A DNA stretch of 64,000 nucleotides from Candidatus Micrarchaeota archaeon. Its GTDB lineage: Archaea; Micrarchaeota; Micrarchaeia; Norongarragalinales; SBBD01. Shown piece by piece: positions 1-64,000 of the stretch. The notes under the pieces were generated by a model. That model saw only the letters and a list, made by a program, of their open reading frames with translations. It had not been told where the DNA came from and searched no databases. The position numbers and the translations under genes were made by a program. Location: positions 273,715-337,714 of the forward strand of contig JAHJQN010000004.1 of the NCBI GenBank assembly GCA_018819225.1, written 5' to 3'. Within the stretch, counting starts at the first letter, position 1, and each line of letters starts with the position of its first letter.

Positions 1-2
1 AT

Positions 3-242
3 TGCAGTGCGAAATACCGTCGGGTTCCGTTGCAAGGCAAGTGTCGGCGTTGTGGAGGAAAAATCCTGTTGACGATCAACAAAGGAGGCATCAAGAAATA
101 TTTGGAACTCTCCAAGACCCTAACGGACACCTATCAACTTCCGCTCTACCTCAAACAACGGCTCCTCCTGATCGAGAAAGAGATTGCAAGCATTTTTGAA
201 GACGAACGTTCCAAGCAGTTTTCATTGGCGGATTATGCATGA
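3..242 (+). CDS. C-terminal fragment of an upstream gene (5' partial); contains C-x2-C ... CRRCGG zinc-ribbon-like cysteines
   Basis: Frame 3 is open from the window edge to the stop at 240-242. It overlaps the next start by 4 nt (ATGA), suggesting an operon with the phosphohexomutase. No recognisable family. Confidence 0.3.
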   Translation, partial: CSAKYRRVPLQGKCRRCGGKILLTINKGGIKKYLELSKTLTDTYQLPLYLKQRLLLIEKEIASIFEDERSKQFSLADYA

Positions 243-1471
243 ACATGTTTAGATCCCTGGACATTCGAGGCCGGTACGCCATCGAGATAACGGAAACGAA
301 TTTTACTCGTTTGGGCGCCGCCTTACCGCCCGGATTCAACCCGCTCATTGCCGGCAGCGATTATCGGCCGCATAACTCGGAATTGTTAAAGGCGTTGGCA
401 GCCGGATACGGACAACCGATCCAATATGTCGGAAACGCGCCTTCTCCGGCCATCGCGTTCCTCAGTCCACATAACGGAATGGCCCTCACGGCGTCTCATA
501 ACCCAGCGAATTACAATGGAGTCAAGTTTTTCCAGCAACAGACCTACGTATCCGAATCGTTCATGGAGGCGTTGAGATCACGGTACGGGCAAATAGCGAC
601 TCCGACCGTTCACCCGCCAAGAATCGAAAACGACATGGATCGCTTGAAAGAATACGAAAAACGATTACCCTCGTTCCAGCAAGGAATCTATGATTTGGCC
701 GGCGGCGCGGTATGCCGAATGAAACACCTCTTTCCTCACGCGTTATTCTCGGAGCCGGACCCGTTATTTGAAAAACACGATCCGGAGCCTAAGAATGAAA
801 CCTTGCAAATGCTCAAAGGGGCGACACGCTCGAAAAATCAAGTCGGGTTCGCATTCGATGGAGATGGCGATCGCGTCATGCTCGTGGATCAAGGTCACGT
901 CATCGAAGGGGATATCACGGCCGCGTTTATCGCGAAACACTTGCTGTCAAAAAATGATCGCGTCGTGCTCAGCATCGATTGCCGGCAGGAAGTCTTCGAG
1001 ATGCTGAAAAAAGAGAATCGTACGGTGATCACATCGAAGGTCGGGGATGCGAACGTACTGCGTTTGGCGCGGAAGCACCGCGCAATATTTTCCGCGGAAC
1101 GCTCTGGACATTATTCCTTCTTGACCCATGCACCGAATTCGGACGGATTGTATGCGGCCGCCCGCTTATCCGATACGAGACCCGGTGAACTCGCCACGTT
1201 CGCTCAAACGTTTCGGAATGTAACCCTCAAAAAAGAAGTGAAAGGACGTTATGATTTTCAAGCCATGAGAGAGAAATTGGAGAAGAACGTCATCGAACTG
1301 AACACGCTAGATGGTCTCAAAGCCGTTTTCGATGAGTTCACGGTTTTGATAAGAGCGTCCACCACCGAAACGAAAGTCCGCATCAACTGCGAGGCCCCAA
1401 ACGCGGAGCAAGCCAAGAAGGGAATGGCATTCGCCCTTCGCATCGTCACCGCGACGAAGAGAAAAGAATAA
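239..1471 (+). CDS. alpha-D-phosphohexomutase (phosphoglucomutase/phosphomannomutase/GlmM family)
   Basis: Active-site Ser loop TASHNP, metal-binding loop FAFDGDGDRVMLVD, 410 aa; typical PGM/PMM layout. Confidence 0.8.
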   Translation: MNMFRSLDIRGRYAIEITETNFTRLGAALPPGFNPLIAGSDYRPHNSELLKALAAGYGQPIQYVGNAPSPAIAFLSPHNGMALTASHNPANYNGVKFFQQQTYVSESFMEALRSRYGQIATPTVHPPRIENDMDRLKEYEKRLPSFQQGIYDLAGGAVCRMKHLFPHALFSEPDPLFEKHDPEPKNETLQMLKGATRSKNQVGFAFDGDGDRVMLVDQGHVIEGDITAAFIAKHLLSKNDRVVLSIDCRQEVFEMLKKENRTVITSKVGDANVLRLARKHRAIFSAERSGHYSFLTHAPNSDGLYAAARLSDTRPGELATFAQTFRNVTLKKEVKGRYDFQAMREKLEKNVIELNTLDGLKAVFDEFTVLIRASTTETKVRINCEAPNAEQAKKGMAFALRIVTATKRKE

Positions 1472-1510
1472 GAAGGCGAAAAGCCTATTCCGCGTTAGGG
1501 GTTCACCGGC

Positions 1511-1966
1511 ATGTATGCGCTACCCGTTTACGGAATACTGGACGTTTTCACCGATTTGAAGTTTGTTCTTCAAGTCATCGTTTTTTCGTACATTTTATTC
1601 TGGCTCTACATGACCTTTCGGGACGTTCAAGTGCTATTCGGACTCGGGGCCATTGTGGCGGCCTATTTTGTTCTTTTGAACCCCATTTCCACGACCGTTT
1701 TACTCGTCTTGTTCTTCGCATTCGTGCTCATGGGAATGCACTTCCAAATGTTGTTCCAATTCGGATTATTCCCCTTGCTCCGGTTCTTTGGAGTGGAAAT
1801 GGAGCATCCCGAAATGGTGGAGCAACAAAAAATGCAGAAAATTGAACAGAAGTTGATGCACGGCCAAGAACTCTCTGCCGATGAAGTGTCGTTCCTGGAA
1901 AAGAGCCAGAGAAAACAAATGGATTACCAGAAGAATATGCAGCAATACATGAGGCCGCCCACATGA
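1511..1966 (+). CDS. small membrane protein, hypothetical
   Basis: Several predicted TM segments plus a charged coiled C-terminus. First of three tightly packed small membrane ORFs; the 1963 start overlaps the 1966 stop. Confidence 0.4.
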   Translation: MYALPVYGILDVFTDLKFVLQVIVFSYILFWLYMTFRDVQVLFGLGAIVAAYFVLLNPISTTVLLVLFFAFVLMGMHFQMLFQFGLFPLLRFFGVEMEHPEMVEQQKMQKIEQKLMHGQELSADEVSFLEKSQRKQMDYQKNMQQYMRPPT

Positions 1967-2238
1967 TCCAATCAATAATCGCCGCCGGCTTTCTGGAATG
2001 GATCCAGTACTTATGGTGGTTGTGGTTGTTCATCGTGGCATGGTTCTTCTACAACTGGGCCCGAGAACATCTAGCGTTCTCGCCGATATTGACTCTCGCA
2101 GTGGCCGCCATATTGATTTTTTATTTGGTGATCGAACACCCCATTTTCGGCTCGATGACCTTGCTGGGGTGGACCTTATTATCCTCGGGAATCCTGTATT
2201 TATTGCCGTTATTCCTCCCGATGTTCAAAAAACGATGA
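1963..2238 (+). CDS. small membrane protein, hypothetical
   Basis: 91 aa, two or three hydrophobic helices, translationally coupled to its neighbours. Confidence 0.4.
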   Translation: MIQSIIAAGFLEWIQYLWWLWLFIVAWFFYNWAREHLAFSPILTLAVAAILIFYLVIEHPIFGSMTLLGWTLLSSGILYLLPLFLPMFKKR

Positions 2239-2254
2239 TATCGAAGGTGATGAT

Positions 2255-2605
2255 ATGAGTTTCAAAGAGTTCGTGAAAGCGTATAAGTACATCCACAAAA
2301 CCCGCGCGTCATGGTATCATCTGCAATGGAGATTGTTTGCGATCGTCGTCGCTGCCGCAGCCATCGGGCTCATCCACAATTACTTGTTCTTCAAGTTCAA
2401 CATCTTCTTGCCCGAGTATGGCGCCTTCCTGGGCGAACGCTTCTTTTACTGGTTCATGCTCGGCATCCTCTTCGGAATCGTGACCGTGGCCGCTGTATTC
2501 GAAGGCGAATTCATGCTCGGCGTACGTCGCGTCGCAAAAGAAGTGGAATCCGAAGCCCGGCAGGAATTCAAGAAACCGATTCGAAAACGCCGACAACGCA
2601 GGTAA
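2255..2605 (+). CDS. small membrane protein, hypothetical
   Basis: 116 aa, two TM helices, basic C-terminal tail (KKPIRKRRQRR). Confidence 0.4.
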   Translation: MSFKEFVKAYKYIHKTRASWYHLQWRLFAIVVAAAAIGLIHNYLFFKFNIFLPEYGAFLGERFFYWFMLGILFGIVTVAAVFEGEFMLGVRRVAKEVESEARQEFKKPIRKRRQRR

Positions 2606-2700
2606 CGCGTTTTTAAAGAGCGAATCGCATAATAGGTTCAGAGAGGAGTGACCTCAAACCGCTGGTTCTTGCAAAAGAACCGGAAGGAGGAGATGCCCAT

Positions 2701-3864
2701 ATGGCCGTACAGTTTGAACTCGACGACGACAAGTTACTAGTCAAAGACCTCATTTCCGTGCAAGCCCTTGACCGCGGATACTTTGGAACCGATTTTCAAG
2801 GTAAAAAAAATTTGCTCGAACTCATTCCAGAGGAAGCCTTGTACCTGATGGACGTACGCAATGCGATCTGCCTGAAAAAAAAGCGAAAAATTTCATTTAA
2901 CCAAGTCGCCCGAAGACACAACAAGGAAAAGAAGTTTCTGGCACGATACTTTTGTTACAAGGATTGGCGCGATCGCGGCATCATTGCCCGACGAATTGAT
3001 CGCACGGACACCGAATACGGAAGAAGTCCCGTGGTCAAGTACCCATCGAAAGAATTCCTTCCACTACGCATCCACGCCAAGGCGATGTTCTTCTCCGACG
3101 ATCTCATGGCCATCATTGATGACGAAACCGAAGGTCAGCGGGTCTATGAAGAACGATGGTTCGGACAATACGGAACCTATAAAGCCAAAAAGCACGGCCG
3201 ATTTTTGAAACTGGATGCGTACGAAACCTTGTTTCTCATCAAGCACGCCGGATTGAAAACCAATGTCAGTGAAACGCAATTGATTCGAGCCTGCCAAAAA
3301 CGACGAAAAGACTTTCTCGCGCTCTATGAAGTGTTTGAAGACTGGCGTCTGCGTTCATTCGTACTCAAAACGGGTTTCAAGTTCGGAACGCATTTTCGCC
3401 TATATTTTCCGGGCGCATCCCCGAAACTAGGCAATGAAGAGTGGATGCATAGCAAGCACGTCATTCACGTGTTCCCTCGCGAAAATAAGATGTTAATTAG
3501 CGAATGGGCCCGCGCCATACGGGTGGCACACGGCGTCAAAAAAACGTTTATTCTCGCGATACCGGGGGTGAAAACTGAAAAACCAGCGGAAGTCGATTTC
3601 TTGTTGTACCACCGCAAGAAAGGCGGCCTCATCGAAAACCCAAAACAGGATTCCCCGAAATTTGTTATGCTTGCTTTGAGCGAAGAAGAAGAAATTGGAG
3701 GAGAAGAATTGGCGCAAGCCATTGAAAAATCTAAGGGAATGGGGTTGGATCTCATGCTCGCGATCTGCGACCGAGAAACCGCCATAACCTACTATCGAGT
3801 GAAGCGCGTCGAGCTCCCGAAAAGCAAGTACGAGTACTATGAGATTGAATGGAAGCAACCCTAA
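2701..3864 (+). CDS. endA: tRNA-splicing endonuclease, three-unit (epsilon2-like) fused form
   Basis: Two segments align to the M. jannaschii EndA catalytic domain: YFCYKDWRDRGIIA, and LYEVFEDWRLRSFVLKTGFKFGTHFRLYFPG...HSKHVIHVFP...WARAIRVAHGVKKTFILAIP with Tyr/His/Lys catalytic positions. A third C-terminal unit has LAICDRETAITYYRVKRV. Preceded by a GGAGGAG RBS. Confidence 0.75.
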   Translation: MAVQFELDDDKLLVKDLISVQALDRGYFGTDFQGKKNLLELIPEEALYLMDVRNAICLKKKRKISFNQVARRHNKEKKFLARYFCYKDWRDRGIIARRIDRTDTEYGRSPVVKYPSKEFLPLRIHAKAMFFSDDLMAIIDDETEGQRVYEERWFGQYGTYKAKKHGRFLKLDAYETLFLIKHAGLKTNVSETQLIRACQKRRKDFLALYEVFEDWRLRSFVLKTGFKFGTHFRLYFPGASPKLGNEEWMHSKHVIHVFPRENKMLISEWARAIRVAHGVKKTFILAIPGVKTEKPAEVDFLLYHRKKGGLIENPKQDSPKFVMLALSEEEEIGGEELAQAIEKSKGMGLDLMLAICDRETAITYYRVKRVELPKSKYEYYEIEWKQP

Positions 3865-3880
3865 TCCGAACGCATCCGAC

Positions 3881-4741
3881 TTACATGCGTCTCGAGATGT
3901 AAAACCCTCCGATCAAAATGATGAGGACGCCTACGGCTTGCTCGACGGAAAGCCATTCATTGAACCAAACCATTGAAAAGAACGCCGTTATAACGGGGGC
4001 TAACATGAGGAACGTCGATGAAAGAGTCGCCCCCGCGGTTTCAATGGATTTGAGGATGAAAAAAGAGGAAAGGAACACGAAAAATCCTAACAGAACGATC
4101 CATTCGAATGCCTCGAACGGAAACGCCCATTGATTCCAAAGAATCGCTGCGAGTAACAGAAAAAGGGTGCCGAAGAGAACGCGACCCGCAATGATGAGTT
4201 GAATGGAGACGCGCTCATTCAATCGTTTAACATACACGTTCGTAAAACCCACGATTCCCCCGGAAATGACGACGAGTATATCGCCGAAATTCGGAATAAA
4301 GAATTGACCATTCGTGGAAACCAAGAACATGCCGATCACCATGACACCAAAAACAATCGCAAACGCTTTCGGAAGACGCTCTTTCAAGAAAAGATATCCG
4401 AACCAAGCGGTAAAGATGGCCACGAAAGCCTGTGAGAGACCTAAACTGACGGTAGAGGTCAACGTTAAGGCGTAGAGTTGGAGAAGAATCGTAATCCCCC
4501 CTGCAAGAATTCCAACCAGGATCAAATCCCGCCAGTCCGTTAACGTGAGACGGTGCACCGACGCATTCATCAAGAAGAGAGGAATCGATAGAATGGAGGC
4601 CACCAATGCCATGTACAACGAGATCGAAAAAAAGTCTGCTCCCGTTCGAAGAGCAAACCGCTGAATAATAAACGAAAAACCGAGGAAAAAAGAAGCCAGA
4701 AAGAGGTAAAATAATGTGCGGGAATTCACGAAAAATTTCAC
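3881..4741 (-). CDS. DMT-superfamily (EamA-like) transporter
   Basis: 286 aa, about 10 TM helices in two repeated halves, typical EamA topology. Confidence 0.55.
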   Translation of the reverse strand: MKFFVNSRTLFYLFLASFFLGFSFIIQRFALRTGADFFSISLYMALVASILSIPLFLMNASVHRLTLTDWRDLILVGILAGGITILLQLYALTLTSTVSLGLSQAFVAIFTAWFGYLFLKERLPKAFAIVFGVMVIGMFLVSTNGQFFIPNFGDILVVISGGIVGFTNVYVKRLNERVSIQLIIAGRVLFGTLFLLLAAILWNQWAFPFEAFEWIVLLGFFVFLSSFFILKSIETAGATLSSTFLMLAPVITAFFSMVWFNEWLSVEQAVGVLIILIGGFYISRRM

Positions 4742-4753
4742 CTCCCGAATGAA

Positions 4754-6109
4754 TTATTTCTCGTGACGCAAAGCGTTCATATGGTTCACGCGTTTTTGAA
4801 CGAGCGCCGTAGTTCCAATGTCTTTCCGATGCGTGACCGGACCCTTGATACGTCGCACGGCTTCCTCCGCAATGCGTTCCGCATCTTCCAGCTTATCGGC
4901 AATGCCCACGCACGCGATGGCCCGAGAGGCGCCCATGCGCAACTGAAGGGCATCCGAACCATCCAAGGATTCCACGGAACCCAAATAGACTTTCAGCTTC
5001 CCGCCCAATTCGTTCTCGTATGCACGAAGACTCGAAATATCGATGATTTCCCCTTTTTTGGGCTTCAACGGATACCCTTCCGGAACCGCGTACTTGCATA
5101 CCGTCGCTTTCTGCGCAAACTCAAGCTTTACGTCACGCAAACGCTCGTGCACGATCGCATCCATCACTTCCACAAAATCCGATTTAATTAATGGAAGAAT
5201 ATTCATCACTTCCGGATCGCCGAAACGGACGTTGTACTCGATGAGCTTCACCCCTTCCACGGTCAACATGAACCCCCCGTACATAATGCCCTTGAACCGA
5301 ATCCCCGTCTCCTTGAAAATGGCTTCAGCCACCTCCTGCGTAATTCGTTTAGCGGTTTCCAAATCCGATGCTGAAACAAAAGGCAGCAAGTGGTTTTGCA
5401 TGCTGTATGAACCCATACCGCCCGTATTCGGTCCCGTATCATCTTCAAACGCCCGCTTGTGATCCTGGGCAATCGGAGAGGGAATAACGGTCTTGCCGTC
5501 CGTAAAGAATTGAACGCTAAACTCTTCACCCTCCAGTTTCTCCTCTAAAACCACTTTCGAACCCTGATCCAACAATTGTTGACAATACGTTTTGGCATCC
5601 TCGACGCCTTTCAAGTGATCGCCCAAAACCTTCACGCCCTTTCCACCCGTCAACCCGTCGGGTTTGACCACGAACTTTCCAAGGTCGATCAAATAATCTT
5701 CCACGCCGTCCATTGAATCAAACACGTGATACTCGAGGCTGCCTTCAATGTCGTATTTTTTTAATAGGTTTCGCATGAATGACTTGCTGCTTTCTAAACG
5801 AGCATTCGTTTTTAACGGACCCGCACACGGAACGCCCACTTCATTCAATGCGTCTACCACACCCGCAGCCAGGGGCGCTTCCGGACTAATCACAGCCAGA
5901 TCCGGCGTCACTTCCCGAGCGAATCGTTGAATGGCTTCCAGGTCATTGGCGCGTCCCACGACATGATTTTTTGAACGGGCAATCACCGACGGATTCGCAT
6001 GGGAAAGGTAACTGAATAGAGCCGTATTTTTACATCGGGAAATGGCTTCAGCCAAACAGTCCGCCCGAGCCGTACTGCCTAACGCAATCAATAACACGTT
6101 CCTCGTCAT
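4754..6109 (-). CDS. purD: phosphoribosylamine--glycine ligase
   Basis: ATP-grasp protein with [23 protein letters not shown], which matches E. coli PurD [23 protein letters not shown]. The likely start is [12 protein letters not shown] at 6109; the ORF track extends to 6124. Confidence 0.9.
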   Translation of the reverse strand: [451 protein letters not shown]

Positions 6110-6138
6110 TCCAAATCCCCTCAACCCAAATCAACGAC

Positions 6139-6456
6139 TCAACTGAAAATGCTTCCAAAACCCGCTGCAGCCGATCCTTCATCGGAATCCAGTTTCATCA
6201 ACACCGTCTCGCGATCGCTTCCATCCAATACCTTGAGAGATTCAATAGGCTTCAATGCCTCCAACAATTTTTTTTCCCTCGCTCCATCATCGCATTGAAA
6301 AACCAGTACGTAATTGCCGCCCTTCAAACCCAGACGATTGCTTTCTCGAAGCGTATACCCCACGCGACTGAACGAGTCAGCCCCATACGGATTCTCCTCG
6401 AGCAATTTCTTCAGGCTCTTGTAATCCGATCCTTCAACCAGGAAGACCCGCTTCAT
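6139..6456 (-). CDS. hypothetical protein (105 aa)
   Basis: ORF adjacent to purD; no family recognised. Confidence 0.35.
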   Translation of the reverse strand: MKRVFLVEGSDYKSLKKLLEENPYGADSFSRVGYTLRESNRLGLKGGNYVLVFQCDDGAREKKLLEALKPIESLKVLDGSDRETVLMKLDSDEGSAAAGFGSIFS

Positions 6457-6465
6457 AGTCCGTCA

Positions 6466-7416
6466 TCACGCTCGCTTCGATCTAACAACGCGCTTGACCT
6501 TCACCAAACCCTTCTCCTGCAACATGACATGGTAAACGTGCAACACCGCAAGAATAACGGAGAGGGTATACAAGGGGCCGGTGATCATCCCAAAACCTTG
6601 TTGTAACAAGACGCCGATTCCCGCCATTCCCACCGTTGACATGAAAACTCGAATACCCCAAAACAGTGCATTAGGAATAAGCAATACGAGGGCAATGAGC
6701 ACATAAACGGTTAGGCTGGCGCCCACGATTCGCGCGAACACCCCTAGTACCCGGCCCTGCGTCAACTTCCACGATACGGATAGTGCTTCGGAAACAGAGA
6801 GATCTTCATGCGCAAATGCGTACATGGAGAGACTCAAACGAACCGACATATAGTAAACAATAAGGAGGTACACGAACATCAACATGAAGCCCAAAAATAG
6901 GGTGAATAGGTTCCAGCTCCCCATACCAATTCCTAACAACATCGCGGACACAACGCCGAGCAATAAATACGTCTTGTCCCGCCAGCAAAAAACGGCTTGT
7001 AAAAAGGCAACGATGCCGACAAAAATAAATGAGAGGACTTTCCGCGGAGTCACATGAATGGCCGACAATTGTTTCTTTCGAAGACCGTACGTCATAATAT
7101 ACAAGGAAAGGTACGAAATGGCGAAATAATACAATAAGCCGATTAATACTCCAACGAAAAGAATGCCGAAAATGACTCCCACGAGTCCCGCCATATTAGA
7201 ACCCGTAAAGAAATGCGTCCAATACGAGATATCCGAGAATAGCGCGACATGAATACCGATCGCAGCAGCAAACGCGAGAACGGCTCCGAACACCAAGCCG
7301 AACAAAAGAATTTGAGCCAGAATCAACGCCAAATAATACTTCCAGACCTCGATATCACGAATCCACGAAAACCCGAAACGGACGCTGTCCATCACATCCT
7401 GCAAGAAATCTCCCAT
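6466..7416 (-). CDS. polytopic membrane protein, hypothetical
   Basis: 316 aa, at least 8 hydrophobic helices. Confidence 0.5.
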   Translation of the reverse strand: MGDFLQDVMDSVRFGFSWIRDIEVWKYYLALILAQILLFGLVFGAVLAFAAAIGIHVALFSDISYWTHFFTGSNMAGLVGVIFGILFVGVLIGLLYYFAISYLSLYIMTYGLRKKQLSAIHVTPRKVLSFIFVGIVAFLQAVFCWRDKTYLLLGVVSAMLLGIGMGSWNLFTLFLGFMLMFVYLLIVYYMSVRLSLSMYAFAHEDLSVSEALSVSWKLTQGRVLGVFARIVGASLTVYVLIALVLLIPNALFWGIRVFMSTVGMAGIGVLLQQGFGMITGPLYTLSVILAVLHVYHVMLQEKGLVKVKRVVRSKRA

Positions 7417-7422
7417 AAACCC

Positions 7423-8523
7423 TCACCACCAATACGCGAGTTTTTTCAACCCCGTGATTTCAGACGTCCCCCTTCCCGCGTAATGACGCCCCCTAAACTC
7501 GACGCGCGCTTCATTCGGGAACGCCGCATAATCGATATCGGCCGAGCGCACCTTCAAAGGACTTAACAACGTGACGCCCTTAATTAATCTTTTCTTGGGT
7601 GCATGCAAAGCCGTCGCTTGAATGCGCAAATGACCATCCGGAGTCGAAGCCGAAATATGAGGTTTTCGTCGCACGTGACTCTCAGTACTCGTCGCATCGC
7701 CAAACAAGTGAAAGGCCCCGCTCATCAAATCCACGACGTAGACTTGATAATTAATGGGTATCCGCGTCTTCTGCAGTTCAACAAAAAACTTCATGAGACC
7801 CACAAACTTCGGATTCCCCTTACCCAACGTCGGTACGCAATAGAAAATGTTCCAGTTCCATCCCGCCGAAAACAAGGGCAACGCAATATGAACCATTTCC
7901 GTGTACGCAAACGGCGACTCCAACCACTTTCCATTAATGCATTCCAATTCCGGGGGCAGGCGAACCGAGTTCGGTTGTCCTTCAATATCTAAACGCATGC
8001 GGGCCTTCAACGGATATAATACCCAACTGGCGAGCACCTGATTAAACACCGTAAACACGCACCGATAATTCCCGATTTTGCGACGAATCCGAGAGAAATC
8101 GTATTGAAACACCAGATCCGCCTTCTTTCGCTTGACCACGAACCGAACCTTCGACTGCAACGCATTGAATCGCCATCGCAGTTCCCGCTCGGAATCGGAA
8201 ACGAGCGCTTCCCGGGGATAGAACCGGGATTTGCACGAACCCTCTCCAAACAACCACGTCTTTTTCCCGCTGCGAAGCTCATGAAATAAATAATTTTGGT
8301 GTTCATCAAACGCCAGACCAATAAACGATTGAAGAACCTCTGCTCCAAAATAGCCGTACAACCAACCTCGCTCGAAAGCCGTTGACGAACCCTGAAACAG
8401 TTTTTCCTTTGAAAAAAAGGAAGAGAACACGGCATGCTTGGGATCGTGCGGAGGCACGCGCCGCACCCCCCGCTTACGCCCATCAAAATAAAATTCGAAA
8501 ATGTCTTGATTGCTTCCCTTCAT
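7423..8523 (-). CDS. hypothetical protein (366 aa)
   Basis: Long ORF whose stop overlaps the ELP3 start by 4 nt; no motif recognised. Confidence 0.45.
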   Translation of the reverse strand: MKGSNQDIFEFYFDGRKRGVRRVPPHDPKHAVFSSFFSKEKLFQGSSTAFERGWLYGYFGAEVLQSFIGLAFDEHQNYLFHELRSGKKTWLFGEGSCKSRFYPREALVSDSERELRWRFNALQSKVRFVVKRKKADLVFQYDFSRIRRKIGNYRCVFTVFNQVLASWVLYPLKARMRLDIEGQPNSVRLPPELECINGKWLESPFAYTEMVHIALPLFSAGWNWNIFYCVPTLGKGNPKFVGLMKFFVELQKTRIPINYQVYVVDLMSGAFHLFGDATSTESHVRRKPHISASTPDGHLRIQATALHAPKKRLIKGVTLLSPLKVRSADIDYAAFPNEARVEFRGRHYAGRGTSEITGLKKLAYWW

Positions 8524-10121
8524 GCTAATCGCTTCCCCATGTACACGCCGTCGCGAGCATACCCCCGAGAACGGTAATACTCGCGAACGCCCACCCCCGA
8601 AATCACCAGCATTTTGCGCGCATCGAATTCCTCTCGGGCCGTACGTTCCGCTTCGGCCAGAAGTCGCGAGCCCAATCCATCGTGTTGAACGCGAGAAAAA
8701 TGAGAGGAACGCTCACGGCTACCGATGCGCAACGGCTCTCCGTACACGTGCAATTCACGAATCCCTACGGTATTCTCCGTAATCTCCGGACGGAAAGGAG
8801 CTGCCGGAACGCGCAACCGAAGAAAACCAAGCAGCGCATCCGCAGAGCCATCCTCAAAACTCAAAAAAACTTCGCGCCCACCGGAAGCCGCATAATCGCG
8901 GCGAACCAGTTTGGCATGAAGAGAATTGACGTCGACATTCTCCTTTAACATCTTCAAGCCCGCTTCCCGGCAGCGAATACATCGGCAGGAAACGCCTTTC
9001 TGTTTCAAGTTTTGGAATATGAGCTCCCGCAAATTACTTTTTTTTACGCCATCCACAATCAAGTTCGCCGGAATGTCTCGGTTCACGCGCATGATACGGC
9101 AGTATTCCGGAACAAACCGCTTGCCTTCCGCAATGACTTCCGCCGCTTCTTCCGAAGTGTACGGGGTATACGCCCCCTTACGCCACAATTCATATAAAGG
9201 AGTTTGAGGCATGACGAGCGTCGGATAAATTTTAAGCATATCCGGTTGAAACCGTTCATCGTCAAACAATTGTTTCGCATCCGAAAGATCTTGGCGACGA
9301 TCCGCAAATAATCCGGGCATCATATGAAAACAAATCTTCAAAAACGAATCCTTGAGTCGAGCCGTTGCATCCACGACCGCCTGCAAATCATGACCCCGGC
9401 CACTTTTCTTCAATACCTCATCCGACAGCGATTGGACTCCCATTTCGATACGCGTCGCACCAAAATCAAGCAGGGAAGAAACTTGCTCCGGGGCACAATG
9501 ATCGGGACGCGTCTCAAAGGTTAACCCCACGAGGCGGTGTTCCGCGTTTTCATTCACGGTTTGAGCATGCTCAATCGATGGCGACTGCGAGGTATTCAGG
9601 GCGTTATACATGCCTAAGACAAACTGACGCTGGTAATCGTCAGGAAGCGCGTTAAACGTCCCCCCTTGCACAATCAACTCGCATTTCTCGGTGTGGTGAC
9701 CCAATAAAGAAAACTGGTGCAACCGCGCCGAAACCATTTGGTACGCATCATAATTATTTTGAGCGGCTCGTCGAGCCGCCGGTTCCTTGCCCGTATAACT
9801 TTTCGGCGAATTAAACGCCGGTCCGCCGGGACAATAAATGCAACGACCCGGACACGGCATCGGAGCCGTCATAATCGCGATATTGCTTATCCCGGAAAGC
9901 GCCCGAACATGCTTGGATTTCAATGTTTTTTGAAGTTCCGCAGGCAAGCGTCCTTCCCGCTCTTGAATCCATTCCACGACCTGCGGATTCTTGATCACTT
10001 GAGGAAGCTGGTGCTTACTTGCCAACCGGTTTTTCAATTGCTGGACCTGTCGGGGACTCAGGAGAGGATTGCGCTTGAGCTCCGAATATAAGTCTTGCAT
10101 GAAGACGTCTTTGGCGTTCAC
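8520..10121 (-). CDS. elp3: ELP3-family radical-SAM / GNAT acetyltransferase (tRNA U34 carboxymethyluridine synthase homologue)
   Basis: Radical-SAM cysteine cluster (PCPGRCIYCPGGP) plus a C-terminal GNAT fold (QHDGLGSRLLAEAER...GYARDGVYMGK); 533 aa. Confidence 0.85.
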   Translation of the reverse strand: MNAKDVFMQDLYSELKRNPLLSPRQVQQLKNRLASKHQLPQVIKNPQVVEWIQEREGRLPAELQKTLKSKHVRALSGISNIAIMTAPMPCPGRCIYCPGGPAFNSPKSYTGKEPAARRAAQNNYDAYQMVSARLHQFSLLGHHTEKCELIVQGGTFNALPDDYQRQFVLGMYNALNTSQSPSIEHAQTVNENAEHRLVGLTFETRPDHCAPEQVSSLLDFGATRIEMGVQSLSDEVLKKSGRGHDLQAVVDATARLKDSFLKICFHMMPGLFADRRQDLSDAKQLFDDERFQPDMLKIYPTLVMPQTPLYELWRKGAYTPYTSEEAAEVIAEGKRFVPEYCRIMRVNRDIPANLIVDGVKKSNLRELIFQNLKQKGVSCRCIRCREAGLKMLKENVDVNSLHAKLVRRDYAASGGREVFLSFEDGSADALLGFLRLRVPAAPFRPEITENTVGIRELHVYGEPLRIGSRERSSHFSRVQHDGLGSRLLAEAERTAREEFDARKMLVISGVGVREYYRSRGYARDGVYMGKRLA

Positions 10122-10161
10122 AGATAACTCCCATTAAGCCCGTTGACTCGACGCAAGACAT

Positions 10162-10533
10162 TTAACGCGGATGAATGAAAATGCCTGCCGCGATAAAAAT
10201 TACTCCAATGACGAGATTAACGAGCGCGCCTTGCATGTACGCATTATTGACTTTGGCAATGCTTTGCCCTACTAACGAGCGCGCTTGCTGGCTCGTCGCC
10301 GCAATCTCGGAGGGAGTAAGCCCTTGCATGGCCGCTAACTCTTCCTGCTGGTTCAGGGTTTCCTCCAAACCCATCATGGCTACCTCGCTCTGCGCCGTGC
10401 TGACCATCAGCTGATTCACTTGAGCGAGAGCGAGTACGAGACCTCCGACTCCAAAAAGAATCAGGGCATATGAAAGCGCTTTCTTATTCATTTCCAACCA
10501 CCTACTAGAAGCATATCGTAAGAAATAGAGCAA
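10162..10533 (-). CDS. small membrane protein, hypothetical
   Basis: N- and C-terminal hydrophobic helices. Confidence 0.35.
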   Translation of the reverse strand: MLYFLRYASSRWLEMNKKALSYALILFGVGGLVLALAQVNQLMVSTAQSEVAMMGLEETLNQQEELAAMQGLTPSEIAATSQQARSLVGQSIAKVNNAYMQGALVNLVIGVIFIAAGIFIHPR

Positions 10534-10579
10534 GAACAGGTTTAAAACGGCTCCGGAAACCCTTAACCATAAGTCCGGT

Positions 10580-13423
10580 TTACTCCATGTTTAAGTCGGG
10601 GAAGAAGGAATTCGGGGGTTCCGGAGGTTCCTCGATGATTTGAGACGGTCGCGTCGAAACATAAACCGCAATGACAACAATGAGGAGGATACCCAACAAC
10701 CAAATGTATGCATTGGAAGATGCTTTCGAGCTGCGTATGCGATTCAAAGCCACTTGAATTTTCTCTTTCGCACGTTCCCAAATCGATTGAGCTTCAACGG
10801 TTTTCCCTTGCTCTTCCAACTGTTGAGCTTGCAAAATCAATTGCTCAATCTCCTGCGTATCCTCGTTATTTTCATTCAATTCTTGAACCGCTTTCTTCAC
10901 GTCTTGATCATCCACTAAAGAAAACGGCATCCATTCCGTGGGCGTTACATACGGCGTCGGATGGATCAGTTGAGAACGGGGAGTCGGAGAACCCGCCATA
11001 GGAGGGCCGGTATAGTCTCCCGAATTTCCTCCGTTATAACTACCCCCGTTCGCATAGGGGGGCGGGCACTCCCCACAATCCGATTTACACGTACGACACG
11101 TTTCGCCCGCATCGGAATTGCATATTCCATCTCCACACGATGGTACGGGAGTCGGAGTCGCAGAACACGTACCCGTACAACACACTCCAAAACTGCAGAA
11201 CCCGCTTGAATCTGCAATGCATGAATCGTAATTGGCGCAATCGACAAGGCAGGTACCCCCTACGTCTTCACAAGAAGTCGGCAAGACCGGATCACCCAAA
11301 CCCGTAGGAACATAATCCAAATCCGATGTAAGCAACAAACGATCCAACCAGGTTCCATCCTCCCGGTTTCGAATCGTCAACGTATGCTCGCCAGCGGCCA
11401 ATGAAAATAACAAGGGATCAATGTCCGGATCGCGACTATTAGCAAGATCCCATACGTAAATCGTTCCATCCGCGGAAGGCGTGTCCCACGTGTACTCGGT
11501 CTGATCGTCCATGGTCACGTAAAAGCTGTTGGAAGCAGTGGAAGGCGATTTAACGCGTCCCCACAAATAAAAGTCTCCGAACCCCGGTATATAGAAATCG
11601 TACGAAATGGTTCCCACGTAATTGCCTTGATCTTCGGGAACAACCGCGTAATGCTCATTTGAAGACATCACATGTTCAACAATGTCCCAAACGCCGTCCG
11701 TTGAATCAAAATCTTCTCCTTCAATCCAAAGGAAAACATCGTCCCCGGACGGCGGTGGAGTCGGGGTAATTGTCGGAATCGGACAATCACCGGTACAACA
11801 AACACCTGAATCACAAAAACCATCCGTATCCAAGGTGCATAAATCATGATTCGAACATGCATCCAAACACTGACCGCCGATAGCCTCGCACGAATCCATG
11901 GGAGGCGGAGTCGGCGTCACCGTCGGAACCGTGCACGCTCCCACGCAGCATAAGCCCGAATCACAAAAGCCGTCTGGCTGCCAATTGCAATCATCGAAAT
12001 CATTGCAATTCAACAAACAACTTCCGCCAAAATCCCCGCACGGAACCTCCGCTCCGCTTCCTTCACAATACTCGAACGCCCCAATGTCCACTCGGCCATC
12101 ACACGAAGAAGGATAAGACGGATCGCCGGAATCGCGGGCGGGACTGTTAGGTAAAATATGGAAATCATCCGTCGACGCATCCACGAACAACGGATCCCCA
12201 CTCACGGAATGAGAATCGCGACCCGTAGCCATATACTCTTCCAACGTATTGTAATCCGTTCCCGCCACATGAATAAGCGCACCCGGAGTATCACGATAGT
12301 ATAAGTTGTAATCACTATCCAAATCATTGGTGCCATAATGACTATAATAAGCGGGCTGAGAACCACTGTAAAAAATATTATTTCGTTGCAGAAGTGTGGC
12401 GCCCGAACGTTGATAACTCTTCACCGCGGATAAATCATCCGTATAAATCGTATTACCCGTCATCACCAACGATTTCTGCCAAATAATTATTCCGAGACCG
12501 GTTGCATGACACACATTATCCACGAAATTGTCGGTCCAAGTCGGTTGGCTCACCGAAGCCGCTGAATGCGAATAGCATACTTGTGCATAAATCGTATTAT
12601 TACGCACCGTATTATCATGCGCAAGACTCATCACAGCGATTTCATTACTCCGAAACACATTCGCATTCAAATCATTATCAGTCGAATACTCCGGCCCACT
12701 GTGCCGTAAGCTGACGGACCACGACAAATCTCCGTCATTCGGAGGTAAATACGTCTGAGTAAACGAATTATTGAAAAACGTATTGAAATGCACACCCCCC
12801 AACTGAAGAATCTGCCCATTACTCCTCAGGAGCTTAACATCGTTAAATTGAAACGTATTATGATCACTTTTACTCATGAAAAAGATCATGTTGTTACCGG
12901 CCGGCGGATTCGAATCCTCTAAATAAAACGAATTACCGGAAATAAAATTCTCATCCGAACCGTCTTTTGAATTATACGCGTCTCCTAACACCAAACCCCC
13001 TGAAACCGCATTATTGATGAATCGATTACGGTCCGAATCGTATATTTCGATCGTGCCAAGAATATTTGATTTCAGCAGGCTATCATCGGTATACTGAAAT
13101 AACACACCTCCCTTTCCAGATCCTTTAATCAATTCCAGGTTCTGCACCGTCACATTCACTTGATGTTGACTTTTGATTCCATTCCCACTCACAAACGTAA
13201 TCCGCCTATGGTTTCCTTCCAAGATCACGTGATCCGCGTCGATTGTAATGCCGCCGGATGAAGACACCAAGTCAGATTCAAGCACATACAAGTGATTTGG
13301 AATGGAAATCGTATAGGGAACCGAGGTAATGCAAGTGGTGCCAGGATCGTTGCAGTTGTATGCAGAAGTCCAAGATACAAACAAGAGGAGGGATACGCCC
13401 CAAAATACACTTTGACGATTCAT
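10580..13423 (-). CDS. large secreted/surface protein: N-terminal beta-helix-like repeats, four 8-Cys modules, a ~150 aa shared domain, coiled coil and C-terminal TM anchor
   Basis: Signal peptide (MNRQSVFWGVSLLLFVSWTSA). Asn/Gly-rich repeats resemble a right-handed beta-helix. Modules CGDFGGSCLLNCNDFDDCNWQPDGFCDSGLCCVGAC, SCEAIGGQCLDACSNHDLCTLDTDGFCDSGVCCTGDC and SCEDVGGTCLVDCANYDSCIADSSGFCSFGVCCTGTC. The domain FLWIEGEDFDS...LLLTSDLDYVPTGLGDP is shared with the 58381-60468 protein. Pro/Thr linkers and a C-terminal TM segment. Confidence 0.7.
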   Translation of the reverse strand: MNRQSVFWGVSLLLFVSWTSAYNCNDPGTTCITSVPYTISIPNHLYVLESDLVSSSGGITIDADHVILEGNHRRITFVSGNGIKSQHQVNVTVQNLELIKGSGKGGVLFQYTDDSLLKSNILGTIEIYDSDRNRFINNAVSGGLVLGDAYNSKDGSDENFISGNSFYLEDSNPPAGNNMIFFMSKSDHNTFQFNDVKLLRSNGQILQLGGVHFNTFFNNSFTQTYLPPNDGDLSWSVSLRHSGPEYSTDNDLNANVFRSNEIAVMSLAHDNTVRNNTIYAQVCYSHSAASVSQPTWTDNFVDNVCHATGLGIIIWQKSLVMTGNTIYTDDLSAVKSYQRSGATLLQRNNIFYSGSQPAYYSHYGTNDLDSDYNLYYRDTPGALIHVAGTDYNTLEEYMATGRDSHSVSGDPLFVDASTDDFHILPNSPARDSGDPSYPSSCDGRVDIGAFEYCEGSGAEVPCGDFGGSCLLNCNDFDDCNWQPDGFCDSGLCCVGACTVPTVTPTPPPMDSCEAIGGQCLDACSNHDLCTLDTDGFCDSGVCCTGDCPIPTITPTPPPSGDDVFLWIEGEDFDSTDGVWDIVEHVMSSNEHYAVVPEDQGNYVGTISYDFYIPGFGDFYLWGRVKSPSTASNSFYVTMDDQTEYTWDTPSADGTIYVWDLANSRDPDIDPLLFSLAAGEHTLTIRNREDGTWLDRLLLTSDLDYVPTGLGDPVLPTSCEDVGGTCLVDCANYDSCIADSSGFCSFGVCCTGTCSATPTPVPSCGDGICNSDAGETCRTCKSDCGECPPPYANGGSYNGGNSGDYTGPPMAGSPTPRSQLIHPTPYVTPTEWMPFSLVDDQDVKKAVQELNENNEDTQEIEQLILQAQQLEEQGKTVEAQSIWERAKEKIQVALNRIRSSKASSNAYIWLLGILLIVVIAVYVSTRPSQIIEEPPEPPNSFFPDLNME

Positions 13424-13560
13424 GAATAAAATTTACCCGACGTGAGTATAAAAACGAAACGTATCAAGAACCTCATGCGGCGTGTTGGATTAGAGCCATT
13501 CAAGCAAACCTTTTCTTTTAAAAGAAAAGCCTTACCAAAAGAATATCGCAGTTCATAAGC

Positions 13561-13659
13561 GCCTCCGTAGCTCAGGGGTAGAGCGCCTGTCTTGTAGGGA
13601 TGGTTAGAAACGCGTTCCAAGAAAACAGGAGGTCGCGAGTTCAATTCTCGCCGGAGGCT
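13561..13659 (+). tRNA. tRNA-Thr(TGT) with 27-nt canonical (37/38) intron
   Basis: Hand fold: acceptor GCCTCCG/CGGAGGC, D arm GCTC-AGGGGTA-GAGC, anticodon stem CCTGT/ACAGG with loop CTTGTA|intron|A, T arm GCGAG-TTCAATT-CTCGC, discriminator T. Intron about 13597-13623. Confidence 0.8.
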
Positions 13660-13891
13660 TCCGGAAATAATTATTTTCTGTTTTTCTTTCTGGAACATGA
13701 CCTCGCCAGTTTGAGTGTGACCTTCGCCGGTTTGGCTCCAACCGTAATTGACTTGAATTCGACGCGTTGAATGAGAATTTCGTGTGCAACGCGTTTCCGC
13801 ACTGCGGGTACGCGACATCCTTTTCAATCGAACGCCATTTCCGCACAGGACTAAAAAACGGCTTTTGGGTTCGATGAGGGAAACCAGAAAC

Positions 13892-14713
13892 CTATGCCGT
13901 GTTCTGCACGCACGCGTAGTCCGCCTTGACTTCCTCAGGGGAGAGAGCGCGGCTATAGAGCACGACCTGGTCCACGTCGCCGATGTCAAATCCATCGAAC
14001 AGCACGTTGAACGGATAGTTCTCGTTGTGGTCGGGAATCCAGTCCGTTCCAGGGTATGCTTGCGTGGCATCTTGCATGCCGTCCAAGTATAAGGAAACGG
14101 TGTCGGCGTCAAAGTCATAGGTTAAGGCAATATGGTGCCATTGGTTGATTGAAATGACGGTATTTCCAACGAGAGCTGTTCCCGTCACTCCAACGATTGC
14201 GCCAGCGAGTTTCCCATCAACTGATCCGAGGATATACTCGTCCACGAGGGCGACAAAGCTTGCGCTCCCGCCGGCATGTGGTGCCAAGGGATGAATCCAT
14301 GCCTCTATTGTAAATGATCGTTCGTTGAGGTAGAGCGATTCGTCTCGAGGAACGTCCACTGAAGCGTAGTCGAATCCTGCCCCGGTTTCAAGGTGTATTC
14401 CGTTGCCGGATATCCCTGGAACCCAATAGGGGTTCGGCGCGTTCCCATGGACGGTCATCACGCCGTCGCTTCCGCCTGTCGAATCCTTGGCCGTCGCACC
14501 GACTCCTTCGTCGAACTTCCACCAGTGAGCCGGCCTTTCCCCCATATACGTCGGAAGGCACGTGAGGCTATTGAACACGCCGAGATTGCTTTCAATGCCC
14601 TGCTTTCCGGCAAAGAGCGTGCTCCTGAGAATGATAAACGTCAGGGCGACAATAAGCAGAACGCCTGCCACAAGCAGAACGTACTCAAAGGCACCCTGCC
14701 CGCGTTTCAGCAT
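13892..14713 (-). CDS. archaeal type IV pilin-like protein with LamG/concanavalin-like domain
   Basis: N-terminus KRGQGAFEYVLLVAGVLLIVAL is a class III (prepilin-type) signal. Downstream is a LamG-like jelly-roll pattern (TIEAWIHP...WHHIALTYD...LYLDG). Confidence 0.55.
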   Translation of the reverse strand: MLKRGQGAFEYVLLVAGVLLIVALTFIILRSTLFAGKQGIESNLGVFNSLTCLPTYMGERPAHWWKFDEGVGATAKDSTGGSDGVMTVHGNAPNPYWVPGISGNGIHLETGAGFDYASVDVPRDESLYLNERSFTIEAWIHPLAPHAGGSASFVALVDEYILGSVDGKLAGAIVGVTGTALVGNTVISINQWHHIALTYDFDADTVSLYLDGMQDATQAYPGTDWIPDHNENYPFNVLFDGFDIGDVDQVVLYSRALSPEEVKADYACVQNTA

Positions 14714-14863
14714 GCATTCGGTAATGGGTCAGACGCTTTTTATACTTAATCTCGCCAGTATGAGCTTTGTCAAGGAGAAAACCATCGAAAAAACAATAGA
14801 AAGAGTCAGATCCCGTGAAAGGGAGGCGGCTCATGTGAGCCGCCTAGAAAAAAGAAAAAAAGG

Positions 14864-16675
14864 TTATTTCTTCTTGCCGCTCTGCTGACTGTAATAGTAG
14901 TATCCCACTATGGCCACGAGAATCACAACGACAATGATCCAAATCGCGTAGTCAGGTCCAGCAGCTGCTGCCGGAGCAGCCGCCACCCCACCCGTTGAAG
15001 CGGGGCGTTGCGTCGGAATGGCCGTCGGCTTTACCCCATCATCTGCAGGAGTGGTTGCCGCTTTCGTCGAAGGCGCTTGGAACTCCTCCAATACGCTTTC
15101 ATCAACGCCCTTGCGGACCGTTACATCCGCTTTGAATTCCTGGTTCGCAGCCAAATTGACATCCCACACGGCGATCAGACTACCTTCTTCCACATGCGAA
15201 GGAGCCGGACTCAATGAAATGACTCCGCTCACGTAGTCCGCGTAATCGAAAGGCAATCGGAACGAAACCGTTCCACGGAAAGCGCTCGTGGGCTTGTACG
15301 ACAAGGTGAACGTGGCACGCGAGGCGCCAAACGATCCCTTAACGGATGCACCAGAGCCAATGGTCTTTGTCGACGAACTCAATTCAGGTTCTTCCTCGTC
15401 TTCAGGTTGAACCGAAGGAGCCGATGTCGGAACAGGCGTGGACGTCGAAGTCGAGCAGTCCGGATCCGTTCTTCGGGCGCGTACACATAACTCGTTGCAA
15501 CTTCCGTCGTCAGCACAAGAGGTGGAAAGACCCAAGCAATAGCCTGACGGACAATATGATCCAACCGGACATTGGGTATCCAACGTGCAAGTAACTCCGG
15601 AAGATCCTCCGGTAGGCGTCGGGGTTCCAGAAGACGTGCAGTTGCCAACCGTCATGATGGTTGCGTTGATCGCAAGAATGTGTTCAGAGTACACGGAGAT
15701 GTTGGCTTGACCCGTAGAAATACCGGTACCGTTAATGATCACGGCCGTCGTACCATTTCCAGAATAAACGGTAGCCACGTTCGTGTCATTGGAAGCCCAG
15801 TAAAACTCACCCGTCGTATTCGTATTACCTTGCGCGTCCAATCCATACGCCCCAATCGGCGTCGGAATCGAACAGCCCCCGATATTGAAATACGCTTGCG
15901 TGTTGTTAACGTATACCAAGGTAATATTGCCTGCAGTAACCGTTACAACCGTCGAGTTGGTCGCAGACGCGTTATCCGCATGGAACACCGTAATCAATGC
16001 CTGCCCCACCAACGTCCCGTTGACGGTCACCTCCAGCGAATTGTTACCAGCAGTCACTTCAGAAACCGTGGATGCGTTCGAAGACCAGTCCAAATTAGTC
16101 GTGCTGTTGACGTTACCATACTGGTCCAAAACAGATGCTAAAATGCGGCTGGAATTCCCTGCGGTAACATTTAACGCGGTAACGTTAACGTTTATGGAGT
16201 ACGCGTTGCCTGCCGTGGCCGTATACGTACCGGTACCACTATCCACGAGATCCGTACTCGGGGTGTCCGTCATGTTATAGGTATAAGCGGCAAGCGTGTG
16301 CAAACCGGTGGTCGTGTTAATAGTAATACCAGCAATCTCCAGCGACACATTCGTGTCTGCTGCAAAACTGGTGTTGGCGAAGTTGTAGGTCACGTTTTGG
16401 CCGCTTACGGCTACCGTACCCGAGCTGGGGATGGTAATTGTTGAAATTACGCTGGCACCGGAGACGGTATAACCAGTCGGGAATTCGACGGTAATGTTAG
16501 ACATATTCAAATGCGCGGTAGGTACGTCAAGCGTAATGTTGAACGCGACATCGCTCGTTCCAACAACCGTGGAGTTGGGGGTCACGTTCACGGCAGTCAA
16601 GGCTGCAGCCGAAGAAAATGAGGCGAGGGTGACTAGCATTAACGAAAACAAAAACACTTTGAACAATGGATTCAT
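14864..16675 (-). CDS. surface glycoprotein candidate (repeated Ig-like beta domains, many N-x-S/T sequons, C-terminal TM anchor)
   Basis: Signal peptide and Thr/Asn/Val-rich repeats with at least 30 NxT/NxS sequons. Cys-rich knot near residue 360, Pro/Thr linker, and a C-terminal WIIVVVILVAIVGYYYY + KKK anchor. Confidence 0.6.
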   Translation of the reverse strand: MNPLFKVFLFSLMLVTLASFSSAAALTAVNVTPNSTVVGTSDVAFNITLDVPTAHLNMSNITVEFPTGYTVSGASVISTITIPSSGTVAVSGQNVTYNFANTSFAADTNVSLEIAGITINTTTGLHTLAAYTYNMTDTPSTDLVDSGTGTYTATAGNAYSINVNVTALNVTAGNSSRILASVLDQYGNVNSTTNLDWSSNASTVSEVTAGNNSLEVTVNGTLVGQALITVFHADNASATNSTVVTVTAGNITLVYVNNTQAYFNIGGCSIPTPIGAYGLDAQGNTNTTGEFYWASNDTNVATVYSGNGTTAVIINGTGISTGQANISVYSEHILAINATIMTVGNCTSSGTPTPTGGSSGVTCTLDTQCPVGSYCPSGYCLGLSTSCADDGSCNELCVRARRTDPDCSTSTSTPVPTSAPSVQPEDEEEPELSSSTKTIGSGASVKGSFGASRATFTLSYKPTSAFRGTVSFRLPFDYADYVSGVISLSPAPSHVEEGSLIAVWDVNLAANQEFKADVTVRKGVDESVLEEFQAPSTKAATTPADDGVKPTAIPTQRPASTGGVAAAPAAAAGPDYAIWIIVVVILVAIVGYYYYSQQSGKKK

Positions 16676-16850
16676 AGTATAACATCACCTACGGATTGTT
16701 AGAGTGAGAAAGTGTCAAGGCCTATAAAAGCATTTGCATTGCAAATAGCAGGACGTGTAGCCTCCAACATCCCCGTCGAATAACCCATTCCATTAAACGC
16801 AATAGATTAAAATAGAGGTTAAATAGAAGAAGTTAAGAAGGTGATTACGA

Positions 16851-17081
16851 ATGGCGCGAATGATTATTCACGAGGCAAAAGGTCCCGTGGAACTCAGAGT
16901 AGGGAATGAAAGCAAGTGGATTTGTAAATGCGGTTTGTCCAAAAACACGCCGTACTGTGACGGATCGCATAAAAAGACGGCCGATGAACCCGAAGGAAAA
17001 GTATTCAAATACGCTGAGGATGGGACGAGGAAAGAAGTCTGGCAGGAAGGGAGTAACCGAAAAGCTATTGCAAGTGCTTGA
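16851..17081 (+). CDS. CDGSH iron-sulfur domain protein
   Basis: [16 protein letters not shown] matches the C-x-C-x2-S-x3-P-x-CDGSH signature. Confidence 0.7.
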
Positions 17082-17796
17082 CCTTCGGGAATTCTTTCAC
17101 GCCCACTTCTCGGTCAATAACGAAAGGAACCATGTCGCCCACTTGGCATTGCTCCATGATCGGGGAAACGAATTCCTTCTCCTTTTCGCTTCGCGTGACG
17201 TCGAATCCGGAAGCCAACGGTGAAAGCGAAGGCAGTACGATCAGCGTTTGATCGCGGTACTTCCCGCGCAGCAAGCACTTGAACTTGTGCGCCACGCCTA
17301 TTTCATCGCGTATGCTGACCGCGGGATGCACGTGACCGATGACCAGCGTGTGAAACGGTTTCCAGCGCCTGAAGCCCGGGTAATCGCTCAAAAGCCGGTG
17401 CCCGTGAACGAACAAATATCCGGATTCTTGATACGCGTCCACAAGCCTCATTTCCTGATCGCGAAGAATCTTTCCAAGAAACGCATCGTGATTTCCGCGG
17501 ACGAAAATCGTTTGAACGCGCTTGGACTTCAGAAACCGGAGCAACGACAACACTTCTTCCCACTCCTGTTGATGCGGACGCGAAAAATGGTGTTTCACGT
17601 CCCCATTGATCAGAACGCGCTTCGCATGCGTCGCGCGAAGCATATCGCGCAAAGCAACTTCCACTTCAGCATATTGAGAAACCGGGACGTGGATGCCTTG
17701 CGCTTGCAGTACCGCCTCGTATCCAAACTGCAGATCCGAAATCGCGAGCAGATCCATCTCCTCAAAAAAGACGCCCGCCTGTTGGAGAACCCGCAT
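17065..17796 (-). CDS. metallophosphoesterase (calcineurin-like)
   Basis: Motifs D-x-H...GDVKHH...GNHD...GHVH. Confidence 0.7.
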
Positions 17797-18180
17797 TCAG
17801 TGATCCACCTCCTTCACCAAAGCGCGCACGCGTTTCTCGAGTTCGTCGCGCGTTTGCCGATAGCTATCCAGACGGCCATACGGACAACCCACATCCCATT
17901 CCGCAACGTGGGAACCCTTCACTTCAAACCTCGCGCCGCCCATGACAATGACGTTATACGCGGCCGAAAGCAGGTGTGGAGTCAACCGGCGCGGGACGTG
18001 GGCACGAACATCCAACCCCCGTTCCTTCATCACGACAACCACTTCCGGTTTAATGGAGGAAGAGGGATCCATGCCCGCGCTCTCCGCACGCGAATGCCGA
18101 GCCCATTGATTGAAAAATGCCTCGGCCATCGGACTCCGAATCCCGTTATGCGAGCAAACGAATAAGACGATGCGTTTCTT
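17797..18180 (-). CDS. low-molecular-weight protein-tyrosine phosphatase / ArsC-like
   Basis: CSHNGIRSPMAEA is the P-loop C-x5-R(S/T) of the LMW-PTP/ArsC family. The start is probably MKKRIV. Confidence 0.65.
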   Translation of the reverse strand, partial: KKRIVLFVCSHNGIRSPMAEAFFNQWARHSRAESAGMDPSSSIKPEVVVVMKERGLDVRAHVPRRLTPHLLSAAYNVIVMGGARFEVKGSHVAEWDVGCPYGRLDSYRQTRDELEKRVRALVKEVDH

Positions 18181-20957
18181 CATCCCGTCCACCTCGGCCG
18201 TTTTCGGGGAAGGCGACGGCTCGGCTTCAACGGATTAAAGGGTTCCGGCGCCTCTTTTTTTCGCTCGGGTTCCAAATTCACGGGAGCCTCAGGCACGGAT
18301 TTACCCAATCGTTTGAGAACCAAAGAATGCAGGCGTTCAAGTATGGCGCGCCGATCCGCCAAGAGCACGACGTCGGAAATACCTTGCGTAATAAGCAATT
18401 GAGCAAACGGAGACGGAAGATCGTAAGGCTTCAGAATCGAAAGCTGCAATTCATTTTTGCGCAAGCGTTCCTGGATGACGCGCGCGTTGCGCAAATCCAT
18501 GTGGTCCTCCAAGATCTCGCGAAACGTTTCCTTCACGACCGGAAAATTCGCGAGACGGGACGAAATACCGAACAATACGTGCGCGCTCATCTGCATTTTG
18601 CCCACGGAACGCTTTCGCCCCATATAATTACGAAGAATCATGAACGAACGGACGGCCACATGCCGGAATTTTCGCCGCAATGTTTCCGTGCGTTGAATCG
18701 CCTCCATGGCCTCCTCATCCAAATGAAGCCGCGCAAACATAAACAGTTGTTTCTTGATATCCACGTGCACGGCCCGCGTACACGTGAGCACGAATCCGTT
18801 GTCATTAAAGGAGATGAGCACGTTGCGGTTGATTTCGTGCGAAATGCGCTTCGCAAGAATCTTGCTCAACACTTCGTTGACGCGCCTCCCGAACAACGCG
18901 TGAAAGATAAAATGCCTTCGCCCCTCGGACTGGAACTCCTCCACAATCAAGCGCTCGTCCGAATGAAATCCGTGAAAGCCCAAGAGCTTGAAAAACCCCA
19001 TTTGCTCCGCAAAATAATGGTAAATGGCTAGCGCCGCATTTTCATTGCACGAGCATTCCTTTCGAATATAGGCGAGCACCTCTGGTTGCCCCTTGTTTTG
19101 CATCGCCAACGCCAAGTTCCCCCGGAAACGGCCGATCGCGGACGCCAAATCAAACGAAAGCGGAAGCATTTCCGAAAACCATTGGGGAATCGTCGGTCGC
19201 ATCCCTCCCGCCTTGGAAACGTAACACTGCATGCCCCTCGCATACTCGAATTGATACGTCTTCCCGCCCAGAACAAAACGGTCTCCTTTCTTCAAACGCT
19301 CCAGAAAATCCTCTTCAATATTTCCAATATGCATGCCCGCCGGATGCAAATTCACGCGAACGGAAACCTCGTCGGGAATCGTTCCGATGTTGGTGCAATA
19401 AATGATGCGAACGAGTTTCCCGCGCTTTCCAAACGCGTTCTTCTCCTCGTCAAACCAAATTTTGCCATACACGCGATATTTTTCCAGCTGACCGAAACCC
19501 CCCGATAGAAATCTCAATACATTCAAGAAATCGTCGCGGGAAAGATTCCGATAACAATAACTTTGTTTCACGAGCTGAAACGCCTCTTCCACGTCCCACG
19601 GCTTCTCGATCGCCAACCCGACCACGTGCTGCGCCAATACATCCAACGCGTTCTGCGGAATCTGCACGCGGTCTATATGCCCTTTTTTCGCCTCGGAAAG
19701 CATCACACCCATTTCCACGACGTCATCCCGATCCAACGCGATGAGCTTGCTTTCCGAGACCTTGTAAATATCGTGACCGCTTCGACCCGTCCGTTGGAGC
19801 GCTCGCGCAACGCTCTTCGGCGAACCCACCTGCACCACCAAATCAATATACCCGATATCAATGCCCAACTCGAGCGACGTCGAACACACGACCGCTTTTA
19901 ACTCGCCGTTCTTCAAACGATTTTCCACTTTCTGCCGCTCCGAACGCGACAACGAGGAATGGTGCGCCTCCAAGCCCTCCCCGTACGTCCCCGGAAAATA
20001 GTTTTTCAAATGATGCACGATGCGCTCCGTTCCCGCCCGCGTGTTCGTGAAAATCAACGTCGTGCGATGCGATCGAATCAATTCATCCAGAATTTTATAC
20101 GAACGTTTTTGAAGCTGGTCTTGCGTCACGTACACGAGATCCGGAGACGGAGAAAGGAGTTCAATATCCATTTTTTTGGAGAATTGGGCGTTCACGATCG
20201 TGCAATCCCGACTACGACCGTCCTGGTAACCCACGAGAAATTCAGCGACGTCTTCGAGAGGGGCTATCGTCGCGCTTAAACCGATGCGTGAAAACGTTTT
20301 TTTATTCAAGCGCTGCAATCGCTCGATGCTCAACGACAAGTGAACGCCGCGCTTGGAATTGCATAGCTCATGGATCTCATCCACCACCATCCATTGAACG
20401 GCCTGAAAATTCTCGATGAATTTCGGGGACGCGAGAATGATGGCGAGCGACTCCGGGGTCGTAATCAAAATGTGAGGCGGTTTTTTAGCCATGCGCGCGC
20501 GCTCCGCCGGCGGGGTATCTCCCGAACGCATCGCCACGCGAACCCCGTGCGTTTTGCCCGTGGCTTGCTGGAAAGCCGCTTCCATTTCCTTCAACGGCGC
20601 ACTCAAGTTTTTCTCGATGTCGGCAGCCAAGGCGCGCAACGGCGAAACGTATACGCAGTACACGCGATCCTCCAACTTCTTTTTCTCCGCCAGTTGCACC
20701 AACTCGTTGAGAATGCTCAAGAAGGCCGTGAACGTTTTCCCGCTTCCCGTTGGCGCCGATATCAACGCGTTCTGGCGGTCGTGGATCAACGTTACGCCGT
20801 ACTGTTGAGGCAGCGTGATTTCCTTGAATTGGGAAAACCACTGGGCGACCGTAGGATGGAGCAGCTGCAAAAGCTCTTTTCGGGTAGACGCGTGATGGGC
20901 TTCCGTCAACAATTCGAATGACAACTCCTCCCGCGAAAAGCGGAAGCCAGATATCAT
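18180..20957 (-). CDS. lhr: Lhr-like ATP-dependent helicase (superfamily 2)
   Basis: Walker A APTGSGKTFTAF, DEIHEL box, HRTTLIFTNTR, QRTGRSGH; 925 aa with the long C-terminal Lhr-core extension. Confidence 0.85.
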   Translation of the reverse strand: MISGFRFSREELSFELLTEAHHASTRKELLQLLHPTVAQWFSQFKEITLPQQYGVTLIHDRQNALISAPTGSGKTFTAFLSILNELVQLAEKKKLEDRVYCVYVSPLRALAADIEKNLSAPLKEMEAAFQQATGKTHGVRVAMRSGDTPPAERARMAKKPPHILITTPESLAIILASPKFIENFQAVQWMVVDEIHELCNSKRGVHLSLSIERLQRLNKKTFSRIGLSATIAPLEDVAEFLVGYQDGRSRDCTIVNAQFSKKMDIELLSPSPDLVYVTQDQLQKRSYKILDELIRSHRTTLIFTNTRAGTERIVHHLKNYFPGTYGEGLEAHHSSLSRSERQKVENRLKNGELKAVVCSTSLELGIDIGYIDLVVQVGSPKSVARALQRTGRSGHDIYKVSESKLIALDRDDVVEMGVMLSEAKKGHIDRVQIPQNALDVLAQHVVGLAIEKPWDVEEAFQLVKQSYCYRNLSRDDFLNVLRFLSGGFGQLEKYRVYGKIWFDEEKNAFGKRGKLVRIIYCTNIGTIPDEVSVRVNLHPAGMHIGNIEEDFLERLKKGDRFVLGGKTYQFEYARGMQCYVSKAGGMRPTIPQWFSEMLPLSFDLASAIGRFRGNLALAMQNKGQPEVLAYIRKECSCNENAALAIYHYFAEQMGFFKLLGFHGFHSDERLIVEEFQSEGRRHFIFHALFGRRVNEVLSKILAKRISHEINRNVLISFNDNGFVLTCTRAVHVDIKKQLFMFARLHLDEEAMEAIQRTETLRRKFRHVAVRSFMILRNYMGRKRSVGKMQMSAHVLFGISSRLANFPVVKETFREILEDHMDLRNARVIQERLRKNELQLSILKPYDLPSPFAQLLITQGISDVVLLADRRAILERLHSLVLKRLGKSVPEAPVNLEPERKKEAPEPFNPLKPSRRLPRKRPRWTG

Positions 20958-21002
20958 GCTTATGAATAGATAAAAGCGTTGCGTTGAATACCCCGGTTTC
21001 TA

Positions 21003-22574
21003 TTAAGGAGTTCCGCGGAATTGCGAAGGACGGAAGGGACGGTCGGAGGAATCCGTCGGTTCCGAAGGTCCCATGGTCTTAGGAGCCGACGAGGGCGGTT
21101 TCTTGGCCGGATGCGCATCCGTGGCCTTTTGGATAAGCTTCGGCATCAGGATCTCGGAATAGAATTTCTGCATAAACAAGTTGACGTCTTCAATGCGATG
21201 AATATTCTTCTCCACCAAATAACCGAGCAGTTGAGAGCGCTGTTTCATCTCGTTATTGATTTCAGGAATGGACAGGCCCACCATCTTCGACAATTTTTCT
21301 TTGGCTTGCGAAGGCAGCGACGTCTCCTGCACGCGGAACGTATCCAAATTGAAATCAAAAATCTCGTTCACCGTGACATTGCCTTCCAAGCGCGACAATT
21401 CCGCCACCTGCGTAATTCGGCGAATGAGTCCTTCCTTCTTGCTATTAATGCGGTGCTGCACCACCACGATATCGACCAACGGAATCAAGTCCGGAGACAC
21501 TTCCATGGGATAGCCTTTCAAGCGCTTCACGGAATCCTTCGCGTCCTCGGCATGCAACGTAGTGAGCATGCCGCGATGACCCACATTCATGGCCGTAAAC
21601 AACGGCAACGCCTCTTTTCCGCGCACTTCCCCGACAATGATGCGGTCCGGACGCATGCGAAGCGAGTTTCGAACCAATGATTCCAAATCCATTTCCTCCG
21701 TCGTCCGCGTCGGAATCCAGTTCTGCATTCCATATAAATTCAATTCCCGCGTATCTTCCATGCTGACGATTCGCTCGGAAGGCGGAATGAAACTGCTTAA
21801 TGCATTCAACGTCGTTGTTTTCCCGCTCGCCGTCGCCCCGACAATCATGATGTTCAACGGATGCAAGCGTAATCCATCAATGCATACCCAAAGAAACGAG
21901 GCCAAATCAACGGAAAACGTGTGGTTCTTGATTAAGTCCACAATACTGAAAGGCTGCACGCGAAACTTTCGAATGGTTACGGAAACGTGTTTCGTGGCCG
22001 GCGGATGCAGAATATTGGCCCGGCTGCCGTCCGGCAACCGCAAATCCTCATACACTCGCCCGCCTTGCGACGTCATTTGTTGCAAGAAAAACTCGAATTG
22101 ACGTTCACTCGAAAACTCCAAGTTCGTTTTGCAAATGCCCAGCGTTCGATGAAAAACGTAAATTTCAATCGCGTTATTGATCATGATTTCTTCGAGATCC
22201 CCGTCTTCGAATAACGGTTGAACCACCAGGAAACCGAACAACCGATCCATGATCTGATACGCCAAGACTTTTTGCTGCAAGGGATCTGACACCAGTTTGG
22301 AGACCAAGAGCTCCAGGCTTTCGAGCACGTGCCGACGCTCCTCCACTTCCAAGGGCTTTCCAATCTTCGTTTCATCGATCGTCGCCAGAAATTCTCGGAA
22401 AAACGATTCCTCCGATTCGGCGCGGTATTGCTGCAAAAAAGCCTCGAGGGCCGTTTTACGCCCGACCATGGAAGCAAATGACATGATCAACTGCTCTTGC
22501 TCCGCATTCAGGTCCGGCTGTTTCACGATATATTTAGAAAACGGATAATCCACTTCCACAGTCGCATTGAACAT
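21003..22574 (-). CDS. archaeal type IV pilus / archaellum assembly ATPase (FlaI/PilB/TadA family)
   Basis: Walker A GATASGKTTTLNAL and the secretion-ATPase Asp and His boxes. The probable true start is MFNATVEVDY at 22574; the ORF track extends to 22691. Confidence 0.8.
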   Translation of the reverse strand: MFNATVEVDYPFSKYIVKQPDLNAEQEQLIMSFASMVGRKTALEAFLQQYRAESEESFFREFLATIDETKIGKPLEVEERRHVLESLELLVSKLVSDPLQQKVLAYQIMDRLFGFLVVQPLFEDGDLEEIMINNAIEIYVFHRTLGICKTNLEFSSERQFEFFLQQMTSQGGRVYEDLRLPDGSRANILHPPATKHVSVTIRKFRVQPFSIVDLIKNHTFSVDLASFLWVCIDGLRLHPLNIMIVGATASGKTTTLNALSSFIPPSERIVSMEDTRELNLYGMQNWIPTRTTEEMDLESLVRNSLRMRPDRIIVGEVRGKEALPLFTAMNVGHRGMLTTLHAEDAKDSVKRLKGYPMEVSPDLIPLVDIVVVQHRINSKKEGLIRRITQVAELSRLEGNVTVNEIFDFNLDTFRVQETSLPSQAKEKLSKMVGLSIPEINNEMKQRSQLLGYLVEKNIHRIEDVNLFMQKFYSEILMPKLIQKATDAHPAKKPPSSAPKTMGPSEPTDSSDRPFRPSQFRGTP

Positions 22575-22625
22575 GTGTAACTCATTCCGGCAGTCTATAA
22601 AAAGCTTACCTGCTTTAAACGATCG

Positions 22626-23018
22626 GTGGTTCGCATGCCCGGTATGACGGCAAAAGAAGCTTATCTGGAAGGACGCATTATTGGTTTGCATAACCTGATT
22701 AACGTGTTAAAAGAATCCGTGGATTCCGATGACAAAGTCGAAATGACGACCATCGTCAAATCCATGGTCAACCACATCGCGGACGAAATGGATGAAATCA
22801 TCAAGGAAATGCATAACGTTCATTCGGAAGCCGGAACGGAAGTCCCTCCCATGCTCCAAGACGTTCAGAAGAAAGCAGCAGTCATTCGAAGGGAGGCACC
22901 CGAAATCGAAGAAAATCCAGAAGAGGCGCCCCAGCAAGTCAAGAAGCACGTCAACCAATCGGACGACTTGATGAACAGCCTCATGGAGCTCCGAAAGAAA
23001 ACCGCGGGAAGAAGTTAA
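22626..23018 (+). CDS. acidic hypothetical protein (130 aa)
   Basis: ORF only. Confidence 0.35.
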   Translation: MVRMPGMTAKEAYLEGRIIGLHNLINVLKESVDSDDKVEMTTIVKSMVNHIADEMDEIIKEMHNVHSEAGTEVPPMLQDVQKKAAVIRREAPEIEENPEEAPQQVKKHVNQSDDLMNSLMELRKKTAGRS

Positions 23019-23059
23019 GCCCATTCGAAGGCCTTAAAAACGTCCAACCCGCTAATTTT

Positions 23060-23310
23060 GAATGCAGTCTCCAAGCTGGCCGGGGAGCTAGAGGTTCCCT
23101 ATCATCGCCAATCCTCTTTACGGCGAGCGGTGGTTGGAGCGAGGAAAAGACGTCAACGTGCAGTCCGGTCAACGCCGTCGATGTCTCGCCTCATGTTATG
23201 TTTTTGAGTACGAATGGGCCAGGCCGGAAGGAGCAACCCTAAGCACTGAAGAGCATGCTCATGAGAACCGAGGCGGAGGCAATGATTGGAGTCCCTGCAT
23301 GCGGACGTTT
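23060..23310 (+). ncRNA. candidate signal recognition particle RNA (7S/SRP RNA)
   Basis: GGGCCAGGCCGGAAGGAGCAACCC (23213-23240) matches the domain IV/helix 8 consensus (CAGGNCCGGAAGGNAGCA with a GGAA tetraloop). The 5' TGCAGTCTCCAAGC can pair with the 3' TTGGAGTCCCTGCA. TATA-like ccttaaaaa lies about 25 nt upstream and a T7 run follows directly. Confidence 0.5.
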
Positions 23311-23314
23311 TTTT
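23308..23314 (+). terminator. oligo-T terminator after the SRP RNA candidate
   Basis: TTTTTTT directly after the predicted 3' helix. Confidence 0.4.
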
Positions 23315-23356
23315 CAAAGCCCAACGTGCTCGGAGGCTGCACTCTTTACACTCGCG

Positions 23357-24145
23357 TCAACCGAACTCCACCGTTCCCGGCAGCAGACGCGAAATCTCGT
23401 CCTGCACTCCCGGAATATGTTCCGCATCCAACTTTTTGGCAATCGTTAACGATGCGGAATGCTTGCTCCGTGAACCCGGCACCAATAACACGTTTTTCGT
23501 CGAAGCGGGAACGGAATGCGATTCTGGAAACACTACAAAACGGCGGTCATCGCGAACGAGTCGTATCTTGAGCGGCACGTGCCGATGAAAATTCTTTTTA
23601 CCGTAAATCATGAATCCACCTTTCGCCACAAATTCACCGTGCGAATACTTGCTGACTTGCTGGGGATTCGCGGAAAAAACGTCTGCGATGGCGTGCTGGG
23701 CTTTCCATGCGCTCGAGAAACAAGCCGCAAACTGGGCCGCCTCATTTTTTTCTTCCTCGCTCGCGTGTTGGCCTTCTTTCAACACGACGGCCGAAGCCCC
23801 GTGAACATCCGCGTGAAAGAACAGGTCTTGAGCATCCATGTGTTTGGCGACTAATAGCTCGTTTTGCTTCGCGTCACGACCGGCCAAACACCGTTTTCCC
23901 CCGCTCGTGATAAAATGATGGAATTTCTCGAACCACATGCGTTCCCGAGAAACTTTAATGGTTACCCTCTTCTCCGATTTCGCGTATTTCAAACGGTTTT
24001 CTTGACTCCGGATTTTTTTCCGCGTGACCTCTAGAGCTTTCACCAATCCCTCGCGCTTTTTCTTCAGTTTTTTTGCCTGCTCGTAGTACTTCGCCGCGTT
24101 TTCTTCCAGCGACTTCGAGGCATCGAGAATGATTTCCAGAGACAT
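23357..24145 (-). CDS. NFACT-R (DUF814) domain protein, Rqc2/Tae2-like C-terminal module with N-terminal coiled coil
   Basis: GRDAKQNELL ... FFHADVHGASAVVL resembles the NFACT-R core (GRNAkeND..., WFHa..pGSHV). Confidence 0.5.
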   Translation of the reverse strand: MSLEIILDASKSLEENAAKYYEQAKKLKKKREGLVKALEVTRKKIRSQENRLKYAKSEKRVTIKVSRERMWFEKFHHFITSGGKRCLAGRDAKQNELLVAKHMDAQDLFFHADVHGASAVVLKEGQHASEEEKNEAAQFAACFSSAWKAQHAIADVFSANPQQVSKYSHGEFVAKGGFMIYGKKNFHRHVPLKIRLVRDDRRFVVFPESHSVPASTKNVLLVPGSRSKHSASLTIAKKLDAEHIPGVQDEISRLLPGTVEFG

Positions 24146-24191
24146 GAAGTCATAACGTAAACAACGCTTTTAAAGCATGAAATCCTAGTCA

Positions 24192-24809
24192 GTGCTCATG
24201 GACTTTGACCTCATGAAGGAACTGTTCCCGATCAAGAAGCCCGTGCACAAACTGAAGTGGGGGATTCCGGAAGCGCGGTTTACGGCTCCCATTGACGACG
24301 CTGAAAAAATCGTGTCCACGATTAGAAAACAAGCCATTTTCTCCGGCGGCGGGGAATTCCTGGAAGAAATCCATTTCAAGGATTACGGGAACAACATTTA
24401 CGCGTACTATATTCTGAGGACGGACAAGCGCTCGCAAGAGGAAACCGTGCATTTTGACGGCTATATGCTGCAGGAAAAAGATCGCATTGGAGTCGATGTC
24501 ACGGATGCCGGAAAAGTTTCGAGAGACCTCGACAATCTAGGATACGTATACGCCTTCAATCGGGAAATAGAAGTATGGAGCTTCCGAAGTCTGACGCGCG
24601 TCATCGCCGTGTTCAGCGTCACGGGACTCGGCGATTTTGTCGAAGTCGCTTTACCCGAAACCAAGATCGCGAAACAACGGGATAAAGACTCAACGTGGGG
24701 GGAAAAATTTTTTGCGCGCTTGAAAATCGATCCGAAAGACATTATTCCGACGGACTTGATTACGCTGCAGCTGGTTTCGATGCAACAGCCGCAGGAACCG
24801 AAGGCTTAG
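24192..24809 (+). CDS. CYTH (triphosphate tunnel metalloenzyme) domain protein
   Basis: Acidic/basic beta-strand pattern ending in FRSLTRVIAVFSVTGLGDFVEVALPE, which resembles the CYTH C-terminal motif. Confidence 0.45.
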   Translation: MLMDFDLMKELFPIKKPVHKLKWGIPEARFTAPIDDAEKIVSTIRKQAIFSGGGEFLEEIHFKDYGNNIYAYYILRTDKRSQEETVHFDGYMLQEKDRIGVDVTDAGKVSRDLDNLGYVYAFNREIEVWSFRSLTRVIAVFSVTGLGDFVEVALPETKIAKQRDKDSTWGEKFFARLKIDPKDIIPTDLITLQLVSMQQPQEPKA

Positions 24810-25242
24810 AAGACACGGGAGCAATAGACGTTAATTCTTTAGCCGTCTTTTCAATGAACTTGCGGCCAGCCGGAGACAACACCCGGCCCGCTTTCTCTTT
24901 TTTGATGAGGCCCGCTTTCTCCAATTGTTGAAGCGCTAAACGGATGCCTTTACCACCGGCTTTCACGTGATGACTCTTAGAAACGACGTGCACTTGTCTG
25001 CCACCGAACTTGTGGCGCAAACGTTGAACGCCCACCGCCTTCGAATTCAAGGAAATCGTTCTCAACAAAGCGGCGCAACGCATGAACCAATAGTTTTCTT
25101 GTTGAGGAACGCGTTCGGTATGTGCACTGCTTTTGACGTTCAACACCCAAACCGGCGCCTGGATTTCGGGAACGCTTTTCAGCGCCTCCGCTAACTTGGC
25201 CACCAGTTCCGTGGGCGAAACCGCGAGTGCATTCATTACCAT
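24760..25242 (-). CDS. rps19e: 30S ribosomal protein S19e
   Basis: MVMNALAVSPTELVAKLAEAL...ENYWFMRCAALLR...LRHKFGGRQ aligns with archaeal eS19. The true start is 25242; the upstream extension in the ORF track is spurious. Confidence 0.8.
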   Translation of the reverse strand: MVMNALAVSPTELVAKLAEALKSVPEIQAPVWVLNVKSSAHTERVPQQENYWFMRCAALLRTISLNSKAVGVQRLRHKFGGRQVHVVSKSHHVKAGGKGIRLALQQLEKAGLIKKEKAGRVLSPAGRKFIEKTAKELTSIAPVSSKPSVPAAVASKPAAA

Positions 25243-25249
25243 AGACGGA

Positions 25250-25576
25250 TCAACTCGATCGTTCTTTCCTGCGCAATAGGCGTTCAGCTTTCTCTCGCAT
25301 GAACGGAAAAGAAGCGGGATGGTTACAGGAAAGACAAGTATATAAAACCCTTCGTTGGCTCGAAGAAACCCGCGTTTTATACGTGGTTCCGGACACCCAA
25401 ACCACGCCGCATTTCTTGCAGAAATCCTTGCTGCCCAAAGAAAAACGGTGGCGCATGGCGATCTTGCGGGCAAGGGAAACGTAGCGCTTGGAAAGAACGG
25501 GATCCGGTTCCAACAGGTCTTTCGCTAGCGATAGCAGCTTACGACAGCGTTCTCTTGCAATGGCATTCAGATTCAT
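25250..25576 (-). CDS. rnp4: RNase P protein subunit Rpp21 (Rnp4)
   Basis: N-terminal helices (IARERCRKLLSLA...RYVSLARKIAMRHR) and a C-terminal zinc ribbon CKKCGVVWV...YTCLSCNH. Confidence 0.6.
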   Translation of the reverse strand: MNLNAIARERCRKLLSLAKDLLEPDPVLSKRYVSLARKIAMRHRFSLGSKDFCKKCGVVWVSGTTYKTRVSSSQRRVLYTCLSCNHPASFPFMREKAERLLRRKERSS

Positions 25577-25596
25577 TTTCTAAACCAGATTAAAGA

Positions 25597-26217
25597 TCAT
25601 ATGGATACGGAACGCAACAATCCGTTTCTTCCGAATAATGTGCGTAAGCGAGATAGATCCGCTCGATTCGTTTTGACCAAACGCAACAGATTTCGATTGC
25701 GGATATTCCGAGAGGATTCCAGAGAAACAGAGATACCGGCTCGTTCGAATAAGGGGGTAGCCTTCTTCAAAATCCGTTCAATTTCGGGATCGCCTTTTCG
25801 CACCAATAATCGAACATCGCCCTCGCGTGCAACGACTCGCAACATCTCCAACGTTGACTGGCCAAAAGGGATAAATCGATTGTAATAACCCACGGAATTC
25901 GTCGAATATACGTGGTGAAATTGTTGATCTCTAAATGGGAGGGACTCTGCTTTCGCGCGAACACTTCGTTTACGGGCCATGGGCGTCGGATGAGGGGAAT
26001 ACGCTCGTTTACCCAGAATCGGATCCGCTCCATAAACGCGAGGTCCCCAGTTTAACGTGGTTCCCGCATGTCCGGCGCCCACATCCAAAAAACGCTTTTC
26101 AGAAGAGAAATCATGTTTTCGAAAACCCAGCGCCCGGAAACCCATATTCCATCCAGAAGTTAACAATACCGTTCGTTCAATGACACCGCGTTCATGATTC
26201 GGCCGAATTTTTGGCAT
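25597..26217 (-). CDS. class I SAM-dependent methyltransferase
   Basis: Motif I LDVGAGHAGTT. Confidence 0.5.
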   Translation of the reverse strand: MPKIRPNHERGVIERTVLLTSGWNMGFRALGFRKHDFSSEKRFLDVGAGHAGTTLNWGPRVYGADPILGKRAYSPHPTPMARKRSVRAKAESLPFRDQQFHHVYSTNSVGYYNRFIPFGQSTLEMLRVVAREGDVRLLVRKGDPEIERILKKATPLFERAGISVSLESSRNIRNRNLLRLVKTNRADLSRLRTLFGRNGLLRSVSI

Positions 26218-26255
26218 AGCGCAGCATATGATTGCACTAAATTTAAAGAGGTGCG

Positions 26256-27821
26256 CTAATGACGGAAATGCCGTTCTCCCGTAAAAACCATGGCCATGCC
26301 GTGCTCGTCGGCAGCGGCGATCACTTCCGGATCTCGCTTGCTGCCGCCCGGTTGAACGATCGCGGTAATGCCGACTTGAGCGGCAAAATCAACGGTGTCT
26401 CGGAACGGGAAAAACGCTTCCGAAGCCATGACCGAGCCCTTGACGCTCAAGTTCGCGCGTTTCGATTTCTCGATCGCTATCTGGCACGCATCCACACGTG
26501 ATTGTTGACCCGTACCACACGCGATCAAACGGTCACCCGTTGCAAAAATCACGCAATTGCTTTTAGGCACTTTCACCAGACGCCACGCAAACTCTAACGC
26601 CTCCCATTCTCCACCCGTAGGCTGGCGTTTCGTCGGGATCATTAAATGGTCTCGTTTGAATGATTGGCCGGAATCCGGAGACTGTACTAAAACGCCGCCC
26701 ACCACGTCGCGAATACCGTCCTTCTCATACAAGTTCTCGTTCAGCAGGCGAGGGACCTCCAACACGCGAAGATTCCTTTTCTGTTTCAGGACTTGAAGCG
26801 CATCGGTCTCAAACCCGGGAGCCAGAACGATTTCCATGAACGTTTTAATGAGCTCTTCCGCGCACGGCTTGTCCAACTTTTGATTAAAGATGGCAATGCC
26901 GCCGTAAGACGATAAGGTATCGGCTTCGTGCGCTTTCCGGTACGCATCAAGCAACGTCGCGCCCTTTGCAGCGCCCGTCGGACTCGCGTGCTTGAAAACC
27001 GCTGCGAACGCCTTGGATTCGTCACGGAAGTCATGGGCCAGTTCAAGAGCCGCCTGGGCATCCAGCACATTGTTGTACGAAAGCTGTTTTCCGTGCAGCT
27101 GGTTCATGTCCTTGAAGCTCAGCACGGAATCCGTATAACGGTACAACGCCGCTTTCTGGTGCGGATTCTCGCCATAACGCAAATCCTGAATTTTCTTTAA
27201 GGAAAGGAATAGGCGCTCGGGATAACCTTCTGCTGAATCCAATTCAGAGAAATAATTCTGAATAGCCGCATCGTATTCGGTCATAAGTGAAAAAGCGTCG
27301 GCCGCCAGTTGTCTTCGAAACGCCTCATCATCCTGACCTTGTTCCAATGCGTCCAATACGGAAACGTATTGATCGGGCGAGGTAACGACCAGAACGTCCT
27401 TGAAGTTTTTAGCTGCCGAACGAACGAGTGTCGGACCCCCAATATCGATGAGCTCCAGCGCTTCATCCAGCGACTTCTTTTTTTCCATGGCCTCAAAAAA
27501 CGGGTAAAAGTTGACGCAAATCAAATCAATCGCGCTCTTGCCTGCTTGCTTGACGTGATCGGGATCCGAACGCTTGAAAAGAATTCCTGAAAGGACAGCG
27601 GGATGCATGGACTTGACACGTCCGTTCAGCATTTCCGGAGATCCCGTAAAGTCGCTGACCTCCCGAACGGGAATACGGTTATCCCGAAGTAAGCGAGCCG
27701 TTTGTCCGGTGGAAAGCAATTCGTAGCCCAGTTTATGAAGACCGGTAGCGAAATCCGCGATTCCCCGCTTGTCAAAAACGCTTACCAGCGCTCTAGGAGC
27801 CATGTTTTTTGGAAAACCCAC
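26256..27821 (-). CDS. purH: bifunctional AICAR formyltransferase / IMP cyclohydrolase
   Basis: Full-length PurH: MGS-like N-terminus ([35 protein letters not shown]) plus the AICARFT domain. Confidence 0.9.
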
Positions 27822-27975
27822 AGCGAATGCAATAGAAACATTTATATATTACTAATGCGAATGTGTCATGACAGTGTCGTGACAATAACATGATGCTTTC
27901 GCGACAATCTCGCGAGACCATCGGTTTGCGTCATGACAAAAGGGTTGAGCGAATCAAAGTATTTAAACGTGATGT

Positions 27976-28404
27976 TTGGTGGACGAAAAAAGCGAATTCG
28001 AGGTCACGCAGGAAGAATTCCGGCGCTTCCGGGAACACATGAGGGACCCGCTAGTGCTCGGAGCCTTGATGCACAAGCTCTCGGAAGAACGCGCGTCATC
28101 AAATCTCGTACTCAAAGAAATTAACGCTAAACTCGACCGACTTCTTTCGCTTGAGGAGCGTCTTATCCAAATGGAGACGCGCATGAGTCGTGCGCCGACG
28201 GAAGAGGCGCCGTTGGCGGAAATCGATGAAGACATCGTGAAATTCGTTGCGAGAAAGAAGCGCGTGTGCGCCGATCAAGTGCAGAAACAGTTTGGCTACC
28301 GGGGATCGAATGCGGCGTCCAGTCGATTGAATCGCATGGTCCGCGAAGGCCGTTTAAAAAAAATGCAGGTGGGACGAAAAGTCTTCTTCATGACCTTACA
28401 CTAA
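27976..28404 (+). CDS. putative winged-helix DNA-binding protein
   Basis: Possible C-terminal wHTH (VKFVARKKRVCADQVQKQFGY...RLNRMVREGRLKK). Confidence 0.35.
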   Translation: MVDEKSEFEVTQEEFRRFREHMRDPLVLGALMHKLSEERASSNLVLKEINAKLDRLLSLEERLIQMETRMSRAPTEEAPLAEIDEDIVKFVARKKRVCADQVQKQFGYRGSNAASSRLNRMVREGRLKKMQVGRKVFFMTLH

Positions 28405-28491
28405 TAGATAGCCATTGGCTTTGATCTTCTTGATGTGATAAGCCGACGGTTCAACCCACACGTGGGGGGCTTCGGCCCCCCACACCCCTCT

Positions 28492-29256
28492 TTACGATCG
28501 CTTTCTATGTTTTTTCAACTCCGCTTTTTCTGCCGTCATCATCAAGCGATACGGGCCGTGCGTCCACTCGGCGGTTTCGAGCACCCGAAACCCTTTTTCC
28601 TTTGCGACCGAACGAAAAACGCGTTGCTGCTCTTGAACGTTTCGGGCTTTCTGGTGGATGCTGAACACGACGCGGTTCACGTTCCGATCCAGCGCGTCCT
28701 GAAAAACATGACTCAGTAAATGCTCCCGCCACTGCCAGTACTTGGATGCCGTGCCCCGGGTCAGCGCGCTGGCATGCTTCTTGATGAAGCTGCCCTCCAG
28801 GTCATGAACCCAAAGGTAGTCAGGGCTTCGTTCGTTTTTCCAAAAGGGTTTCAATAAACGCTTCAGCCAATCCGACGCACGCATCATGCGCATGTCCCGC
28901 ACTTGCACCGTGCCCACCGAGCCGCGCAAGAATCCTCCCGGGGCGCTCGTACGAATCTCCAAAGCACTTGAGGCGAAGGGATACGCGTGTTCGAGCTGGG
29001 GGTAAAATGCAAGCACGCGATTACGGAAGCTGTGTTCTTTCCGACGATTCGTGTCCGTCGGATTCGCGTGTAAATCGAAGTAGAAAAGAGGGAAGGTTCC
29101 GGCTGCTTCTGCAATCAACCCGCGGCCGACTTGTTTCAGTGGCTGAACGGACCAACCACCCGGGGTGATTACCGTTCCTTTCTTCCAGAGATCCTTCACA
29201 AAATGAGTGACGGAGGCGCGAATCCATTCCTCGTTATTGAGCATGTCTTCAAGCAT
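28492..29256 (-). CDS. hypothetical protein (254 aa)
   Basis: ORF only. Confidence 0.4.
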   Translation of the reverse strand: MLEDMLNNEEWIRASVTHFVKDLWKKGTVITPGGWSVQPLKQVGRGLIAEAAGTFPLFYFDLHANPTDTNRRKEHSFRNRVLAFYPQLEHAYPFASSALEIRTSAPGGFLRGSVGTVQVRDMRMMRASDWLKRLLKPFWKNERSPDYLWVHDLEGSFIKKHASALTRGTASKYWQWREHLLSHVFQDALDRNVNRVVFSIHQKARNVQEQQRVFRSVAKEKGFRVLETAEWTHGPYRLMMTAEKAELKKHRKRS

Positions 29257-29391
29257 GGATTTGCGCGATTATTAAGCCGCGTGGGTGCAGGATAAGCAGG
29301 CCACCCCAAACCTTTTTATTGCCACTAATAGTGTATGATTGGCTTCCTAGACCCCAGATATTGTGGGTTCGGGAATGGAGGATGGCAACGC

Positions 29392-29847
29392 ATGAAATGC
29401 CCGTATTGCGGACACGCGGACAGCAGCGTACTGGATTCCCGGGACGCCGAAGATTTCGAGATCACGCGTCGGAGAAGAGAATGCAGCAAGTGCGGCAAGC
29501 GGTTTACGACTTACGAGCGCGTCGAAATGGTGAACTTGCTCGTGCACAAGAAGGATGGGAAAAGCCAGCAATTTGAGCGAAATAAACTGGAAGGGGGTAT
29601 TGTGCGGGCGTGCGAAAAACGGCCCGTCACCCGAGAACGCATCGGGCAATTGGTGGACGAAATCGAACGCGAGCTACGGCGCAAGAAAAGCACGGAAATC
29701 GCGAGCAAGGAAATCGGGGAAATCGTGATGCGCAAGCTCAAAACAATCGACAAGGTCGCGTATATTCGATTTGCCTCCGTCTACCGGGAATTTGCGGACG
29801 TCGAGGACTTTGAAGACGAATTGCATAAACTCTTGAAGAGGAAATGA
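29392..29847 (+). CDS. nrdR: transcriptional repressor NrdR (zinc ribbon + ATP-cone)
   Basis: MKCPYCG...RRRECSKCGKRFTTYERVE zinc ribbon followed by an ATP-cone. 4-nt gap to nrdJ. The start is 29392; the ORF track starts upstream. Confidence 0.8.
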   Translation: MKCPYCGHADSSVLDSRDAEDFEITRRRRECSKCGKRFTTYERVEMVNLLVHKKDGKSQQFERNKLEGGIVRACEKRPVTRERIGQLVDEIERELRRKKSTEIASKEIGEIVMRKLKTIDKVAYIRFASVYREFADVEDFEDELHKLLKRK

Positions 29848-29851
29848 ACGC

Positions 29852-32026
29852 GTGAAATCCATTCAACGCATCAGGAAACGCGACGGCAGCATCGTTCCAT
29901 TCAATAACCAACGCATTGAAAACGTCATTTTTAATGCGGCGCAATCCGTGGGCGGCAAGGACCGGAAGATGGCCGAAAAACTGGCGGGAAAAGTCGTGGA
30001 AGAGTTGGTCAAGCGTTTCGATGAAACGCGTATTCCCGCCGTGGAAGACGTTCAAGATACCGTTGAAAAAATTCTGATCGAAAACGGGCACGCCGCCACC
30101 GCGAAAGCATTCATATTATACCGCGAGAAACGACGCGAAATGCGTCAAACGAAAATGGAGGTGGCAGGCAAGCCGTTCAAGAGCCCGATCAGCGTCAACG
30201 CCATGCACATTCTCAAGGAACGCTATTTGTTGAAGGATGCGGAGGGGACGGTAATGGAAACGCCCGACGAGATGTTTCAACGCGTCGCGCGAGATGTATC
30301 GCAAGCGGATGCGTATTACGGTGCGAATGAAAGCCAGCGAAAACAAACCGAGGAGCGTTTTTACATGCTCATGCAGCGCTTAGTGTTCCTCCCAAGTACG
30401 CCGACGTTGATGAACGCGGGGACGTCACAACGCATGTTGAGTACGTGCTCCGTGATCCCCGTCGAGGATTCCATGGACAGCATATTCAGCGCCTTGAAAG
30501 CCGGGGCGCTAACGCATCAAGCCGGGGGCGGCACCGGATATGCATTCTCTCGTATTCGTCCGAAGAAGGACCGCGTGCGGGGCAAGCACGGGGTAGCGAG
30601 CGGACCCGTATCATTCTTACACGTGTTCGACGCCAGTTCGGACGCGATTCGGCAAGGAGGAAAACGTCGAAGCGCCAACATGGGCGTGTTACGAGTCGAC
30701 CACCCCGATATTCTGGAATTCATTTCCATCAAACACAACGGAAATCAATTGCAGAGCTTCAATTTATCCGTCGGATTAACGGACGCGTTCATGAATGCTT
30801 TAAAGAAGAAAACGGAGTACGCCCTCGTTAACCCACGAAACCAAAAAGAAGCGGGGAAGATGAATGCGGAAGAAGTGTGGCAGCACTTGGTGAGCGAAGC
30901 ATGGCTGACGGGAGATCCCGGCGTCATATTCTTGGATGAGATCAATCGAACGAACCCGACGCCTGCGCTGGGACGCATTGAAGCCACGAACCCGTGCGGG
31001 GAAGCGCCGCTTTTGGCCTACGAGCCGTGTCCTTTGGGCAGCATCCGCGTCTCGTCCTTTGTGGATCAGAAAGAATTGAATTGGAAGGAATTGAAAAAAG
31101 CCGTTCATGATGCGATTCACTTTTTAGATAATGTGATTGATCGGACGCAATACCCCTTGCCGCAAATGGGTGCGATGACGCGAGGCAACCGAAAAATTGG
31201 GTTAGGCATCATGGGATTCGGCGATCTCCTGTACATGATGCGCATACCCTACAATTCAACAGAAGGGATCGCATTCGCCGAAAAACTGATGGCATTCATT
31301 TCCATGGAAGCGGACGCGGCATCTGAAAAACTGGCCGTAAAACGCGGCGCATTTCCGAACTGGCGTAAAAGCGTTTATTCAGCGAAGGGAAGAAAGCTGA
31401 GAAACGCGACGCGTACCTGCATTGCGCCGACGAGAACCATCGGAATGATTGCGGATTGCTCTCCGGGAATCGAACCCGTTTACGCGTTAAGTTACGAGAA
31501 GCACGTACTGGAAGGAGATCGATTGCGATACGCGAACCCGCTTTTCGAGGAAGCCGTTCAAGAAAAAGGGCATGATCTCCCGAACGTCTTAAAACAAATT
31601 TCGGCTACCGGAAGCTCCAAAGGAGTGCGCGGTTTGTCCCCTGCATTGAAACGCGTGTTCGTTACGGCACGGGGTATCGCACCGGAATGGCACGTACGCA
31701 TGCAGGCCGCGTTCCAGAAGCATACGGACCTCGGCGTATCAAAAACCATCCACTTCGCTCATTCCGCTACCCCGAATGAGGTAGGGAAGGCGATGCGTCT
31801 CGCATACGAATTGGATTGCAAGGGCATTGCCGTCCATCGAAACCAAAATCGGCTGGATCAAGTGCTTCAAACGGGTTCCGACGAGGAACCGGTAATGGAA
31901 AGAACGGAAGATAAGGAAATCAGCGAAGAAAAACGAGAACCGTGTCCGAACTGTCGGAATGTTATAGTTTACAGGGGGAATTGTGCCACCTGCAATAAAT
32001 GCGGGGCGGTATTCTGCGTATCGTGA
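29852..32026 (+). CDS. nrdJ: class II (adenosylcobalamin-dependent) ribonucleotide reductase
   Basis: N-terminal ATP-cone, RNR catalytic core (NPCGE, active-site Cys/Glu pattern), C-terminal zinc ribbon CPNCRN...CATCNKCG; 724 aa. Confidence 0.85.
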   Translation: MKSIQRIRKRDGSIVPFNNQRIENVIFNAAQSVGGKDRKMAEKLAGKVVEELVKRFDETRIPAVEDVQDTVEKILIENGHAATAKAFILYREKRREMRQTKMEVAGKPFKSPISVNAMHILKERYLLKDAEGTVMETPDEMFQRVARDVSQADAYYGANESQRKQTEERFYMLMQRLVFLPSTPTLMNAGTSQRMLSTCSVIPVEDSMDSIFSALKAGALTHQAGGGTGYAFSRIRPKKDRVRGKHGVASGPVSFLHVFDASSDAIRQGGKRRSANMGVLRVDHPDILEFISIKHNGNQLQSFNLSVGLTDAFMNALKKKTEYALVNPRNQKEAGKMNAEEVWQHLVSEAWLTGDPGVIFLDEINRTNPTPALGRIEATNPCGEAPLLAYEPCPLGSIRVSSFVDQKELNWKELKKAVHDAIHFLDNVIDRTQYPLPQMGAMTRGNRKIGLGIMGFGDLLYMMRIPYNSTEGIAFAEKLMAFISMEADAASEKLAVKRGAFPNWRKSVYSAKGRKLRNATRTCIAPTRTIGMIADCSPGIEPVYALSYEKHVLEGDRLRYANPLFEEAVQEKGHDLPNVLKQISATGSSKGVRGLSPALKRVFVTARGIAPEWHVRMQAAFQKHTDLGVSKTIHFAHSATPNEVGKAMRLAYELDCKGIAVHRNQNRLDQVLQTGSDEEPVMERTEDKEISEEKREPCPNCRNVIVYRGNCATCNKCGAVFCVS

Positions 32027-32032
32027 GAGCGA

Positions 32033-32422
32033 ATGAAATTTTACTTTTTGGTACTCGCCGTTCTTTTGATAGGATGCATTCAACCGCCTCCACCCGAATC
32101 AACCGAAGAATGGATTGCTGTGACCATCGTGATCGATAACGGAACGCTATCGAAAACGGTTATGGATGAAGTGATACCGGGAACGACGGCGTTGGAAGCG
32201 TTCCAGAAAGTGGCGATTCTGCATACGAGAGACTATGGAAACTTGGGAGCGTATATTGATGGAGTCGATGGATTGATGGAGAATGCGGGCGGGAACGGAA
32301 AGTTCTGGCAATATTACGCGGATGGGGAGTACGCGAAAATCGGGGTTTCGCAGTACCCGATTCGCGAGCCGGTGACACTGGTACTCAAGTACGAGTCCCA
32401 ACAAACGCAGGAATTCGAATAA
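32033..32422 (+). CDS. DUF4430-like (BtuG/transcobalamin-like) lipoprotein
   Basis: Lipobox-like LLIGC. The C-terminal FWQYYADGEYAKIGVSQYPIREPVTLVLKYE resembles the DUF4430 signature. Confidence 0.45.
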   Translation: MKFYFLVLAVLLIGCIQPPPPESTEEWIAVTIVIDNGTLSKTVMDEVIPGTTALEAFQKVAILHTRDYGNLGAYIDGVDGLMENAGGNGKFWQYYADGEYAKIGVSQYPIREPVTLVLKYESQQTQEFE

Positions 32423-32423
32423 A

Positions 32424-33077
32424 CTAGTTTAACCAGTTCAACGCAGCTGCCCATGCTCCGCGTTCGGACAGCACGCGACTGGGGCCGTAACTCAATACCA
32501 ATGCATCGCCGTTCTGGGCGGAAATGGAGTCCAGAAGCGATTTCGCTAACGGATCGCCCGACGATTCACGCGTACCCGGAAAGAACAGCCGGTTCTTCTC
32601 AACGACTAAAACGGTTGCGCCCAACGCGCCTTCACGGATTGCGGCATCGCGTTCCTCCAAACCCCGTTTAACCACCGACGCGGCTCCGGAAACCATCAAA
32701 CCATAAGCCGGCAAATGAAACGTCAACGGGCTTTTCGGTGCATCTCCCATCCAACGCAATTTTTTCATCATCCGATACCAATACGATGACCCTTTTGGAG
32801 TCAAACGGCAACCGGCCTTAGTCATACGTACAAAGCCCTCGCGGGAAAGAATGCCGAGCAGAGTCCGCATGGATCCTTCCCCGACTCCCAGACGTTCACT
32901 CAAACGTTTTCTACCCAATGATTCAAGAGAAATGAGTCTCAGAGCACGTAAAAGATCGACGCCCACGAAAGCGGGGCGCGGGCCATACGCGCTCGGAACC
33001 GCCTTTTTGATGAGAGAAGAGAGCATGAAGGGGTTGGATGGAAAAAGGAATATAAAGATGTTGGATGATACATCCAA
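32424..33077 (-). CDS. HTH-domain protein, hypothetical
   Basis: LRALRLISLESLGRKRLSERLGVGEGSMRTLLGILSREGFV looks like a wHTH; the C-terminal domain is unassigned. Confidence 0.35.
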   Translation of the reverse strand: MDVSSNIFIFLFPSNPFMLSSLIKKAVPSAYGPRPAFVGVDLLRALRLISLESLGRKRLSERLGVGEGSMRTLLGILSREGFVRMTKAGCRLTPKGSSYWYRMMKKLRWMGDAPKSPLTFHLPAYGLMVSGAASVVKRGLEERDAAIREGALGATVLVVEKNRLFFPGTRESSGDPLAKSLLDSISAQNGDALVLSYGPSRVLSERGAWAAALNWLN

Positions 33078-33089
33078 CCCGAGATTCTC

Positions 33090-34667
33090 ATGGATTGGAA
33101 AAGTTTCGGCGCAGTCTTTGTCGCGCTTTTTTCGCTGGCTTCAGCCGGCGCCTTGGAGAATGCAACCGAATGGCTTTCCATTCACCAGAACCCGGACGGA
33201 AGCTGGGGAAACTTCAATTGTTGGGAGCCGCTTTGCACGCCGTGGGCTTCGCATGCGCATCAGAACACGTACGGAAACACGAGCAATTTTTCCTCTGCAC
33301 TCGTCTGGATGATCAGCGATCTGGAAAACGGGGAATCGTGGAGCTGGGCCGAAGCGGATATCCCGGGAGCGGAATTGTACGCGATTGCGCGGTCCGGTAA
33401 TTTCTCGGACTTGAATCTCACGAACGTTTCAACTCGATTAAGGGGCATGCAAGCGGATAACGGGGGTTTCTCGGGCTGGTGGACGGAAAACGGAACGATT
33501 GCAGATAGCGTGGACACCGTGTTTGCACTACGAGGGCTCATGGCCGCCAACGAAATCAATGAAAGCAACGTCTCTTCCGCCACACAGTTTTTGCTTTCTC
33601 TTCAAAACGGGGACGGGAGCTTCAACCATTCTCTTGAAATCGCGGAAACCAACCTGAGTTCCCTGGGTCCTGACCGCGCGACCACCACCGCTCTCTCCGT
33701 AATCGCATTATTGGAAAGTGGTTTGAACGCCTCGGATTCATCCATCCAAAACGCGTCCCGATTCTTAAAGGAAGAAGCGCGTGCGTGTTTCGGGGAAAAC
33801 GGTCACGGCTACACCGCTTCATGGAGCGCGCAAGCGCTTTATTCAATAGGAGAAGAGGAATACGCGGAAGCCATCCTGCGATATTTAACGACGCTTCAGA
33901 ACGTGGATGGAGGGTTCCGCGACAGCTACCGGACCGGAAACGAGTCCAATGCGCTGGATACCGGACTAGCCATTTTGGCGCTGACTCAAAATCATTCATC
34001 GAACGGGTCCGTTTGTTTCCCGTTAGAGACGCCGATCCTTTCGTTCATTCAAACGCTTTACCCGGGAGAGCAGCAAAACATCTCCGTAAACGTTTCTGAA
34101 ATCCCGCTTTCGATCACGGGAAATATAACGACGCCGGAAAATGCGACGCACAACCTTTCCTTCACGTTCAATGCCAACCGTTCGCAATATACTGCCTTAT
34201 TCAATGAAACAAACGGAACCGGAAATTACGTTCTCGACGTGCGAGTAGATTATATTGGCAATACATTCGAACTCGAGGGGACATTTCAAGTGGAAATGCA
34301 GCCGACTCCCACGCCCGAACCGCCTCCCGTGCCCACGAATCCGCCAGTGTACAACACCGGGTATTATAGCAACCCGTACTTGACGCCGACGAGCACACCG
34401 ACGCCAACCAATACTCCAACACCTACCCCTCGAATCCCGTTCGTTTCCATTGTGAATGAGACGACAACCCCTATTCCGTCCGCAACTTGGGCTCCGACCA
34501 ACAAACCGACTTCGAGTCCCTCACCATCCATCGATCCGTCACCCACACTTCAACAGACCACGGGTTTAGTCGGTGCAGGATACGATTGGGGATACGGACT
34601 CGTGTTCATGGCAATGATTTTATTAATCGCTGGCATCTTTCTGGTACGCAAGCAGGTGAATCCGTGA
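33090..34667 (+). CDS. surface glycoprotein with prenyltransferase/terpene-cyclase-like alpha/alpha-toroid repeats and C-terminal TM anchor
   Basis: Signal peptide and repeats of the form Q..(N/D)GS(W/F) (NPDGSWGNF, QADNGGFSGWW, LQNGDGSF, LQNVDGGF). At least 25 N-glycosylation sequons, a Pro/Thr linker and a C-terminal TM + K anchor. Confidence 0.55.
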   Translation: MDWKSFGAVFVALFSLASAGALENATEWLSIHQNPDGSWGNFNCWEPLCTPWASHAHQNTYGNTSNFSSALVWMISDLENGESWSWAEADIPGAELYAIARSGNFSDLNLTNVSTRLRGMQADNGGFSGWWTENGTIADSVDTVFALRGLMAANEINESNVSSATQFLLSLQNGDGSFNHSLEIAETNLSSLGPDRATTTALSVIALLESGLNASDSSIQNASRFLKEEARACFGENGHGYTASWSAQALYSIGEEEYAEAILRYLTTLQNVDGGFRDSYRTGNESNALDTGLAILALTQNHSSNGSVCFPLETPILSFIQTLYPGEQQNISVNVSEIPLSITGNITTPENATHNLSFTFNANRSQYTALFNETNGTGNYVLDVRVDYIGNTFELEGTFQVEMQPTPTPEPPPVPTNPPVYNTGYYSNPYLTPTSTPTPTNTPTPTPRIPFVSIVNETTTPIPSATWAPTNKPTSSPSPSIDPSPTLQQTTGLVGAGYDWGYGLVFMAMILLIAGIFLVRKQVNP

Positions 34668-35209
34668 ACTCCATTTCCAGTATAATCAAATTCATCATCG
34701 GCATCGTGTTCACGATGTTGTTTCGATTGCTGCACATGCCGCTGCCGAACCTGGAACCCATCATGGGTACCACGATTCCGTTCGCGCGGAAAATGGGTAA
34801 GTACGCCGGAATGACGTTTGCGTTCCTCGCATTGGTTTCCTTCGACTTCATTACCGGACGAATCGGAGCATGGACCGTTTACACGGGAATCGCTTATTCC
34901 GCCGTCGGTTATTTCGCTGCCGGTTATTTTGCTAAAAGAAAATTGAAGCTCAAGAACACGATTCCGTTTGCCGTGGGAGCGACATTGTTCTATGATGCTT
35001 TGACCGCGGTACTGTTCGGATGGCAGTTCGGTCAACCGCTGAGTATTACGATGATGGGCCAAATACCGTTTACGCTTTACCACCTGCTCGGGAACATCGC
35101 GGCCGTTGGGATTTTGACACCCCTCATCAACTCGGCGATTGTCGAAAACAAGGCGTTGGATGCCGTTTTAGATCGCTGGATTCAAGGAGTTAAAACCGCA
35201 GTCTCGTAA
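34664..35209 (+). CDS. membrane protein (possibly ECF S-component-like)
   Basis: Five or six TM helices. The start is a putative GTG overlapping the upstream stop; the ORF track's 34487 start overlaps the previous gene. Confidence 0.35.
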   Translation: MNSISSIIKFIIGIVFTMLFRLLHMPLPNLEPIMGTTIPFARKMGKYAGMTFAFLALVSFDFITGRIGAWTVYTGIAYSAVGYFAAGYFAKRKLKLKNTIPFAVGATLFYDALTAVLFGWQFGQPLSITMMGQIPFTLYHLLGNIAAVGILTPLINSAIVENKALDAVLDRWIQGVKTAVS

Positions 35210-35239
35210 GGCTTAAATACTTAGAAAAGTAATATTCCG

Positions 35240-35506
35240 TTGAGGAGGCCTATGTTTAAAATAAAGTCAATGACCCTAGAAGTACTCAAACCAAGCGAGT
35301 TGCAAACCATCGAATTGCTGAGAGCACTCGAAAAGGTTCCGAATGCGACACGAGTGGAAATCTCGTTAACCGATTTCGAGCGCAACACGGAAACCTTGAA
35401 AGTGATCGTGGAAGGGCAAGGCGTCAATCCGGACAAGCTCGCAAAAGTCATTCATGATTACGGCGGGGTTGTCCAGAACATCCAGCACGTGCTGGGAGAA
35501 CGGTAA
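35240..35506 (+). CDS. DUF211-like small archaeal protein
   Basis: 88 aa, with the family pattern (LEVLKP...VEISLTDFERNTETLKVIVEGQGVNPDKLAKVIHDYGGVV). Confidence 0.45.
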   Translation: MRRPMFKIKSMTLEVLKPSELQTIELLRALEKVPNATRVEISLTDFERNTETLKVIVEGQGVNPDKLAKVIHDYGGVVQNIQHVLGER

Positions 35507-35512
35507 CGAGAA

Positions 35513-36064
35513 ATGCTCGAACGCATCCAACGTTTTTTCTCCCATGCTAGATACATCACGCTCGGAATGATGGATGGAGGGCTGGCCACGTTAAGTGTCG
35601 TAACCGCAGCGTATTTTACCAGTATTGAGAGCACGACGGCGTTGATACGCGTTCTGTTAGGAGTAGCCATTGGAATCTCTGCATCCAATTTCTCAGGAGC
35701 TTATTTAGCGGAACAAGCAGAAATCAACAAGGATCGAAGGAAAATCGAGCGGTCCATGGGTTTGAAATCCGGGCATTTACAGCATACGCTATTAGGCTAT
35801 CAACTGAGAAAGAAAGTCATTATTCGGGCACTCACCAATAGCGGGGCCGCGTTTCTCGGAGTACTGATCAGCATTCTCCCCTTATTGTTTTTCCCGTATT
35901 ATTCCGGAATCTTTGGCTCGATTCTCGTTTCCATGGGCCTATTGTTTTTACTAGGAGTCTATTTAGGCCACTACAACAAGACGGACTTGTTCTTGAACGG
36001 AGTGAAAGTATTGTTGATCGCATTACTTGTACTCGTGGTCAACGTACTGATTTCGTACGTTTAA
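35513..36064 (+). CDS. VIT1/CCC1-family membrane protein
   Basis: GMMDGGLATLSVVTAAYFT...ISASNFSGAYLAEQAE matches the VIT-family N-terminal motif (DG.vs..s...G.....ls.a.GEY.S..sQ). Confidence 0.55.
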   Translation: MLERIQRFFSHARYITLGMMDGGLATLSVVTAAYFTSIESTTALIRVLLGVAIGISASNFSGAYLAEQAEINKDRRKIERSMGLKSGHLQHTLLGYQLRKKVIIRALTNSGAAFLGVLISILPLLFFPYYSGIFGSILVSMGLLFLLGVYLGHYNKTDLFLNGVKVLLIALLVLVVNVLISYV

Positions 36065-36065
36065 A

Positions 36066-36536
36066 TTACTCTCTCATATTGATGACCAAATCCGCCGTGT
36101 TCTTGAGCGCGGACGAAAAATCGGGCTCCGTTCCCACGACAATGGTTTCTTTGCCGTGCTTTTTCGCAATCGTCAGAAGAGGCTTGTAATCCGAATCGCG
36201 GGAAACCACGACAATCACCTCGATATTGGGATTAAACACGGATTCCGTGGCATGAACCGCCAACGCCACGTCAACGTCCGAAGGAACGATAATCACTTCA
36301 TATCCTTGATTGGTGACGGCTTCAATGAGTTTGTCGGAAGCGTATTGATCCAAGAACACTTTCGCGACTTTAATGGTGCCGTGCTTCTGCAACCTCTTCC
36401 GCACTTTACCGAGATCAATACCCAACTCCTTGCGAATCATGTTCGGGCCATCCACAAAACACGCCAAGCCTTTCTCGCGCTTGGCTTTCGCTACCATCGA
36501 CTTGAACTGGTCTAACACATTCGGCATCAAAACCAC
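36066..36536 (-). CDS. NYN/LabA-like nuclease-domain protein
   Basis: FVDGPN...VFLD...VPSDVDVALAVHA...VVVSRDSDYKPL...VVG matches the NYN pattern. Confidence 0.6.
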   Translation of the reverse strand: MVLMPNVLDQFKSMVAKAKREKGLACFVDGPNMIRKELGIDLGKVRKRLQKHGTIKVAKVFLDQYASDKLIEAVTNQGYEVIIVPSDVDVALAVHATESVFNPNIEVIVVVSRDSDYKPLLTIAKKHGKETIVVGTEPDFSSALKNTADLVINMRE

Positions 36537-36678
36537 CTATCAAAATAATCAAAGGGAATAAAGGCCATGTTACCAGCGAACTATTTAAGTGCTTCGGCCA
36601 TCCATGAAAAGGGATTCATCCTTTCAGGAAAAGGGTTAAATACGGCGCAAGCGTAATGCGGGAAGAGGGAAACGCGTT

Positions 36679-37431
36679 ATGGAGAAAACCACCAGCGGCA
36701 TATATGGACTCGACCCCTTATTGGGCGGCGGATTGCCTACGCGGCGAACCATCCTCGTGTCCGGAGCATGCGGAACCGGTAAAAGCATTTTTTCCATGCA
36801 ATTTCTGTACCGCGGCGTACTCGAAACCGAAGAACCAGGCGTATTCGTGAGCTTCGATGAAATGCCGGATAAGATTCGCGCCGACATGCTCAACTTCAAG
36901 TGGAATCTGAAGGAATTGGAAGACAATGAGCTGTTGGCGATTGTGGATGCGACGTCGGCGCGAGCCGGTGTCCCCAGCGAAGAAGAACATGCGATTCTAC
37001 CCGGCCAACTCGAACTCGACAAATTGTTGGTCGACATATTGGGTGTTGCGCGGTCCATTGGCGCCAAACGATTGGTGATTGACTCGATTCCCGCCATGGC
37101 CGCTCAATTAGATACCGAGGCCGCGATCCGTAAAGCGATTCTGAAAATCTCATACATTCTGTCGCGATCGGGACTCACGAGCATCATTACCTCCGAAATT
37201 CCGGAGCAAACGTTGGGTAGCGGCACCTCCATGCAGTTCTCAAAATACTCCGTGGAGGAATACGTGGCGGATGGCGTGATCCTGCTCAACTTTTTAGGAG
37301 TGGGAAGCGGGGCCACGCGCACGCTTTACATCCGAAAAATGAGGGGCTCCGCGCACAGTATGGAAATCCATCCCATGGAAATCTCGGATAAAGGCATTAC
37401 CGTCAAGAAAGTAGAGGATGTCTTCAAATAA
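36679..37431 (+). CDS. KaiC/RecA-superfamily ATPase (single KaiC domain)
   Basis: GIYGLDPLLGGGLP...ILVSGACGTGKSIF Walker A; 250 aa. Confidence 0.75.
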   Translation: MEKTTSGIYGLDPLLGGGLPTRRTILVSGACGTGKSIFSMQFLYRGVLETEEPGVFVSFDEMPDKIRADMLNFKWNLKELEDNELLAIVDATSARAGVPSEEEHAILPGQLELDKLLVDILGVARSIGAKRLVIDSIPAMAAQLDTEAAIRKAILKISYILSRSGLTSIITSEIPEQTLGSGTSMQFSKYSVEEYVADGVILLNFLGVGSGATRTLYIRKMRGSAHSMEIHPMEISDKGITVKKVEDVFK

Positions 37432-37451
37432 TCGTTTTCCTGAAACGGATT

Positions 37452-38183
37452 CTAGGAAGGACAAGCGGCCATCAATTTCTCGGTTAAATACGCGATGGGT
37501 TCCGTTTCCATTTGCAGCAATAGCGACTCCTGCAACTTATGATCAATGAATACCATGACGCGGTATTGATCGTCATGACAGAAGAACATCGCCGATTGAC
37601 CTAAGCTGAACGGAGAAGGAACGTACTCGCTGTATAACGAGACGTAGTACGGCCGGGCATCCAAAACACCTTCGCGGCGATAAAACGTGGATGCCGGTTT
37701 GTGTTCATACCGCAATTGCATTCCAAATTTCGCGGCCTGATTAATATCCGTTCCTCCAACGGCGATTGAAACCGTCACGTCATGCTCGACTCCAAACTCG
37801 CGCGCATTATTCAAGCGGTCCGCATCCCACATGTCCATGGAAAAGGGAGCGTAATCTACCGTGAACGGCGGGAGGGCCTCGTTGCCAATATCCTCGAGTT
37901 CGGCCGTGATCGTGAAAAGGATCTCGCTGACATTGTACGTGGGCACGGGAGTCGGCGTACTCGTAATATACGCTTGCTCGGTAGGAGTCACGTTCGGGGC
38001 ATCCGTTGGAATCCATGTGGGTTCTTCCGTGGGTTCCGGAACCTCGGAAGGAGTAGGCTCAGGAGTGGATGCGGGAGTCACGGTTAACGCGGGCGTTGAA
38101 GTCGGTACCGGTTCCGGAGGCGCCTGAGTGCAACCCATGATCAGAAAAGCGATAAGTAATAGTGATACGAGCACTTGTTTCAT
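37452..38183 (-). CDS. secreted lipoprotein-like hypothetical protein
   Basis: Signal + LIMGC lipobox-like motif, Pro/Thr-rich linker. Confidence 0.45.
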   Translation of the reverse strand: MKQVLVSLLLIAFLIMGCTQAPPEPVPTSTPALTVTPASTPEPTPSEVPEPTEEPTWIPTDAPNVTPTEQAYITSTPTPVPTYNVSEILFTITAELEDIGNEALPPFTVDYAPFSMDMWDADRLNNAREFGVEHDVTVSIAVGGTDINQAAKFGMQLRYEHKPASTFYRREGVLDARPYYVSLYSEYVPSPFSLGQSAMFFCHDDQYRVMVFIDHKLQESLLLQMETEPIAYLTEKLMAACPS

Positions 38184-38295
38184 TGAAATCCCTCCAATAT
38201 AGTGGATGGTGCGACACTATTAAAAACAATCGTATGCGCCGAGACGTTTTTTCAAGAGATAACATTTATTATCGCGAACGCGCACAAACGATACA

Positions 38296-39093
38296 ATGAG
38301 CACGCGAAACACTAGGAGAAAAAGAAAAGCAGAGGCGAAACGAAAACTCGAAGAAAAAACGGACGAGATTCTGCGAGTGTTTGCCCGAACGAAGATGGTG
38401 AAGGCGCCGCCCTCCAATCCCGAGTTATTGCGAGGTCATATTCACAGCGGGCTTCATAGAAAACGCCCCCTTCATCTCGTGGTGTTTTGGGGAGGATCGC
38501 GACAAGGAAGAAGGAAAACAGCAGGGGGATCTGAAGGGCACGCTTTAAGGACACTACACCAGTTTCGCGAGCTAATCCATAAAAAAGGGTTAGAAACGGA
38601 AGTGCAGTTACTATTAATGGATACCTATTCACGACACGTCAATAAACGTCCAGACAGCGAAATTCAAGCCTATGAGAAAAGCATGCGGCGCGTAGTTCGC
38701 GATAGCCGGTATGCCGGAGTGTCCATTGGAAAAACAAGCGATCACGTCAATTTCGTTCCATTTCCAGAAAAGGCGCGAACGCCTTCTCAGTACAAGTGGG
38801 CGCGAAGAGCTGAAGAAATTCACAGAAGAATCATGAAAAATCCAGGCGTACTTGAAACCTTGCAGAAATTAGCTACATCGCATGGGGGAAGCACCCATGC
38901 ATTATCCGATTATATCCGAAGACATGCCTATGAGGATCCCATGCTCGCGCGACGTTTTCCGAGATCCGTATTCCTTTCATTCGGTCATGACCAGGCTCAA
39001 CGAGCGATCTCAAACTTGCCAACGGGTTTTCTTTATTACCGAAAGGAGGCGGGAAAAATCGGGATTCGAGGCGTTCCATGGTTCAGGGAATGA
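38296..39093 (+). CDS. hypothetical protein with basic N-terminus
   Basis: ORF only. Confidence 0.4.
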   Translation: MSTRNTRRKRKAEAKRKLEEKTDEILRVFARTKMVKAPPSNPELLRGHIHSGLHRKRPLHLVVFWGGSRQGRRKTAGGSEGHALRTLHQFRELIHKKGLETEVQLLLMDTYSRHVNKRPDSEIQAYEKSMRRVVRDSRYAGVSIGKTSDHVNFVPFPEKARTPSQYKWARRAEEIHRRIMKNPGVLETLQKLATSHGGSTHALSDYIRRHAYEDPMLARRFPRSVFLSFGHDQAQRAISNLPTGFLYYRKEAGKIGIRGVPWFRE

Positions 39094-39095
39094 AA

Positions 39096-39216
39096 AGCGG
39101 GGGACGAGAATCGAACTCGTCTAATCCGCTCGCTGCAAAAACCCCCATTCTAAGATAAAATGGATATCGAACGGGTTTTACTGCAGGCGGATGCATAACC
39201 AATCTGCCACCCCCGC
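39096..39216 (-). tRNA. tRNA-Cys(GCA) with ~49-nt canonical intron
   Basis: Minus-strand fold: GCGGGGG acceptor, anticodon stem TCCGC/GCGGA with loop CTGCAG|intron|A, T arm ACGAG-TTCGATT-CTCGT, 3' CCCCCGC, discriminator T. The exons resemble M. jannaschii tRNA-Cys. Confidence 0.7.
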
Positions 39217-39251
39217 ATACGCTTAGTAAAAGGAAAGGAATGCATTTAAAG

Positions 39252-40094
39252 TTAGTTGCGTCCGCGACCCCGCTTTCGTTTCCTTCCCGCGATGCCACGA
39301 ATCAAAGAAATAAGGTAATCACCCAACTCAAGGTACTCTTTGCGACTCGCCATCATTTGTTTGCGTCGGAACAAGTACACGTACAGCAAACCAGCCAGCA
39401 CGCCGTAAATGTGAACGAATAAGTCCGTGGGCACGGATTCCTCACGCGACTTCCCTTCCTGCGTCGTCTCCAGTTTTTTATCGGTTTGATGCAGGCTCGA
39501 ATTCAATTGCTGAACGTGCATCTGCAATTCCGCCGATCGATTGTATTGGGATGCGTTGAGCGCCGTGGCATATTGATTTCGGAGTCGCTGTTGGTCGCTC
39601 TGCAAACGCCCGGCGTACCAGTCATCCACGTAGGTTGCTCCGGGAATCACAATGAAACTTAACAGGAACGGAATGGCCAACAGCACCACCAAGGCTTGTT
39701 TGGGTTTTAACGCGAGCGCAGCACCCAACAGACCGGATATGCCGGCGCTGGCGCCAATTAATGCGATAAACGGATTCGTCAGCGCGAAAATGAAGGACGC
39801 CAGGATACCCGAGAAAAGGAATACGGAGACCACGTGCGGCCAGGCCACCGCCATTTCAAAAACAAGCGCGAACAAGATCAAAGGAATTAAGTTCCCGATA
39901 AAATGCAGAATGCCGACGTGCACGAACAAGTGCGTGACATAGGAATAGGGGTTGAGGTTCGTCAACGCGTATTCGTACAACGAAGAAGATGGGATGTACG
40001 TGGTTTCTTGGGACAAAAGGACATAGACGATAATCAATGAAAGCGCCAAAATAAGGGTTCCCCAAGGAAAACGCTTGAATTCAACGAACGGCAT
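39252..40094 (-). CDS. rhomboid-family intramembrane serine protease
   Basis: GASAGISGLLGAA (GxSG) and a downstream His in a TM helix; six or seven TM segments. Confidence 0.75.
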   Translation of the reverse strand: MPFVEFKRFPWGTLILALSLIIVYVLLSQETTYIPSSSLYEYALTNLNPYSYVTHLFVHVGILHFIGNLIPLILFALVFEMAVAWPHVVSVFLFSGILASFIFALTNPFIALIGASAGISGLLGAALALKPKQALVVLLAIPFLLSFIVIPGATYVDDWYAGRLQSDQQRLRNQYATALNASQYNRSAELQMHVQQLNSSLHQTDKKLETTQEGKSREESVPTDLFVHIYGVLAGLLYVYLFRRKQMMASRKEYLELGDYLISLIRGIAGRKRKRGRGRN

Positions 40095-40284
40095 GCTCCT
40101 TTTTCACACGATCAGCATATAAAGCTATATTCGTTCGGAAAACCCCGAATATTAGCGCTTGAACAATACAGATGAATCTAAAATCATATAAAAACAATAC
40201 AATTGTCTTAATAATTAGGAAAAGGTATTTATTTGCGAATATTTTTATCCGTATCGACTAATACGTTTAAATAGAGAAGGGGGT

Positions 40285-41754
40285 TTGCCGATGGAAATGA
40301 AAACAGTCCAGCAGTATAAAGATCGGGATAGTACATCGCTAGAAGTGCTTCGAAAAGCCCGCCATCTTGAAGTGAAAGTCATCGACTTCAAGTTTACGGA
40401 TTTGCTGGGAAAATGGCATCATAAAAGCGTGCCCGTACGCGAACTCACCACCGACGTTTTTGAAGAAGGCGTGGGATTTGACGGCAGCAGCATCCGCGGC
40501 TTTCAAAACATTCACGAAAGCGACATGCTGCTCATGCCCGACACGAAAGGAACGTTCATGGACCCGTTCACCCAACAACCCACGCTCAGCATCCTATGCG
40601 ATGTAGCCGAACCCGGAAGAACGAAAGACCGTTATGCGAAAGATCCACGCCACACGGCCCAAAAAGCGGAAGCGTACCTGAAGCGAACCGGTATAGCCGA
40701 CACGAGTTATTGGGGTCCTGAAATCGAATTCTTTATCTTCGATAATATCAGTTACCACAACAACAACATGGAAGCGGGTTACCGAATCGGAATCGGCGAA
40801 AGCCACGAAACGGGCGGTACGAGCAGTCTCGGCCACAAGATCCGGCCCAAAGAAGGCTATTTTCCAGTCCCTCCATCCGACACGCACATGGACGTGCGAA
40901 CCGACATGATCCTCGAAATGGAAAAAATCGGTATTGAAGTGGAAACGCATCACCACGAAGTCGCGCCGTGCCAAGCCGAAATCGACATGCGGTACGGCAA
41001 ACTCACGGAAATGGCGGACAAGTCCATGAAATACAAGTATATCGTAAAAAATGTCGCCGCCCGACACGGAAAAACCGCGACGTTCATGCCGAAACCCATG
41101 TTTGGAGACAACGGAAGCGGCATGCACACTCACGTCAGCTTGTGGAAAAACGATGCGACCTTGTTTTACGACGAACAAGGCTATGCGGAACTCAGCGAGC
41201 TCGGCTTGTACGCCACCGGAGGCATTCTCCGGCATATAAACTCTTTGCTGGCGTTCTGCGCACCCACCACGAATTCGTACAAGCGATTGGTCCCTGGATA
41301 TGAAGCGCCCGTAAATATCGCGTACGCTCAACGCAACCGCTCTTCCGCCATCCGCATCCCCGTGTATGCGTTCGGCCCGCAAAACGCGAAAAGCAAACGC
41401 ATCGAGTTCCGGTGCCCGGATCCCTCCAGCAACCCATACTTCGCGTTCTCCGCCATCCTCATGGCCGCCATTGACGGTGTCAAAAAGAAAATAAATCCCG
41501 TCAGCGAAGGATTCGGTCCGTGGGACACGAACATTTACAGTCTCCCGACCGCCGAACGCCATAAGATAAAAAACGTTCCGGGCTCCCTCGACGCCGCGCT
41601 AGACGAACTGGAGAACGATCAACAATACCTGTTGGAAGGCGGCGTGTTTTCAAAAGAATTACTGCAGGTTTGGACGGAAGTGAAACGCCAGGAAGCAGAA
41701 AGCGCGCGCATCCGACCCAGCCCGTACGAATTCCACTTGTATTACGACGTGTAA
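40285..41754 (+). CDS. glnA: glutamine synthetase type I
   Basis: Full-length GS: beta-grasp N-domain plus catalytic domain motifs (MPKPMFGDNGSGMHTH, NPYFAFSAILMAAIDG). Long AT-rich promoter region upstream. Confidence 0.9.
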   Translation: MPMEMKTVQQYKDRDSTSLEVLRKARHLEVKVIDFKFTDLLGKWHHKSVPVRELTTDVFEEGVGFDGSSIRGFQNIHESDMLLMPDTKGTFMDPFTQQPTLSILCDVAEPGRTKDRYAKDPRHTAQKAEAYLKRTGIADTSYWGPEIEFFIFDNISYHNNNMEAGYRIGIGESHETGGTSSLGHKIRPKEGYFPVPPSDTHMDVRTDMILEMEKIGIEVETHHHEVAPCQAEIDMRYGKLTEMADKSMKYKYIVKNVAARHGKTATFMPKPMFGDNGSGMHTHVSLWKNDATLFYDEQGYAELSELGLYATGGILRHINSLLAFCAPTTNSYKRLVPGYEAPVNIAYAQRNRSSAIRIPVYAFGPQNAKSKRIEFRCPDPSSNPYFAFSAILMAAIDGVKKKINPVSEGFGPWDTNIYSLPTAERHKIKNVPGSLDAALDELENDQQYLLEGGVFSKELLQVWTEVKRQEAESARIRPSPYEFHLYYDV

Positions 41755-41866
41755 TACACGACACCAACGCTTTGGAACCCGCCATCAAAAGGGCGGGTTT
41801 CCTATTTCTCAAGCCCAAAGCGGTCCAAACGCTTTATATTCCTTAAACTTCCTTTGTTTTTCAGAT

Positions 41867-42003
41867 GGCGTGGGTCGTCTAGTCTGGTCTAGGATTGGGG
41901 ACTGTGGTTTTTGCGCCGTAAAGCAAAAGCAGAAATCCCCCGACCTGAGCTCCTCTCCTTTAAACGAAAGAAGAGGGCAGGAATTCAAATCTCAGCCCAC
42001 GCC
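41867..42003 (+). tRNA. tRNA-His(GTG) with encoded G-1 and two introns (37/38 and 53/54)
   Basis: G-1 + GCGTGGG acceptor pairing with CCCACGC, discriminator C73. Anticodon stem GGGGA/TCCCC with loop CTGTGG|27-nt intron|A. T stem CTGAG|34-nt intron|TTCAAAT-CTCAG. Lies immediately 5' of hisS. Confidence 0.65.
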
Positions 42004-42029
42004 CTCATACCCTTAAAAGGCGAACGACC

Positions 42030-43346
42030 ATGGAAGAAAAAATGCTTTCAGCACCCAGAGGAACACGCGACTTTCTCCCCGATGAAAAACGCGTGCGCGA
42101 CCTAGTCGTAACCAGTATTCGAAAACAATTCGAGCGATTCGGATTCGAGCCCCTTGAAACGCCGGCCATCGAACGGTTCGACGTACTGGCCAACAAGTTC
42201 GCGGGCGGGGAAGAAATCTTGAAAGAAGTGTTCCAATTCCAAGATCAAGGCGCCAGAGCGCTCGGACTCCGATACGATTTTACGGTGCCGATGTGTCGCG
42301 TCGTGGCGGACAATCCGCGCATGCCCATGCCCTTCAAACGGTATCAAATGGGACCCGTATGGCGCGACGGCCCGCTGAAAGCCGGCCGCTACCGAGAATT
42401 CACGCAATGCGACGCGGATATTTCTGGCAGCAAATACATGATCGCGGACGCGGAAATCATTGCGCTAACCAAACAAATATTGAACACGTGGTTCAACCAG
42501 AAATTCGCGATCCGATTAAGCAACCGGAAAATTCTGTCCAGCCTGCTGGAAAGTTCCGGCATCCCCAAAGAAAAAACCAATACGGTCATGCTTTCCCTCG
42601 ATAAACTCGAGAAAATCGGCCTATCCAATGTCATCAAGGAACTAAAGGAAAACGGGATACCCGTCAATACCTCGGAAAAAATCGTGGCGCTGACTTCCCT
42701 GAAAGGAACGAATGAAACCATTCTAAGCGAATTGGGAAAAAACGCGAAAACGGAGCAAGGAAAAGAAGGCGTTCGCGAATTGAAGGAAGTCATGGAACTC
42801 GCAAAACAACTGGGAGCCGGTGACGTCATTCAAATAGATCCCTCCCTCGCCCGCGGACTCAACTACTACACGAGTACCATCTTCGAAGCCTTTCTCAACG
42901 AAGGACCCGTTACATCTTCCGTTGCAGCGGGCGGGCGTTATGACGACATCATCCAAAAGTTTACCGGAAAGCAATCCGTTCCCGCCGTCGGCATTTCATT
43001 CGGGCTCGACGTGATCTGTGAAATCATCAAACAAACGCCATCCCTACCTGTTTCCGAGAAAACGAAGGTATTCATCATCCCCATCTCCAAAGAACCCGAC
43101 AGCAAAGCCCTCGCATTCTCGCTTGAAATCGCTCGAACGCTTCGAACGCTTGAAGTCAACACCGCCATCGACCTCATGCAACGCAGCCCCAGCAAGAACC
43201 TGGATTACGCGAGCCGCAAAGGATTCAAGTACGCCTTACTCATCGGAGAAAAAGAAGCGGCCCAACAGAAAGTCACCGTCAAAGAATTGGCGACCGGAAA
43301 AGAAGAACTGCTTCCCGTCAAAGACGCGTTGCGCCATTTGAATTAA
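42030..43346 (+). CDS. hisS: histidine--tRNA ligase
   Basis: Class II aaRS motifs (FRYDFTVPMCR, GGRYD), HisRS-specific region, C-terminal anticodon-binding domain. Confidence 0.9.
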   Translation: MEEKMLSAPRGTRDFLPDEKRVRDLVVTSIRKQFERFGFEPLETPAIERFDVLANKFAGGEEILKEVFQFQDQGARALGLRYDFTVPMCRVVADNPRMPMPFKRYQMGPVWRDGPLKAGRYREFTQCDADISGSKYMIADAEIIALTKQILNTWFNQKFAIRLSNRKILSSLLESSGIPKEKTNTVMLSLDKLEKIGLSNVIKELKENGIPVNTSEKIVALTSLKGTNETILSELGKNAKTEQGKEGVRELKEVMELAKQLGAGDVIQIDPSLARGLNYYTSTIFEAFLNEGPVTSSVAAGGRYDDIIQKFTGKQSVPAVGISFGLDVICEIIKQTPSLPVSEKTKVFIIPISKEPDSKALAFSLEIARTLRTLEVNTAIDLMQRSPSKNLDYASRKGFKYALLIGEKEAAQQKVTVKELATGKEELLPVKDALRHLN

Positions 43347-43354
43347 ACGGTAGT

Positions 43355-44272
43355 CTATTCCGAAGGCCACAAGCACAATCGCAGCACGAGATTCAAGCTC
43401 TCAAAACCTCCGCGAGGATTTCGGGAATTACTGGAATCCAGTGCTCCCACAATAATCTTAAACGGGCTGCGGAGCACGAGCAATTGATTACTATCAATCT
43501 TCGCGCAATCAAACGCTTCTAAAGGAGGCCCGCTACCCGTTTCCAGGAACGGCGCATACTCCAGACCCGTTCCTTCGCCCGGGCGGTAAAGATACATGAA
43601 ATCGCTCGCATAACCCAGATCATTCGCTATGTACGCCGGCGGAATGGCGACATCCAAAATGGCAGCGCCCGCTATTTCCGTTGAACGGGTGACCTCGGAC
43701 ATATAGTGATATCCAGAAAACGTGAACGGCTTCATGATCTCTTTCATGGAACAGCGCAACGCGGTTCGCCCGCGTTGATTTGAATGGCCGTAATGATCAT
43801 CCAAGAAAGTGCCGGTTGCCGAATCAGTGGTAAAGGACTCGTCTAGTATGATTCCACCCACAATCGGAGAAACGTCTTTTTTCAACAAATCGGCTACGGT
43901 AATCAAGTTCGAGTAATCGGTCAAGGAAGGGCAATCAAACGTATCAATGCTGCTTCCATCAGATAATGTAAAACGATCAAACCGATCGTTATTCGATGCA
44001 AGAGTTTTACAGTAACGTTCCGAGTTTGCGCCACCCAAGTCCGCGCAGTACGTCTCAACGTCCCCTAACGTGTTCACGTCAATGAAATACAAGGCTTTCG
44101 CGGTGCTTTGAAGATAGTTCATGAAATACGCGCTGCGCAACGCCCGATCCTGCGAAACCGTGTACGAGTTTAAGGTCACGAAGATCATGGCCACGCTGAA
44201 CACGACGACCATGAGGAACAGGATCCCGTCAAAGAACGACGCTTGGGCTTTTCTGGAACGCATCATCTCCAC
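43355..44272 (-). CDS. pilin-like protein with class III signal peptide
   Basis: N-terminus RKAQASFFDGILFLMVVVFSV resembles archaeal prepilin signals (Q-x-S-x-[ED]). Last gene of a three-gene overlapping operon. Confidence 0.45.
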   Translation of the reverse strand: MEMMRSRKAQASFFDGILFLMVVVFSVAMIFVTLNSYTVSQDRALRSAYFMNYLQSTAKALYFIDVNTLGDVETYCADLGGANSERYCKTLASNNDRFDRFTLSDGSSIDTFDCPSLTDYSNLITVADLLKKDVSPIVGGIILDESFTTDSATGTFLDDHYGHSNQRGRTALRCSMKEIMKPFTFSGYHYMSEVTRSTEIAGAAILDVAIPPAYIANDLGYASDFMYLYRPGEGTGLEYAPFLETGSGPPLEAFDCAKIDSNQLLVLRSPFKIIVGALDSSNSRNPRGGFESLNLVLRLCLWPSE

Positions 44273-44793
44273 CCGGCCACGCTAATGAACGCCAGACCGC
44301 GCTTTCCGTCACCGCAATCCGTTGCCATTGGAAAACTCATGATCACCGTGTTCTCATCCCCAAATTCGATATCTCCGCTTCCCACGGAATCCATATCCTC
44401 ATGACGAGTGAAACTGGAACAAACGCGGGCTGGATAACTACCGAGAGCCGGATTAACCGCAAAGAATTGGTTCACATTCACGGGGCCGCAAAACGGCTTC
44501 AAAATCATCGTGAAATTAAGCTGTCTTTTTAACGCGATCTCTTTCACCAGCGAGCATTTCAAATCGAAGTCGCTCGCCAGATCAGGAACGCGGCTCATAT
44601 AACCTTTCTCCGTTGCCACGTATGAAACCTGGAGCACGTCGTCCCGCAAATCAATGTATTCGTTGCGCGCATTAATCTGGCTTTGAATAAAACCAATGGA
44701 GATCAAGAAAATGAATATTCCGGCGATGATCGGAAATAGGCTCGGAATGTCGTCACCAATTGGGCCAATAAATCCTTTCTTATGCATACTCAA
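44263..44793 (-). CDS. pilin-like protein, putative
   Basis: N-terminal hydrophobic helix after a basic stretch; overlaps both neighbours. Confidence 0.4.
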   Translation of the reverse strand: MSMHKKGFIGPIGDDIPSLFPIIAGIFIFLISIGFIQSQINARNEYIDLRDDVLQVSYVATEKGYMSRVPDLASDFDLKCSLVKEIALKRQLNFTMILKPFCGPVNVNQFFAVNPALGSYPARVCSSFTRHEDMDSVGSGDIEFGDENTVIMSFPMATDCGDGKRGLAFISVAGWR

Positions 44794-44796
44794 TCC

Positions 44797-45513
44797 CTAT
44801 GGAATGGGAGTCGGGAAGCCGCAAATGCCGATAGCGTTGATCGCGTTATCGGTAACCAGATTAATACAGGTATTCACGTTGTCATTAGCGCAATCCTGAA
44901 TCCATAAATGCCGTTCTTGCGCGGGACCCGGAGGGATATACTTGTTCGCGCACTTAATGATAATCAAATACTTTGAACGGGAATTTAGATCGCGATCCGA
45001 TGGACTTAAATGAAGGCTCGTGCGAACAGGAGGCGTCGAAATATCATCCAATAATCGATGCGGATTATTTTCAAAATGAATCATGTAATTCTGGAACGGG
45101 ATACTGGAACCGCGTTCGCAGGTGCGTTCTCCCACGGGAGAGGCATTCACGATTAGCTTGCCGTCCCCCCGAACCGTCTCATAATTGGCTCCCGAGTCAT
45201 GAAATAAGGTTATGTCTACTAGATATCTCGTACGGTCATCCCGGCCGAGTTCAAGGGCCAAAGGGAATGCGAAAGCGCGCTGTTCATCCTCCGCAGGAGA
45301 CTCGAGAACCTGTTCGATTCGGCCGACAATCGCACTCGTAATCACTTGGGTTTGATCCGAGCAAATCTGGCGCTTCGCGTTCACTTGAAACATGAACACG
45401 ATGGCGGATAGCGCGATAATAAAGAAGATCATGCCGAACTTGGTCAGCATCCAAAGCTCGATCTGACCTTTACTGGATTGGATTGGCATACGTTGGAATA
45501 AAGAAAAGGGCAT
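44797..45513 (-). CDS. pilin-like protein with class III signal peptide
   Basis: SKGQIELWMLTKFGMIFFIIAL is a Q-x-E-containing prepilin-like N-terminus. Confidence 0.45.
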   Translation of the reverse strand: MPFSLFQRMPIQSSKGQIELWMLTKFGMIFFIIALSAIVFMFQVNAKRQICSDQTQVITSAIVGRIEQVLESPAEDEQRAFAFPLALELGRDDRTRYLVDITLFHDSGANYETVRGDGKLIVNASPVGERTCERGSSIPFQNYMIHFENNPHRLLDDISTPPVRTSLHLSPSDRDLNSRSKYLIIIKCANKYIPPGPAQERHLWIQDCANDNVNTCINLVTDNAINAIGICGFPTPIP

Positions 45514-45537
45514 TTAAATGCCTGCGCTTCATTCTTT

Positions 45538-46122
45538 TTGGTTCCAATGGAGTTGTTAGCCTCGTTCATCAAATCGTTCGTGCTCTTGTTCGCCATCATG
45601 GACCCATTCTCGTGCATCCCCATCTTCGTTTCCTTGACCTCCAAGTTCAAAGAAGTCGAACGGAGGAAAAGCGCTAACGAAGCCATTCTCGTCGCGGCCC
45701 TCTTGATTGCAGTCTTCGCCTTGTTCGGGACCTCGCTGCTGGACTTGCTCGCTATTCGCATGAGCGACTTCATGGTCGCCGGCGGACTCGTCATCGGCCT
45801 TCTGGGACTGCAGCTCATGTTCGCCGATGAGACGCCTAAAAAGGCCTCGAACTACCAGCTTGCGGCCGTGATCATTGCGACACCCATGCTCACCGGTCCC
45901 GGAGTCATCAGTACGGTCATCGTGCTCACCGTTTCCGAGGGCTTGCTGGTGACGCTGGCAGCTGCTTTCGCTTCTCTGGCTCTCGCTTGGATTATCCTGC
46001 GGAAATCATACGCGTTCATGCAATTACTCGGGAAGGAATTCATCAGCGTTTTCTCGCGTATCATGGGATTGTTGATCGTGGCTTTGGCCATCGGTTTTAT
46101 CCGGAAAGGATTAGGAGCATAA
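45538..46122 (+). CDS. MarC/UPF0056-family membrane protein
   Basis: FVLLFAIMDPFSCIPIFVSLT is a MarC-family N-terminal motif; six TM helices. Confidence 0.7.
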   Translation: MVPMELLASFIKSFVLLFAIMDPFSCIPIFVSLTSKFKEVERRKSANEAILVAALLIAVFALFGTSLLDLLAIRMSDFMVAGGLVIGLLGLQLMFADETPKKASNYQLAAVIIATPMLTGPGVISTVIVLTVSEGLLVTLAAAFASLALAWIILRKSYAFMQLLGKEFISVFSRIMGLLIVALAIGFIRKGLGA

Positions 46123-46275
46123 CGTGCATGCGCCGGAAAGGAATCCAACCAGGAAAGCGGTCAGGGGACGCGTAACGGCAAGCTCGTTAACTGCATATCA
46201 CGTTGCATCCCATGGAAACAGGTATTTGGACGAGGAGCAATGGGTCCATGAGCAAATGACGTTCCCGAACGCGGA

Positions 46276-47412
46276 TTACGGTAGGAAGTCCTGGTTCTTG
46301 ATTTTTTCAGGCAAATACGTGCTGCTGATATACTGCAAGTTCTTGCTGCTCAACGCCTGGATTTCCGCCTTGATCTTCTTATCCAAGAACTTGTCAATTT
46401 CTTTCTGCCACGGTTTCGCCTTGAACCAATCGTAATTCCGCATTTCCTGCGCCCGCTTGATGTCCACGTCCTTCGCGCGAATCGTGACATTCCGCAAATT
46501 ATAATGTTCGATATCCGATATACTCATACCCAAGAACTTCATTTCACGCGATCCCAAGCGTTCGCTCTCGTGCGCCAACGCCATGCTCCCATACTTCATC
46601 GTGCTGTAAATATACCACCCGTACGGGTCCGCGTCCGTCAAACAATAGATGGGGAGCTTCAATTCCGTACTCAAACGTTGAAGCAATCGACGCGTTCCGC
46701 GAGCCGCTTGACCCGCGGTAGTCATCAACAAACACTTGTTGCGCTTCCAGTACTCGTCTTCATTCAACCGATCGAAAATCGCGTTTTTCTCGGCCACGAG
46801 CACATACTCCAAATCGTAATCAACGAACTCGATCTGCTCCACAATGCTGGGAATCGCCAACCCGCCACTTCCCAACTGGTCCAACTTAATCACGGAAGCC
46901 TTTTCTTTCACGAAGTCGCGAATCGTCATGGTTCCCGCCATACGCCCCTTGGGTTCTGCACGCAAATGCAGACGCTCACGGAACGTGTCCAAGGCGACCT
47001 CGAAATCCACGATCGCCAAGTCACTTTCCTTTTGTTCATCAATGGTTTCTTCCTTCGTTCCAGCAATCGTCCGCTTCTTGGCATAATACAAGTCTCGAAG
47101 CGTCGCCGTCAAATTATTGTCCAGCAAATCCTTTTTCACATACGAGGCGACGAGCATGGTCTGCATGAACCGACGCGCATGGGAGACATTGAACAAAAAC
47201 CGTTTGGCGACTTTGCTTCCCAAAACGATTTTCTTCTCCTTCTCGTCAAATGCCACGTTGCTCGAACCGCGAACCGGAATATCGATATGCGGATTATCGT
47301 TCCGATCAATTTCCTTAATGAGTTCGTGCGCGAATTTCTCGATGCGCATCTGAATCTCTTCCCGATCCTTCCGACGCTTGTCCGCCTGCGATGTTGGTTT
47401 GTCCTTCGCCAT
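46276..47412 (-). CDS. top6A: DNA topoisomerase VI subunit A
   Basis: Spo11/Top6A winged-helix and Toprim (VLVAEKNAIFDRL, CLTDADPYGWYI). Confidence 0.9.
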   Translation of the reverse strand: MAKDKPTSQADKRRKDREEIQMRIEKFAHELIKEIDRNDNPHIDIPVRGSSNVAFDEKEKKIVLGSKVAKRFLFNVSHARRFMQTMLVASYVKKDLLDNNLTATLRDLYYAKKRTIAGTKEETIDEQKESDLAIVDFEVALDTFRERLHLRAEPKGRMAGTMTIRDFVKEKASVIKLDQLGSGGLAIPSIVEQIEFVDYDLEYVLVAEKNAIFDRLNEDEYWKRNKCLLMTTAGQAARGTRRLLQRLSTELKLPIYCLTDADPYGWYIYSTMKYGSMALAHESERLGSREMKFLGMSISDIEHYNLRNVTIRAKDVDIKRAQEMRNYDWFKAKPWQKEIDKFLDKKIKAEIQALSSKNLQYISSTYLPEKIKNQDFLP

Positions 47413-47422
47413 ACCCTATCAC

Positions 47423-49159
47423 TTATTTCGACTCCTCTTCCAATTCCTTGGAAGCCGCTTTCTCCATCTGCTCCAGTTCTTCCTCGGCGTCCTCCACCTT
47501 ATCCGCTTTTTCCTCCATCGCCGTCCGCACTTCCGCAATCTTTTGAAGCTTGTTCTTCAATACGGATTGTTCTTTTCCGGTGAGCTCGCCCAGCGCTTGC
47601 GCCACTTCCCCGATATAACGGAAGAACAATTGGCGGCGGCGCTCCTGGTCTTCAATGCGCTGCATGGAATGAAGATAATGCGAAATGTCTCGCGCGCACT
47701 CCATCAGAGCCGCTCGAATCTCAGTGACAATCTCCTCTTCCGCGGAAATCGCGAGCTTTCCCGCACCGGTATACGGAACGTATACGCTCACGAAATTCAC
47801 AAAAATCGTGACCGGCTTTTCCTCCCAATCCTTCAAATCATACCGCGCCCAATCAATCGTTTTTGCGGCCTCCGAAATCGCGCACGAGCCCGCGTCAAAC
47901 AACAACGGAACGCGATTCGAAAAACGAAGCAGTTCTCCGCCCGGTTGATTCCCTTTAACGGCCCCCGCATTTCCTCCGTAAGCAATCCCGGCCTCCACCA
48001 GAAACGGAATCCCTCCACGAAACACGCGAGGCCTGCGTGCCACGACTTTCAACGCTTCCGGCTTTAAAAGGTTCTTCAGACTCTTTTCCAACTGGAGCTC
48101 GCCAATCGGTATCAGTGTGCTCGTTTCGGGAGAAATCCATTTTACGGTCTGAATGGCTTGCACGATTCGCTCCGCTTCATGCCACTTCAAGGAACCCGGA
48201 GAACGATTGAAGTCCACGAAATTGTGGGGCGGCTCCGTATTCTCCTTGGGATTCAACTTCGCATTCACGAGCGCGTCCAACTCTTTCACCTTATCGTTAC
48301 TCACGCGAGAAAATTCGGTGACCAAAAATGAAGAAATTTTTCGCGCTTTGGAAATAGCCGCCATGTCCATGATGTCCGACGTCGTCAATCCCAGCGGATG
48401 CGGCAACGTCGGTTTGGGTTTCGGCGGAATTTGAGTAATGGCTCGGGGAAACACGACGATCTCCTTCGTCGGCTCGATCAGCGACAGCTGCACATGCGGG
48501 TTCGCGAGCGCCGTACGCCGCAAATACTCATACACACCGTACTCCGAACGATTGTAAGTCACTTCCGCGAACTCGGCGGCAATGCGCACGCCCCTAAAAT
48601 TCTGAGAAAATTCTTTTCCGTTCGTGATCACCGGCTCGTTCGTTTTCACGTCTATGGCCACGTCCGCCTCAAACGCCTTGTAATTGCCGATACCCGTTTT
48701 AATGTGCGTGGGCTTGCCCGTCGTAATCTGAGAAAAAAGGGTCGCATACGCCGCCCCGATTCCCTGCTGACCCCTCTGCTGGCGTCGCTGGCTAAACTTC
48801 GTACCGGATAACAGTTTCCCGAACGCCTGACCGATCTTGCTTTTCGGAACTCCGGTCCCGTTATCTTGAGTAATAATCTTGATGTGCGAATTCAACTGCT
48901 GTACTTCCACGGAAATTTCGGGAGGAATATTCGCATCCTCCGCGGAATCAATGGAGTTCGTCACGTATTCATGAACGATCGTGGTCAACGAACGCACTTT
49001 ACCGCTGTAACCCAACATCTGCCGATTCTTCTTAAAGAATTCCGCGACGGAATACTCCTTAAAGTCCTTCGCCATGACGCGCTCCGTATCATCAAACGAC
49101 GATTCTTTTGCCGAATCCGCGGTCTGACCAGTTTCAATGGGTTTCGGTTTTTCCGTCAT
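47423..49159 (-). CDS. top6B: DNA topoisomerase VI subunit B
   Basis: GHKL ATPase (Bergerat) fold: ITQDNGTGVP ATP-lid plus transducer domain; 578 aa. Confidence 0.9.
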   Translation of the reverse strand: MTEKPKPIETGQTADSAKESSFDDTERVMAKDFKEYSVAEFFKKNRQMLGYSGKVRSLTTIVHEYVTNSIDSAEDANIPPEISVEVQQLNSHIKIITQDNGTGVPKSKIGQAFGKLLSGTKFSQRRQQRGQQGIGAAYATLFSQITTGKPTHIKTGIGNYKAFEADVAIDVKTNEPVITNGKEFSQNFRGVRIAAEFAEVTYNRSEYGVYEYLRRTALANPHVQLSLIEPTKEIVVFPRAITQIPPKPKPTLPHPLGLTTSDIMDMAAISKARKISSFLVTEFSRVSNDKVKELDALVNAKLNPKENTEPPHNFVDFNRSPGSLKWHEAERIVQAIQTVKWISPETSTLIPIGELQLEKSLKNLLKPEALKVVARRPRVFRGGIPFLVEAGIAYGGNAGAVKGNQPGGELLRFSNRVPLLFDAGSCAISEAAKTIDWARYDLKDWEEKPVTIFVNFVSVYVPYTGAGKLAISAEEEIVTEIRAALMECARDISHYLHSMQRIEDQERRRQLFFRYIGEVAQALGELTGKEQSVLKNKLQKIAEVRTAMEEKADKVEDAEEELEQMEKAASKELEEESK

Positions 49160-49668
49160 TTCAAACTCAGCCTTTTCTCGCGGTTCCGCTTCTCCAGGTA
49201 CGCGAAAACCGTTGAGTGGGTTGCTCCTTCCAATAACCGCAGAATCCCTTCCTTCGCGTCCTGCAGATCCTCGAATTCCCCGAGTATCGCGACATCCTCA
49301 TCCGAAATCGCGATGAATGCACCGCTCAATTCTTCGATCGTGCGTTTGGCTTTTCCCTGAACGCCAATAATCCGGCCCTTGTAACGCGTAATCGCTTTTT
49401 CATTACGCACAAGCAGCTTGAGATTAAGCACTTCGATGAAAAAATTATCGTTGAAAAGTTTAAAAGCTTTCTGCGGCGGAAACCCCCAATTCATGGCTTG
49501 CAATACTTGTTTCGCCGCCCACACATCTCCCGGCTCGCCATCCAATTGCAGTCCATCCGAAGACCAGGACATGGAAACGCGGCCCTGTTGCTCCAACTTG
49601 CGCTGCCAAATGCCATCGTTCTTCTTCAATTCCTTGGACGCGAAAGGGATAACCGAAATGAAATCCAT
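49156..49668 (-). CDS. KH-domain RNA-binding protein (Dim2/Pno1-like)
   Basis: KH GxxG-type loop (GRIIGVQGKAKRTIEELSG). Overlaps the top6B start by 4 nt. Confidence 0.55.
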   Translation of the reverse strand: MDFISVIPFASKELKKNDGIWQRKLEQQGRVSMSWSSDGLQLDGEPGDVWAAKQVLQAMNWGFPPQKAFKLFNDNFFIEVLNLKLLVRNEKAITRYKGRIIGVQGKAKRTIEELSGAFIAISDEDVAILGEFEDLQDAKEGILRLLEGATHSTVFAYLEKRNREKRLSLK

Positions 49669-49793
49669 AAGCCGTGCGACCCTCTAAAAAAGGGAAACGT
49701 TCCAAACAAAGGTATTGATAGACCTCGAACAAAAGAATGAGACGTTGCATGTTTATATAGGAAACGCTTGTGCACCCCCGGTGATTATCCTCC

Positions 49794-51023
49794 ATGCGAT
49801 TTGAACCCGAACACTTCATCGTCGAAGAAATTATTCCAACCGGAGACGTGCTCAAAATAAACGAAGCGTTTACGAAAAAAGATGAGGACGACCTCAAACC
49901 CGCCTACTACTTCACGCAATTCATCCTCCAAAAACGACTATGGACGACCGCACACGCCATTCGGGAGGTTGCGCGCCGCCTGCACCTGTCCCAAAAACGC
50001 TTGAATTACGCAGGCAACAAAGACCGAAACGCCGTAACGACCCAACGCTGTTCCGCTTTCGCCGTGGAACCCGAGCGCATCATGAACCTAAGAATAAAAG
50101 ATATCACGATTCTCGGCGCATGGAAAACAAAAGAAAAAGTGGCTTTAGGGGAGGTCATGGGCAACCGGTTCACTATCCGAGTGCCCAGCAAAACCTACGA
50201 CGCGAAAACGATTCAAGAAAAAGCGCGCGCCGCCTCCATGACGATCCCAAACCTATTTGGACCCCAACGATTCGGAAGCGTTCGCAACATCACACACGAA
50301 ATTGGAAAACGACTGGTGCAGGAAAAATATGCGGAAGCGATCACCCATTATCTCACCGCCCACGATGAACAGGAACATCACGCGGAAGCGCGACACGCTC
50401 GAAAGCGGTTAAAGGAAACCATGGATTACACGGAAGCGCTCCGCACCTTCCCGCAGCACCTGCGAATCGAGCGCACGCTCATCGCCCATCTCGCGAAACA
50501 ACCGAACGATCATTTGGGCGCGTTCCGAAAACTGCACCGCAGCATGCAACTCCTCTTTGTCCACGCATACCAAAGCCACTTGTTTAATCAAGTGACTGAA
50601 CGACGAAAAAGGGCAGGCCATTTACTCCACGCGAACATCGGGGACGCGTATGCGTCATTAAACGAAAACGGTTTTCCAAACCTCGAAACCATGCATCGAA
50701 TAGAGGATGCAGAACAAAGAGAAATGGCGCAAGAAAAGGTGAATGAACGCAAGGCCGTGCTCTTGGGACGCCTCATCGGATACGAAAGCGATCTCGGAGA
50801 AGCCGAACAGAATCTCCTCGCCGAAGAAGGGATTTCGCTTCAACAATTCCACCTGCGCAGCTTGCCTGAACTCAGCCCGAAAGGTGGCTGGAGACCCTTG
50901 TTCCTATTCCTGAACGATTTCCAGGCGAATGAAGAGAATGACTGGTCAGTACTTCGATTTTCCTTACCTGCCGGAAGTTATGCAACCGTCGCCCTACACG
51001 CACTCGGAATCGCGCCCGAATAG
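49794..51023 (+). CDS. truD: tRNA pseudouridine(13) synthase TruD
   Basis: NYAGNKDRNAVTTQ matches the TruD catalytic-Asp motif (G.KD..A.T.Q); 409 aa. Confidence 0.75.
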   Translation: MRFEPEHFIVEEIIPTGDVLKINEAFTKKDEDDLKPAYYFTQFILQKRLWTTAHAIREVARRLHLSQKRLNYAGNKDRNAVTTQRCSAFAVEPERIMNLRIKDITILGAWKTKEKVALGEVMGNRFTIRVPSKTYDAKTIQEKARAASMTIPNLFGPQRFGSVRNITHEIGKRLVQEKYAEAITHYLTAHDEQEHHAEARHARKRLKETMDYTEALRTFPQHLRIERTLIAHLAKQPNDHLGAFRKLHRSMQLLFVHAYQSHLFNQVTERRKRAGHLLHANIGDAYASLNENGFPNLETMHRIEDAEQREMAQEKVNERKAVLLGRLIGYESDLGEAEQNLLAEEGISLQQFHLRSLPELSPKGGWRPLFLFLNDFQANEENDWSVLRFSLPAGSYATVALHALGIAPE

Positions 51024-51064
51024 CAAGCCATTTAAAGATAAATGAATCGAATAATTCGAGCCAA

Positions 51065-51179
51065 GGGCTCGTAGCTCAGCCGGCAGAGCGATCGGCTCTT
51101 AACCGATAGGTCGAGGGTTCGAAACCCGTTTTATTCCCGTGAAAAATAAAGCGCTTATGCGAAACTCCCTCCGAGCCCG
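51065..51179 (+). tRNA. tRNA-Lys(CTT) with ~42-nt intron in the T-loop region (non-canonical position ~59-61)
   Basis: GGGCTCG acceptor, anticodon stem ATCGG/CCGAT with loop CTCTTAA, T stem GAGGG + TTCGAAA, then 42 nt before CCCTC-CGAGCCC-G. CGAAAC is repeated at both junctions, so the exact splice sites are ambiguous. Confidence 0.6.
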
Positions 51180-51181
51180 CT

Positions 51182-53101
51182 CTATTTTTTGAATAACCGG
51201 CGCACGCGATACGAGGCGCGCTGCTTATTCAATGTTTCCAAACGGGACTTGATTTCCGTCAACTTCCGCTCGTTCGCCAACATCTTGGAACGATAAACGT
51301 CTTGCGACACTTGACGCTTCAACAAACGGTACTTGAGATCCTGCTTTTCATTTTCCATACGAACGCGTTCGGCCTCCAAAAGTGCGGGTTCCTTCGCACG
51401 CTTCCGGTACGAACGCACGCTTTTCAGGAAACCATACCCCAGCAAGCCCGCGACCGCCAATAGCGCCCCATAAACAATATACGCATTCGGACGAGGAGGA
51501 ATATAGACCGTATACAAAAAGGCTTCCTCTCCCGGAATTAATCGCGCCACGAACACTCCGGATTCGTTTAAGGCATTCGATAAACGGATGGCGTACGTCC
51601 CATTCACGGGAGGAAAAATCTCGCAAATGAAGTTGGAATGCGTACCGTCAAATGGGGGGCGGCAAATGCACGTGGACGGTCCCTTGCAAGGTAAATTGAA
51701 TGCCAGACGAGACTCGCTATCCGTGAACACGAACACCCGCGTCTTGCGCGTCGAGTCAATGACCTCGGGAGAAAAATAGTACTCCAGGACGAGAATGGAG
51801 TTAATGATTTCTTCCAGTTCAGGAATAATGGTGGGCCGCACCTCCTTTTTCACCGCCGTATTAGGAGGCAACGGCGTCGCATCCCACGTCGCAGAAGGAA
51901 GAGTGTACGTCGAAGGGGCTGGAAGCGCTCCAGGATAGAACGCGGGATCTTCCGAAGGAGGCAAGGGAGCTACCGTGATGCCCGGTTGTCCCGTTAAACA
52001 TCCTCTGCCTCCAGAGGTCCACTGCCATTCCAAACCAACGCGTTCGCAGGAATACCCGATTCCCCCGCAATTAATGAACTGGCACGAATTACCCGAATTG
52101 CACGTCCACTCCCGGTAATTGCATGAAGAAGAAACGGATACCGCCGCGCAACCCAAACATTCTCCGGCAATTTTAAGCTGTTGCGAAGTACACGAATCCT
52201 GACACGCCCCCGGTACCTGCGAACAACCTTTAACGGGATCGCAAACCGCACTGCAACAACCCGGCGACCGACACCGATCGGATTCCAACGAACAACCCGC
52301 CTTGCCCTCCGTAAACGCATAATGCCATGACCCTCCCCCTACCGAAACGCACGCGTTGCCAGGACACACGGGCTGACCCGCACATTGAGAACCATCCAAA
52401 CTCCATTCAAATTGAGCGCTCGTTCCATTAAACGTGCACGCGAACAACCCGCTCCCACAAACCCCTTGATCGCAATACGTTTCCAAAGTACACGGGGATA
52501 CGGTTGCCACGCATTCACCGCCTTGGCACGTTCCATGCGTGGAAAGATTCTGAGCGCCGCAAACGTCGTTACAAACCGTTCCATTCGCCAACGGTTCGCA
52601 TAACCACGTTTGATTCGAACAAACATAAGACGTATTGATTCCGCAAGCCCCGCATTCGGACGGGTAACCACTGCAGCCGCCGCTACAACAAAACGCGTCC
52701 TCTCCGCACGAGAAACCGGTTTGATCATTGCCGCAAGATACATCGACGGTAGCTACCCCGCATTCCAACGAAACCGCCGGAGCCTCCAGCGATGCATTCG
52801 CAAGAAATTCGCCGGACGCGTTATAGGTGCAATTCGCGTAAAAGAGTTCCGACGTATACCCGCAGCTTTCTTCCGAACGAATGAGCTCGTAAACATCCGG
52901 CAAACCTTCATTCGCGCAATCCATTTCTATTGAAATGGAACCGCACACGTGAGACACGTTAATCGACAAGGAAATCGTCGTCTGCACGTCTCCCGAGTAC
53001 TCGGAGGGAACCAACGCACAAGCTGGAGGCAACTGAATGGGAGGTGCTGCCAACGCGTTCACGGCCCAAAGGATGAGCAGAACACTAAACAGTAACCGCA
53101 T
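51182..53101 (-). CDS. Cys-rich surface protein with TM anchor and cytoplasmic coiled-coil tail
   Basis: Signal peptide, about 60 Cys in the ectodomain (many CxxC/CGxxxC), a TM near residue 540 and a basic coiled-coil C-terminus. Confidence 0.55.
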   Translation of the reverse strand: MRLLFSVLLILWAVNALAAPPIQLPPACALVPSEYSGDVQTTISLSINVSHVCGSISIEMDCANEGLPDVYELIRSEESCGYTSELFYANCTYNASGEFLANASLEAPAVSLECGVATVDVSCGNDQTGFSCGEDAFCCSGGCSGYPSECGACGINTSYVCSNQTWLCEPLANGTVCNDVCGAQNLSTHGTCQGGECVATVSPCTLETYCDQGVCGSGLFACTFNGTSAQFEWSLDGSQCAGQPVCPGNACVSVGGGSWHYAFTEGKAGCSLESDRCRSPGCCSAVCDPVKGCSQVPGACQDSCTSQQLKIAGECLGCAAVSVSSSCNYREWTCNSGNSCQFINCGGIGYSCERVGLEWQWTSGGRGCLTGQPGITVAPLPPSEDPAFYPGALPAPSTYTLPSATWDATPLPPNTAVKKEVRPTIIPELEEIINSILVLEYYFSPEVIDSTRKTRVFVFTDSESRLAFNLPCKGPSTCICRPPFDGTHSNFICEIFPPVNGTYAIRLSNALNESGVFVARLIPGEEAFLYTVYIPPRPNAYIVYGALLAVAGLLGYGFLKSVRSYRKRAKEPALLEAERVRMENEKQDLKYRLLKRQVSQDVYRSKMLANERKLTEIKSRLETLNKQRASYRVRRLFKK

Positions 53102-53161
53102 GAGGATACAGACGAGTCCCAGAGAATAAAAGTGTTGTGGAAAAGAGTGAACAGAAGGGAT

Positions 53162-53488
53162 TCAGATGCGCAGCAGGCCCTTTTTAACTAATTGCTCCAC
53201 TTGCGGCCGCGTATACCGGTACGCAATATCCGCTTTCTCGTCCGATTCAACGACCCACGGGGTAATCAGCACGATGTCTCCGGAACGCATCCAGAGCTTC
53301 ATGCGAATGCGTCCAGGAATGCGGCACAAGCGTTCCTTGCCGTCTTCACAATTAACAAATAAACGAGAACCCCCCACCAATTCCCGCACGACTCCGAACA
53401 GTTCACCCTCGCGGGGCAGACGCAACCGGAAAGGCTGGTCGCCACGGTTTTGTTTCTTCTTGTGTCGCGGCTTTCGGTAAAATCCCAT
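53162..53488 (-). CDS. eif1a: translation initiation factor aIF-1A
   Basis: S1-like OB fold; GELFGVVRELVGGSRLFVNCEDGKERLCRIPGRIR is close to the archaeal/eukaryotic IF1A consensus. Confidence 0.9.
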   Translation of the reverse strand: MGFYRKPRHKKKQNRGDQPFRLRLPREGELFGVVRELVGGSRLFVNCEDGKERLCRIPGRIRMKLWMRSGDIVLITPWVVESDEKADIAYRYTRPQVEQLVKKGLLRI

Positions 53489-53492
53489 GGGA

Positions 53493-53897
53493 TCACACTA
53501 ATACGGGCGATCGCGCACCACACGCCTCGCAAATCAATATTTTCGCGCTTCGCCCATGCGACTCGATCGACGTATCCGGCTTATGGCATTCATGACAGAT
53601 CACGTGCGTCTGGGCGTACAAACCGATTTTTTCATTAATCAAGCGGTCACTGACCTTGGTTTGCAACAGCAAACGCCCGCCTTCCATGACCCCCGGAACG
53701 GCCAGTTCCCGAAACAAGAACTTCGCCAGGTCTGCGGGCTTGCGACGAAGCGTTTGGCAAATCGCGTCAAAATTACGGATTAACGTCTTATTGCCTTCAA
53801 TGAATGCGTCCGCGATAGGCACTTCAAAACGTTCGCCGGAAGACTTCTTCTCGGGAAGGGACGCGTAAACCTCTGTCAACATGTTTTCGTAGTTCAT
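53493..53897 (-). CDS. eif2b: translation initiation factor aIF-2 beta subunit
   Basis: MNYENMLTEVY...YVICHECHKPDT...CEACGA zinc ribbon. The true start is 53897; the upstream extension in the ORF track is spurious. Confidence 0.85.
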   Translation of the reverse strand: MNYENMLTEVYASLPEKKSSGERFEVPIADAFIEGNKTLIRNFDAICQTLRRKPADLAKFLFRELAVPGVMEGGRLLLQTKVSDRLINEKIGLYAQTHVICHECHKPDTSIESHGRSAKILICEACGARSPVLV

Positions 53898-54292
53898 GAA
53901 ATGGAAACCACTCGCTCTCCAGAAACGGAGAAGTAGGAAGTATACTACCGTTTCCCTCATTTTTAAGGCTTTCTTCCCGGCGCACGACTCACCAATCGCT
54001 TGGAAGTTAGACGCTTGATGGGGGAAGGCGCGTACGCTTTTTCGGGCTTTCGCAGCAACTGCATGAGCACGTAAGCGAACTGCAGCGATATTCCTGCAGC
54101 AACAAGTAATTTCGCCCAAAAGAATACCGTGCTTTCATCCGGATATTTCTGCAGGACGCCCGCAAGAAATAATAGAACGCCGCCCACGATCGCTGCGGCG
54201 CCCGTTCGACCCAACAGAAATTTGGTGACCATAACCGAATATTCAAATACCGGTGCCTAATAATGCTTGGGGGAACGCATGAAAAGAGGTGC

Positions 54293-54667
54293 ATGGGAAT
54301 GAAGAAGAAAACGCTTTCACCCGAACAACATCGCATCCTAATGGAAAAAGGCACCGAGCCCCCTTTTTCCGGTAGGCTGCTGAACCACAAGGAAAAAGGG
54401 GTTTACGAGTGCGCGAACTGCGGTAGTTCGTTGTTCTCCTCCGAAACCAAGTTCGATTCGGGGAGTGGATGGCCGAGTTTTCATGATGTCATCAATAATA
54501 AAAAAGTAGTACTAAAAACGGATGCGAGTCTTGGAATGAAGAGAGTGGAAGTATCGTGCAAGCAATGCGGAGGTCATTTGGGGCACGTGTTTGATGACGG
54601 CCCGCAACCCACGGGAAAACGCTATTGCATTAATTCGCTGGCGCTCGAGTTCAAGAAAAACCGTTGA
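54293..54667 (+). CDS. msrB: peptide-methionine (R)-S-oxide reductase MsrB
   Basis: CANCGSSLFSS...GWPSFHD...CKQCGGHLGHVFDDGP contains both CxxC pairs and the catalytic region. The start is probably Met at 54293 or 54299. Confidence 0.85.
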   Translation: MGMKKKTLSPEQHRILMEKGTEPPFSGRLLNHKEKGVYECANCGSSLFSSETKFDSGSGWPSFHDVINNKKVVLKTDASLGMKRVEVSCKQCGGHLGHVFDDGPQPTGKRYCINSLALEFKKNR

Positions 54668-54886
54668 CTAGCTTTTTCTTGTTGTCTTCAAGTATTGCGT
54701 CCGAAAAACGAAGGCCACGAGCATGATTCCGGAAGCCAGCCCTAATGGAAACGTCCCAGACGAATTTCCTCGCAAGGAGGAATCAATAGCCGAGACCCCG
54801 AAAACGACTCCCGCAATCAGATACGGATAAGGGGAATAGAGGAATCGGTTGAAGGCGTCTTTTTTCTGAACTCGTCTCTTTTTCAT
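54668..54886 (-). CDS. small membrane protein, hypothetical
   Basis: 72 aa with two hydrophobic helices; weak. Confidence 0.3.
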   Translation of the reverse strand: MKKRRVQKKDAFNRFLYSPYPYLIAGVVFGVSAIDSSLRGNSSGTFPLGLASGIMLVAFVFRTQYLKTTRKS

Positions 54887-54916
54887 AATAAAAGTTAGTT
54901 GACGGTTTATAAAAAG

Positions 54917-54932
54917 ATAGTGCAGGGGGAGT
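54917..54932. repeat. att-like copy 0 of tRNA-Leu 3' end
   Basis: ATAGTGCAGGGGGAGT on the plus strand. Its reverse complement CTCCCCCTGCACTAT matches the tRNA-Leu acceptor 3' strand + discriminator. Confidence 0.5.
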
Positions 54933-55017
54933 AAGCGCAGCCGTGGGCTTGAAGCAGACCATCGGAATCCTTGTCCGAAGAAACATTTAAATATTTATCA
55001 GTTGATATATTTATCGG

Positions 55018-55311
55018 TTGATTAATATGGAAAATATCTTCGTTTCGTTCAAGCCCCGGAATTTGGACCGCTATCCCCGGCTGGATACCGTACTCATGGT
55101 GGAAAAGGAACTCTTCAAGCACCGTAGCGACAAGACGATTACGGAAATCTGGAGAGGACTTCCAAGGAAAGTCCTGTGGACGACGTACACCACCATTCTT
55201 GATTACTTGGAATATTCGGGCAAGATCCACATCGAGAAGGACAAAACGATTACGTGGCTCTGGAACCCCCAGCTATTGGAGCGAATAAAACGAGAGGGCA
55301 TCGAAGCATGA
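55018..55311 (+). CDS. small winged-helix-like protein (putative antitoxin/regulator), cassette 1
   Basis: 97 aa; paralogous to 57186-57461 (DTVLMVEKELF...ILDYLEYSGKI vs KTVIMVEEVLA...ILEYLEASNKI). ATGA overlap with the downstream gene. Confidence 0.45.
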   Translation: MINMENIFVSFKPRNLDRYPRLDTVLMVEKELFKHRSDKTITEIWRGLPRKVLWTTYTTILDYLEYSGKIHIEKDKTITWLWNPQLLERIKREGIEA

Positions 55312-55658
55312 ACGATTCCCGCACTATCCGCGTGCGCTTTGTAGACAGGAAGCTATACGAGACATACCTCAAGTTGAAGGCGGGAAAAACGGAAGAAAAG
55401 AGACTGGCGGAATACTTGGAACGAGCCATCCAAGACCTCAAGAAGGACCCGTTTTGCGGCATCCAAATCCCCCGTAGACTATGGCCGAAGGATTACGTGC
55501 GAAAATACGGCATCAACAACTTGCGGAAGTACGATTTGCCGAACGGCTGGCGATTAGTTTACACGCTGGTCGGCAACCAAATCGAGATTGTTTCCATCCT
55601 CTTGGAATGGTTCAAGCATAAAGAGTACGAAAAACGCTTTCATTACAAGGTAAGATAA
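55308..55658 (+). CDS. RelE/ParE/YoeB-superfamily toxin-like protein, cassette 1
   Basis: 117 aa. KKDPFCGIQIP...WRLVYTLVGNQIEIVSILLEWFKHKEYEKRFHY fits the RelE/YoeB pattern (conserved G, WR..Y, C-terminal H.Y). Paralogous to 56833-57189. Confidence 0.45.
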   Translation: MNDSRTIRVRFVDRKLYETYLKLKAGKTEEKRLAEYLERAIQDLKKDPFCGIQIPRRLWPKDYVRKYGINNLRKYDLPNGWRLVYTLVGNQIEIVSILLEWFKHKEYEKRFHYKVR

Positions 55659-55670
55659 CCATTTTCACGT

Positions 55671-55688
55671 CTGAGTGCAGGGGGAGGG
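55671..55688. repeat. att-like copy 1 of tRNA-Leu 3' end
   Basis: CTGAGTGCAGGGGGAGGG; 18 of 19 nt match the tRNA-Leu 3' end including part of the T stem. Confidence 0.55.
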
Positions 55689-55782
55689 CAGCGAGCCTAT
55701 GGCTCTGTGCAGACCGGCTTGTCGTGTATTCGTAGTCATATTTGTAGAAACCTTTATATATTTGTAGTCACCTAAGGATCGT

Positions 55783-56724
55783 ATGCATATCGAGATTCGC
55801 ACGATCGGCAGGAAAAAGAAATTCTACCTTGCTCATTCGTACCGCCGGCAAGGGAAAGTAGTTAAACTGCGGGTTTATCTGGGGTCTGGCCTTTCCTCAG
55901 ACGAATTGGCTGCAAGGAAGGTCCGTGCTGAAGAGCGTCTCAGTTTTCGGATTTCGGCAATAGGCTCAATCCGAGATCCGTTTCAAACGGCTCTCTCCGC
56001 CAGCGAACTGCGGGAACTTGAAACACTCGAAACCAGGGGGGAAATCGCAGTAAGGTACCTGTCGGAAGAGGACTGGCGCAAATTCACCGAAGCGTTCGCA
56101 TTCGACACCAACGCCATCGAAGGCTCTTCGGTTCTTGCAAACGAAGTCGGCGACATTCTGGAAAGGGACAAGTGGCCGGACAAACCGAAAGAAGACATTT
56201 CCGAGACTTACGGGGTTGCCAAGGCAATCGAATTCATACGAAAGACCAAAGACCCCGTTTCCATTCCCCTCGTACTCGAACTCCACCGGCTGGTCTTCCG
56301 GAATTCGAAACCGTTTGCTGGAAGGCTGCGCGGTCGAGGTGTCGAAGTGGTAATCGGCGACGGGAGAGGCAACGTCATCCACCGCGGCGCGCCTTCCACG
56401 CAGGTGCGTAGCCTACTGGGCAAGCTAGTCAAATGGTACGGTGAGAACAAGAAAAAATATCCTCCACTGGTACTGGCCGCCGTGGTGCATAACCAGTTCG
56501 AGAACATCCACCCGTTCCAGGACGGCAACGGCCGAGTCGGAAGGCTGCTATTGAACAACATCCTCCTCAAGCACGGCCTTCCCCCGCTAAACATCGAGCT
56601 CCGCAACCGGCAGGAATACTACGCCGCCCTGCAGGAATACGAGCGCAGCCAGAACATCCGGCCGACAATCGAGCTGATGCTTAAGGAATACCGCGCCCTC
56701 AAGCGGCTGCTCAAGAAAAGGTGA
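55783..56724 (+). CDS. fic: Fic-domain protein (AMPylase/Doc-Fic family) with internal inhibitory helix motif
   Basis: Fic signature HPFQDGNGRVGRLL (HxFx[DE]GNGRxxR) and upstream TNAIEG ([ST]xxxE[GN] inhibitory motif); 313 aa. Confidence 0.8.
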   Translation: MHIEIRTIGRKKKFYLAHSYRRQGKVVKLRVYLGSGLSSDELAARKVRAEERLSFRISAIGSIRDPFQTALSASELRELETLETRGEIAVRYLSEEDWRKFTEAFAFDTNAIEGSSVLANEVGDILERDKWPDKPKEDISETYGVAKAIEFIRKTKDPVSIPLVLELHRLVFRNSKPFAGRLRGRGVEVVIGDGRGNVIHRGAPSTQVRSLLGKLVKWYGENKKKYPPLVLAAVVHNQFENIHPFQDGNGRVGRLLLNNILLKHGLPPLNIELRNRQEYYAALQEYERSQNIRPTIELMLKEYRALKRLLKKR

Positions 56725-56773
56725 CTACAAACCCGCAAGCGTAGTCACCCAATGCGCAAACCCCTGGAACTCA

Positions 56774-56799
56774 CAGCCCAAGGCTGAGTGCAGGGGAAG
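56774..56799. repeat. att-like copy 2 of tRNA-Leu 3' end
   Basis: CAGCCCAAGGCTGAGTGCAGGGGAAG vs tRNA-flank CAGCCCAGGGCTGAGTGCAGGGAGAG (24 of 26). Confidence 0.6.
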
Positions 56800-56832
56800 T
56801 AGCTCAAGCCAACGTCTTGCTGCAGTCTCTGA

Positions 56833-57189
56833 TCACTTGCGTTTGTAACCGAACCGCTTATCGTATGTCCCGTGAGGACTGATTTCAAGGACGAAGGCAA
56901 CAATTTCAACTTCTGTTCCCCCTTCGGTCAGCGAATACAGCATTCTCCAGAATTGAGGGAGTTCTACGCGGAACAGGTTCTTGATCCCGTACTTCCGCTT
57001 GTACTCGTCAGGAATCTTATCTTTAGAGATGGGCTCTCCATAATGAATGTTGGCCTTGATCAGCTCGACTTTTTTATTGATTGCGTTCAGGATGCTCCTG
57101 TCGCGTTTTGACTTGGGTGCTCGCTCATTCAAATACCGGTACACTTTCTCAGCTTCCGGCGAGAGAACGACTCGGACGGTCTTGTTCAT
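56833..57189 (-). CDS. RelE/ParE/YoeB-superfamily toxin-like protein, cassette 3
   Basis: 118 aa. YGEPISKDKIP...WRMLYSLTEGGTEVEIVAFVLEISPHGTYDKRFGY; paralogue of 55308-55658. Confidence 0.45.
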   Translation of the reverse strand: MNKTVRVVLSPEAEKVYRYLNERAPKSKRDRSILNAINKKVELIKANIHYGEPISKDKIPDEYKRKYGIKNLFRVELPQFWRMLYSLTEGGTEVEIVAFVLEISPHGTYDKRFGYKRK

Positions 57190-57461
57190 AGCTCAAGGCC
57201 TCTGGCAATGGCTTTCCTGAGAGCAGGATTGTCATTGGCGATCCATGAAATACCTTTCAGGGAAACAGCGATCTTGTTGCTGGCCTCCAAATATTCTAAA
57301 ATAACCATCAAGGTATAGTGGTTGACCTGCTTCGGAAGCATTCTTTTCAGTTCGGCAATTGTAATGACGCTCTTCTTCATGTTTGCCAAAACCTCTTCCA
57401 CCATGATGACGGTTTTCAAGTTCGGCGCATGCGCAAATTCCACGTTATACATAGTCATCAC
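57186..57461 (-). CDS. small winged-helix-like protein (putative antitoxin/regulator), cassette 3
   Basis: 91 aa; ATGA overlap with the downstream toxin-like gene; paralogue of 55018-55311. Confidence 0.45.
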   Translation of the reverse strand: MMTMYNVEFAHAPNLKTVIMVEEVLANMKKSVITIAELKRMLPKQVNHYTLMVILEYLEASNKIAVSLKGISWIANDNPALRKAIARGLEL

Positions 57462-57621
57462 TTTATTTTACAAATTCATAACCTATTTGTATTTATTAGT
57501 ATATTTAAGCCTTTCGGTACCTCGTTTTAACTAATCAAAGGAAATAGGTAGAAGCGTACAGCCTATAGGGGAAGTCACCGTAGACGATTCTACAGCTGGG
57601 CACTTCCAGCCCAGGGCTGAG

Positions 57622-57766
57622 TGCAGGGAGAGGGATTTGAACCCTCGAAGCTTCTACAGCACAGGATTTCCTAAAACCCTTTCTTTTCTCGTCGAGGTCT
57701 TTTCTTTACAAAAAGAAAAGAGGTCGCTTAAGTCCCGCCCCTTTGACCGAACTTGGGTACCCCTGC
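57622..57766 (-). tRNA. tRNA-Leu(TAA) with ~59-nt canonical intron
   Basis: Minus-strand fold: GCAGGGG acceptor, D arm CCC-AAGTTCGGTCAAA-GGG, anticodon stem CGGGA/TCCTG with loop CTTAAG|intron|A, long variable arm GCT-GTAGA-AGC, T arm GAGGG-TTCAAAT-CCCTC, 3' TCCCTGC-A. The exons resemble archaeal tRNA-Leu. The intron forms a long perfect hairpin. Confidence 0.7.
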
Positions 57767-57848
57767 GTAAACCTTTTTTTAATGAAAGCTTAAAAGCGTC
57801 ATGGATACGCCTAGATGAATGAACTCATAGGCGTTAATGCGCCGCGGA

Positions 57849-58013
57849 TTACTTGCCTCCGCCCTTGGCTTCCTTTCGGCGCGCGCGCTTGGGTCGCAAA
57901 TGAGGATAATTGCACTTGCGGCACTTCACCGTCCCTTTCGGATTGCGCGTCTTGCATTTCAAGCAAACGACGACCGATAGAAACGCTTTGTCAGCTAAAG
58001 GAAACTTGCCCAT
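57849..58013 (-). CDS. rpl40e: 50S ribosomal protein L40e (54 aa; absent from the ORF track)
   Basis: Translation MGKFPLADKAFLSVVVCLKCKTRNPKGTVKCRKCNYPHLRPKRARRKEAKGGGK has the eL40 C4 zinc-ribbon pattern (C-x2-C...ARNP...C-RKCG...LRPK). Confidence 0.7.
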   Translation of the reverse strand: MGKFPLADKAFLSVVVCLKCKTRNPKGTVKCRKCNYPHLRPKRARRKEAKGGGK

Positions 58014-58134
58014 ACTGGTTCACGAAAACTTCTGTAAAAGAAGAGAATACTGGTATGGCTACCAACGTTTTTAAAGGCTATTTTGTCCTAAGAAAGAGGT
58101 AGCTGCTTCTTTACCCCGATGGTTGATTTGACAT

Positions 58135-58295
58135 GCCTCCGTAGCTCAGTAGTAGAGACGGAACCTTTTCTTTTTTAATAGAAAAGCTTCACCAAAAGAA
58201 GAAGCGAATAAAAGCGCCTCCGTAGCTCAGTAGTAGAGCGCGAACCTTTTCTTTAATAAAGAAAAGCTTCACCAAAAGAAAGCGCGTATTCCCAT
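58135..58295 (+). repeat. two tandem ~80-nt units, each = tRNA-Thr 5' half (positions 1-25) + promoter-like spacer, preceding the intact tRNA-Thr(GGT)
   Basis: GCCTCCGTAGCTCAGTAGTAGAG(A/C)(C)G at 58135 and 58216. Each is followed by GAACCTTTTCTTT(TT)AATA(A)AGAAAAGCTTCACCAAAAGAA, which is homologous to the region upstream of tRNA-Thr(TGT) at 13507-13545. Confidence 0.6.
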
Positions 58296-58367
58296 GCCTC
58301 CGTAGCTCAGTAGTAGAGCGCTTCCTTGGTAAGGAAGAGGTCGCGGGTGCGATTCCCGCCGGAGGCT
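58296..58367 (+). tRNA. tRNA-Thr(GGT), intronless
   Basis: GCCTCCG-TA-GCTC-AGTAGTA-GAGC-G-CTTCC-TTGGTAA-GGAAG-AGGTC-GCGGG-TGCGATT-CCCGC-CGGAGGC-T. Confidence 0.85.
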
Positions 58368-58380
58368 TGAATTCTTTTTT

Positions 58381-60468
58381 TTAATTTCGTATCTTCTTGT
58401 GAATGACGCGTTTACGTTTGTCGTGGAAGAACCAAGCACTCGCTACAGCCACTGAAAAGAGTAGAATAAGCCAGACGCTGTTAGAGAAAAGACCTCGTTC
58501 CTCTTGACGACGTCGATATTCTTGTTCAGCCGCAAGATACCCTGACTCTCCCCGCAAAACGGTTTGTTTCGGAATCCCCACCATCAATGGACTGCCACCA
58601 GGAGGCCAGCGAGTCGGAACCGGTGAAGGAGTGACCGTGGATTCGGGCTCGCCCATTCCAGAAGGAACGTACTCCAGATCATTCGTTATCAACAGCTTGT
58701 CTAATTGCATTCCATCCTCACGGTTGCGAACCGTCAACGTATGGAAACCAGCGGAAAGATCAAACGCAAGAGGATCCAAAGGAGGAGAACGGCTGTTCGC
58801 GACATCCCACCGCCACACGTTGCCGCCCGCCGTATCCCAAATATATTCTGCACCGCCATCCATGCGAATGAACACGCTGTCTGCTGCCGTGTGAGGAGAC
58901 AATTCACGACCCCAAACGCGATATTCTCCTGAAACGGGAACCTCGAAAGAATAGGTCAAGAGGTCGGCGTCGCCGCCTGCATTGAACGGAACGAGCACGA
59001 ATTCGCCATTGGAAGCGTCTTCATCCACATCAATGACCCACGCTCCGAGCAAGGACGAAAAGTGTTCGGCCTCCACCCAATAATAGGAGTATCCCGGAAC
59101 AGCCGTAGGAGAACATGAACCCAAACAACATACGCCGGACCCGCAATACCCTTCATCCTCCAAGAAACAATCATCGTAGAAACCGCAGTTGGCGCGACAC
59201 GACCCACCCAATGCTTCGCAAGGAACGGGTGTCGGCGTGCTCGTGCACGATCCGATACAGCAGATTCCAGTCGAACAATAACCCTCGGCATCCCAAACGC
59301 ATTCATTGAATTGACTACAATCCTCTAAACATTGTCCGCCCAAATCCTCCTCGCAATAAATATCCGAGCCGCCGCCTTCAAAAGTCAGCGTGGCCTGGAT
59401 GAGATTGAAGGAATCGAACGATCCTTGTCCGGAAAACACGAGCCAAACCGTTTCTCCATTCGCGCTGATCCACTTGCTCGGAAAATTGTAAAAGAATGAA
59501 GGCTCGTAATCCCAAGAATCAAAAATGGCTACGGTATACCAGGGCCCCCAAGGATTCGGTGCCTCAAAAATAGACATGCCGCTACCTGAAACCCCGCCGT
59601 TGTCTCCCACGTGGTGATCGCCGACCAATAAGTACCTCCCCGAAGGAGAATGATACGTGACAACCGGAGGTGCCCAACCCACATTCTCTTTAATGAAAAC
59701 GGGTTGTCGGAGAGTCAAGTCATTCGTCCATTGGTTTAAACCAGTCGAGAATTCATACTGATCCCGATCCCAAATGAAATCTTTAGGAACGCGCATTAAA
59801 TCCACTTCCCCGGGAACCTGAACCTTGAGACCGGTAGCATCCTTCAACCGCGTCGCGTACATATACACGAATCCATCCGGCGACGCCGCATCCTCCCCGT
59901 ACTGCGAGATGCTGGGTAAAATCAATTCGTTTTCTTCAGTGAACATCCAATTGTTTTGAAGTTCCCAAGTTGCCCCATGATCGTACGAACGCGCCAGCCT
60001 CGCATTATCGTAATTCATATTATTGGAACCCGGACTGACCCACATGTATAATACGCCATCAATGGAAACGATCCCGTAAGACTTGCCGGTAAACGTAGCG
60101 GGATTTTCTGCAGCACACGAAGCAGGAGGCGCATGTTCTGGATTTTCGCAACTGCCGTCCCCCAACGCATGGCACCCCCATAAATTGACGGGCACGAAAT
60201 CGACGGCATCCCCTTCAATGCGAGTTAAACCCAAACTAGCGCGACAAAGGGTATTGGATCCTTCAAAACCGCCTCCGTCACCCCAACTCGTGTATTGATG
60301 ACCGTCATCCGCCCAAGTCATCGGAAAATTATCGCTTCCTGAAGCGGCATTGAAATAGGTCGCAGGATTAAACGAGATGTCGGTAATGACGGTGCTTGAC
60401 GGATACGCCACGTTCAGCGAAAGAAAACATATGAAAAAAACAAGAAAGGTACGGAATGCCCCTCGCAT
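58381..60468 (-). CDS. large secreted/surface protein: N-terminal glycoside-hydrolase-like/beta-propeller-like region, two 8-Cys modules, shared ~150 aa domain, C-terminal TM anchor
   Basis: Signal peptide. Modules CEEDLGGQCLEDCSQFNECVWDAEGYCSTGICCIGSC and PCEALGGSCRANCGFYDDCFLEDEGYCGSGVCCLGSC. The domain YYWVEAEHFSS...LLITNDLEYVPSGMGEP is paralogous to 10580-13423. C-terminal TM. Confidence 0.7.
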   Translation of the reverse strand: MRGAFRTFLVFFICFLSLNVAYPSSTVITDISFNPATYFNAASGSDNFPMTWADDGHQYTSWGDGGGFEGSNTLCRASLGLTRIEGDAVDFVPVNLWGCHALGDGSCENPEHAPPASCAAENPATFTGKSYGIVSIDGVLYMWVSPGSNNMNYDNARLARSYDHGATWELQNNWMFTEENELILPSISQYGEDAASPDGFVYMYATRLKDATGLKVQVPGEVDLMRVPKDFIWDRDQYEFSTGLNQWTNDLTLRQPVFIKENVGWAPPVVTYHSPSGRYLLVGDHHVGDNGGVSGSGMSIFEAPNPWGPWYTVAIFDSWDYEPSFFYNFPSKWISANGETVWLVFSGQGSFDSFNLIQATLTFEGGGSDIYCEEDLGGQCLEDCSQFNECVWDAEGYCSTGICCIGSCTSTPTPVPCEALGGSCRANCGFYDDCFLEDEGYCGSGVCCLGSCSPTAVPGYSYYWVEAEHFSSLLGAWVIDVDEDASNGEFVLVPFNAGGDADLLTYSFEVPVSGEYRVWGRELSPHTAADSVFIRMDGGAEYIWDTAGGNVWRWDVANSRSPPLDPLAFDLSAGFHTLTVRNREDGMQLDKLLITNDLEYVPSGMGEPESTVTPSPVPTRWPPGGSPLMVGIPKQTVLRGESGYLAAEQEYRRRQEERGLFSNSVWLILLFSVAVASAWFFHDKRKRVIHKKIRN

Positions 60469-60510
60469 GGAACCACCTATTTCTTACTAGTCTTCCTCGG
60501 TTTTAATAAG

Positions 60511-60556
60511 TGCGGGCTTTGCACCTTTTGGGCGAGCCACGCCGGAGGCTTACGGA
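60511..60556. repeat. direct repeat A containing a tRNA-Thr 3'-end-like core (CGCCGGAGGCTTACGGAAA)
   Basis: GTGCGGGCTTTGCACCTTTTGGGCGAGCCACGCCGGAGGCTTACGG; 42 of 46 nt identical to repeat B. The core matches the tRNA-Thr(TGT) 3' end + flank (CGCCGGAGGCTTCCGGAAA). Confidence 0.55.
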
Positions 60557-60580
60557 AAAGCATGACAAAAAGGCGATCGA

Positions 60581-60823
60581 TTAGGAATAAATATTCTGAC
60601 GGTGCCCCGCGTCATGCAAGCGAACGGCGTTCTTGCTTAAAGAGTAAATGATCCGGTAGTCGCCGACCCGCAAGCTAAAGAAATTCGACAGGCGCCCGTG
60701 AAGCCGTTTGCCCGCGCGAGGAAATTGGCCAAGAAGCGTAACTTCACGGAGCAGCCGCACCCGAATATTGCGAGGCAACTTGCGGAAAGACTTTTGGAAG
60801 TGATTGGAATAAAGCACTTCCAT
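60581..60823 (-). CDS. relE: type II toxin RelE/ParE family
   Basis: 80 aa. LGQFPRAGKRLHGRLSNFFSLRVGDYRIIYSL...HRQNIY is a classic RelE/ParE signature (G..L.G.....LRvGdYRiiY...HR...Y). Confidence 0.8.
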   Translation of the reverse strand: MEVLYSNHFQKSFRKLPRNIRVRLLREVTLLGQFPRAGKRLHGRLSNFFSLRVGDYRIIYSLSKNAVRLHDAGHRQNIYS

Positions 60824-60828
60824 GCGAA

Positions 60829-61023
60829 TTACACCTTCAGATTAACAATGGAATGAAATCGGCCATCCGAAAAATCCTTCTCAGATGAACGAATTCCTTT
60901 TAGTAGTTTCTTGTCTGCGAGGACTTCCAGCGTTTCCTGCAAAGATTCGAAAGCATCCCTGGCTTCTTCAAAGCTCTTCTTCGCTGCGTTCAATTCCTTC
61001 CGAATAGATGAACCGACGTACAT
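60829..61023 (-). CDS. putative cognate antitoxin (RelB/Phd-like)
   Basis: 64 aa, located 5 nt upstream of relE. The C-terminus ETLEVLADKKLLKGIRSSEKDFSDGRFHS resembles antitoxin C-termini. Confidence 0.5.
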   Translation of the reverse strand: MYVGSSIRKELNAAKKSFEEARDAFESLQETLEVLADKKLLKGIRSSEKDFSDGRFHSIVNLKV

Positions 61024-61101
61024 TCTAAGTCCCTTACAACAGCAGTAAAACGAGCTTTATAATACTTGCTAGACACGAGCGCCATTGGATTTGTCTCGAG
61101 G

Positions 61102-61147
61102 TACGGGCTTTGCACCTTTTGGCCGAGTCCCTCCGGAGGCTTCCGGA
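61102..61147. repeat. direct repeat B containing a tRNA-Thr 3'-end-like core (CTCCGGAGGCTTCCGGA)
   Basis: GTACGGGCTTTGCACCTTTTGGCCGAGTCCCTCCGGAGGCTTCCGG. Confidence 0.55.
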
Positions 61148-61223
61148 TTTTTAGATTTCAACGGCAGCATACCCTTCCGAAAGGAATATATATGGACTTA
61201 GTTCATATTGATATGGTGATAAC

Positions 61224-61454
61224 ATGGTGCATGCATTAGTCAATATTTCGGAAGAAGCAAACCGCGTGTTGAACGTGATTAAAGCGAAAAAGAATTTGCG
61301 AACCAAATCAGAGGCGATTGAGGAGATGGCGCGAGAGTACGAGCAAGAACTCTTGGAACCCGAACTTCGACCGGAATACGTGGAACGCATTCGGAAAATC
61401 GGCAAGCAAAAAACGATTACAGTGAAGGACTTCGAAAAAGAGTTTCTGAGCTGA
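61224..61454 (+). CDS. putative antitoxin
   Basis: 76 aa, 7 nt upstream of a RelE-like ORF. Confidence 0.4.
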   Translation: MVHALVNISEEANRVLNVIKAKKNLRTKSEAIEEMAREYEQELLEPELRPEYVERIRKIGKQKTITVKDFEKEFLS

Positions 61455-61461
61455 TGGCGGC

Positions 61462-61728
61462 ATGTATGGTCTCGAAGTGTCTCCGGAAGCGTATGCCCGG
61501 TTCAAAAAGATGCGAAAAAAGAACCGCTGGCTACTCGAAGTCATTGGCAAGAAGGTCCGGCATATACGCGAGCGCCCCCATCATTTCAAACCGCTTCATT
61601 TCCCCCTTCATAACAAACGACGGGTCCATATTGCGGGATCGTTTGTACTCGTCTATGAAATCAGGGAAAAAGACAAAACCGTTGTCATCATAGACTTCGA
61701 CCACCACGATAACGTTTACATGAAATGA
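61462..61728 (+). CDS. type II toxin RelE/ParE family
   Basis: 88 aa. RPHHFKPLHFPLHNKRRVHIAGSFVLVYEIREKDKTVVIIDFDHHDNVY fits the RelE pattern. Confidence 0.65.
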   Translation: MYGLEVSPEAYARFKKMRKKNRWLLEVIGKKVRHIRERPHHFKPLHFPLHNKRRVHIAGSFVLVYEIREKDKTVVIIDFDHHDNVYMK

Positions 61729-61775
61729 CGGAATCGGTTTAAGCGAACGAATGGATGGGGGTATATCGTTTGAAT

Positions 61776-61794
61776 GAGTCCGGCCGGAGGCTCT
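61776..61794. repeat. direct repeat C (GAGTCCGGCCGGAGGCTCT), partial tRNA-Thr 3'-end-like core
   Basis: Shares GAGTCC..CCGGAGGCT with repeat B. Confidence 0.4.
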
Positions 61795-61848
61795 GAACGT
61801 TCCGCATTTTTTTTATTCTTGGTTCAATGGGGATTGCGAAAACCGCGG

Positions 61849-62913
61849 TCATACCCACTTTTGTTTCCGGAAATAAAACAGCATGACGAATGATATCGCG
61901 ATCATGAACATCCAGAGAATCGGATAGGCTAACGGCCAATCCAACTCGGGCATGAAACGAAAATTCATGCCGTACACTCCGACAATGAACGTCAGCGGAA
62001 TAAAGAGAGTGGCAATAACGGTTAAGGTCTTCATGACCTCGTTCATCCGATTGCTGATGCTGGACATGTAGAGGTCCATCATCCCGGATAAAAGATCGCG
62101 GTACGAATCGATGGAATCAATGGCGTGGATGATGTGGTCGTAAACGTCCCGCAAGAACACGGCGGTCTGGTTCTTGATCAGCTTCGATTCGTTCCGCTGG
62201 AGTCCGCTGATGACTTCCCTCAATGGCCACACGCCCTTCCGCAAGAACACCAAATCCGTTTTCATGGCGTGAATGGAATGCAGCGTGGACTGGGACGGGT
62301 TCGCCACCAGTTCTCCCTCCAATTGCTCTATGCGTTCCCCCAATTCCTCCAGAATGACAAAATAATGGTCGACGACGGAATCGATCAACGTATAAAAAAG
62401 GTAATCGGCGCCCATCCTCCGAATCCGTCCTTTTCCCTTGCGAAGACGTTCGCGAAGCGGATCAAAAACGTCTCCGGGTTTTTCCTGAAAAGAAATCACG
62501 TACTGCTTTCCAAGAATCACGCTGACTTGTTCGGACTCCACCCTCTTTTTTTCCCGATCAAAATAGAGCATTTTCATGACTAAAAAAAGGTGGTCCCCGA
62601 AATCCTCGAGCTTGGGGCGTTGATCAGTATGGACGATATCCTCGATGAGCATCGGATGAAAACCCAAACGATCTCCCAGTTTCTGGATCCCTTGCGAATC
62701 GTGCACGCCGTCCACGTTAATCCACGTAATCGAGGGCGCGTCTTTGATCGGAAAACACGCATCAAACGAGTCCGGTTTAAGTTCTTTCACGTCATCCGAA
62801 GTAAAATTAAAAAGCGTGATTTCCACGCGATCCGTTTTCTTTTCGCCCACGAATACTGCCGTACCCGGACTCAACCCCGCTTTCTTTGAAGCCCTTTTGA
62901 AATACCGCGACAT
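61849..62913 (-). CDS. corA: CorA magnesium/cobalt transporter
   Basis: C-terminal YGMNF (GMN motif) followed by two TM helices; cytoplasmic N-domain; 354 aa. Confidence 0.85.
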   Translation of the reverse strand: MSRYFKRASKKAGLSPGTAVFVGEKKTDRVEITLFNFTSDDVKELKPDSFDACFPIKDAPSITWINVDGVHDSQGIQKLGDRLGFHPMLIEDIVHTDQRPKLEDFGDHLFLVMKMLYFDREKKRVESEQVSVILGKQYVISFQEKPGDVFDPLRERLRKGKGRIRRMGADYLFYTLIDSVVDHYFVILEELGERIEQLEGELVANPSQSTLHSIHAMKTDLVFLRKGVWPLREVISGLQRNESKLIKNQTAVFLRDVYDHIIHAIDSIDSYRDLLSGMMDLYMSSISNRMNEVMKTLTVIATLFIPLTFIVGVYGMNFRFMPELDWPLAYPILWMFMIAISFVMLFYFRKQKWV

Positions 62914-63353
62914 CTCCCACTACCCCGTTAAAGAAGATGGCTAAACCCATTAAAAACCCCTCTTGACTGAAGCTAATCATTCCCGAACGGGAATAAGAAC
63001 TTGTTCAACATTAAGTTAAATAATTGGATCGAACTCAATGGCGTCATGGCCAAGAAAAACCTGAAGGAAAGGATTTCCCATCCAAAATTTCCGACGCTCG
63101 AACAACGAAAGCGATTCGCCTCGGGGGACATTCACGCTATGGGAATCAGAAAAATACGGTACGGGGTTCTTCCACCGAGATTAAGGGAAAGGGTGAATGA
63201 GCACCTCATCGAAACCCGACTCACGTGAATAGCTTCGGATGCTCCAGCCGACAAGAGACAAGAAGAGTAAGAGGCGCACGAAACCCTCTAGAGCGGAATC
63301 AACCCAAGTCTTAAAAGCGCTCAGGAATAGAAGGTTTTGAAAGAGGGGTCGTC

Positions 63354-64000
63354 ATGGAATTCAAGGGAAAAAAAGCATTGATTACCGGAAGCGCCGTGCG
63401 ATTCGGAAGACATGTGGCGCTCGAGCTCGCGAAACAAGGTGCGGACGTCGCCATCCACTACCGAGACAGTGAAAAGGAAGCGGAAAAAGTCGTTAATGGA
63501 ATCAAGGAAATGGGGAGGAAAAGCCAGGCGTTTCCCGCGGAGTTGACAGACGCAAAGCAAGCCGTGAAAATGGTGCGGGATGCCTCCGAGTTTTTGCACG
63601 GACTCGACATTCTTGTGAACAACGCCTCCTCGGTATACGTACATAAACACGTGACGGAAGTGCAACCGGATGAATGGAAGCGCGTGCTCGACACGGATTT
63701 GAACGGGGCGTTTTACTGCACGCATGCCGTGCTCCCCATCATGCACATGCAAAAATACGGGCGCATCATCAACATGGGAGCCGTCGGTTGCGGAATCATT
63801 CAAGCCAAACCCCTCACCACAGCATATTCCGCAGCGAAAACCGGTTTATTGATTCTAACAAAAAGCGTGGCTGCATCAGAAGTGCAAAACGGGATTACCT
63901 GCAACATGGTATCTCCCGGCATCATGGAAATCAGCGAAGAAAAACGAAACGTTCCATTGAAACGATACGCGAAATACGATGAAGTGTTGCGAGCGGTCTT
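63354..64000 (+). CDS. short-chain dehydrogenase/reductase (SDR), 3' partial (runs off window)
   Basis: Own translation from ATG 63354: MEFKGKKALITGSAVRFGRHVALELAKQGADV...LVNNAS...YSAAK (TGxxxG-like motif, NNAS, catalytic YxxxK). Not in the ORF track because it has no stop in the window. Confidence 0.65.
   Translation, partial: MEFKGKKALITGSAVRFGRHVALELAKQGADVAIHYRDSEKEAEKVVNGIKEMGRKSQAFPAELTDAKQAVKMVRDASEFLHGLDILVNNASSVYVHKHVTEVQPDEWKRVLDTDLNGAFYCTHAVLPIMHMQKYGRIINMGAVGCGIIQAKPLTTAYSAAKTGLLILTKSVAASEVQNGITCNMVSPGIMEISEEKRNVPLKRYAKYDEVLRAV

What the first reader, a model, noticed from the sequence alone, without database searches (positions are those of the whole stretch)
54917..57770. Array of three ~1 kb cassettes delimited by four direct copies of the tRNA-Leu(TAA) 3' end, carrying TA-like pairs and a Fic protein
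The acceptor 3' strand + discriminator + flank of tRNA-Leu (minus strand ...CCCTCTCCCTGCACTCAGCCCTGGGCTG) recurs at 56774-56799 (24 of 26 nt), at 55671-55688 (extending into the T stem) and at 54919-54931. The copies are spaced 0.75-1.1 kb apart. Each interval holds one module: a winged-helix + RelE/YoeB-like pair, then a class-II Fic with its own inhibitory motif, then an inverted paralogous winged-helix + RelE-like pair. This is what serial site-specific integrations into one tRNA attB would leave, each new insertion regenerating the tRNA and pushing older ones leftward. It also recalls an integron-like cassette array, but no integrase or recombinase gene is nearby. It may therefore be a degraded stack of mini-elements or a cassette-capture system using a recombinase encoded elsewhere. 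The cargo is all toxin/defense-like.
Basis: partly seen in the sequence, partly recalled or inferred. Interest (0 to 1): 0.8.

Follow-up and report, generated by a model that had tools for sequence, protein, structure and literature searches.

The report
Toxin gene units stacked behind tRNAs
In a Micrarchaeota (DPANN archaeon) genome, two neighbouring tRNA genes are each followed by a stack of three small inserted gene units, mostly toxin-antitoxin pairs, separated by copies of the tRNA's last bases; this is the footprint of repeated site-specific integration, a known process seen here in an unusually minimal, cassette-like form.

Summary
The 3' end of an intron-containing tRNA-Leu(UAA) gene (57622-57766, minus strand) recurs three more times downstream on the same strand, at 56787, 55674 and 54919. 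That makes 4 matches where 0.01 are expected. The copies delimit three compact units: winged-helix + RelE/ParE-fold pair, class-II Fic, and a paralogous inverted pair. The divergent tRNA-Thr (58296-58367) has three copies of its own 3' end at 60540, 61133 and 61783. These delimit a DUF4185 gene and two ParE pairs.

The same architecture, with cores matching the local tRNA, occurs in other DPANN contigs (L045, L089, L112/L113). The core plus arm of window copy 4 is identical over 22 nt to a site about 80 nt upstream of a zinc-ribbon tyrosine integrase in another Micrarchaeota genome (L118). Relatives of that integrase also sit beside tRNA-end repeats (L117, L034).

The window holds no integrase or integrase remnant. 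Best reading: serial tyrosine-recombinase integration at the extreme tRNA 3' end, leaving integrase-less, addiction-stabilised units, an archaeal counterpart of bacterial CIME accretion. Whether the units lost an integrase or are captured as cassettes in trans is unresolved. It is not a canonical integron.

The parts
57622..57766 (-). tRNA-Leu(UAA) gene with a 62-nt intron in the anticodon loop. It is the live integration target (attB side). Its acceptor 3' strand reads UCCCUGC, giving a G7-U66 wobble.
   Evidence: Rfam RF00005, 38 bits, model 1-71; ARAGORN intron mode; sequence read.
57600..57634 (-). Copy 1: the core inside the tRNA end (CCCTC-T-CCCTGCA) plus a trailer palindrome GCACT CAGCC CTG GGCTG GA AGTGC.
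   Evidence: ssDNA fold -8.2 kcal/mol, z -1.6.
56800..57606 (-). Unit C (tRNA-proximal, inferred youngest): winged-helix gene 57186-57458 and RelE/ParE-fold gene 56833-57189 with a 4-nt overlap, plus its own AT-rich promoter/operator region.
   Evidence: A homologous operon (toxin 76% identical at protein level) occurs in L031 with different flanks.
56761..56828 (-). Copy 2: core CCCCTGCACT plus the shared trailer inside a 14-bp imperfect palindrome (56761-56796), and the 29-nt arm of unit C (56800-56828).
   Evidence: Fold -10.8 kcal/mol, z -3.0.
55716..56760 (+). Unit B: class-II Fic gene 55783-56724 (HPFQDGNGRVGR active-site motif; TNAIEG inhibitory motif). It is flanked by a 13-nt perfect inverted repeat TTTGTAGTCACCT (55761-55773 / 56719-56731).
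   Evidence: Pfam Fic E=4.9e-19; NCBIfam; repeats I11 and D17. A 30%-identical full-length homologue sits behind tRNA-Leu(CAA) in L113.
55671..55715 (-). Copy 3: core CCCTCCCCCTGCACTCAG (17/18 identical to the tRNA end) plus the arm of unit B (55687-55715).
54961..55670 (+). Unit A (distal, inferred oldest): winged-helix gene 55027-55311 and RelE/ParE-fold gene 55308-55658. An operator-like direct repeat ATATTTATC(A/G)GTTGAT x2 lies upstream.
   Evidence: (D18). A homologous operon (71% nt identity; toxin 75% aa identity) occurs in L028.
54919..54960 (-). Copy 4: core CTCCCCCTGCACT plus the arm of unit A (54932-54960). Beyond it lies the presumed original chromosomal flank.
   Evidence: 22/22 nt identical to the site upstream of integrase P0195 in L118.
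58296..58367 (+). tRNA-Thr(GGU), head of a second, divergent array.
   Evidence: ARAGORN; Rfam 71 bits.
58368..60509 (-). Thr-array unit 1: a single DUF4185 gene, 58381-60468.
   Evidence: Pfam DUF4185; bounded by the tRNA end and copy T2.
60510..60551 (+). Copy T2: arm plus core CGCCGGAGGCTT (12 nt of the tRNA-Thr end).
60552..61100 (-). Thr-array unit 2: ParE-like toxin 60581-60823 plus small partner 60829-61023.
   Evidence: Pfam ParE_toxin (weak); ORFs.
61101..61142 (+). Copy T3: arm 87% identical to T2 over 47 nt, plus core CCGGAGGCTT.
61143..61768 (+). Thr-array unit 3: DUF2683 partner 61224-61454 plus ParE toxin 61462-61728.
   Evidence: Pfam hits.
61769..61793 (+). Copy T4: core GCCGGAGGCT with a partial arm. 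It marks the end of the Thr array, before corA.

Best explanation
The locus is a product of repeated tyrosine-recombinase integration at the extreme 3' end of tRNA genes.

Proposed mechanism:
- A circular element carries an attachment site made of a ~30-45-nt arm, a copy of the last bases of the tRNA (minimal shared core CCCTGCACT: acceptor 3' strand, discriminator and 2 trailer nt), and a short trailer.
- It recombines with the tRNA-Leu gene. The tRNA is rebuilt unchanged, and its former end is displaced to the far side of the insert.
- The next element uses the rebuilt tRNA, so units stack with the oldest furthest away (order A, B, C).
- The same process happened behind the divergent tRNA-Thr.

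The recombinase is most likely a member of the Micrarchaeota tyrosine-integrase family with a C-terminal zinc ribbon. It is not encoded on any of the six units or anywhere else in the 64-kb window.

The units are now integrase-less, single-operon modules. Five of six are toxin-antitoxin or Fic modules with their own promoters/operators, and their addictive nature would explain their retention in a streamlined genome.

What is shown: the repeats, their polarity, their match to the tRNA ends, the relatedness of the arms, the recurrence elsewhere, and the physical linkage of the same site to an integrase elsewhere.

What is inferred: the recombination itself, the order of events, toxin activity, and the origin of the units. 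I lean slightly towards reductive decay of integrase-bearing elements (CIME-like) over capture as ready-made cassettes.
For: 1. Non-chance, polar repeats. There are 4 hits where 0.01 are expected, all on the tRNA strand and downstream.

2. Hybrid-site logic. The three displaced copies read CCCCTGCA, while the live tRNA reads TCCCTGCA. This is as expected if crossovers fall 3' of position 66.

3. Arms beside displaced cores align with each other and not with the tRNA body. C arm vs A arm gives z=4.9, p~0.0005; B vs A gives z=2.0.

4. An independent replicate lies in the same window. The tRNA-Thr end CGCCGGAGGCTT is repeated at 60540, 61133 and 61783 on its strand, with 47-nt arms 87% identical.

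5. The design recurs with locus-specific cores:
- L045: tRNA end CGGCTGAGGCC at +1048 and +1825. No integrase was found among the 8 larger ORFs of the 8-kb contig that I scanned.
- L089: four downstream copies.
- L112/L113: tRNA-Leu(CAA) end TGTCTCCCACA at +1177 and +1869/1935, bounding a Fic unit and a winged-helix+RelE unit.
- L029: a 36-nt duplication.
No copy of an acceptor end was found upstream of its tRNA in these loci.

6. Integrase linkage:
- L118/L119 carry CTGAGTGCAGGGGGAGTAAGCGCAG about 80 nt upstream of integrase P0195, 22/22 nt identical to window copy 4.
- L117 has the tRNA-Asp end repeated about 210 nt upstream of integrase P0194, bounding 9.5 kb.
- L034 has two tandem integrase-bearing elements bounded by a tRNA end.
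- L033 has an integrase-less HicAB unit and a winged-helix+RelE unit whose distal site belongs to the same att family.

7. The concept has precedent. Decay to att-flanked integrase-less CIMEs and accretion at the end of tRNA genes is described in PMC5704250. Arrays of tyrosine-recombinase MGEs in archaea are noted in PMC6563490.
Against: - No empty site or presence/absence polymorphism was found. The only GTDB relative (L005) is not syntenic here, and the other assemblies of this organism carry the same array.
- No recombinase is encoded in the window, and the rest of the genome could not be searched.
- None of the best 120 family hits lies on the 709-kb contig.
- All six units are extremely compact, with no pseudogene debris. 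Simple decay does not predict this.
- Copy 4 shares only 13 nt with the tRNA end.
- Some related arrays (L031, L073, L028) use repeats with no tRNA in reach, so not every such array need be tRNA-derived.
- Recombination has not been demonstrated for this integrase family.
Confidence: 0.8

Rival explanations
1. Integron-like capture platform. The units never carried an integrase. They are ready-made promoter-bearing cassettes (cargo + arm + core) that a chromosomally or MGE-encoded zinc-ribbon recombinase inserts and excises in trans, with the tRNA 3' end acting as the attI equivalent.
For: - All six units here are single genes or operons with only arm and promoter as non-coding DNA. The same holds for units in L045, L089, L113, L033 and L073. 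There is no integrase debris.
- Arms are homogeneous within an array but differ between arrays, even within one genome: the Leu and Thr arms are unrelated.
- Homologous TA operons sit between different repeats in different genomes.
- Cargo orientation is independent of site orientation (units A and C).
- Non-addictive single genes are also kept (DUF4185; the L089 membrane protein).
- About 10 of 59 loci of this toxin family have long non-low-complexity direct repeats flanking the pair, against none in the reversed control.
Against: - No excised circle, shuffled order or cassette polymorphism was seen.
- The arm of unit A is the same arm that abuts an integrase gene in L118, which suggests descent from integrase-bearing elements.
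- The arms do not fold better than shuffles (z +0.2 to +0.5).
- The closest cassette homologues are only 75-81% identical in protein, so there is no sign of recent mobility.
Confidence: 0.25
2. Canonical integron or CALIN: IntI-type integrase acting on folded attC sites.
For: - It is a compact cassette array rich in TA genes.
- Integrons are reported in archaeal MAGs, mostly as CALINs with TA-rich cargo (PMC9668308).
Against: - The linked integrase family scores 38.8 bits against integron-integrase TIGR02249, whose cut-off is 265.
- By direct reading, the repeats are direct copies of a tRNA end with no R''/R' GTTRRRY boxes.
- The arms lack significant hairpin energy.
- The cassettes carry their own promoters and occur in both orientations.
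Confidence: 0.03
3. Local segmental duplication. The repeats and the paralogous pairs arose by duplication and inversion of one ancestral tRNA-adjacent module, not by integration.
For: Units A and C are paralogues. The A and C arms are the most similar pair.
Against: - The paralogues are only 37-44% identical and are inverted relative to arms that are in direct orientation.
- Unit B and the Thr-array units are unrelated cargo.
- The nearest relatives of A and C lie in other genomes at 75-81% identity, far closer than A is to C.
- The same design appears behind different tRNAs elsewhere.
Confidence: 0.04
4. Chance or low-complexity matches, or tRNA-like elements kept for RNA processing or termination rather than as recombination scars.
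For: - The core is G/C-rich and short.
- The copy 1 and copy 2 trailers form hairpins that lie between convergent genes.
Against: - 4 hits are found where 0.01 are expected.
- The arms are conserved across genomes and linked to an integrase.
- Copies 3 and 4 lack the hairpin.
- No Rfam family matches the displaced copies.
Confidence: 0.02

Closest known systems
Tandem accretion of integrated elements and CIMEs (cis-mobilizable elements) at the 3' end of tRNA genes in Firmicutes (ICESt1-type; reviewed in PMC5704250)
   Same: - Integration occurs into the end of a tRNA gene.
- Units are integrase-less but still flanked by attL/attR.
- New arrivals use the regenerated site, so units stack in tandem.
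- Toxin-antitoxin cargo can stabilise such islands.
   Different: - The host is an archaeon (DPANN).
- Units are reduced to a single operon of 0.6-2.2 kb.
- Six such units sit behind two divergent tRNAs.
- No conjugation or relaxase context is present.
- The associated recombinase family (C-terminal zinc ribbon) is uncharacterised.
Archaeal tRNA-integrating viruses and plasmids with tyrosine integrases (SSV-type and pNOB8-type; 'gene capture' in Sulfolobus chromosomes, from my own knowledge; arrays noted in PMC6563490; SSV-type reviewed in PMC7253208)
   Same: - tRNA-gene targets.
- Direct repeats of tRNA fragments as footprints.
- Tandem re-use of one site.
- Captured elements that can no longer excise.
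   Different: - No split or intact int gene lies in or beside the units.
- The core sits at the very 3' end (9-18 nt) rather than spanning a long downstream half.
- The elements are one operon long.
- The linked integrases are XerA-like by sequence but below every curated cut-off.
Chromosomal integrons and CALINs, including those reported in archaeal MAGs (PMC9668308)
   Same: - Arrays of compact cassettes, enriched in toxin-antitoxin genes.
- Recombination sites are similar within an array.
- The recombinase is not on the cassettes.
- Arrays are often found without an integrase.
   Different: - No IntI and no attC hairpin with GTTRRRY boxes.
- The insertion point is a tRNA end, not attI.
- The cassettes have their own promoters and mixed orientation.
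pdif modules of Acinetobacter plasmids (Xer-dependent modules; from my own knowledge, not checked in a paper here)
   Same: Small discrete modules, often toxin-antitoxin pairs, bounded by short recombinase sites recognised by a Xer-like tyrosine recombinase encoded elsewhere.
   Different: - pdif sites are inversely oriented 28-bp XerC/XerD sites on plasmids.
- Here the sites are direct repeats derived from tRNA ends on a chromosome.

Membership tests
tRNA-targeted tyrosine-recombinase integrated element (tandem array / CIME stack) | Direct repeats identical to the end of a tRNA gene bound each unit, on the tRNA strand and downstream of it | tested here: met
   Leu; Thr.
tRNA-targeted tyrosine-recombinase integrated element (tandem array / CIME stack) | The target tRNA gene is regenerated intact | tested here: met
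   Full-length Rfam match at 38 bits. The acceptor still pairs, with G7-U66. Function was not assayed.
tRNA-targeted tyrosine-recombinase integrated element (tandem array / CIME stack) | An integrase gene lies within or beside the element | tested here: not met
   None in the window. The feature is met for related sites in L118, L117, L034 and L028. Absence is what defines a CIME-like remnant.
tRNA-targeted tyrosine-recombinase integrated element (tandem array / CIME stack) | Unoccupied site in a related genome, or excised circular form | not testable with these tools
   L005 is not syntenic. The metagenome DNA scan gave 0 hits. No strain pair differs by a unit.
Integron | IntI integrase with the IntI-specific additional domain | tested here: not met
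   No integrase in the window. The linked family scores 38.8 bits against TIGR02249, cut-off 265.
Integron | attC sites: imperfect hairpins with R''/R' (GTTRRRY) boxes at each cassette's 3' end | tested here: not met
   Direct reading of the aligned sites shows no such boxes. The arms fold no better than shuffles. No attC covariance model was available.
Integron | Mostly promoterless cassettes in one orientation, expressed from Pc | tested here: not met
   Each unit has its own AT-rich upstream region with operator-like repeats (D17, D18, I3). Unit C is inverted relative to A and B.
Type II toxin-antitoxin module (RelE/ParE superfamily) | Toxin with the RelE/ParE/YoeB fold | tested here: met
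   AF2 pLDDT 78.6. Foldseek top hits are PfiT, RelK, ParE and YoeB at prob 1.00 with TMq 0.55-0.59. Pfam ParE scores 22.6 bits against a cut-off of 23.
Type II toxin-antitoxin module (RelE/ParE superfamily) | Small upstream, overlapping DNA-binding partner gene with operator repeats | tested here: met
   4-nt overlaps. The model has winged-helix topology and all top hits are winged-helix domains, though confidence is moderate. Operator-like direct repeats are present (D18) and conserved in L028.
Type II toxin-antitoxin module (RelE/ParE superfamily) | Toxicity neutralised by the partner | not testable with these tools
   Needs expression assays.
Class II Fic protein | Fic motif HxFx(D/E)GNGRxxR, with an inhibitory (S/T)xxxE(G/N) helix N-terminal in the same chain | tested here: met
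   HPFQDGNGRVGR and TNAIEG are read in the translation. Pfam Fic E=4.9e-19.

The most novel reading that the evidence does not exclude
DPANN archaea may possess a tRNA-anchored gene-capture system that works like an integron without IntI or attC. A conserved zinc-ribbon tyrosine recombinase would insert and excise single-operon, promoter-bearing cassettes (arm + tRNA-end core) at the extreme 3' end of tRNA genes. This would build array-specific stacks of toxin-antitoxin, Fic and other accessory genes that are exchanged across lineages.
Probability: 0.25. Interest if true: 0.8.

Novelty: new variant of a known kind. Interest (0 to 1): 0.55.

Why it matters
Mobile elements and gene-flow routes of DPANN archaea are poorly known. 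This locus and its relatives yield three things:
- a concrete recombination site (a 9-nt core at the tRNA end plus a ~30-nt arm);
- a candidate recombinase family;
- a recurrent outcome, namely stacks of addiction or defence modules behind tRNA genes in very small genomes.

It gives a testable system for how streamlined symbionts acquire and keep accessory genes, and a possible bridge between classic integrated elements and cassette systems. Practically, it also explains tRNA-gene fragments that confuse annotation. Default tools missed the intron-bearing tRNA that is the key to reading the locus.

Tried and rejected
**Searches for an empty site or strain polymorphism (all failed)**
- The GTDB scan with TruD found one relative (L005). 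Its synteny ends at aIF2-beta.
- The metagenome scan for the tRNA-Leu 3' exon found nothing.
- An exact look-up of L40e and of the 124-aa MsrB found nothing on record.
- The MsrB homologue search returned only distant taxa.
- An all-against-all comparison of fetched loci showed no unit presence/absence pairs.

**Viral contigs**
- The tRNA 3' exon gave 0 hits.
- The 15-mer core gave 22 hits, which I judged consistent with chance and did not follow.
- The toxin family and the integrase family are both absent.

**Ideas rejected or left weak**
- attC-like folding of the arms: rejected (z +0.2 to +0.5).
- Covariation in the small arm hairpin: only one compensating pair (AGCC/GGCT vs AGAC/GTCT). This is too little to claim a structure.
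- The linked recombinase is simply housekeeping XerA: considered because of its 55-60% conservation. Disfavoured because in L034, L117 and L118 it sits at the edge of tRNA-end-bounded foreign DNA, and it is below the XerA cut-off (103.9 vs 220 bits).
- A general Fic/TA linkage: Fic homologues occur in only 2 other organisms among 92 loci.
- The CCTTCGTGC motif shared by L028 and L033 is absent from the window.
- Target-site duplication by a transposase: rejected. Repeat lengths vary from 9 to 36 nt, and conserved arms adjoin them.

Full report
**Source and setting.** The window is chromosomal DNA of a Candidatus Micrarchaeota MAG. The Fic protein and its neighbours are encoded identically on ENA ERZ27247117 contig k141_304414 (709 kb) and on a Logan contig. 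NCBI names the cassette proteins as Micrarchaeota. The genes around the finding are housekeeping: topoisomerase VI, TruD, eIF1A, aIF2-beta and MsrB to the left, and CorA, GTP cyclohydrolase, dCTP deaminase and NurA to the right.

**The observation.**
- Default ARAGORN sees only tRNA-Thr. Rfam finds a full-length tRNA at 57622-57766 on the minus strand, interrupted by 62 nt in the anticodon loop. By the loop sequence CUUAA it is tRNA-Leu(UAA) with a long variable arm.
- Its last bases recur three times further downstream on the same strand. The 13-mer AGTGCAGGGGGAG (plus-strand reading) with up to 1 mismatch is found at 54919, 55674, 56787 and 57620 and nowhere else. That is 4 hits against 0.01 expected.
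- The minimal segment common to all four is CCCTGCACT. It comprises six acceptor bases, the discriminator and two trailer bases.

**The units.**
- Each interval holds one compact transcription unit with its own AT-rich upstream region and operator-like repeats.
- Units A and C are paralogous two-gene operons with 4-nt overlaps, at 44% and 37% identity.
- The larger product has a RelE/ParE/YoeB fold. The smaller product models as a winged helix at moderate confidence.
- Unit B is a Fic protein with a canonical active-site motif and an N-terminal inhibitory motif in the same chain.
- The toxin family has more than 1,400 members, mostly about 117 aa, across DPANN lineages.
- No integrase, resolvase or remnant is present in the 64 kb.

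**Internal evidence for recombination scars.**
- Written in tRNA orientation, the three displaced copies read ...CCCCTGCA, whereas the live tRNA reads ...TCCCTGCA. If every crossover lies in CCCTGCACT, the chromosome keeps its own U66 and each displaced copy keeps the C of the incoming site. This is what is seen.
- The 30-45 nt on the tRNA-body side of each displaced core do not resemble the tRNA. They resemble one another, with the pattern (G/A)TCTGC - AG(C/A)C NNN G(G/T)CT - GCGCTTAC-like - core. The C arm vs the A arm gives z=4.9.
- The trailers of copies 1 and 2 are nearly identical palindromes.
- This is the pattern expected if three related attachment sites recombined in turn with one tRNA end.

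- tRNA-Thr(GGU) at 58296-58367 points away from tRNA-Leu.
- Its end CGCCGGAGGCTT recurs on its own strand at 60540, 61133 and 61783.
- The copies are preceded by arms that are 87% identical over 47 nt and unrelated to the Leu arms.
- The three intervals hold a DUF4185 gene, a ParE pair and a DUF2683-ParE pair.
- The region 54919-61793 is therefore two back-to-back tRNA-anchored stacks of six units, five of them toxin-type.

**Recurrence elsewhere.**
- I collected contexts of toxin homologues and scanned tRNAs with intron-aware settings.
- The ends of tRNAs were repeated downstream, on the same strand, in several loci:
  - L045: two copies bounding an unknown 235-aa gene and a winged-helix+RelE pair. 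No integrase was found among the larger ORFs of the 8-kb contig.
  - L089: four copies.
  - L112/L113: tRNA-Leu(CAA), with copies bounding a full-length Fic homologue and a winged-helix+RelE pair.
  - L029: a 36-nt duplication 114 nt downstream.
- The core always matches the local tRNA, so the repeats are not a conserved motif carried along with the cargo.
- Homology between the window's units and their closest relatives (75-81% protein identity) covers only the promoter and genes. The flanks differ.
- About one in five loci of this toxin family has long direct repeats flanking the pair. The reversed-sequence control shows none outside low-complexity DNA.

**Link to a recombinase.**
- In L028 the closest relative of unit A sits in a repeat-delimited array next to a 391-aa tyrosine recombinase with a C-terminal zinc ribbon.
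- That family has 2,767 hits at 55-60% identity across Micrarchaeota. It is XerA-like but below all curated cut-offs, and it is not an integron integrase.
- Three further contexts were examined:
  - L118/L119: the gene is preceded by CTGAGTGCAGGGGGAGTAAGCGCAG, identical over 22 nt to window copy 4 (core plus arm). It is followed by methylase and conjugative-pilin-like genes.
  - L117: the gene lies 210 nt from a 15-nt copy of the end of a tRNA-Asp located 9.5 kb away.
  - L034: two tandem elements of 4.9 and 7 kb, each with an integrase, are bounded by copies of a tRNA end.
- L033 shows the same att family at the distal end of an integrase-less HicAB unit plus winged-helix+RelE stack.
- This family is therefore the best candidate for the enzyme that made the window's arrays.

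**What remains open.**
- I could not find an empty site, an excised form or strain polymorphism, and I could not search the rest of the genome.
- The static structure is explained equally by two routes.
  - (a) Integration of larger integrase-bearing elements followed by deletion down to the addictive module. This is the CIME route described for bacteria (PMC5704250).
  - (b) Capture of ready-made cassettes by a recombinase in trans.
- For (a): unit A's arm is the one that abuts an integrase gene in L118, and near-empty units exist (L089, L029).
- For (b): the uniform single-operon size, the lack of debris, the retention of non-addictive single genes, array-specific arms, and cargo orientation independent of the site.
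- A canonical integron is excluded by the lack of IntI, of attC features and of significant arm folding.

**Verdict.** The finding is confirmed and its main interpretation is supported. It is a new variant of a known kind: tRNA-end integration with tandem accretion, here in a DPANN archaeon and reduced to cassette-like toxin modules, duplicated behind two divergent tRNAs. A specific candidate att site and recombinase family are identified.

Noticed in passing
window 58135-58295: Two tandem ~80-bp units lie directly upstream of tRNA-Thr. Each starts with the first 24 nt of the tRNA (GCCTCCGTAGCTCAGTAGTAGAG) and is followed by a palindromic TATA-like element (AACCTTTTCTTTAATAAAGAAAAGCTT). This element also resembles the region upstream of tRNA-Leu and part of the tRNA-Leu intron. 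ARAGORN in intron mode even calls 58216-58367 as one tRNA with a 66-nt intron. The origin is unexplained: slippage, or a 5'-end recombination scar.
   Followed up: partly
window 51065-51140 (also L005 6656-6714): A tRNA-Lys(CUU)-like gene matches the Rfam model only for positions 8-63. It has no acceptor 3' strand after the T loop, and the same is true in the one related genome. It may be a non-canonical intron in the T arm, a split tRNA or a truncated gene.
   Followed up: partly
window 61133-61147 and 61865-61875 versus 13649-13670: Copy T3 and the DNA just past the Thr array match the trailer of a second, intron-bearing tRNA-Thr at 13561-13659 (CCGGAGGCTTCCGGA; TTCCGGAAATA). They do not match the trailer of the adjacent tRNA-Thr. 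This hints that units or flanks moved between the two tRNA-Thr genes.
   Followed up: no
L028 4855-11654 (GCA_043807785.1, JAZDFO010000028.1): Eight copies of a ~55-nt imperfect palindrome ACTCAGAAG...CTTCTGAGT(G/T)CAC, often in adjacent pairs 69 nt apart, separate SLFN/AlbA, MazE-PIN and winged-helix+RelE units next to a zinc-ribbon integrase. They share TGCACTCAG with the window's tRNA-Leu end. The integrase lies outside the leftmost copy, and no tRNA is on the contig.
   Followed up: partly
L073 4722-7480 and L031 5551-8418: These are arrays of 0.7-1.3-kb toxin units (RelE pair, winged-helix+RelE, Doc) separated by repeats with no tRNA in reach. In L073 the repeat is a short hairpin (GCAGTTC CATGACGCCA GAACTGC). 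In L031 it is TCACCGGCCAGGAC. They may be a different site type.
   Followed up: partly
L034 6761-7942 and 7890-7901: The second integrase ORF of the tandem elements runs across the tRNA-end core, so its last ~14 codons lie beyond the junction. This recalls SSV-type integrases, whose att site lies inside the gene.
   Followed up: no
window 55738-55773 and 56719-56746: The fic gene is bracketed by a perfect 13-nt inverted repeat (TTTGTAGTCACCT / AGGTGACTACAAA). It has tandem ATATTTGTAG repeats upstream and a GTGACTAC...GTAGTCAC hairpin after the stop. This may be an autoregulatory operator shared by both ends.
   Followed up: no
L001 20485-20942 (about 2.3 kb beyond the right end of the window): A ubiquitin-conjugating-enzyme (UQ_con, E2-like) gene lies next to NurA in this Micrarchaeota contig.
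   Followed up: no
L112 3736 versus L113 5719-5784: Two otherwise identical assemblies of the tRNA-Leu(CAA) array differ by a ~64-nt indel at the start of the winged-helix gene.
   Followed up: no

What the first reader, a model, noticed from the sequence alone, without database searches (positions are those of the whole stretch)
58135..58367. tRNA-Thr(GGT) preceded by two tandem ~80-nt copies of its own promoter + 5' half
GCCTCCGTAGCTCAGTAGTAGAG(C/A)G, which is tRNA positions 1-25, occurs three times at an 80-81-nt period. Only the third copy continues into a complete tRNA. Each copy is preceded by a palindromic TATA-like element (CTTTTCTTTAATAAAGAAAAG) and AAGCTTCACCAAAAGAA, which is also found upstream of tRNA-Thr(TGT) at 13507-13545. 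Each truncated copy therefore carries a plausible promoter. The layout could be transcribed tRNA 5'-half small RNAs, a Nanoarchaeum-style split-tRNA remnant, scars of repeated recombination at tRNA position 25/26, or promoter amplification. It looks superficially like a CRISPR array but is not one.
Basis: seen in the sequence. Interest (0 to 1): 0.6.

Follow-up and report, generated by a model that had tools for sequence, protein, structure and literature searches.

The report
Orphan 5' copies before tRNA-Thr gene
An intact threonine tRNA gene in a tiny archaeon (Micrarchaeota) is preceded by two leftover copies of its own first 23-26 bases, most likely recombination scars of a kind already described at the same tRNA in another archaeon; the hairpin element between the copies is the more unusual part.

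Summary
The repeat is real. GCCTCCGTAGCTCAGTAGTAGAG occurs exactly three times (58135, 58216, 58296), and only the third copy is a full tRNA-Thr(GGT). The window is from a Micrarchaeota genome, on a 709-kb ENA contig. The spacer "E" is not simply a promoter. It is a hairpin followed by a purine tract that mirrors the hairpin's purine arm, which suggests a triplex. In this phylum E sits mostly inside tRNA introns or just after tRNA 3' ends, in either orientation. A distant relative (L019) has one orphan 5' copy at the orthologous locus, with the same GAG|A|CG junction and its own D-loop variant. L008 has a 12-nt remnant. Nine other syntenic relatives have none. Direct repeats of tRNA ends around short hairpin inserts or toxin-antitoxin cassettes are common in these genomes and in this window. 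The closest precedent is the tRNA-Thr(GGU) 5' fragment (positions 1-27) in Caldiarchaeum (Sugahara 2012). Best reading: non-functional direct-repeat scars of insertion or recombination at tRNA position 23-26, later doubled and kept identical by gene conversion. Split-tRNA, cis-splicing, CRISPR and artefact readings are poorly supported. Expression of the orphan copies is untested.

The parts
58135..58160 (+). Orphan copy T#1. It equals tRNA-Thr(GGT) positions 1-23 exactly (58135-58157) and is followed by A-CG, that is positions 24-25 with a 1-nt A insertion.
   Evidence: The same GAG|A|CG junction is present in L019.
58161..58215 (+). Spacer 1. It holds E module copy E1 (imperfect hairpin at 58165-58186, purine tract R2 at 58194-58204) and a 15-nt leader ending AAAAGC.
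   Evidence: The E core is 37/40 identical to E2, while the leader matches at only 7/17 aligned positions.
58216..58241 (+). Orphan copy T#2. It equals tRNA positions 1-26 exactly.
58242..58295 (+). Spacer 2. It holds E module copy E2 (perfect hairpin CTTTTCTTT-AAT-AAAGAAAAG at 58246-58266, mirror purine tract AAAAGAAAG at 58274-58282) and the leader of the intact gene.
58296..58367 (+). Intact, intron-less tRNA-Thr(GGT), the only functional-looking copy.
   Evidence: 71 bits, full-length model match.
58066..58076 (.). A/T-rich TATA-like stretch between the divergent L40e gene and T#1. It is a candidate ancestral, possibly bidirectional, promoter. This is inferred only.
   Evidence: Sequence. 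In relatives a comparable A/T-rich stretch (e.g. AATTTATATTAATT in L010) lies between L40e and tRNA-Thr.
57849..58013 (-). Ribosomal protein L40e gene, used as the synteny anchor. It lies divergent to tRNA-Thr(GGT) in all Micrarchaeota loci examined.
13507..13545 (+). Paralogous E module upstream of tRNA-Thr(TGT), which lies at 13561-13659 and has a 27-nt intron.
57679..57720 (-). E module (hairpin at 57699-57720, mirror tract at 57679-57689) inside the canonical intron of tRNA-Leu(TAA), 57622-57766 on the minus strand.

Best explanation
The two upstream copies are non-functional direct-repeat scars.

A short segment was inserted into the 5' part of the tRNA-Thr(GGT) gene at about position 23-26. 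This segment consists of the E hairpin/triplex module, a leader, and the first ~23-26 nt of a tRNA-Thr gene. The insertion happened in a way that duplicates the target, so an intact gene is regenerated on the downstream side. This is the Campbell-type outcome of site-specific or homology-driven integration. Template switching to a paralogous tRNA-Thr gene would give the same result.

T#1 stays at the ancestral position next to L40e. The working gene now lies 161 nt further downstream, behind an E copy whose A/T-rich centre may serve as its TATA box. The second unit arose either by a second such event or by unequal crossing-over between the T repeats.

The T blocks remain identical because they are corrected against the selected gene by gene conversion.

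Shown: the anatomy, the comparative distribution, the family nature of E, and the abundance of analogous repeats. Inferred: the insertion mechanism, the conversion, and the lack of function of T#1 and T#2.
For: 1. The order is T-E-T-E-tRNA, with no E before T#1. A simple tandem duplication of promoter plus 5' part would give E-T-E-T.
2. L019 has the same L40e/tRNA-Thr synteny, with L40e only 71% identical. It carries one orphan copy of its own positions 1-23, including its own G16 variant, 112 nt upstream. That copy has the same GAG|A|CG junction but an unrelated spacer.
3. In both genomes the spacer is homologous to the upstream region of a paralogous tRNA-Thr gene of the same genome. In the window this is Thr(TGT), 89% over 38 nt. 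For L019 it is the Thr(CGT) gene of the same MAG (L003), alignment score 45 over 58 nt.
4. L008 has a 21-nt repeat (-9 to +12) flanking a 183-nt insert that is homologous to the L019 spacer.
5. Among 57 tRNAs examined, about 10 show duplicated terminal segments around inserts of 46 nt to 1.1 kb, against roughly 1.3 such matches expected by chance (my estimate). One of these inserts (L067) begins with an E module.
6. In the window itself, tRNA-Thr and tRNA-Leu 3'-end repeats delimit toxin-antitoxin, Fic and DUF4185 cassettes.
7. Published precedent: the Caldiarchaeum tRNA-Thr(GGU) 5' fragment (positions 1-27) lies upstream of the complete gene across a 1.87-kb insert, with an intron at 24/25 (PMC3293823).
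8. Unit comparison gives T 23/23, E core 37/40 and leader 7/17. T is therefore homogenised while the neighbouring leader has drifted.
Against: - No integrase or element body lies between the repeats. The 'inserts' are only 54-58 nt, too small for a double-stranded circular intermediate.
- No integrase was found among the 20 window proteins scanned.
- No attP-like copy was found in viral contigs.
- In other loci the repeats include locus-specific leader or trailer bases (L008, L003). This fits a local duplication better than a foreign attP.
- The perfect identity of T#1 and T#2 with the gene, and the conservation of the orphan copy in L019, could equally reflect function.
- The evidence rests on only three loci with a 5' orphan copy.
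Confidence: 0.55

Rival explanations
1. Plain local tandem duplication by replication slippage or unequal sister exchange, possibly provoked by the hairpin/triplex-forming E sequence, with no insertion event. The outcome would be promoter/leader amplification of no consequence or of mild benefit.
For: The units are head-to-tail with a constant 80-81-nt period, and the E cores are 92% identical. Polypurine mirror repeats are known to stall replication forks (PMC5027492, abstract seen in the listing). The breakpoint coincides with the 3' end of the D-arm hairpin.
Against: An exact tandem duplication of [E+T] predicts an E upstream of T#1, and none is detectable. A 1.4- or 2.4-copy array starting with the tRNA piece needs an earlier T-E-T state. 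L019 and L008 have T-spacer-T with spacers unrelated to their upstream flank. The leaders of the two units are only 7/17 identical, although T is 100% identical.
Confidence: 0.2
2. The orphan copies are functional. Either they are independently transcribed 5' tRNA-half small RNAs (T followed by a hairpin and a T-run), or they are a structured leader that regulates processing or expression of tRNA-Thr.
For: T#1 and T#2 are identical to the gene while the adjacent leader has diverged. The L019 orphan copy tracks its own gene at position 16. In the window, L019 and L008, T is followed within 3-6 nt by a stable hairpin and a T-rich stretch. A TATA-like centre lies about 40 nt upstream of T#2. The 240-nt region folds better than shuffles (z = -3.1).
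Against: L008 has lost positions 13-23 of its orphan copy. Nine other syntenic Micrarchaeota loci lack any orphan copy. T#1 has no recognisable E/TATA at the distance seen for T#2 and T#3. Identity can be explained by gene conversion. No expression data are available.
Confidence: 0.12
3. Split tRNA: T#1 and T#2 are 5' halves that are trans-spliced to a separately encoded 3' half, for instance of tRNA-Thr(CGU), as in Nanoarchaeum or Caldivirga.
For: The genome encodes a 387-aa three-unit splicing endonuclease of the broad-specificity ARMAN-2 type (PMC3239211). tRNAs in the window carry canonical and non-canonical introns. The 23-nt 5' segment is shared by Thr(CGT), Thr(TGT) and Thr(GGT) genes of the phylum.
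Against: An intact tRNA-Thr(GGT) is adjacent. Relatives have intact Thr(CGT) genes. No orphan 3' half was found in the window. The sequence after T is the generic A/U-rich E hairpin, not a GC-rich splint.
Confidence: 0.03
4. Cis-splicing: the stretch from one T copy to the next is removed as a bulge-helix-bulge intron, so that T#1 or T#2 becomes the 5' exon.
For: A broad-specificity endonuclease is present. Caldiarchaeum tRNA-Thr has an intron at 24/25.
Against: Because the 'intron' ends with the same bases as the exon, the central 4-bp helix would have to be a palindromic tetramer. The only candidates are AGCT (9-12) and GCGC (23-26). These lack the outer helix, or would give a product with GA instead of TT at positions 27-28 (manual check on the sequence). 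RNase P can mature T#3 directly.
Confidence: 0.02
5. Assembly artefact (a mis-expanded repeat).
For: The source is a short-read MEGAHIT-style contig (k141 name).
Against: The units differ by many substitutions and indels, and the period of 80 nt is shorter than a read. An independent MAG from another study (L019) shows the same kind of orphan copy. The identical locus is on record in the source contig, and two other contigs share the neighbouring genes.
Confidence: 0.02

Closest known systems
tRNA-Thr-F / tRNA-Thr-II locus of Caldiarchaeum subterraneum (Sugahara et al. 2012, PMC3293823)
   Same: It involves the same tRNA species, Thr-GGU. A 5' fragment (positions 1-27) lies upstream of the complete gene as a direct repeat, and the breakpoint and intron are at 24/25. 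[quoted passage not shown]
   Different: In Caldiarchaeum the repeats flank a 1.87-kb insert with a putative recombinase, and there is one fragment. Here the inserts are 54-58 nt with no gene, the fragments number two in tandem, and the phylum is different (Micrarchaeota).
att direct repeats of integrated archaeal viruses and plasmids (SSV-type and pNOB8-type integrases), as summarised in PMC3293823
   Same: A partial tRNA copy lies at one border and a reconstituted intact tRNA at the other. The same window has cassette arrays bounded by tRNA 3'-end repeats.
   Different: There is no integrase and no element body. Known cases mostly involve 3' portions and kb-scale elements.
Split and tri-split tRNA genes (Nanoarchaeum equitans, Caldivirga; review context in PMC3218864 and PMC3239211)
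   Same: An isolated 5' tRNA piece is present in an archaeon with a broad-specificity splicing endonuclease.
   Different: An intact gene is adjacent. No complementary 3' piece or splint sequence was found.
CRISPR array
   Same: There are regularly spaced ~25-nt direct repeats with ~55-nt intervening sequences.
   Different: The 'spacers' are copies of one another (core 37/40 identical). The repeat is a tRNA 5' end, and there are only three repeats.
Related tRNA introns found at different positions and in different genes (tRNA intron transposition in Thermoproteales; recalled from the literature, not read here)
   Same: One sequence family (E) recurs in introns at different positions and in different tRNAs, as well as in leaders and trailers.
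   Different: E also occurs outside introns and in both orientations. It carries a mirror-repeat (triplex-type) signature that is not described for those introns.

Membership tests
Integrated-element att repeats at a tRNA gene | Direct repeat identical to a terminal segment of the tRNA, with an intact tRNA at one end | tested here: met
   T#1 (23 nt) and T#2 (26 nt) are identical to the gene's 5' end, and the intact gene lies at the downstream end.
Integrated-element att repeats at a tRNA gene | Mobile element body (integrase or other genes) between the repeats | tested here: not met
   Only 54-58 nt lie between the repeats. No recombinase domain was found in the 20 neighbouring or candidate proteins scanned.
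Integrated-element att repeats at a tRNA gene | Matching attP on an extrachromosomal element | tested here: inconclusive
   No match was found in IMG/VR for the 23-mer. The junction pattern gave one match, which is an unrelated phage tRNA-Met. Plasmids of Micrarchaeota are hardly sampled.
Split tRNA gene | No intact gene for the same tRNA; the 5' and 3' pieces are encoded apart | tested here: not met
   An intact tRNA-Thr(GGT) lies directly downstream.
Split tRNA gene | The 3' piece has a leader complementary to the trailer of the 5' piece (BHB at the junction) | tested here: inconclusive
   None was found in the 64-kb window. The rest of the 709-kb genome could not be searched.
BHB (archaeal) tRNA intron | hBHBh' or a relaxed variant at both splice sites, giving the correct mature sequence | tested here: not met
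   A manual check of all registers was made on the sequence. The required self-complementary tetramers (AGCT, GCGC) lack the outer helix or give a wrong product.
CRISPR array | Conserved repeats separated by unique spacers | tested here: not met
   The spacers are 92% identical in their 40-nt core, and the repeat is a tRNA 5' end.
Archaeal promoter (TATA box about 25-30 nt upstream of the transcription start) | A/T-rich octamer at an appropriate, constant distance from the gene | tested here: inconclusive
   The hairpin centres lie 40-41 nt upstream of T#2, T#3 and tRNA-Thr(TGT). Their loops are pure A/T, unlike the intronic E copies. However, the same module occurs in introns and in antisense orientation, and no transcription-start data exist.
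Known RNA families (Rfam 15) | Covariance-model match to the spacer/E module | tested here: not met
   No match was found at E<=10 in 57000-58700, nor at E<=0.01 in 17 E-containing loci.

The most novel reading that the evidence does not exclude
E is a folded single-strand (triplex-type) module that spreads among the 'discarded' parts of pre-tRNAs in DPANN archaea: introns, leaders and trailers. When it lands within a tRNA exon it is accommodated by duplication of the terminal tRNA segment. T-E-T arrays like this one would then be fresh intermediates on the road to tRNA intron gain or gene splitting, and the orphan 5' copies would be transcribed from E-borne TATA-like centres as 5'-half RNAs. 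The same tripartite motif at the ends of bacterial MITE-like elements would point to a shared recombination mechanism that acts on folded single strands.
Probability: 0.15. Interest if true: 0.75.

Novelty: new variant of a known kind. Interest (0 to 1): 0.48.

Why it matters
How archaeal tRNA genes acquire introns, fragments and split halves is an old open question. The only population-level model (Caldiarchaeum, 2012) rests on one locus, which is also tRNA-Thr(GGU), broken at position 24-27.

This work finds the same tRNA broken at the same place in an unrelated phylum, in a miniature and tandem form. It occurs next to arrays of cassettes bounded by tRNA-end repeats. Together these suggest that the 5' D-arm region of tRNA-Thr is a recurrent recombination site, and they provide compact loci where the mechanism could be dissected.

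The tRNA-associated mirror-repeat hairpin module is not in Rfam, and I did not find it described in the searchable literature. It may be of independent interest for RNA or DNA triplex biology and for the origin of tRNA introns.

Tried and rejected
- **Metagenome scan for tRNA-Thr(GGT).** A scan for the D-arm plus anticodon arm found nothing.
- **Viral-contig scans.** Scans for the 23-mer and for the GAGACG junction gave nothing, apart from an unrelated phage tRNA-Met.
- **Decayed 5' copy upstream of paralogs.** A decayed copy upstream of tRNA-Thr(TGT) in the window was not significant (p = 0.16). The same test at tRNA-Thr(CGT) of L003 was also not significant (p = 0.27).
- **Decayed E upstream of T#1.** Not significant (p 0.2-0.4). 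The L019 upstream flank compared with its spacer was also not significant (p about 0.28).
- **Cis-splicing BHB between T copies.** Rejected by hand.
- **CRISPR.** Rejected, because the spacers are copies of one another.
- **Rfam match for E.** None found.
- **Identifying the bacterial look-alike of E.** It was unannotated in PLSDB hits and absent from the E. coli and phage collections. Rfam gave only a sub-threshold TwoAYGGAY hit next to one copy. Reading the Pasteurella locus showed that it forms the inverted ends of a ~430-bp element. Not pursued further.
- **Integrase search.** Negative in the 20 window proteins scanned. The rest of the window was not scanned.
- **Closer relatives.** The best L40e identity in the protein collection is 86%. 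Copy-number polymorphism of the array could therefore not be examined, and the two other contigs with the identical CorA were not shown by the tool.

Full report
**Observation**

The 23-mer GCCTCCGTAGCTCAGTAGTAGAG occurs exactly three times on the + strand, at 58135, 58216 and 58296, with none expected in shuffles. Tandem Repeats Finder reports 58131-58321 with period 80 and 2.4 copies. The repeat finder gives spacings of 81 and 80 nt.

Only 58296-58367 is a tRNA. ARAGORN calls tRNA-Thr(GGT), and Rfam gives a full-length match of 71 bits. Even at E<=10, no partial tRNA match covers the upstream copies.

- Copy 2 (58216-58241) matches the gene through position 26.
- Copy 1 (58135-58157) matches through position 23 and then reads A-CG, that is positions 24-25 with one extra A.
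- The perfect palindrome CTTTTCTTTAATAAAGAAAAG is at 58246-58266.
- The palindrome before copy 2 is imperfect (58165-58186).
- Copy 1 has none. Its upstream 80 nt are not significantly similar to the spacers (p 0.2-0.4).

The real order is therefore T-E-T-E-tRNA. The similarity to the region upstream of tRNA-Thr(TGT) is confirmed: 13507-13543, 89% over 38 nt.

**Context**

Exact matches to the 23-mer in GTDB genomes are all Candidatus Micrarchaeota. The window is 100% identical to ENA ERZ27247117 contig k141_304414, which is 709 kb.

The tRNA is divergent from the ribosomal protein L40e gene (57849-58013, minus strand). A tRNA-Leu(TAA) with a ~60-nt intron follows L40e at 57622-57766 on the minus strand. 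The window also encodes a 387-aa three-unit tRNA splicing endonuclease (2701-3864). This is the same length and domain make-up as the broad-specificity epsilon2 enzyme of ARMAN-2 (PMC3239211). Its tRNAs carry canonical and non-canonical introns.

**Unit comparison**

Between units 1 and 2:

| Segment | Identity |
|---|---|
| T block | 23/23 |
| 40-nt E core (GAACC...AAAAGAA) | 37/40 |
| 15-nt leader between E and the next T | 7 of 17 aligned positions |

The leader of unit 1 (..GCGAATAAAAGC) is closer to the tRNA-Thr(TGT) leader (..GTTCATAAGC). If the leader reflects neutral drift, the orphan T blocks cannot have stayed identical by chance. They are either corrected against the gene (gene conversion) or constrained. 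This step is inference.

**The spacer is a member of a family, not just a promoter**

The element has three parts:
- a pyrimidine arm (Y);
- its complementary purine arm (R1), which forms a hairpin with Y;
- a second purine tract (R2), 5-15 nt downstream.

R2 is the mirror image of R1 and tracks it when the numbers of A on either side of the G change. In L010 at 6318, R1 is GAAAGAAAAAG and R2 is GAAAAAGAAAG. In L147, R1 is GAAAGAAAAAA and R2 is AAAAAAGAAAG. Across 38 archaeal instances the mirror match is longer than the direct match in 22, shorter in 2 and tied in 14. R2 cannot form regular Watson-Crick pairs with Y. The pattern is what an intramolecular purine-motif triplex in a single strand (RNA or DNA) would require. 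This is inference; no structure was probed.

In 242 kb of Micrarchaeota loci I count 20 distinct instances. Sixteen lie inside tRNA introns (canonical and T-loop), 5-10 nt after a tRNA 3' end, or 29-31 nt upstream of a tRNA. Two of them are antisense to the tRNA. Examples:
- the intron of the window's own tRNA-Leu (hairpin at 57699-57720);
- both introns and the trailer of tRNA-Leu in L010;
- the intron of tRNA-Thr(GGT) in L154;
- the intron and trailer of tRNA-Arg in L005.

A metagenome scan with the exact motif returned more than 120 hits. About ten are archaeal and tRNA-associated. Most of the rest are a bacterial repeat. In Pasteurella this repeat forms the inverted ends of a ~430-bp MITE-like element. 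No Rfam family matches.

The three copies that lie upstream of tRNA-Thr genes in the window have purely A/T centres (TTTTAAAA, TTTAATAAA, TTTTTTAATA), located 40-41 nt from the tRNA start. The intronic copies have G/C in the loop. Use of these copies as TATA boxes is therefore possible but untested.

**Relatives**

The L40e/tRNA-Thr(GGT) divergent arrangement is conserved in every Micrarchaeota locus fetched through L40e homologues.

- Nine distinct loci have no orphan copy: L010/L014, L018, L142, L143, L144, L145, L147/L149, L152 and L154.
- L019 (MAG PPR_0039, L40e 71% identical) has GCCTCCGTAGCTCAGGAGTAGAG followed by A-CGT, 112 nt upstream of its gene. The 23 nt equal its own gene, including its G16 variant. 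The junction GAG|A|CG is the same as at T#1 of the window.
- The L019 spacer is unrelated to E but strongly similar to the upstream region of tRNA-Thr(CGT) of the same MAG (L003; score 45 over 58 nt). This parallels the window, where E1 and E2 resemble the region upstream of tRNA-Thr(TGT).
- L008 has a 21-nt repeat (-9 to +12) around a 183-nt insert homologous to the L019 spacer.

The three genomes with orphan copies share the TTCC/GGAA anticodon stem. The others have TGCA/TGCA-type stems.

**A general habit of these genomes**

I searched 57 tRNAs for exact copies of at least 11 nt of their ends within 1.5 kb. Orphan 5' copies turned up only for tRNA-Thr(GGT). Duplicated 3' ends turned up at about eight other genes (roughly 1.3 chance hits expected by my estimate). 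Read in detail:

| Locus | tRNA | Repeat | Insert |
|---|---|---|---|
| L003 | Thr(CGT) | 38 nt (18 nt of tRNA + 20 nt of trailer) | 46-nt GACAC...GTGTC hairpin |
| L133 | Val | 19 nt | 75 nt |
| L067 | Pro | 15 nt | 132 nt, beginning with an E module |
| L018 | Thr(GGT) | 11-14 nt | 1.1 kb (HEPN/nucleotidyltransferase pair) |
| L154 | Thr(GGT) | 11-14 nt | 0.5 kb |

In the window itself, tRNA-Thr 3'-end-like repeats lie at 60527-60556, 61118-61147 and 61769-61792. tRNA-Leu 3'-end repeats lie at 56766-56801 and 55666-55688. These repeats delimit a DUF4185 protein, four ParE/RelE-type pairs and a Fic gene, all between the core genes MsrB and CorA.

All of these have the form 'terminal segment - insert - terminal segment' with the intact gene preserved. 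That is the outcome of integration with target duplication, not of a simple tandem duplication.

- *Split tRNA.* An intact gene is adjacent. Relatives have intact Thr(CGT) genes. No orphan 3' half was found in the window. The rest of the genome is untested.
- *Cis-splicing.* The putative intron ends with the same bases as the exon, so the central BHB helix would need a palindromic tetramer. AGCT (9-12) and GCGC (23-26) fail on the outer helix or on the product (manual check).
- *CRISPR.* The spacers are copies of each other.
- *Artefact.* The units differ at many positions, and an independent MAG shows the same feature.
- *Promoter amplification or 5'-half RNAs.* These cannot be excluded without transcript data.

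**Mechanism proposed**

1. An insertion at position 23-26 of the tRNA-Thr(GGT) gene brought in a segment carrying a hairpin module, a leader and a copy of the first ~23-26 nt of a tRNA-Thr gene. This could have occurred by site-specific or homology-driven (Campbell-type) integration, or by template switching to a paralogous tRNA-Thr gene. Either route gives T#1-insert-intact gene.
2. In the window lineage the insert is of the E type, and the unit was doubled by a second event or by unequal exchange between T repeats.
3. The T blocks are kept identical by conversion against the selected gene.

The shared GAG|A|CG junction in the window and L019 suggests either common descent of T#1 or a sequence-specific crossover point. 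The Caldiarchaeum paper notes that attP/attB mismatches are inherited at such borders. Steps 1-3 are inferred; what is shown is the anatomy and the distribution.

**Comparison with known cases, and novelty**

The closest case is the Caldiarchaeum subterraneum tRNA-Thr(GGU) locus. There a 5' fragment (positions 1-27) lies upstream of the complete gene across a 1.87-kb insert with a putative recombinase, the gene has an intron at 24/25, and the authors suggest that tRNA-Thr is a preferred target (PMC3293823).

The present locus shares the tRNA, the position and the direct-repeat logic. It differs in having gene-less 54-58-nt inserts, two tandem units, and a different phylum. I rate it a new variant of a known kind.

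The mirror-repeat E module and its link to tRNA introns, and to bacterial MITE-like ends, is the most novel by-product and remains unexplained.

Noticed in passing
window 57622-57766 (-): tRNA-Leu(TAA) with a ~60-nt canonical intron. It is missed by default ARAGORN and by the Rfam gathering pass and found only with permissive filters (38 bits). The intron contains an E module.
   Followed up: yes
window 60527-60556, 61118-61147, 61769-61792; 56766-56801, 55666-55688: Direct repeats of the tRNA-Thr and tRNA-Leu 3' ends (plus a shared ~47-nt arm at 60510 and 61101) delimit small cassettes between the core genes MsrB and CorA. The cassettes are a DUF4185 secreted protein, four ParE/RelE-type toxin-antitoxin pairs and a Fic gene. 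The pattern looks like serial site-specific insertion at tRNA ends; no integrase was seen.
   Followed up: partly
E module: window 13509-13545, 57679-57720, 58165-58204, 58246-58282; L010 6318-6540; L005 3652-3830; L154 2794-2860; L067 1928-2180: Tripartite element: a pyrimidine arm, its complementary purine arm, and a downstream purine tract that mirrors and co-varies with the purine arm (triplex-type). It is strongly associated with tRNA introns, trailers and leaders in DPANN archaea, occurs in both orientations, and has no Rfam family.
   Followed up: partly
L141 2499-2925 (Pasteurella multocida NZ_CP020346.1, between dapF and the DUF484/xerC genes); >100 bacterial metagenome contigs (L021-L139): Nearly the same tripartite sequence (..CTTTTCTTTG-loop-CAAAGAAAAG..CCAAAAGAAAG, with the loop complementary to the following bases) forms the terminal inverted repeats of a ~430-bp MITE-like element. 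It is widespread in bacteria, unannotated, and has no Rfam match.
   Followed up: partly
window ~51065-51179 (+): tRNA-Lys(CTT) with a non-canonical intron in the T arm. Rfam matches only model positions 8-63, and the acceptor 3' strand CGAGCCC lies ~40 nt further on.
   Followed up: no
window 2701-3864 (+): 387-aa tRNA splicing endonuclease with two matched stretches each of the N-terminal and the catalytic domain. It has the same length as the three-unit epsilon2 enzyme of ARMAN-2.
   Followed up: partly
window 23069-23335 (+): Archaeal SRP RNA match below Rfam's gathering score (80.8 versus 96.5 bits, E = 2e-16), full model length.
   Followed up: no
L003 ~4570-4665 (minus strand); L133 2530-2630; L067 2136-2290: Short 'tRNA 3' end - hairpin insert - tRNA 3' end' arrangements with 15-38-nt repeats. 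These are the 3'-side counterpart of the finding. Several hairpin inserts share a GACAC...GTGTCG foot.
   Followed up: partly
L143 ~3700-3760 (minus strand): An orphan tRNA 3' fragment (GGGTTCAAATCCCTTCTAGGGGC) lies 52 nt downstream of tRNA-Thr(GGT). It belongs to a different tRNA.
   Followed up: no
window 39096-39216 (-): ARAGORN with intron search predicts a tRNA-Gly(GCC) with a 50-nt intron between two ORFs. Rfam does not report it even at E<=1.
   Followed up: no

What the first reader, a model, noticed from the sequence alone, without database searches (positions are those of the whole stretch)
60511..61800. Second cassette array downstream of tRNA-Thr(GGT): RelE/antitoxin modules bracketed by ~46-nt direct repeats whose core copies a tRNA-Thr 3' end
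Repeats A (60511-60556) and B (61102-61147) are about 90% identical over 46 nt. Both end in CGCCGGAGGCTT(A/C)CGGA, which is the 3' acceptor strand + discriminator + flank of a tRNA-Thr. It matches the flank of the intron-containing tRNA-Thr(TGT) at 13652-13668 (CGCCGGAGGCTTCCGGAAA) better than the adjacent tRNA-Thr(GGT). A third partial copy lies at 61776-61794. Repeats A and B bracket a canonical RelE + antitoxin pair. Repeats B and C bracket a second antitoxin-like + RelE pair on the other strand. The large surface-protein gene 58381-60468 lies between the genuine tRNA and repeat A. This points to integration or recombination involving both tRNA-Thr loci, 45 kb apart, that moved TA cassettes and possibly the surface-protein paralogue.
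Basis: seen in the sequence. Interest (0 to 1): 0.7.

Follow-up and report, generated by a model that had tools for sequence, protein, structure and literature searches.

The report
Toxin–antitoxin cassette arrays at tRNA genes
Downstream of a threonine tRNA gene in a Micrarchaeota (DPANN archaeon) genome, three small gene cassettes, two of them toxin–antitoxin pairs, each end in a copy of the tRNA's 3' end; this is the scar pattern of repeated site-specific insertion, unusual here because the cassettes are tiny and carry no integrase.

Summary
Repeats A (60510-60556) and B (61101-61147) are 87% identical over 47 nt. A third copy, C (61769-92), lies in register with the 3' end of tRNA-Thr(GGT). 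All are on the tRNA's strand and share an invariant CCGGAGGCT. They bracket a DUF4185 surface-protein gene and two ParE/antitoxin pairs.

Three copies of its 3' end bracket two RelE/YoeB-like pairs and a Fic gene. A homologous cassette in another Micrarchaeota genome (L147) is bounded by homologous tRNA-Leu-like units.

Most likely these are att scars from serial Campbell-type integration at tRNA 3' ends. The cassettes are 0.6-2.2 kb, have almost no spare DNA and no integrase, so any recombinase would act in trans. That resembles cis-mobilizable elements or tycheposon remnants, and works like integron cassettes, though no mobility was shown here.

The A/B trailer (TCCGGA) does match the tRNA-Thr(TGT) trailer. 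However, the surface-protein "paralogue" shares only a 43%-identical C-terminal part, so a recent transfer between the two tRNA-Thr loci is unsupported. No donor, empty site, recombinase or further copy was found. I rate it a new variant of a known kind, of moderate interest.

The parts
58296..58367 (+). tRNA-Thr(GGT), intact; head (attL side) of the Thr array
   Evidence: ARAGORN; Rfam 71.1 bits
58381..60468 (-). Cassette Thr-1: 695-aa DUF4185 / Cys-rich surface protein with a C-terminal TM anchor. Only 13 nt and 41 nt of non-coding DNA separate it from the tRNA and from unit A.
60510..60556 (+). Unit A: 22-nt non-tRNA arm, then a copy of the tRNA-Thr T-loop/acceptor 3' strand, then a TACGGA trailer
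60581..61023 (-). Cassette Thr-2: 64-aa antitoxin candidate (60829-61023) plus 80-aa ParE/RelE toxin (60581-60823)
   Evidence: Pfam PF05016 30.7 bits. The same 64+80 aa pair is conserved at 61% identity in L141.
61101..61147 (+). Unit B: same arm, then core, then TCCGGA trailer; contains the palindrome TCCGGAGGCTTCCGGA
61224..61728 (+). Cassette Thr-3: 76-aa DUF2683/RHH antitoxin (61224-61454) plus 88-aa ParE/YafQ-like toxin (61462-61728)
61769..61792 (+). Unit C: distal copy of the core (19/24 to B; exact GCCGGAGGCT), followed by the chromosomal flank and the CorA gene
58135..58295 (+). Two extra tandem copies (period 80-81 nt) of tRNA-Thr(GGT) positions 1 to about 26. Each is followed by a promoter-like hairpin block that is also found upstream of tRNA-Thr(TGT).
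57621..57766 (-). Class II tRNA with a 59-nt intron; head of the second array. ARAGORN reads Ser-UGA. I read Leu-UAA from a canonical intron position and the discriminator A.
   Evidence: ARAGORN -i; Rfam 38 bits
56774..56803 (-). Leu-array unit R1: copy of the tRNA 3' end plus 14 nt of trailer (21/22)
56833..57461 (-). Cassette Leu-1: 91-aa plus 118-aa pair; the 118-aa protein belongs to a large DPANN family
55783..56724 (+). Cassette Leu-2: 313-aa Fic-domain protein
55671..55690 (-). Leu-array unit R2 (CCCTCCCCCTGCACTCAG, 17/18 to the tRNA end)
55027..55658 (+). Cassette Leu-3: 94-aa plus 116-aa pair. The 116-aa protein is 37% identical to the 118-aa protein and has a weak Txe/YoeB hit.
54919..54935 (-). 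Leu-array unit R3 (distal; CTCCCCCTGCAC)
13561..13668 (+). tRNA-Thr(TGT) with intron, plus the trailer TCCGGAAA that A and B resemble. Reference only; not part of an array.

Best explanation
The region is a tandem array of three small inserted cassettes at the 3' end of tRNA-Thr(GGT). A, B and C are the junction (att) scars left by successive Campbell-type site-specific recombination.

Proposed mechanism (inferred):
- Each incoming circular cassette carries a site of about 45 nt: a short element-specific arm, then a copy of the tRNA-Thr T-loop/acceptor 3' strand.
- It recombines inside the shared CCGGAGGCT segment of the tRNA.
- This regenerates the tRNA and pushes earlier cassettes outward. 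The inferred order is oldest RHH/ParE (next to C), then ParE/antitoxin, then the surface-protein gene.

The same process built a mirror-image three-cassette array at the neighbouring class II tRNA.

The cassettes are complete operons with almost no spare DNA and no recombinase gene. I therefore infer that they are minimal units moved in trans by a recombinase encoded elsewhere, or by a helper element. That makes them functionally like cis-mobilizable elements or integron cassettes. The toxin-antitoxin cargo would favour their retention.

Shown: the repeats, their register with the tRNA, the gene content, the second array, and the homologous units in another genome. Inferred: the recombination mechanism, the order of insertion, and mobilization in trans.
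For: 1. A, B and C are direct repeats in the tRNA's orientation and in register with its last 24 nt. CCGGAGGCT is invariant. The intact tRNA sits at one end.

2. The adjacent class II tRNA has the same layout. Copies of its 3' end at 56774-56803, 55671-55690 and 54919-54935 bracket three cassettes, and CCCTGCAC is invariant at the equivalent sublocation: acceptor 3' strand plus discriminator.

3. The units resemble each other more than either tRNA. They share GAGnCC where the tRNAs have GATTCC or AATTCT, and A and B share a 22-nt non-tRNA arm. This is expected for element-borne attP-type sites.

4. In Micrarchaeota genome GCA_016212465.1 (L147), the homologous 88+118-aa cassette is bounded by units with the same tRNA-Leu-like core. 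These units are 17/23 identical to window unit R3 across the right-hand 23 nt (arm end plus core). L147 units 1 and 2 also share a 79-nt arm, and a HicAB pair lies next door.

5. The unit-to-unit spacing of that cassette is 782, 797 and 833 bp in three genomes.

6. All six cassettes are complete genes or operons with at most about 190 nt of non-coding DNA. The intergenic gaps are too short to hold an integrase fragment.

7. The repeats keep one orientation while the cassette genes face both ways, and the distance from arm to TATA-like box differs between A and B. They are therefore not expression signals (read directly).

8. They have no significant fold and match no Rfam family.

9. Serial integration that leaves partial tRNAs, and integrase-less att-flanked elements, are established phenomena (10.1101/2020.12.28.424599; PMC5704250; PMC9897764; PMC7253208).
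Against: - No recombinase was found in the 21 kb around the arrays or among 20 mid-size ORFs elsewhere in the window. The rest of the 709-kb contig could not be read.
- No empty site, circular form or presence/absence polymorphism could be shown. The organism has no close relative in the databases; the next-best CorA hit is 60% identical.
- No further copy of the A/B arm turned up in reference genomes or viral contigs. A relaxed core pattern found nothing in metagenomes, and the region found nothing in plasmid or phage records.
- The closest ParE1 homologue (L141) and five of eight contexts of the 118-aa cassette have no convincing flanking repeats.
- A and B are only 87% identical, so any events are old.
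- G+C content shows no clear foreign signal.
Confidence: 0.5

Rival explanations
1. Same integration mechanism, but the cassettes are decayed remnants of ordinary, much larger integrase-bearing integrated elements (proviruses or plasmids). Deletions removed everything except the att ends and the addictive toxin-antitoxin genes, which resist loss.
For: Tandem accretion followed by decay is the standard history of tRNA-linked islands (PMC5704250; 10.1101/2020.12.28.424599). Toxin-antitoxin modules are what one expects to survive. The units have diverged (87%), which implies age. No helper recombinase was found.
Against: Six of six cassettes, plus those in L147, are reduced to exactly one operon with at most about 190 nt to spare. 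There are no pseudogene or integrase fragments. The same cassette has the same 0.78-0.83 kb unit size in three genomes. Independent random deletions should leave variable debris.
Confidence: 0.25
2. Ectopic (homologous or integrase-independent) recombination between the two tRNA-Thr loci 45 kb apart shuffled the TA cassettes and the surface-protein gene. More generally, circles entered by a Campbell-type single crossover through short homology.
For: The A/B core plus trailer match tRNA-Thr(TGT) 18/19 and 15/15. The promoter-like block upstream of tRNA-Thr(TGT) also occurs twice at the GGT locus. Flanking repeats of the 118-aa cassette vary in length between genomes (about 10-16, 14, 30 and 100 nt), as homology-driven insertion would allow.
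Against: The surface proteins are only 43% identical over a C-terminal part and lie on opposite sides of their tRNAs. There is no array or degenerate core at the TGT locus. On the T-loop side the units are closer to GGT, and their shared GAGnCC is found in neither tRNA. The two tRNAs are in direct orientation, so crossing over between them would delete 45 kb of housekeeping genes.
Confidence: 0.12
3. The repeats are long target-site duplications made by a staggered-cut integrase of the casposase or CRISPR-adaptation kind, which inserts DNA at a tRNA-proximal target and duplicates it each time.
For: The repeat-cassette-repeat layout is polar from a fixed 'leader' (the tRNA). From general knowledge, casposons target tRNA 3' ends.
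Against: There is no Cas1 or PolB. No terminal inverted repeats were reported at the cassette ends. Repeat length is not constant (24-47 nt here, 14-100 nt elsewhere). A and B contain 22 nt that are not in the tRNA target.
Confidence: 0.05
4. The repeats are functional elements and not scars. They could be a regulatory or processing motif, such as a tRNA-like 3' end or a terminator/promoter for TA operons, or halves of a split tRNA gene.
For: B and the tRNA-Thr(TGT) end form a 5-6-bp hairpin (TCCGGA-GGCT-TCCGGA) followed by T or A runs. tRNA 5' fragments with promoters lie upstream.
Against: Folding energies are not significant (z -0.6, -1.4, +0.75), and the hairpin is weakened in A and absent in C. 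There is no Rfam match. The units have no T-loop and no acceptor 5' strand, so they are neither a tRNA half nor a minihelix. Their orientation is fixed while the flanking genes point both ways. The motif is not found elsewhere in the window.
Confidence: 0.05

Closest known systems
Tandem accretion at tRNA genes: cis-mobilizable elements (CIMEs) beside ICE/IME, and tycheposon remnants in Prochlorococcus islands
   Same: Elements insert at the 3' end of a tRNA gene. Each insertion leaves a partial tRNA copy, and newer arrivals push older ones outward. Integrase-less units that keep attL and attR can persist and be moved by a neighbour's integrase (PMC5704250; 10.1101/2020.12.28.424599).
   Different: Here the units are 0.6-2.2 kb single operons, mostly toxin-antitoxin. 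There is no integrase-bearing partner in the array or within about 9-10 kb either side. The host is a DPANN archaeon. Arrays sit on two adjacent, divergent tRNAs. No mobility has been shown.
Archaeal integrated elements with tRNA-derived att repeats (SSV/pT26-2-type 'suicidal' integrases; PYG1 in Pyrococcus yayanosii)
   Same: In archaea the att site is a roughly 40-50 bp copy of the tRNA 3' part that borders the element as direct repeats (PMC7253208; PMC9897764).
   Different: Those elements are 10-40 kb and carry the integrase, split into Int(N) and Int(C) at their ends. No such fragments fit in the short non-coding stretches here.
Integron cassette arrays (including the archaeal integrons of Ghaly et al. 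2022)
   Same: Arrays of minimal, promoter-proximal-independent cassettes, each bounded by a recombination site and often encoding toxin-antitoxin pairs. The recombinase is not part of the cassette (PMC9668308).
   Different: There is no IntI. The units are not attC hairpins (no R''/R' GTTRRRY, no significant fold). Cassette genes face both ways. The docking site is a tRNA 3' end, not attI.
Xer-dependent modules (IMEX elements; pdif modules of Acinetobacter plasmids)
   Same: Small modules, often TA or single accessory genes, with no recombinase of their own. They are bounded by short conserved sites and moved by a host recombinase (my own knowledge; not checked in a paper here).
   Different: The sites here are tRNA-derived direct repeats. 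Only a 6-bp/4-nt palindrome is present, and only in B and in the tRNA-Thr(TGT) end, not the 11-6-11 Xer layout. No XerA site comparison was possible.

Membership tests
tRNA-targeted integrated elements / att-flanked remnants (CIME-like) | Direct repeats that copy the 3' part of the adjacent tRNA gene, in the tRNA's orientation, with an intact tRNA at one end | tested here: met
   for Thr; for the class II tRNA
tRNA-targeted integrated elements / att-flanked remnants (CIME-like) | A tyrosine or serine recombinase in the element or in a tandem partner | tested here: not met
   No integrase family among the called genes of window 51849-64000 plus 8.9 kb beyond, or among 20 other ORFs. The rest of the genome was not readable.
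tRNA-targeted integrated elements / att-flanked remnants (CIME-like) | Presence/absence polymorphism, an empty site in relatives, or an excised circle | not testable with these tools
   No close relative exists (next-best CorA hit 60%). There was no access to reads. Two assemblies are identical.
tRNA-targeted integrated elements / att-flanked remnants (CIME-like) | The same att unit attached to the same or other cargo in other genomes | tested here: met
   For the Leu-type unit only: L147 units share the core and arm with the window units. For the Thr-type unit nothing was found.
Integron | An IntI integrase with attI next to the array | tested here: not met
Integron | attC sites: imperfect palindromes with R''/R' (GTTRRRY) boxes that fold as hairpins | tested here: not met
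   No GTT box in A or B (sequence). DNA folds are not better than shuffles (z -0.6, -1.4, +0.75).
Casposon | Cas1 casposase, terminal inverted repeats, and a fixed 14-15 bp target duplication | tested here: not met
   No Cas1. No inverted repeat reported at the cassette ends. Repeats are 24-47 nt.
Split / trans-spliced tRNA genes | A 3' half carrying the anticodon-stem 3' strand, the T arm and the acceptor strand, with a leader complementary to the 5' half's trailer | tested here: not met
   A, B and C lack a T-loop and T stem (alignment A1). Complementarity to the 5' fragments' trailer is only 7 nt (CCAAAAG/CTTTTGG), read directly.
Type II toxin-antitoxin, ParE/RelE superfamily | A small toxin matching the family profile above its threshold, with an adjacent small upstream partner gene | tested here: met
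   PF05016 at 30.7 and 31.9 bits (cut-off 23), with partners of 64 aa and 76 aa (DUF2683/RHH). The pair is conserved in L141. Toxicity and neutralization were not tested.
Xer/dif-type modules | Two inverted ~11-bp recombinase-binding arms around a 6-8 bp spacer | tested here: inconclusive
   Only the 6-bp arm/4-nt spacer palindrome TCCGGA-GGCT-TCCGGA is present in B and at the tRNA-Thr(TGT) end. It is weakened in A and absent in C. No archaeal dif reference was available for comparison.

The most novel reading that the evidence does not exclude
Micrarchaeota, and perhaps DPANN archaea more widely, may have an integron-like gene-capture system. In it, minimal recombinase-less cassettes, mostly toxin-antitoxin or other conflict genes, carry a roughly 45-nt site that mimics a tRNA 3' end. 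They would be stacked, shuffled and exchanged between genomes at tRNA genes by a recombinase supplied in trans. The tandem tRNA 5' fragments with their own promoters would be the footprint of a matching 5'-side insertion route.
Probability: 0.2. Interest if true: 0.7.

Novelty: new variant of a known kind. Interest (0 to 1): 0.45.

Why it matters
DPANN archaea have very small genomes and depend on hosts, and how they gain and keep accessory genes is poorly known. If these arrays are active docking sites for minimal cassettes, they would be a simple, recombinase-in-trans route for exchanging defence and addiction genes. It would be analogous to integrons but built on tRNA genes, and testable directly with long-read metagenomes.

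If they are only old scars, the finding is still useful in three ways:
- It marks a 7-kb flexible islet (54.9-61.8 kb) around two tRNAs.
- It explains partial tRNA copies that can confuse tRNA annotation.
- It explains why assemblies break here.

Tried and rejected
**Searches for further copies or donors**
- Further copies of the A/B arm: an exact 18-mer scan of 185,579 reference genomes gave 30 single hits, about the number expected by chance. The one archaeal hit (L008) lacks the core.
- A relaxed pattern covering A, B and C in JGI metagenomes gave 108 single hits. None had the arm or a multi-copy layout. L071 matches 23/24, but I judged it to be chance.
- Viral contigs: no hit for the arm or for the Leu-type unit, and 57 chance hits for the core plus trailer.
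- blastn of the region against plasmid and phage records: no match.

**Comparative approaches**
- Synteny comparison through CorA failed. There is no close relative, and CorA itself looks bacterial-like.
- Two exact-protein look-ups meant to annotate the rest of the window failed, presumably because the called start codons differ.
- The closest ParE1 homologue (L141) has no flanking repeats.

**Hypotheses tested on the sequence**
- A degenerate core downstream of tRNA-Thr(TGT): not significant (111 of 500 shuffles score as well).
- Split-tRNA, tRNA-like processing signal, attC hairpin and promoter/terminator readings were each rejected on sequence and folding.
- G+C profile: no clear foreign signal.
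- Rfam found no tRNA in L143 or L147, so the target of the L143 repeats stays unknown.
Full report
**Source and setting**

The window is the reverse strand of a 709-kb metagenomic contig (ENA ERZ27247117 k141_304414). NCBI names its proteins 'Candidatus Micrarchaeota archaeon'. Three observations fit an archaeon:
- an L40e-like gene at 57849-58013, though its Pfam match is below the cut-off;
- intron-containing tRNAs;
- a tRNA-splicing endonuclease gene.

An independent Logan assembly is identical over 14.6 kb across the finding. It breaks inside the D-arm of tRNA-Thr(GGT), where a tandem repeat begins.

**Checking the observation**

- tRNA-Thr(GGT) is at 58296-58367.
- Repeats A (60510-60556) and B (61101-61147) are 47 nt long and 87% identical.
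- Their first 18 nt, GGGCTTTGCACCTTTTGG, are exact in both and unique to them in the window even with three mismatches allowed.
- A third copy, C (61769-61792), is in register with A, B and the last 24 nt of the tRNA (alignment A1).
- CCGGAGGCT is invariant in all five aligned sequences. In the window it occurs only in the two tRNA-Thr genes and in A, B and C, always on the + strand.
TGT gives 18/19 and 15/15; GGT gives 12/12 and 14/15.
- On the T-loop side the units are closer to GGT. They also share GAGnCC, which neither tRNA has.
- The genes are as described:
  - a DUF4185 surface protein;
  - a 64-aa ORF plus an 80-aa ParE/RelE toxin on the minus strand;
  - a DUF2683/RHH protein plus an 88-aa ParE/YafQ-like toxin on the plus strand.

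About 0.5 kb to the left, on the minus strand, lies a class II tRNA with a 59-nt intron (57621-57766; ARAGORN with introns; Rfam 38 bits). I read it as Leu-UAA because its discriminator is A. ARAGORN's intron placement gives Ser-UGA.

Copies of its 3' end follow it at three places:
- 56774-56803 (21/22, including 14 nt of trailer);
- 55671-55690 (17/18);
- 54919-54935.

These copies bracket three cassettes:
- a 91+118-aa pair;
- a Fic gene;
- a 94+116-aa pair, whose 116-aa member is 37% identical to the 118-aa protein and weakly YoeB-like.

Two divergent tRNAs therefore each head a three-cassette array. Five of the six cassettes carry toxin-type genes. The invariant segment sits at the same sublocation in both arrays: the acceptor 3' strand plus the discriminator.

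**Evidence from other genomes**

The organism has no close relative, and the next-best CorA hit is 60% identical. Empty-site comparison was therefore impossible.

The 118-aa protein belongs to a family of more than 1,000 proteins across Micrarchaeota, Diapherotrites and Nanoarchaeota. I read eight of its genomic contexts.

- **L147 (GCA_016212465.1).** The homologous 88+118-aa cassette lies between units that share a 79-nt arm. The downstream unit contains CCCTCCCTGCAC, the same tRNA-Leu-like core. A further copy lies 864 nt on, after a Yip1-like gene, and a HicAB pair lies next door. Across the right-hand 23 nt (arm end plus core), the L147 units are 17/23 identical to window unit R3. They are more alike than either is to the real tRNA there. 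Related att-type units thus travel with related cassettes in different genomes.
- **L143.** Three cassettes, including the homologous pair, are separated by four copies of TCACCGGCCAGGAC. I could not identify its origin.
- **L207/L208/L209.** These show only a weak 10-16-nt flanking repeat.
- **L145, L148, L149 and L210.** These show none.
- **L145 again.** Its tRNA-Thr(TGT) has an exact 36-nt copy of T-loop-to-trailer 114 nt downstream. That is another att-like scar at a tRNA-Thr.

The unit-to-unit spacing of the cassette is 782, 797 and 833 bp in the three genomes that have flanking repeats.

**Most likely mechanism**

The layout is an intact tRNA followed by cargo blocks. Each block ends in a same-orientation partial copy of the tRNA 3' end, and identity is confined to a short core. 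This is the signature of successive Campbell-type integrations at a tRNA gene, and it is well documented:
- partial tRNAs separating tandem elements and remnants in Prochlorococcus islands (10.1101/2020.12.28.424599);
- accretion of ICE/IME with integrase-less CIMEs (PMC5704250);
- 44-bp tRNA-derived repeats around archaeal islands (PMC9897764);
- tRNA 3' ends as the att sites of archaeal SSV-type integrases (PMC7253208).

Read this way, each unit is a hybrid. It consists of the right arm of one cassette, then the core, then the left end of the next:
- A and B share the same right arm.
- The trailers after A and B (TACGGA, TCCGGA) resemble each other and the tRNA-Thr(TGT) trailer.
- C is followed by chromosomal DNA and the CorA gene.

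The TGT-like trailer is most simply explained if the cassettes' site was modelled on a TGT-type tRNA-Thr, and they entered GGT through the shared 12-nt CGCCGGAGGCTT.

**What is unusual**

- Every cassette is a single complete gene or operon with at most about 190 nt of non-coding DNA (13+41, 24+77, 76+40 nt in the Thr array).
- None contains a recombinase gene, and the gaps are too short to hold a fragment of one.
- No integrase family appears in the 21 kb around the arrays or among 20 other ORFs of the window.

Independent decay of six larger elements to exactly one operon each seems less likely than insertion of minimal units. I therefore prefer cassettes mobilized in trans (confidence about 0.5) over decayed remnants (about 0.25). 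The data cannot settle this, because I could not read the rest of the genome or the reads.

**Rejected readings**

- *Expression signals.* The units keep one orientation while the flanking genes face both ways. The arm abuts the TATA-like box of the surface-protein gene at A but lies about 45 nt from the nearest one at B.
- *Structured RNAs or attC-type hairpins.* Fold z-scores are -0.6, -1.4 and +0.75, there is no Rfam hit and no GTTRRRY box.
- *tRNA halves.* The units have no T arm.
- *Casposon-like duplications.* There is no Cas1, no terminal inverted repeats, and repeat length varies.
- *Recent exchange between the two tRNA-Thr loci.* The two surface proteins share only a C-terminal ~260 aa at 43% identity and lie on opposite sides of their tRNAs. 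Nothing array-like follows tRNA-Thr(TGT).

**Limits**

All DNA searches for more Thr-type units or a donor element were negative. The closest ParE1 homologue sits without repeats. G+C content is uninformative. Mobility is therefore inferred from architecture and from one cross-genome comparison. It was not observed.

**Verdict**

This is a known kind of structure in an unusual form: miniature, recombinase-less, toxin-rich cassettes stacked at two tRNAs of a DPANN archaeon. Interest is moderate at 0.45. It would be higher if the integron-like reading were shown to hold.

Noticed in passing
window 58135-58295: There are two extra tandem copies (period 80-81 nt) of tRNA-Thr(GGT) positions 1 to about 26. 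Each is followed by a ~55-nt block (AACCTTTTCTTTAATAAAGAAAAGCTTCACCAAAAGAA...) that also precedes tRNA-Thr(TGT) at 13505-13545. The leftmost fragment is preceded by unrelated DNA. That fits 5'-side integration of a promoter-bearing site better than a simple tandem duplication. 5'-end integration is known for one archaeal element (PMC7253208). The Logan contig breaks exactly here.
   Followed up: partly
window 13511-13528, 58165-58186, 58247-58265, 57700-57719: A palindromic hairpin motif, CTTTTCTTT-N(1-5)-AAAGAAAAG, occurs only upstream of the two tRNA-Thr genes and inside the intron of the class II tRNA. It could be a promoter, a leader-processing hairpin or a small mobile hairpin. This is unexplained.
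   Followed up: partly
window 51065-51180: tRNA-Lys(CTT) appears to carry a ~40-nt non-canonical intron inside the 3' strand of the T stem. Rfam matches only positions 8-63, and the acceptor 3' strand CGAGCCC follows the insert. tRNA-Gly(GCC) at c39096-39216 has a 50-nt intron. A tRNA-splicing endonuclease gene lies at 2701-3864.
   Followed up: partly
L145 3395-3430 and 3509-3544 (Micrarchaeia, 1.3-Mb contig): There is an exact 36-nt duplicate of tRNA-Thr(TGT) from the T-loop to 11 nt of trailer, 114 nt downstream of the gene, with only ~78 nt between the copies. It is an att-like scar with almost no cargo.
   Followed up: partly
L143 3551, 4264, 5588, 6385 (GCA_016207165.1): Four direct copies of TCACCGGCCAGGAC, each followed by a TATA-like box, separate three small cassettes, including the 87+118-aa pair. 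No tRNA was detected nearby, so its origin (att site or regulator site) is unknown.
   Followed up: partly
window 56833-57189 (118-aa protein) and its family: This protein family has no Pfam or NCBIfam match, yet has more than 1,000 members at 64-81% identity across Micrarchaeota, Diapherotrites and Nanoarchaeota. It is always preceded by an 86-92-aa partner. Many members sit on ~1-kb contigs, which suggests assembly breaks at the flanking repeats. It is probably a RelE/YoeB-like toxin pair.
   Followed up: partly
window 61849-62913 (CorA): The nearest CorA homologues are only ~60% identical, and the named ones are mostly bacterial (Thermodesulfobacteriota, Syntrophales) or from other archaeal phyla. 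The gene next to the array may itself have been acquired horizontally.
   Followed up: no
L001 5046-6647 (about 2.3-3.9 kb beyond the window's right end): JAB/MPN and ubiquitin-conjugating (UQ_con) genes lie close together, with small ORFs between them. This may be a ubiquitin-like modification cassette in a DPANN genome.
   Followed up: no
L148 5173-5378: A tandem repeat of ~130 nt (two copies, 87-97% identical) lies just upstream of the homologous 90+118-aa cassette in another Micrarchaeota genome.
   Followed up: no
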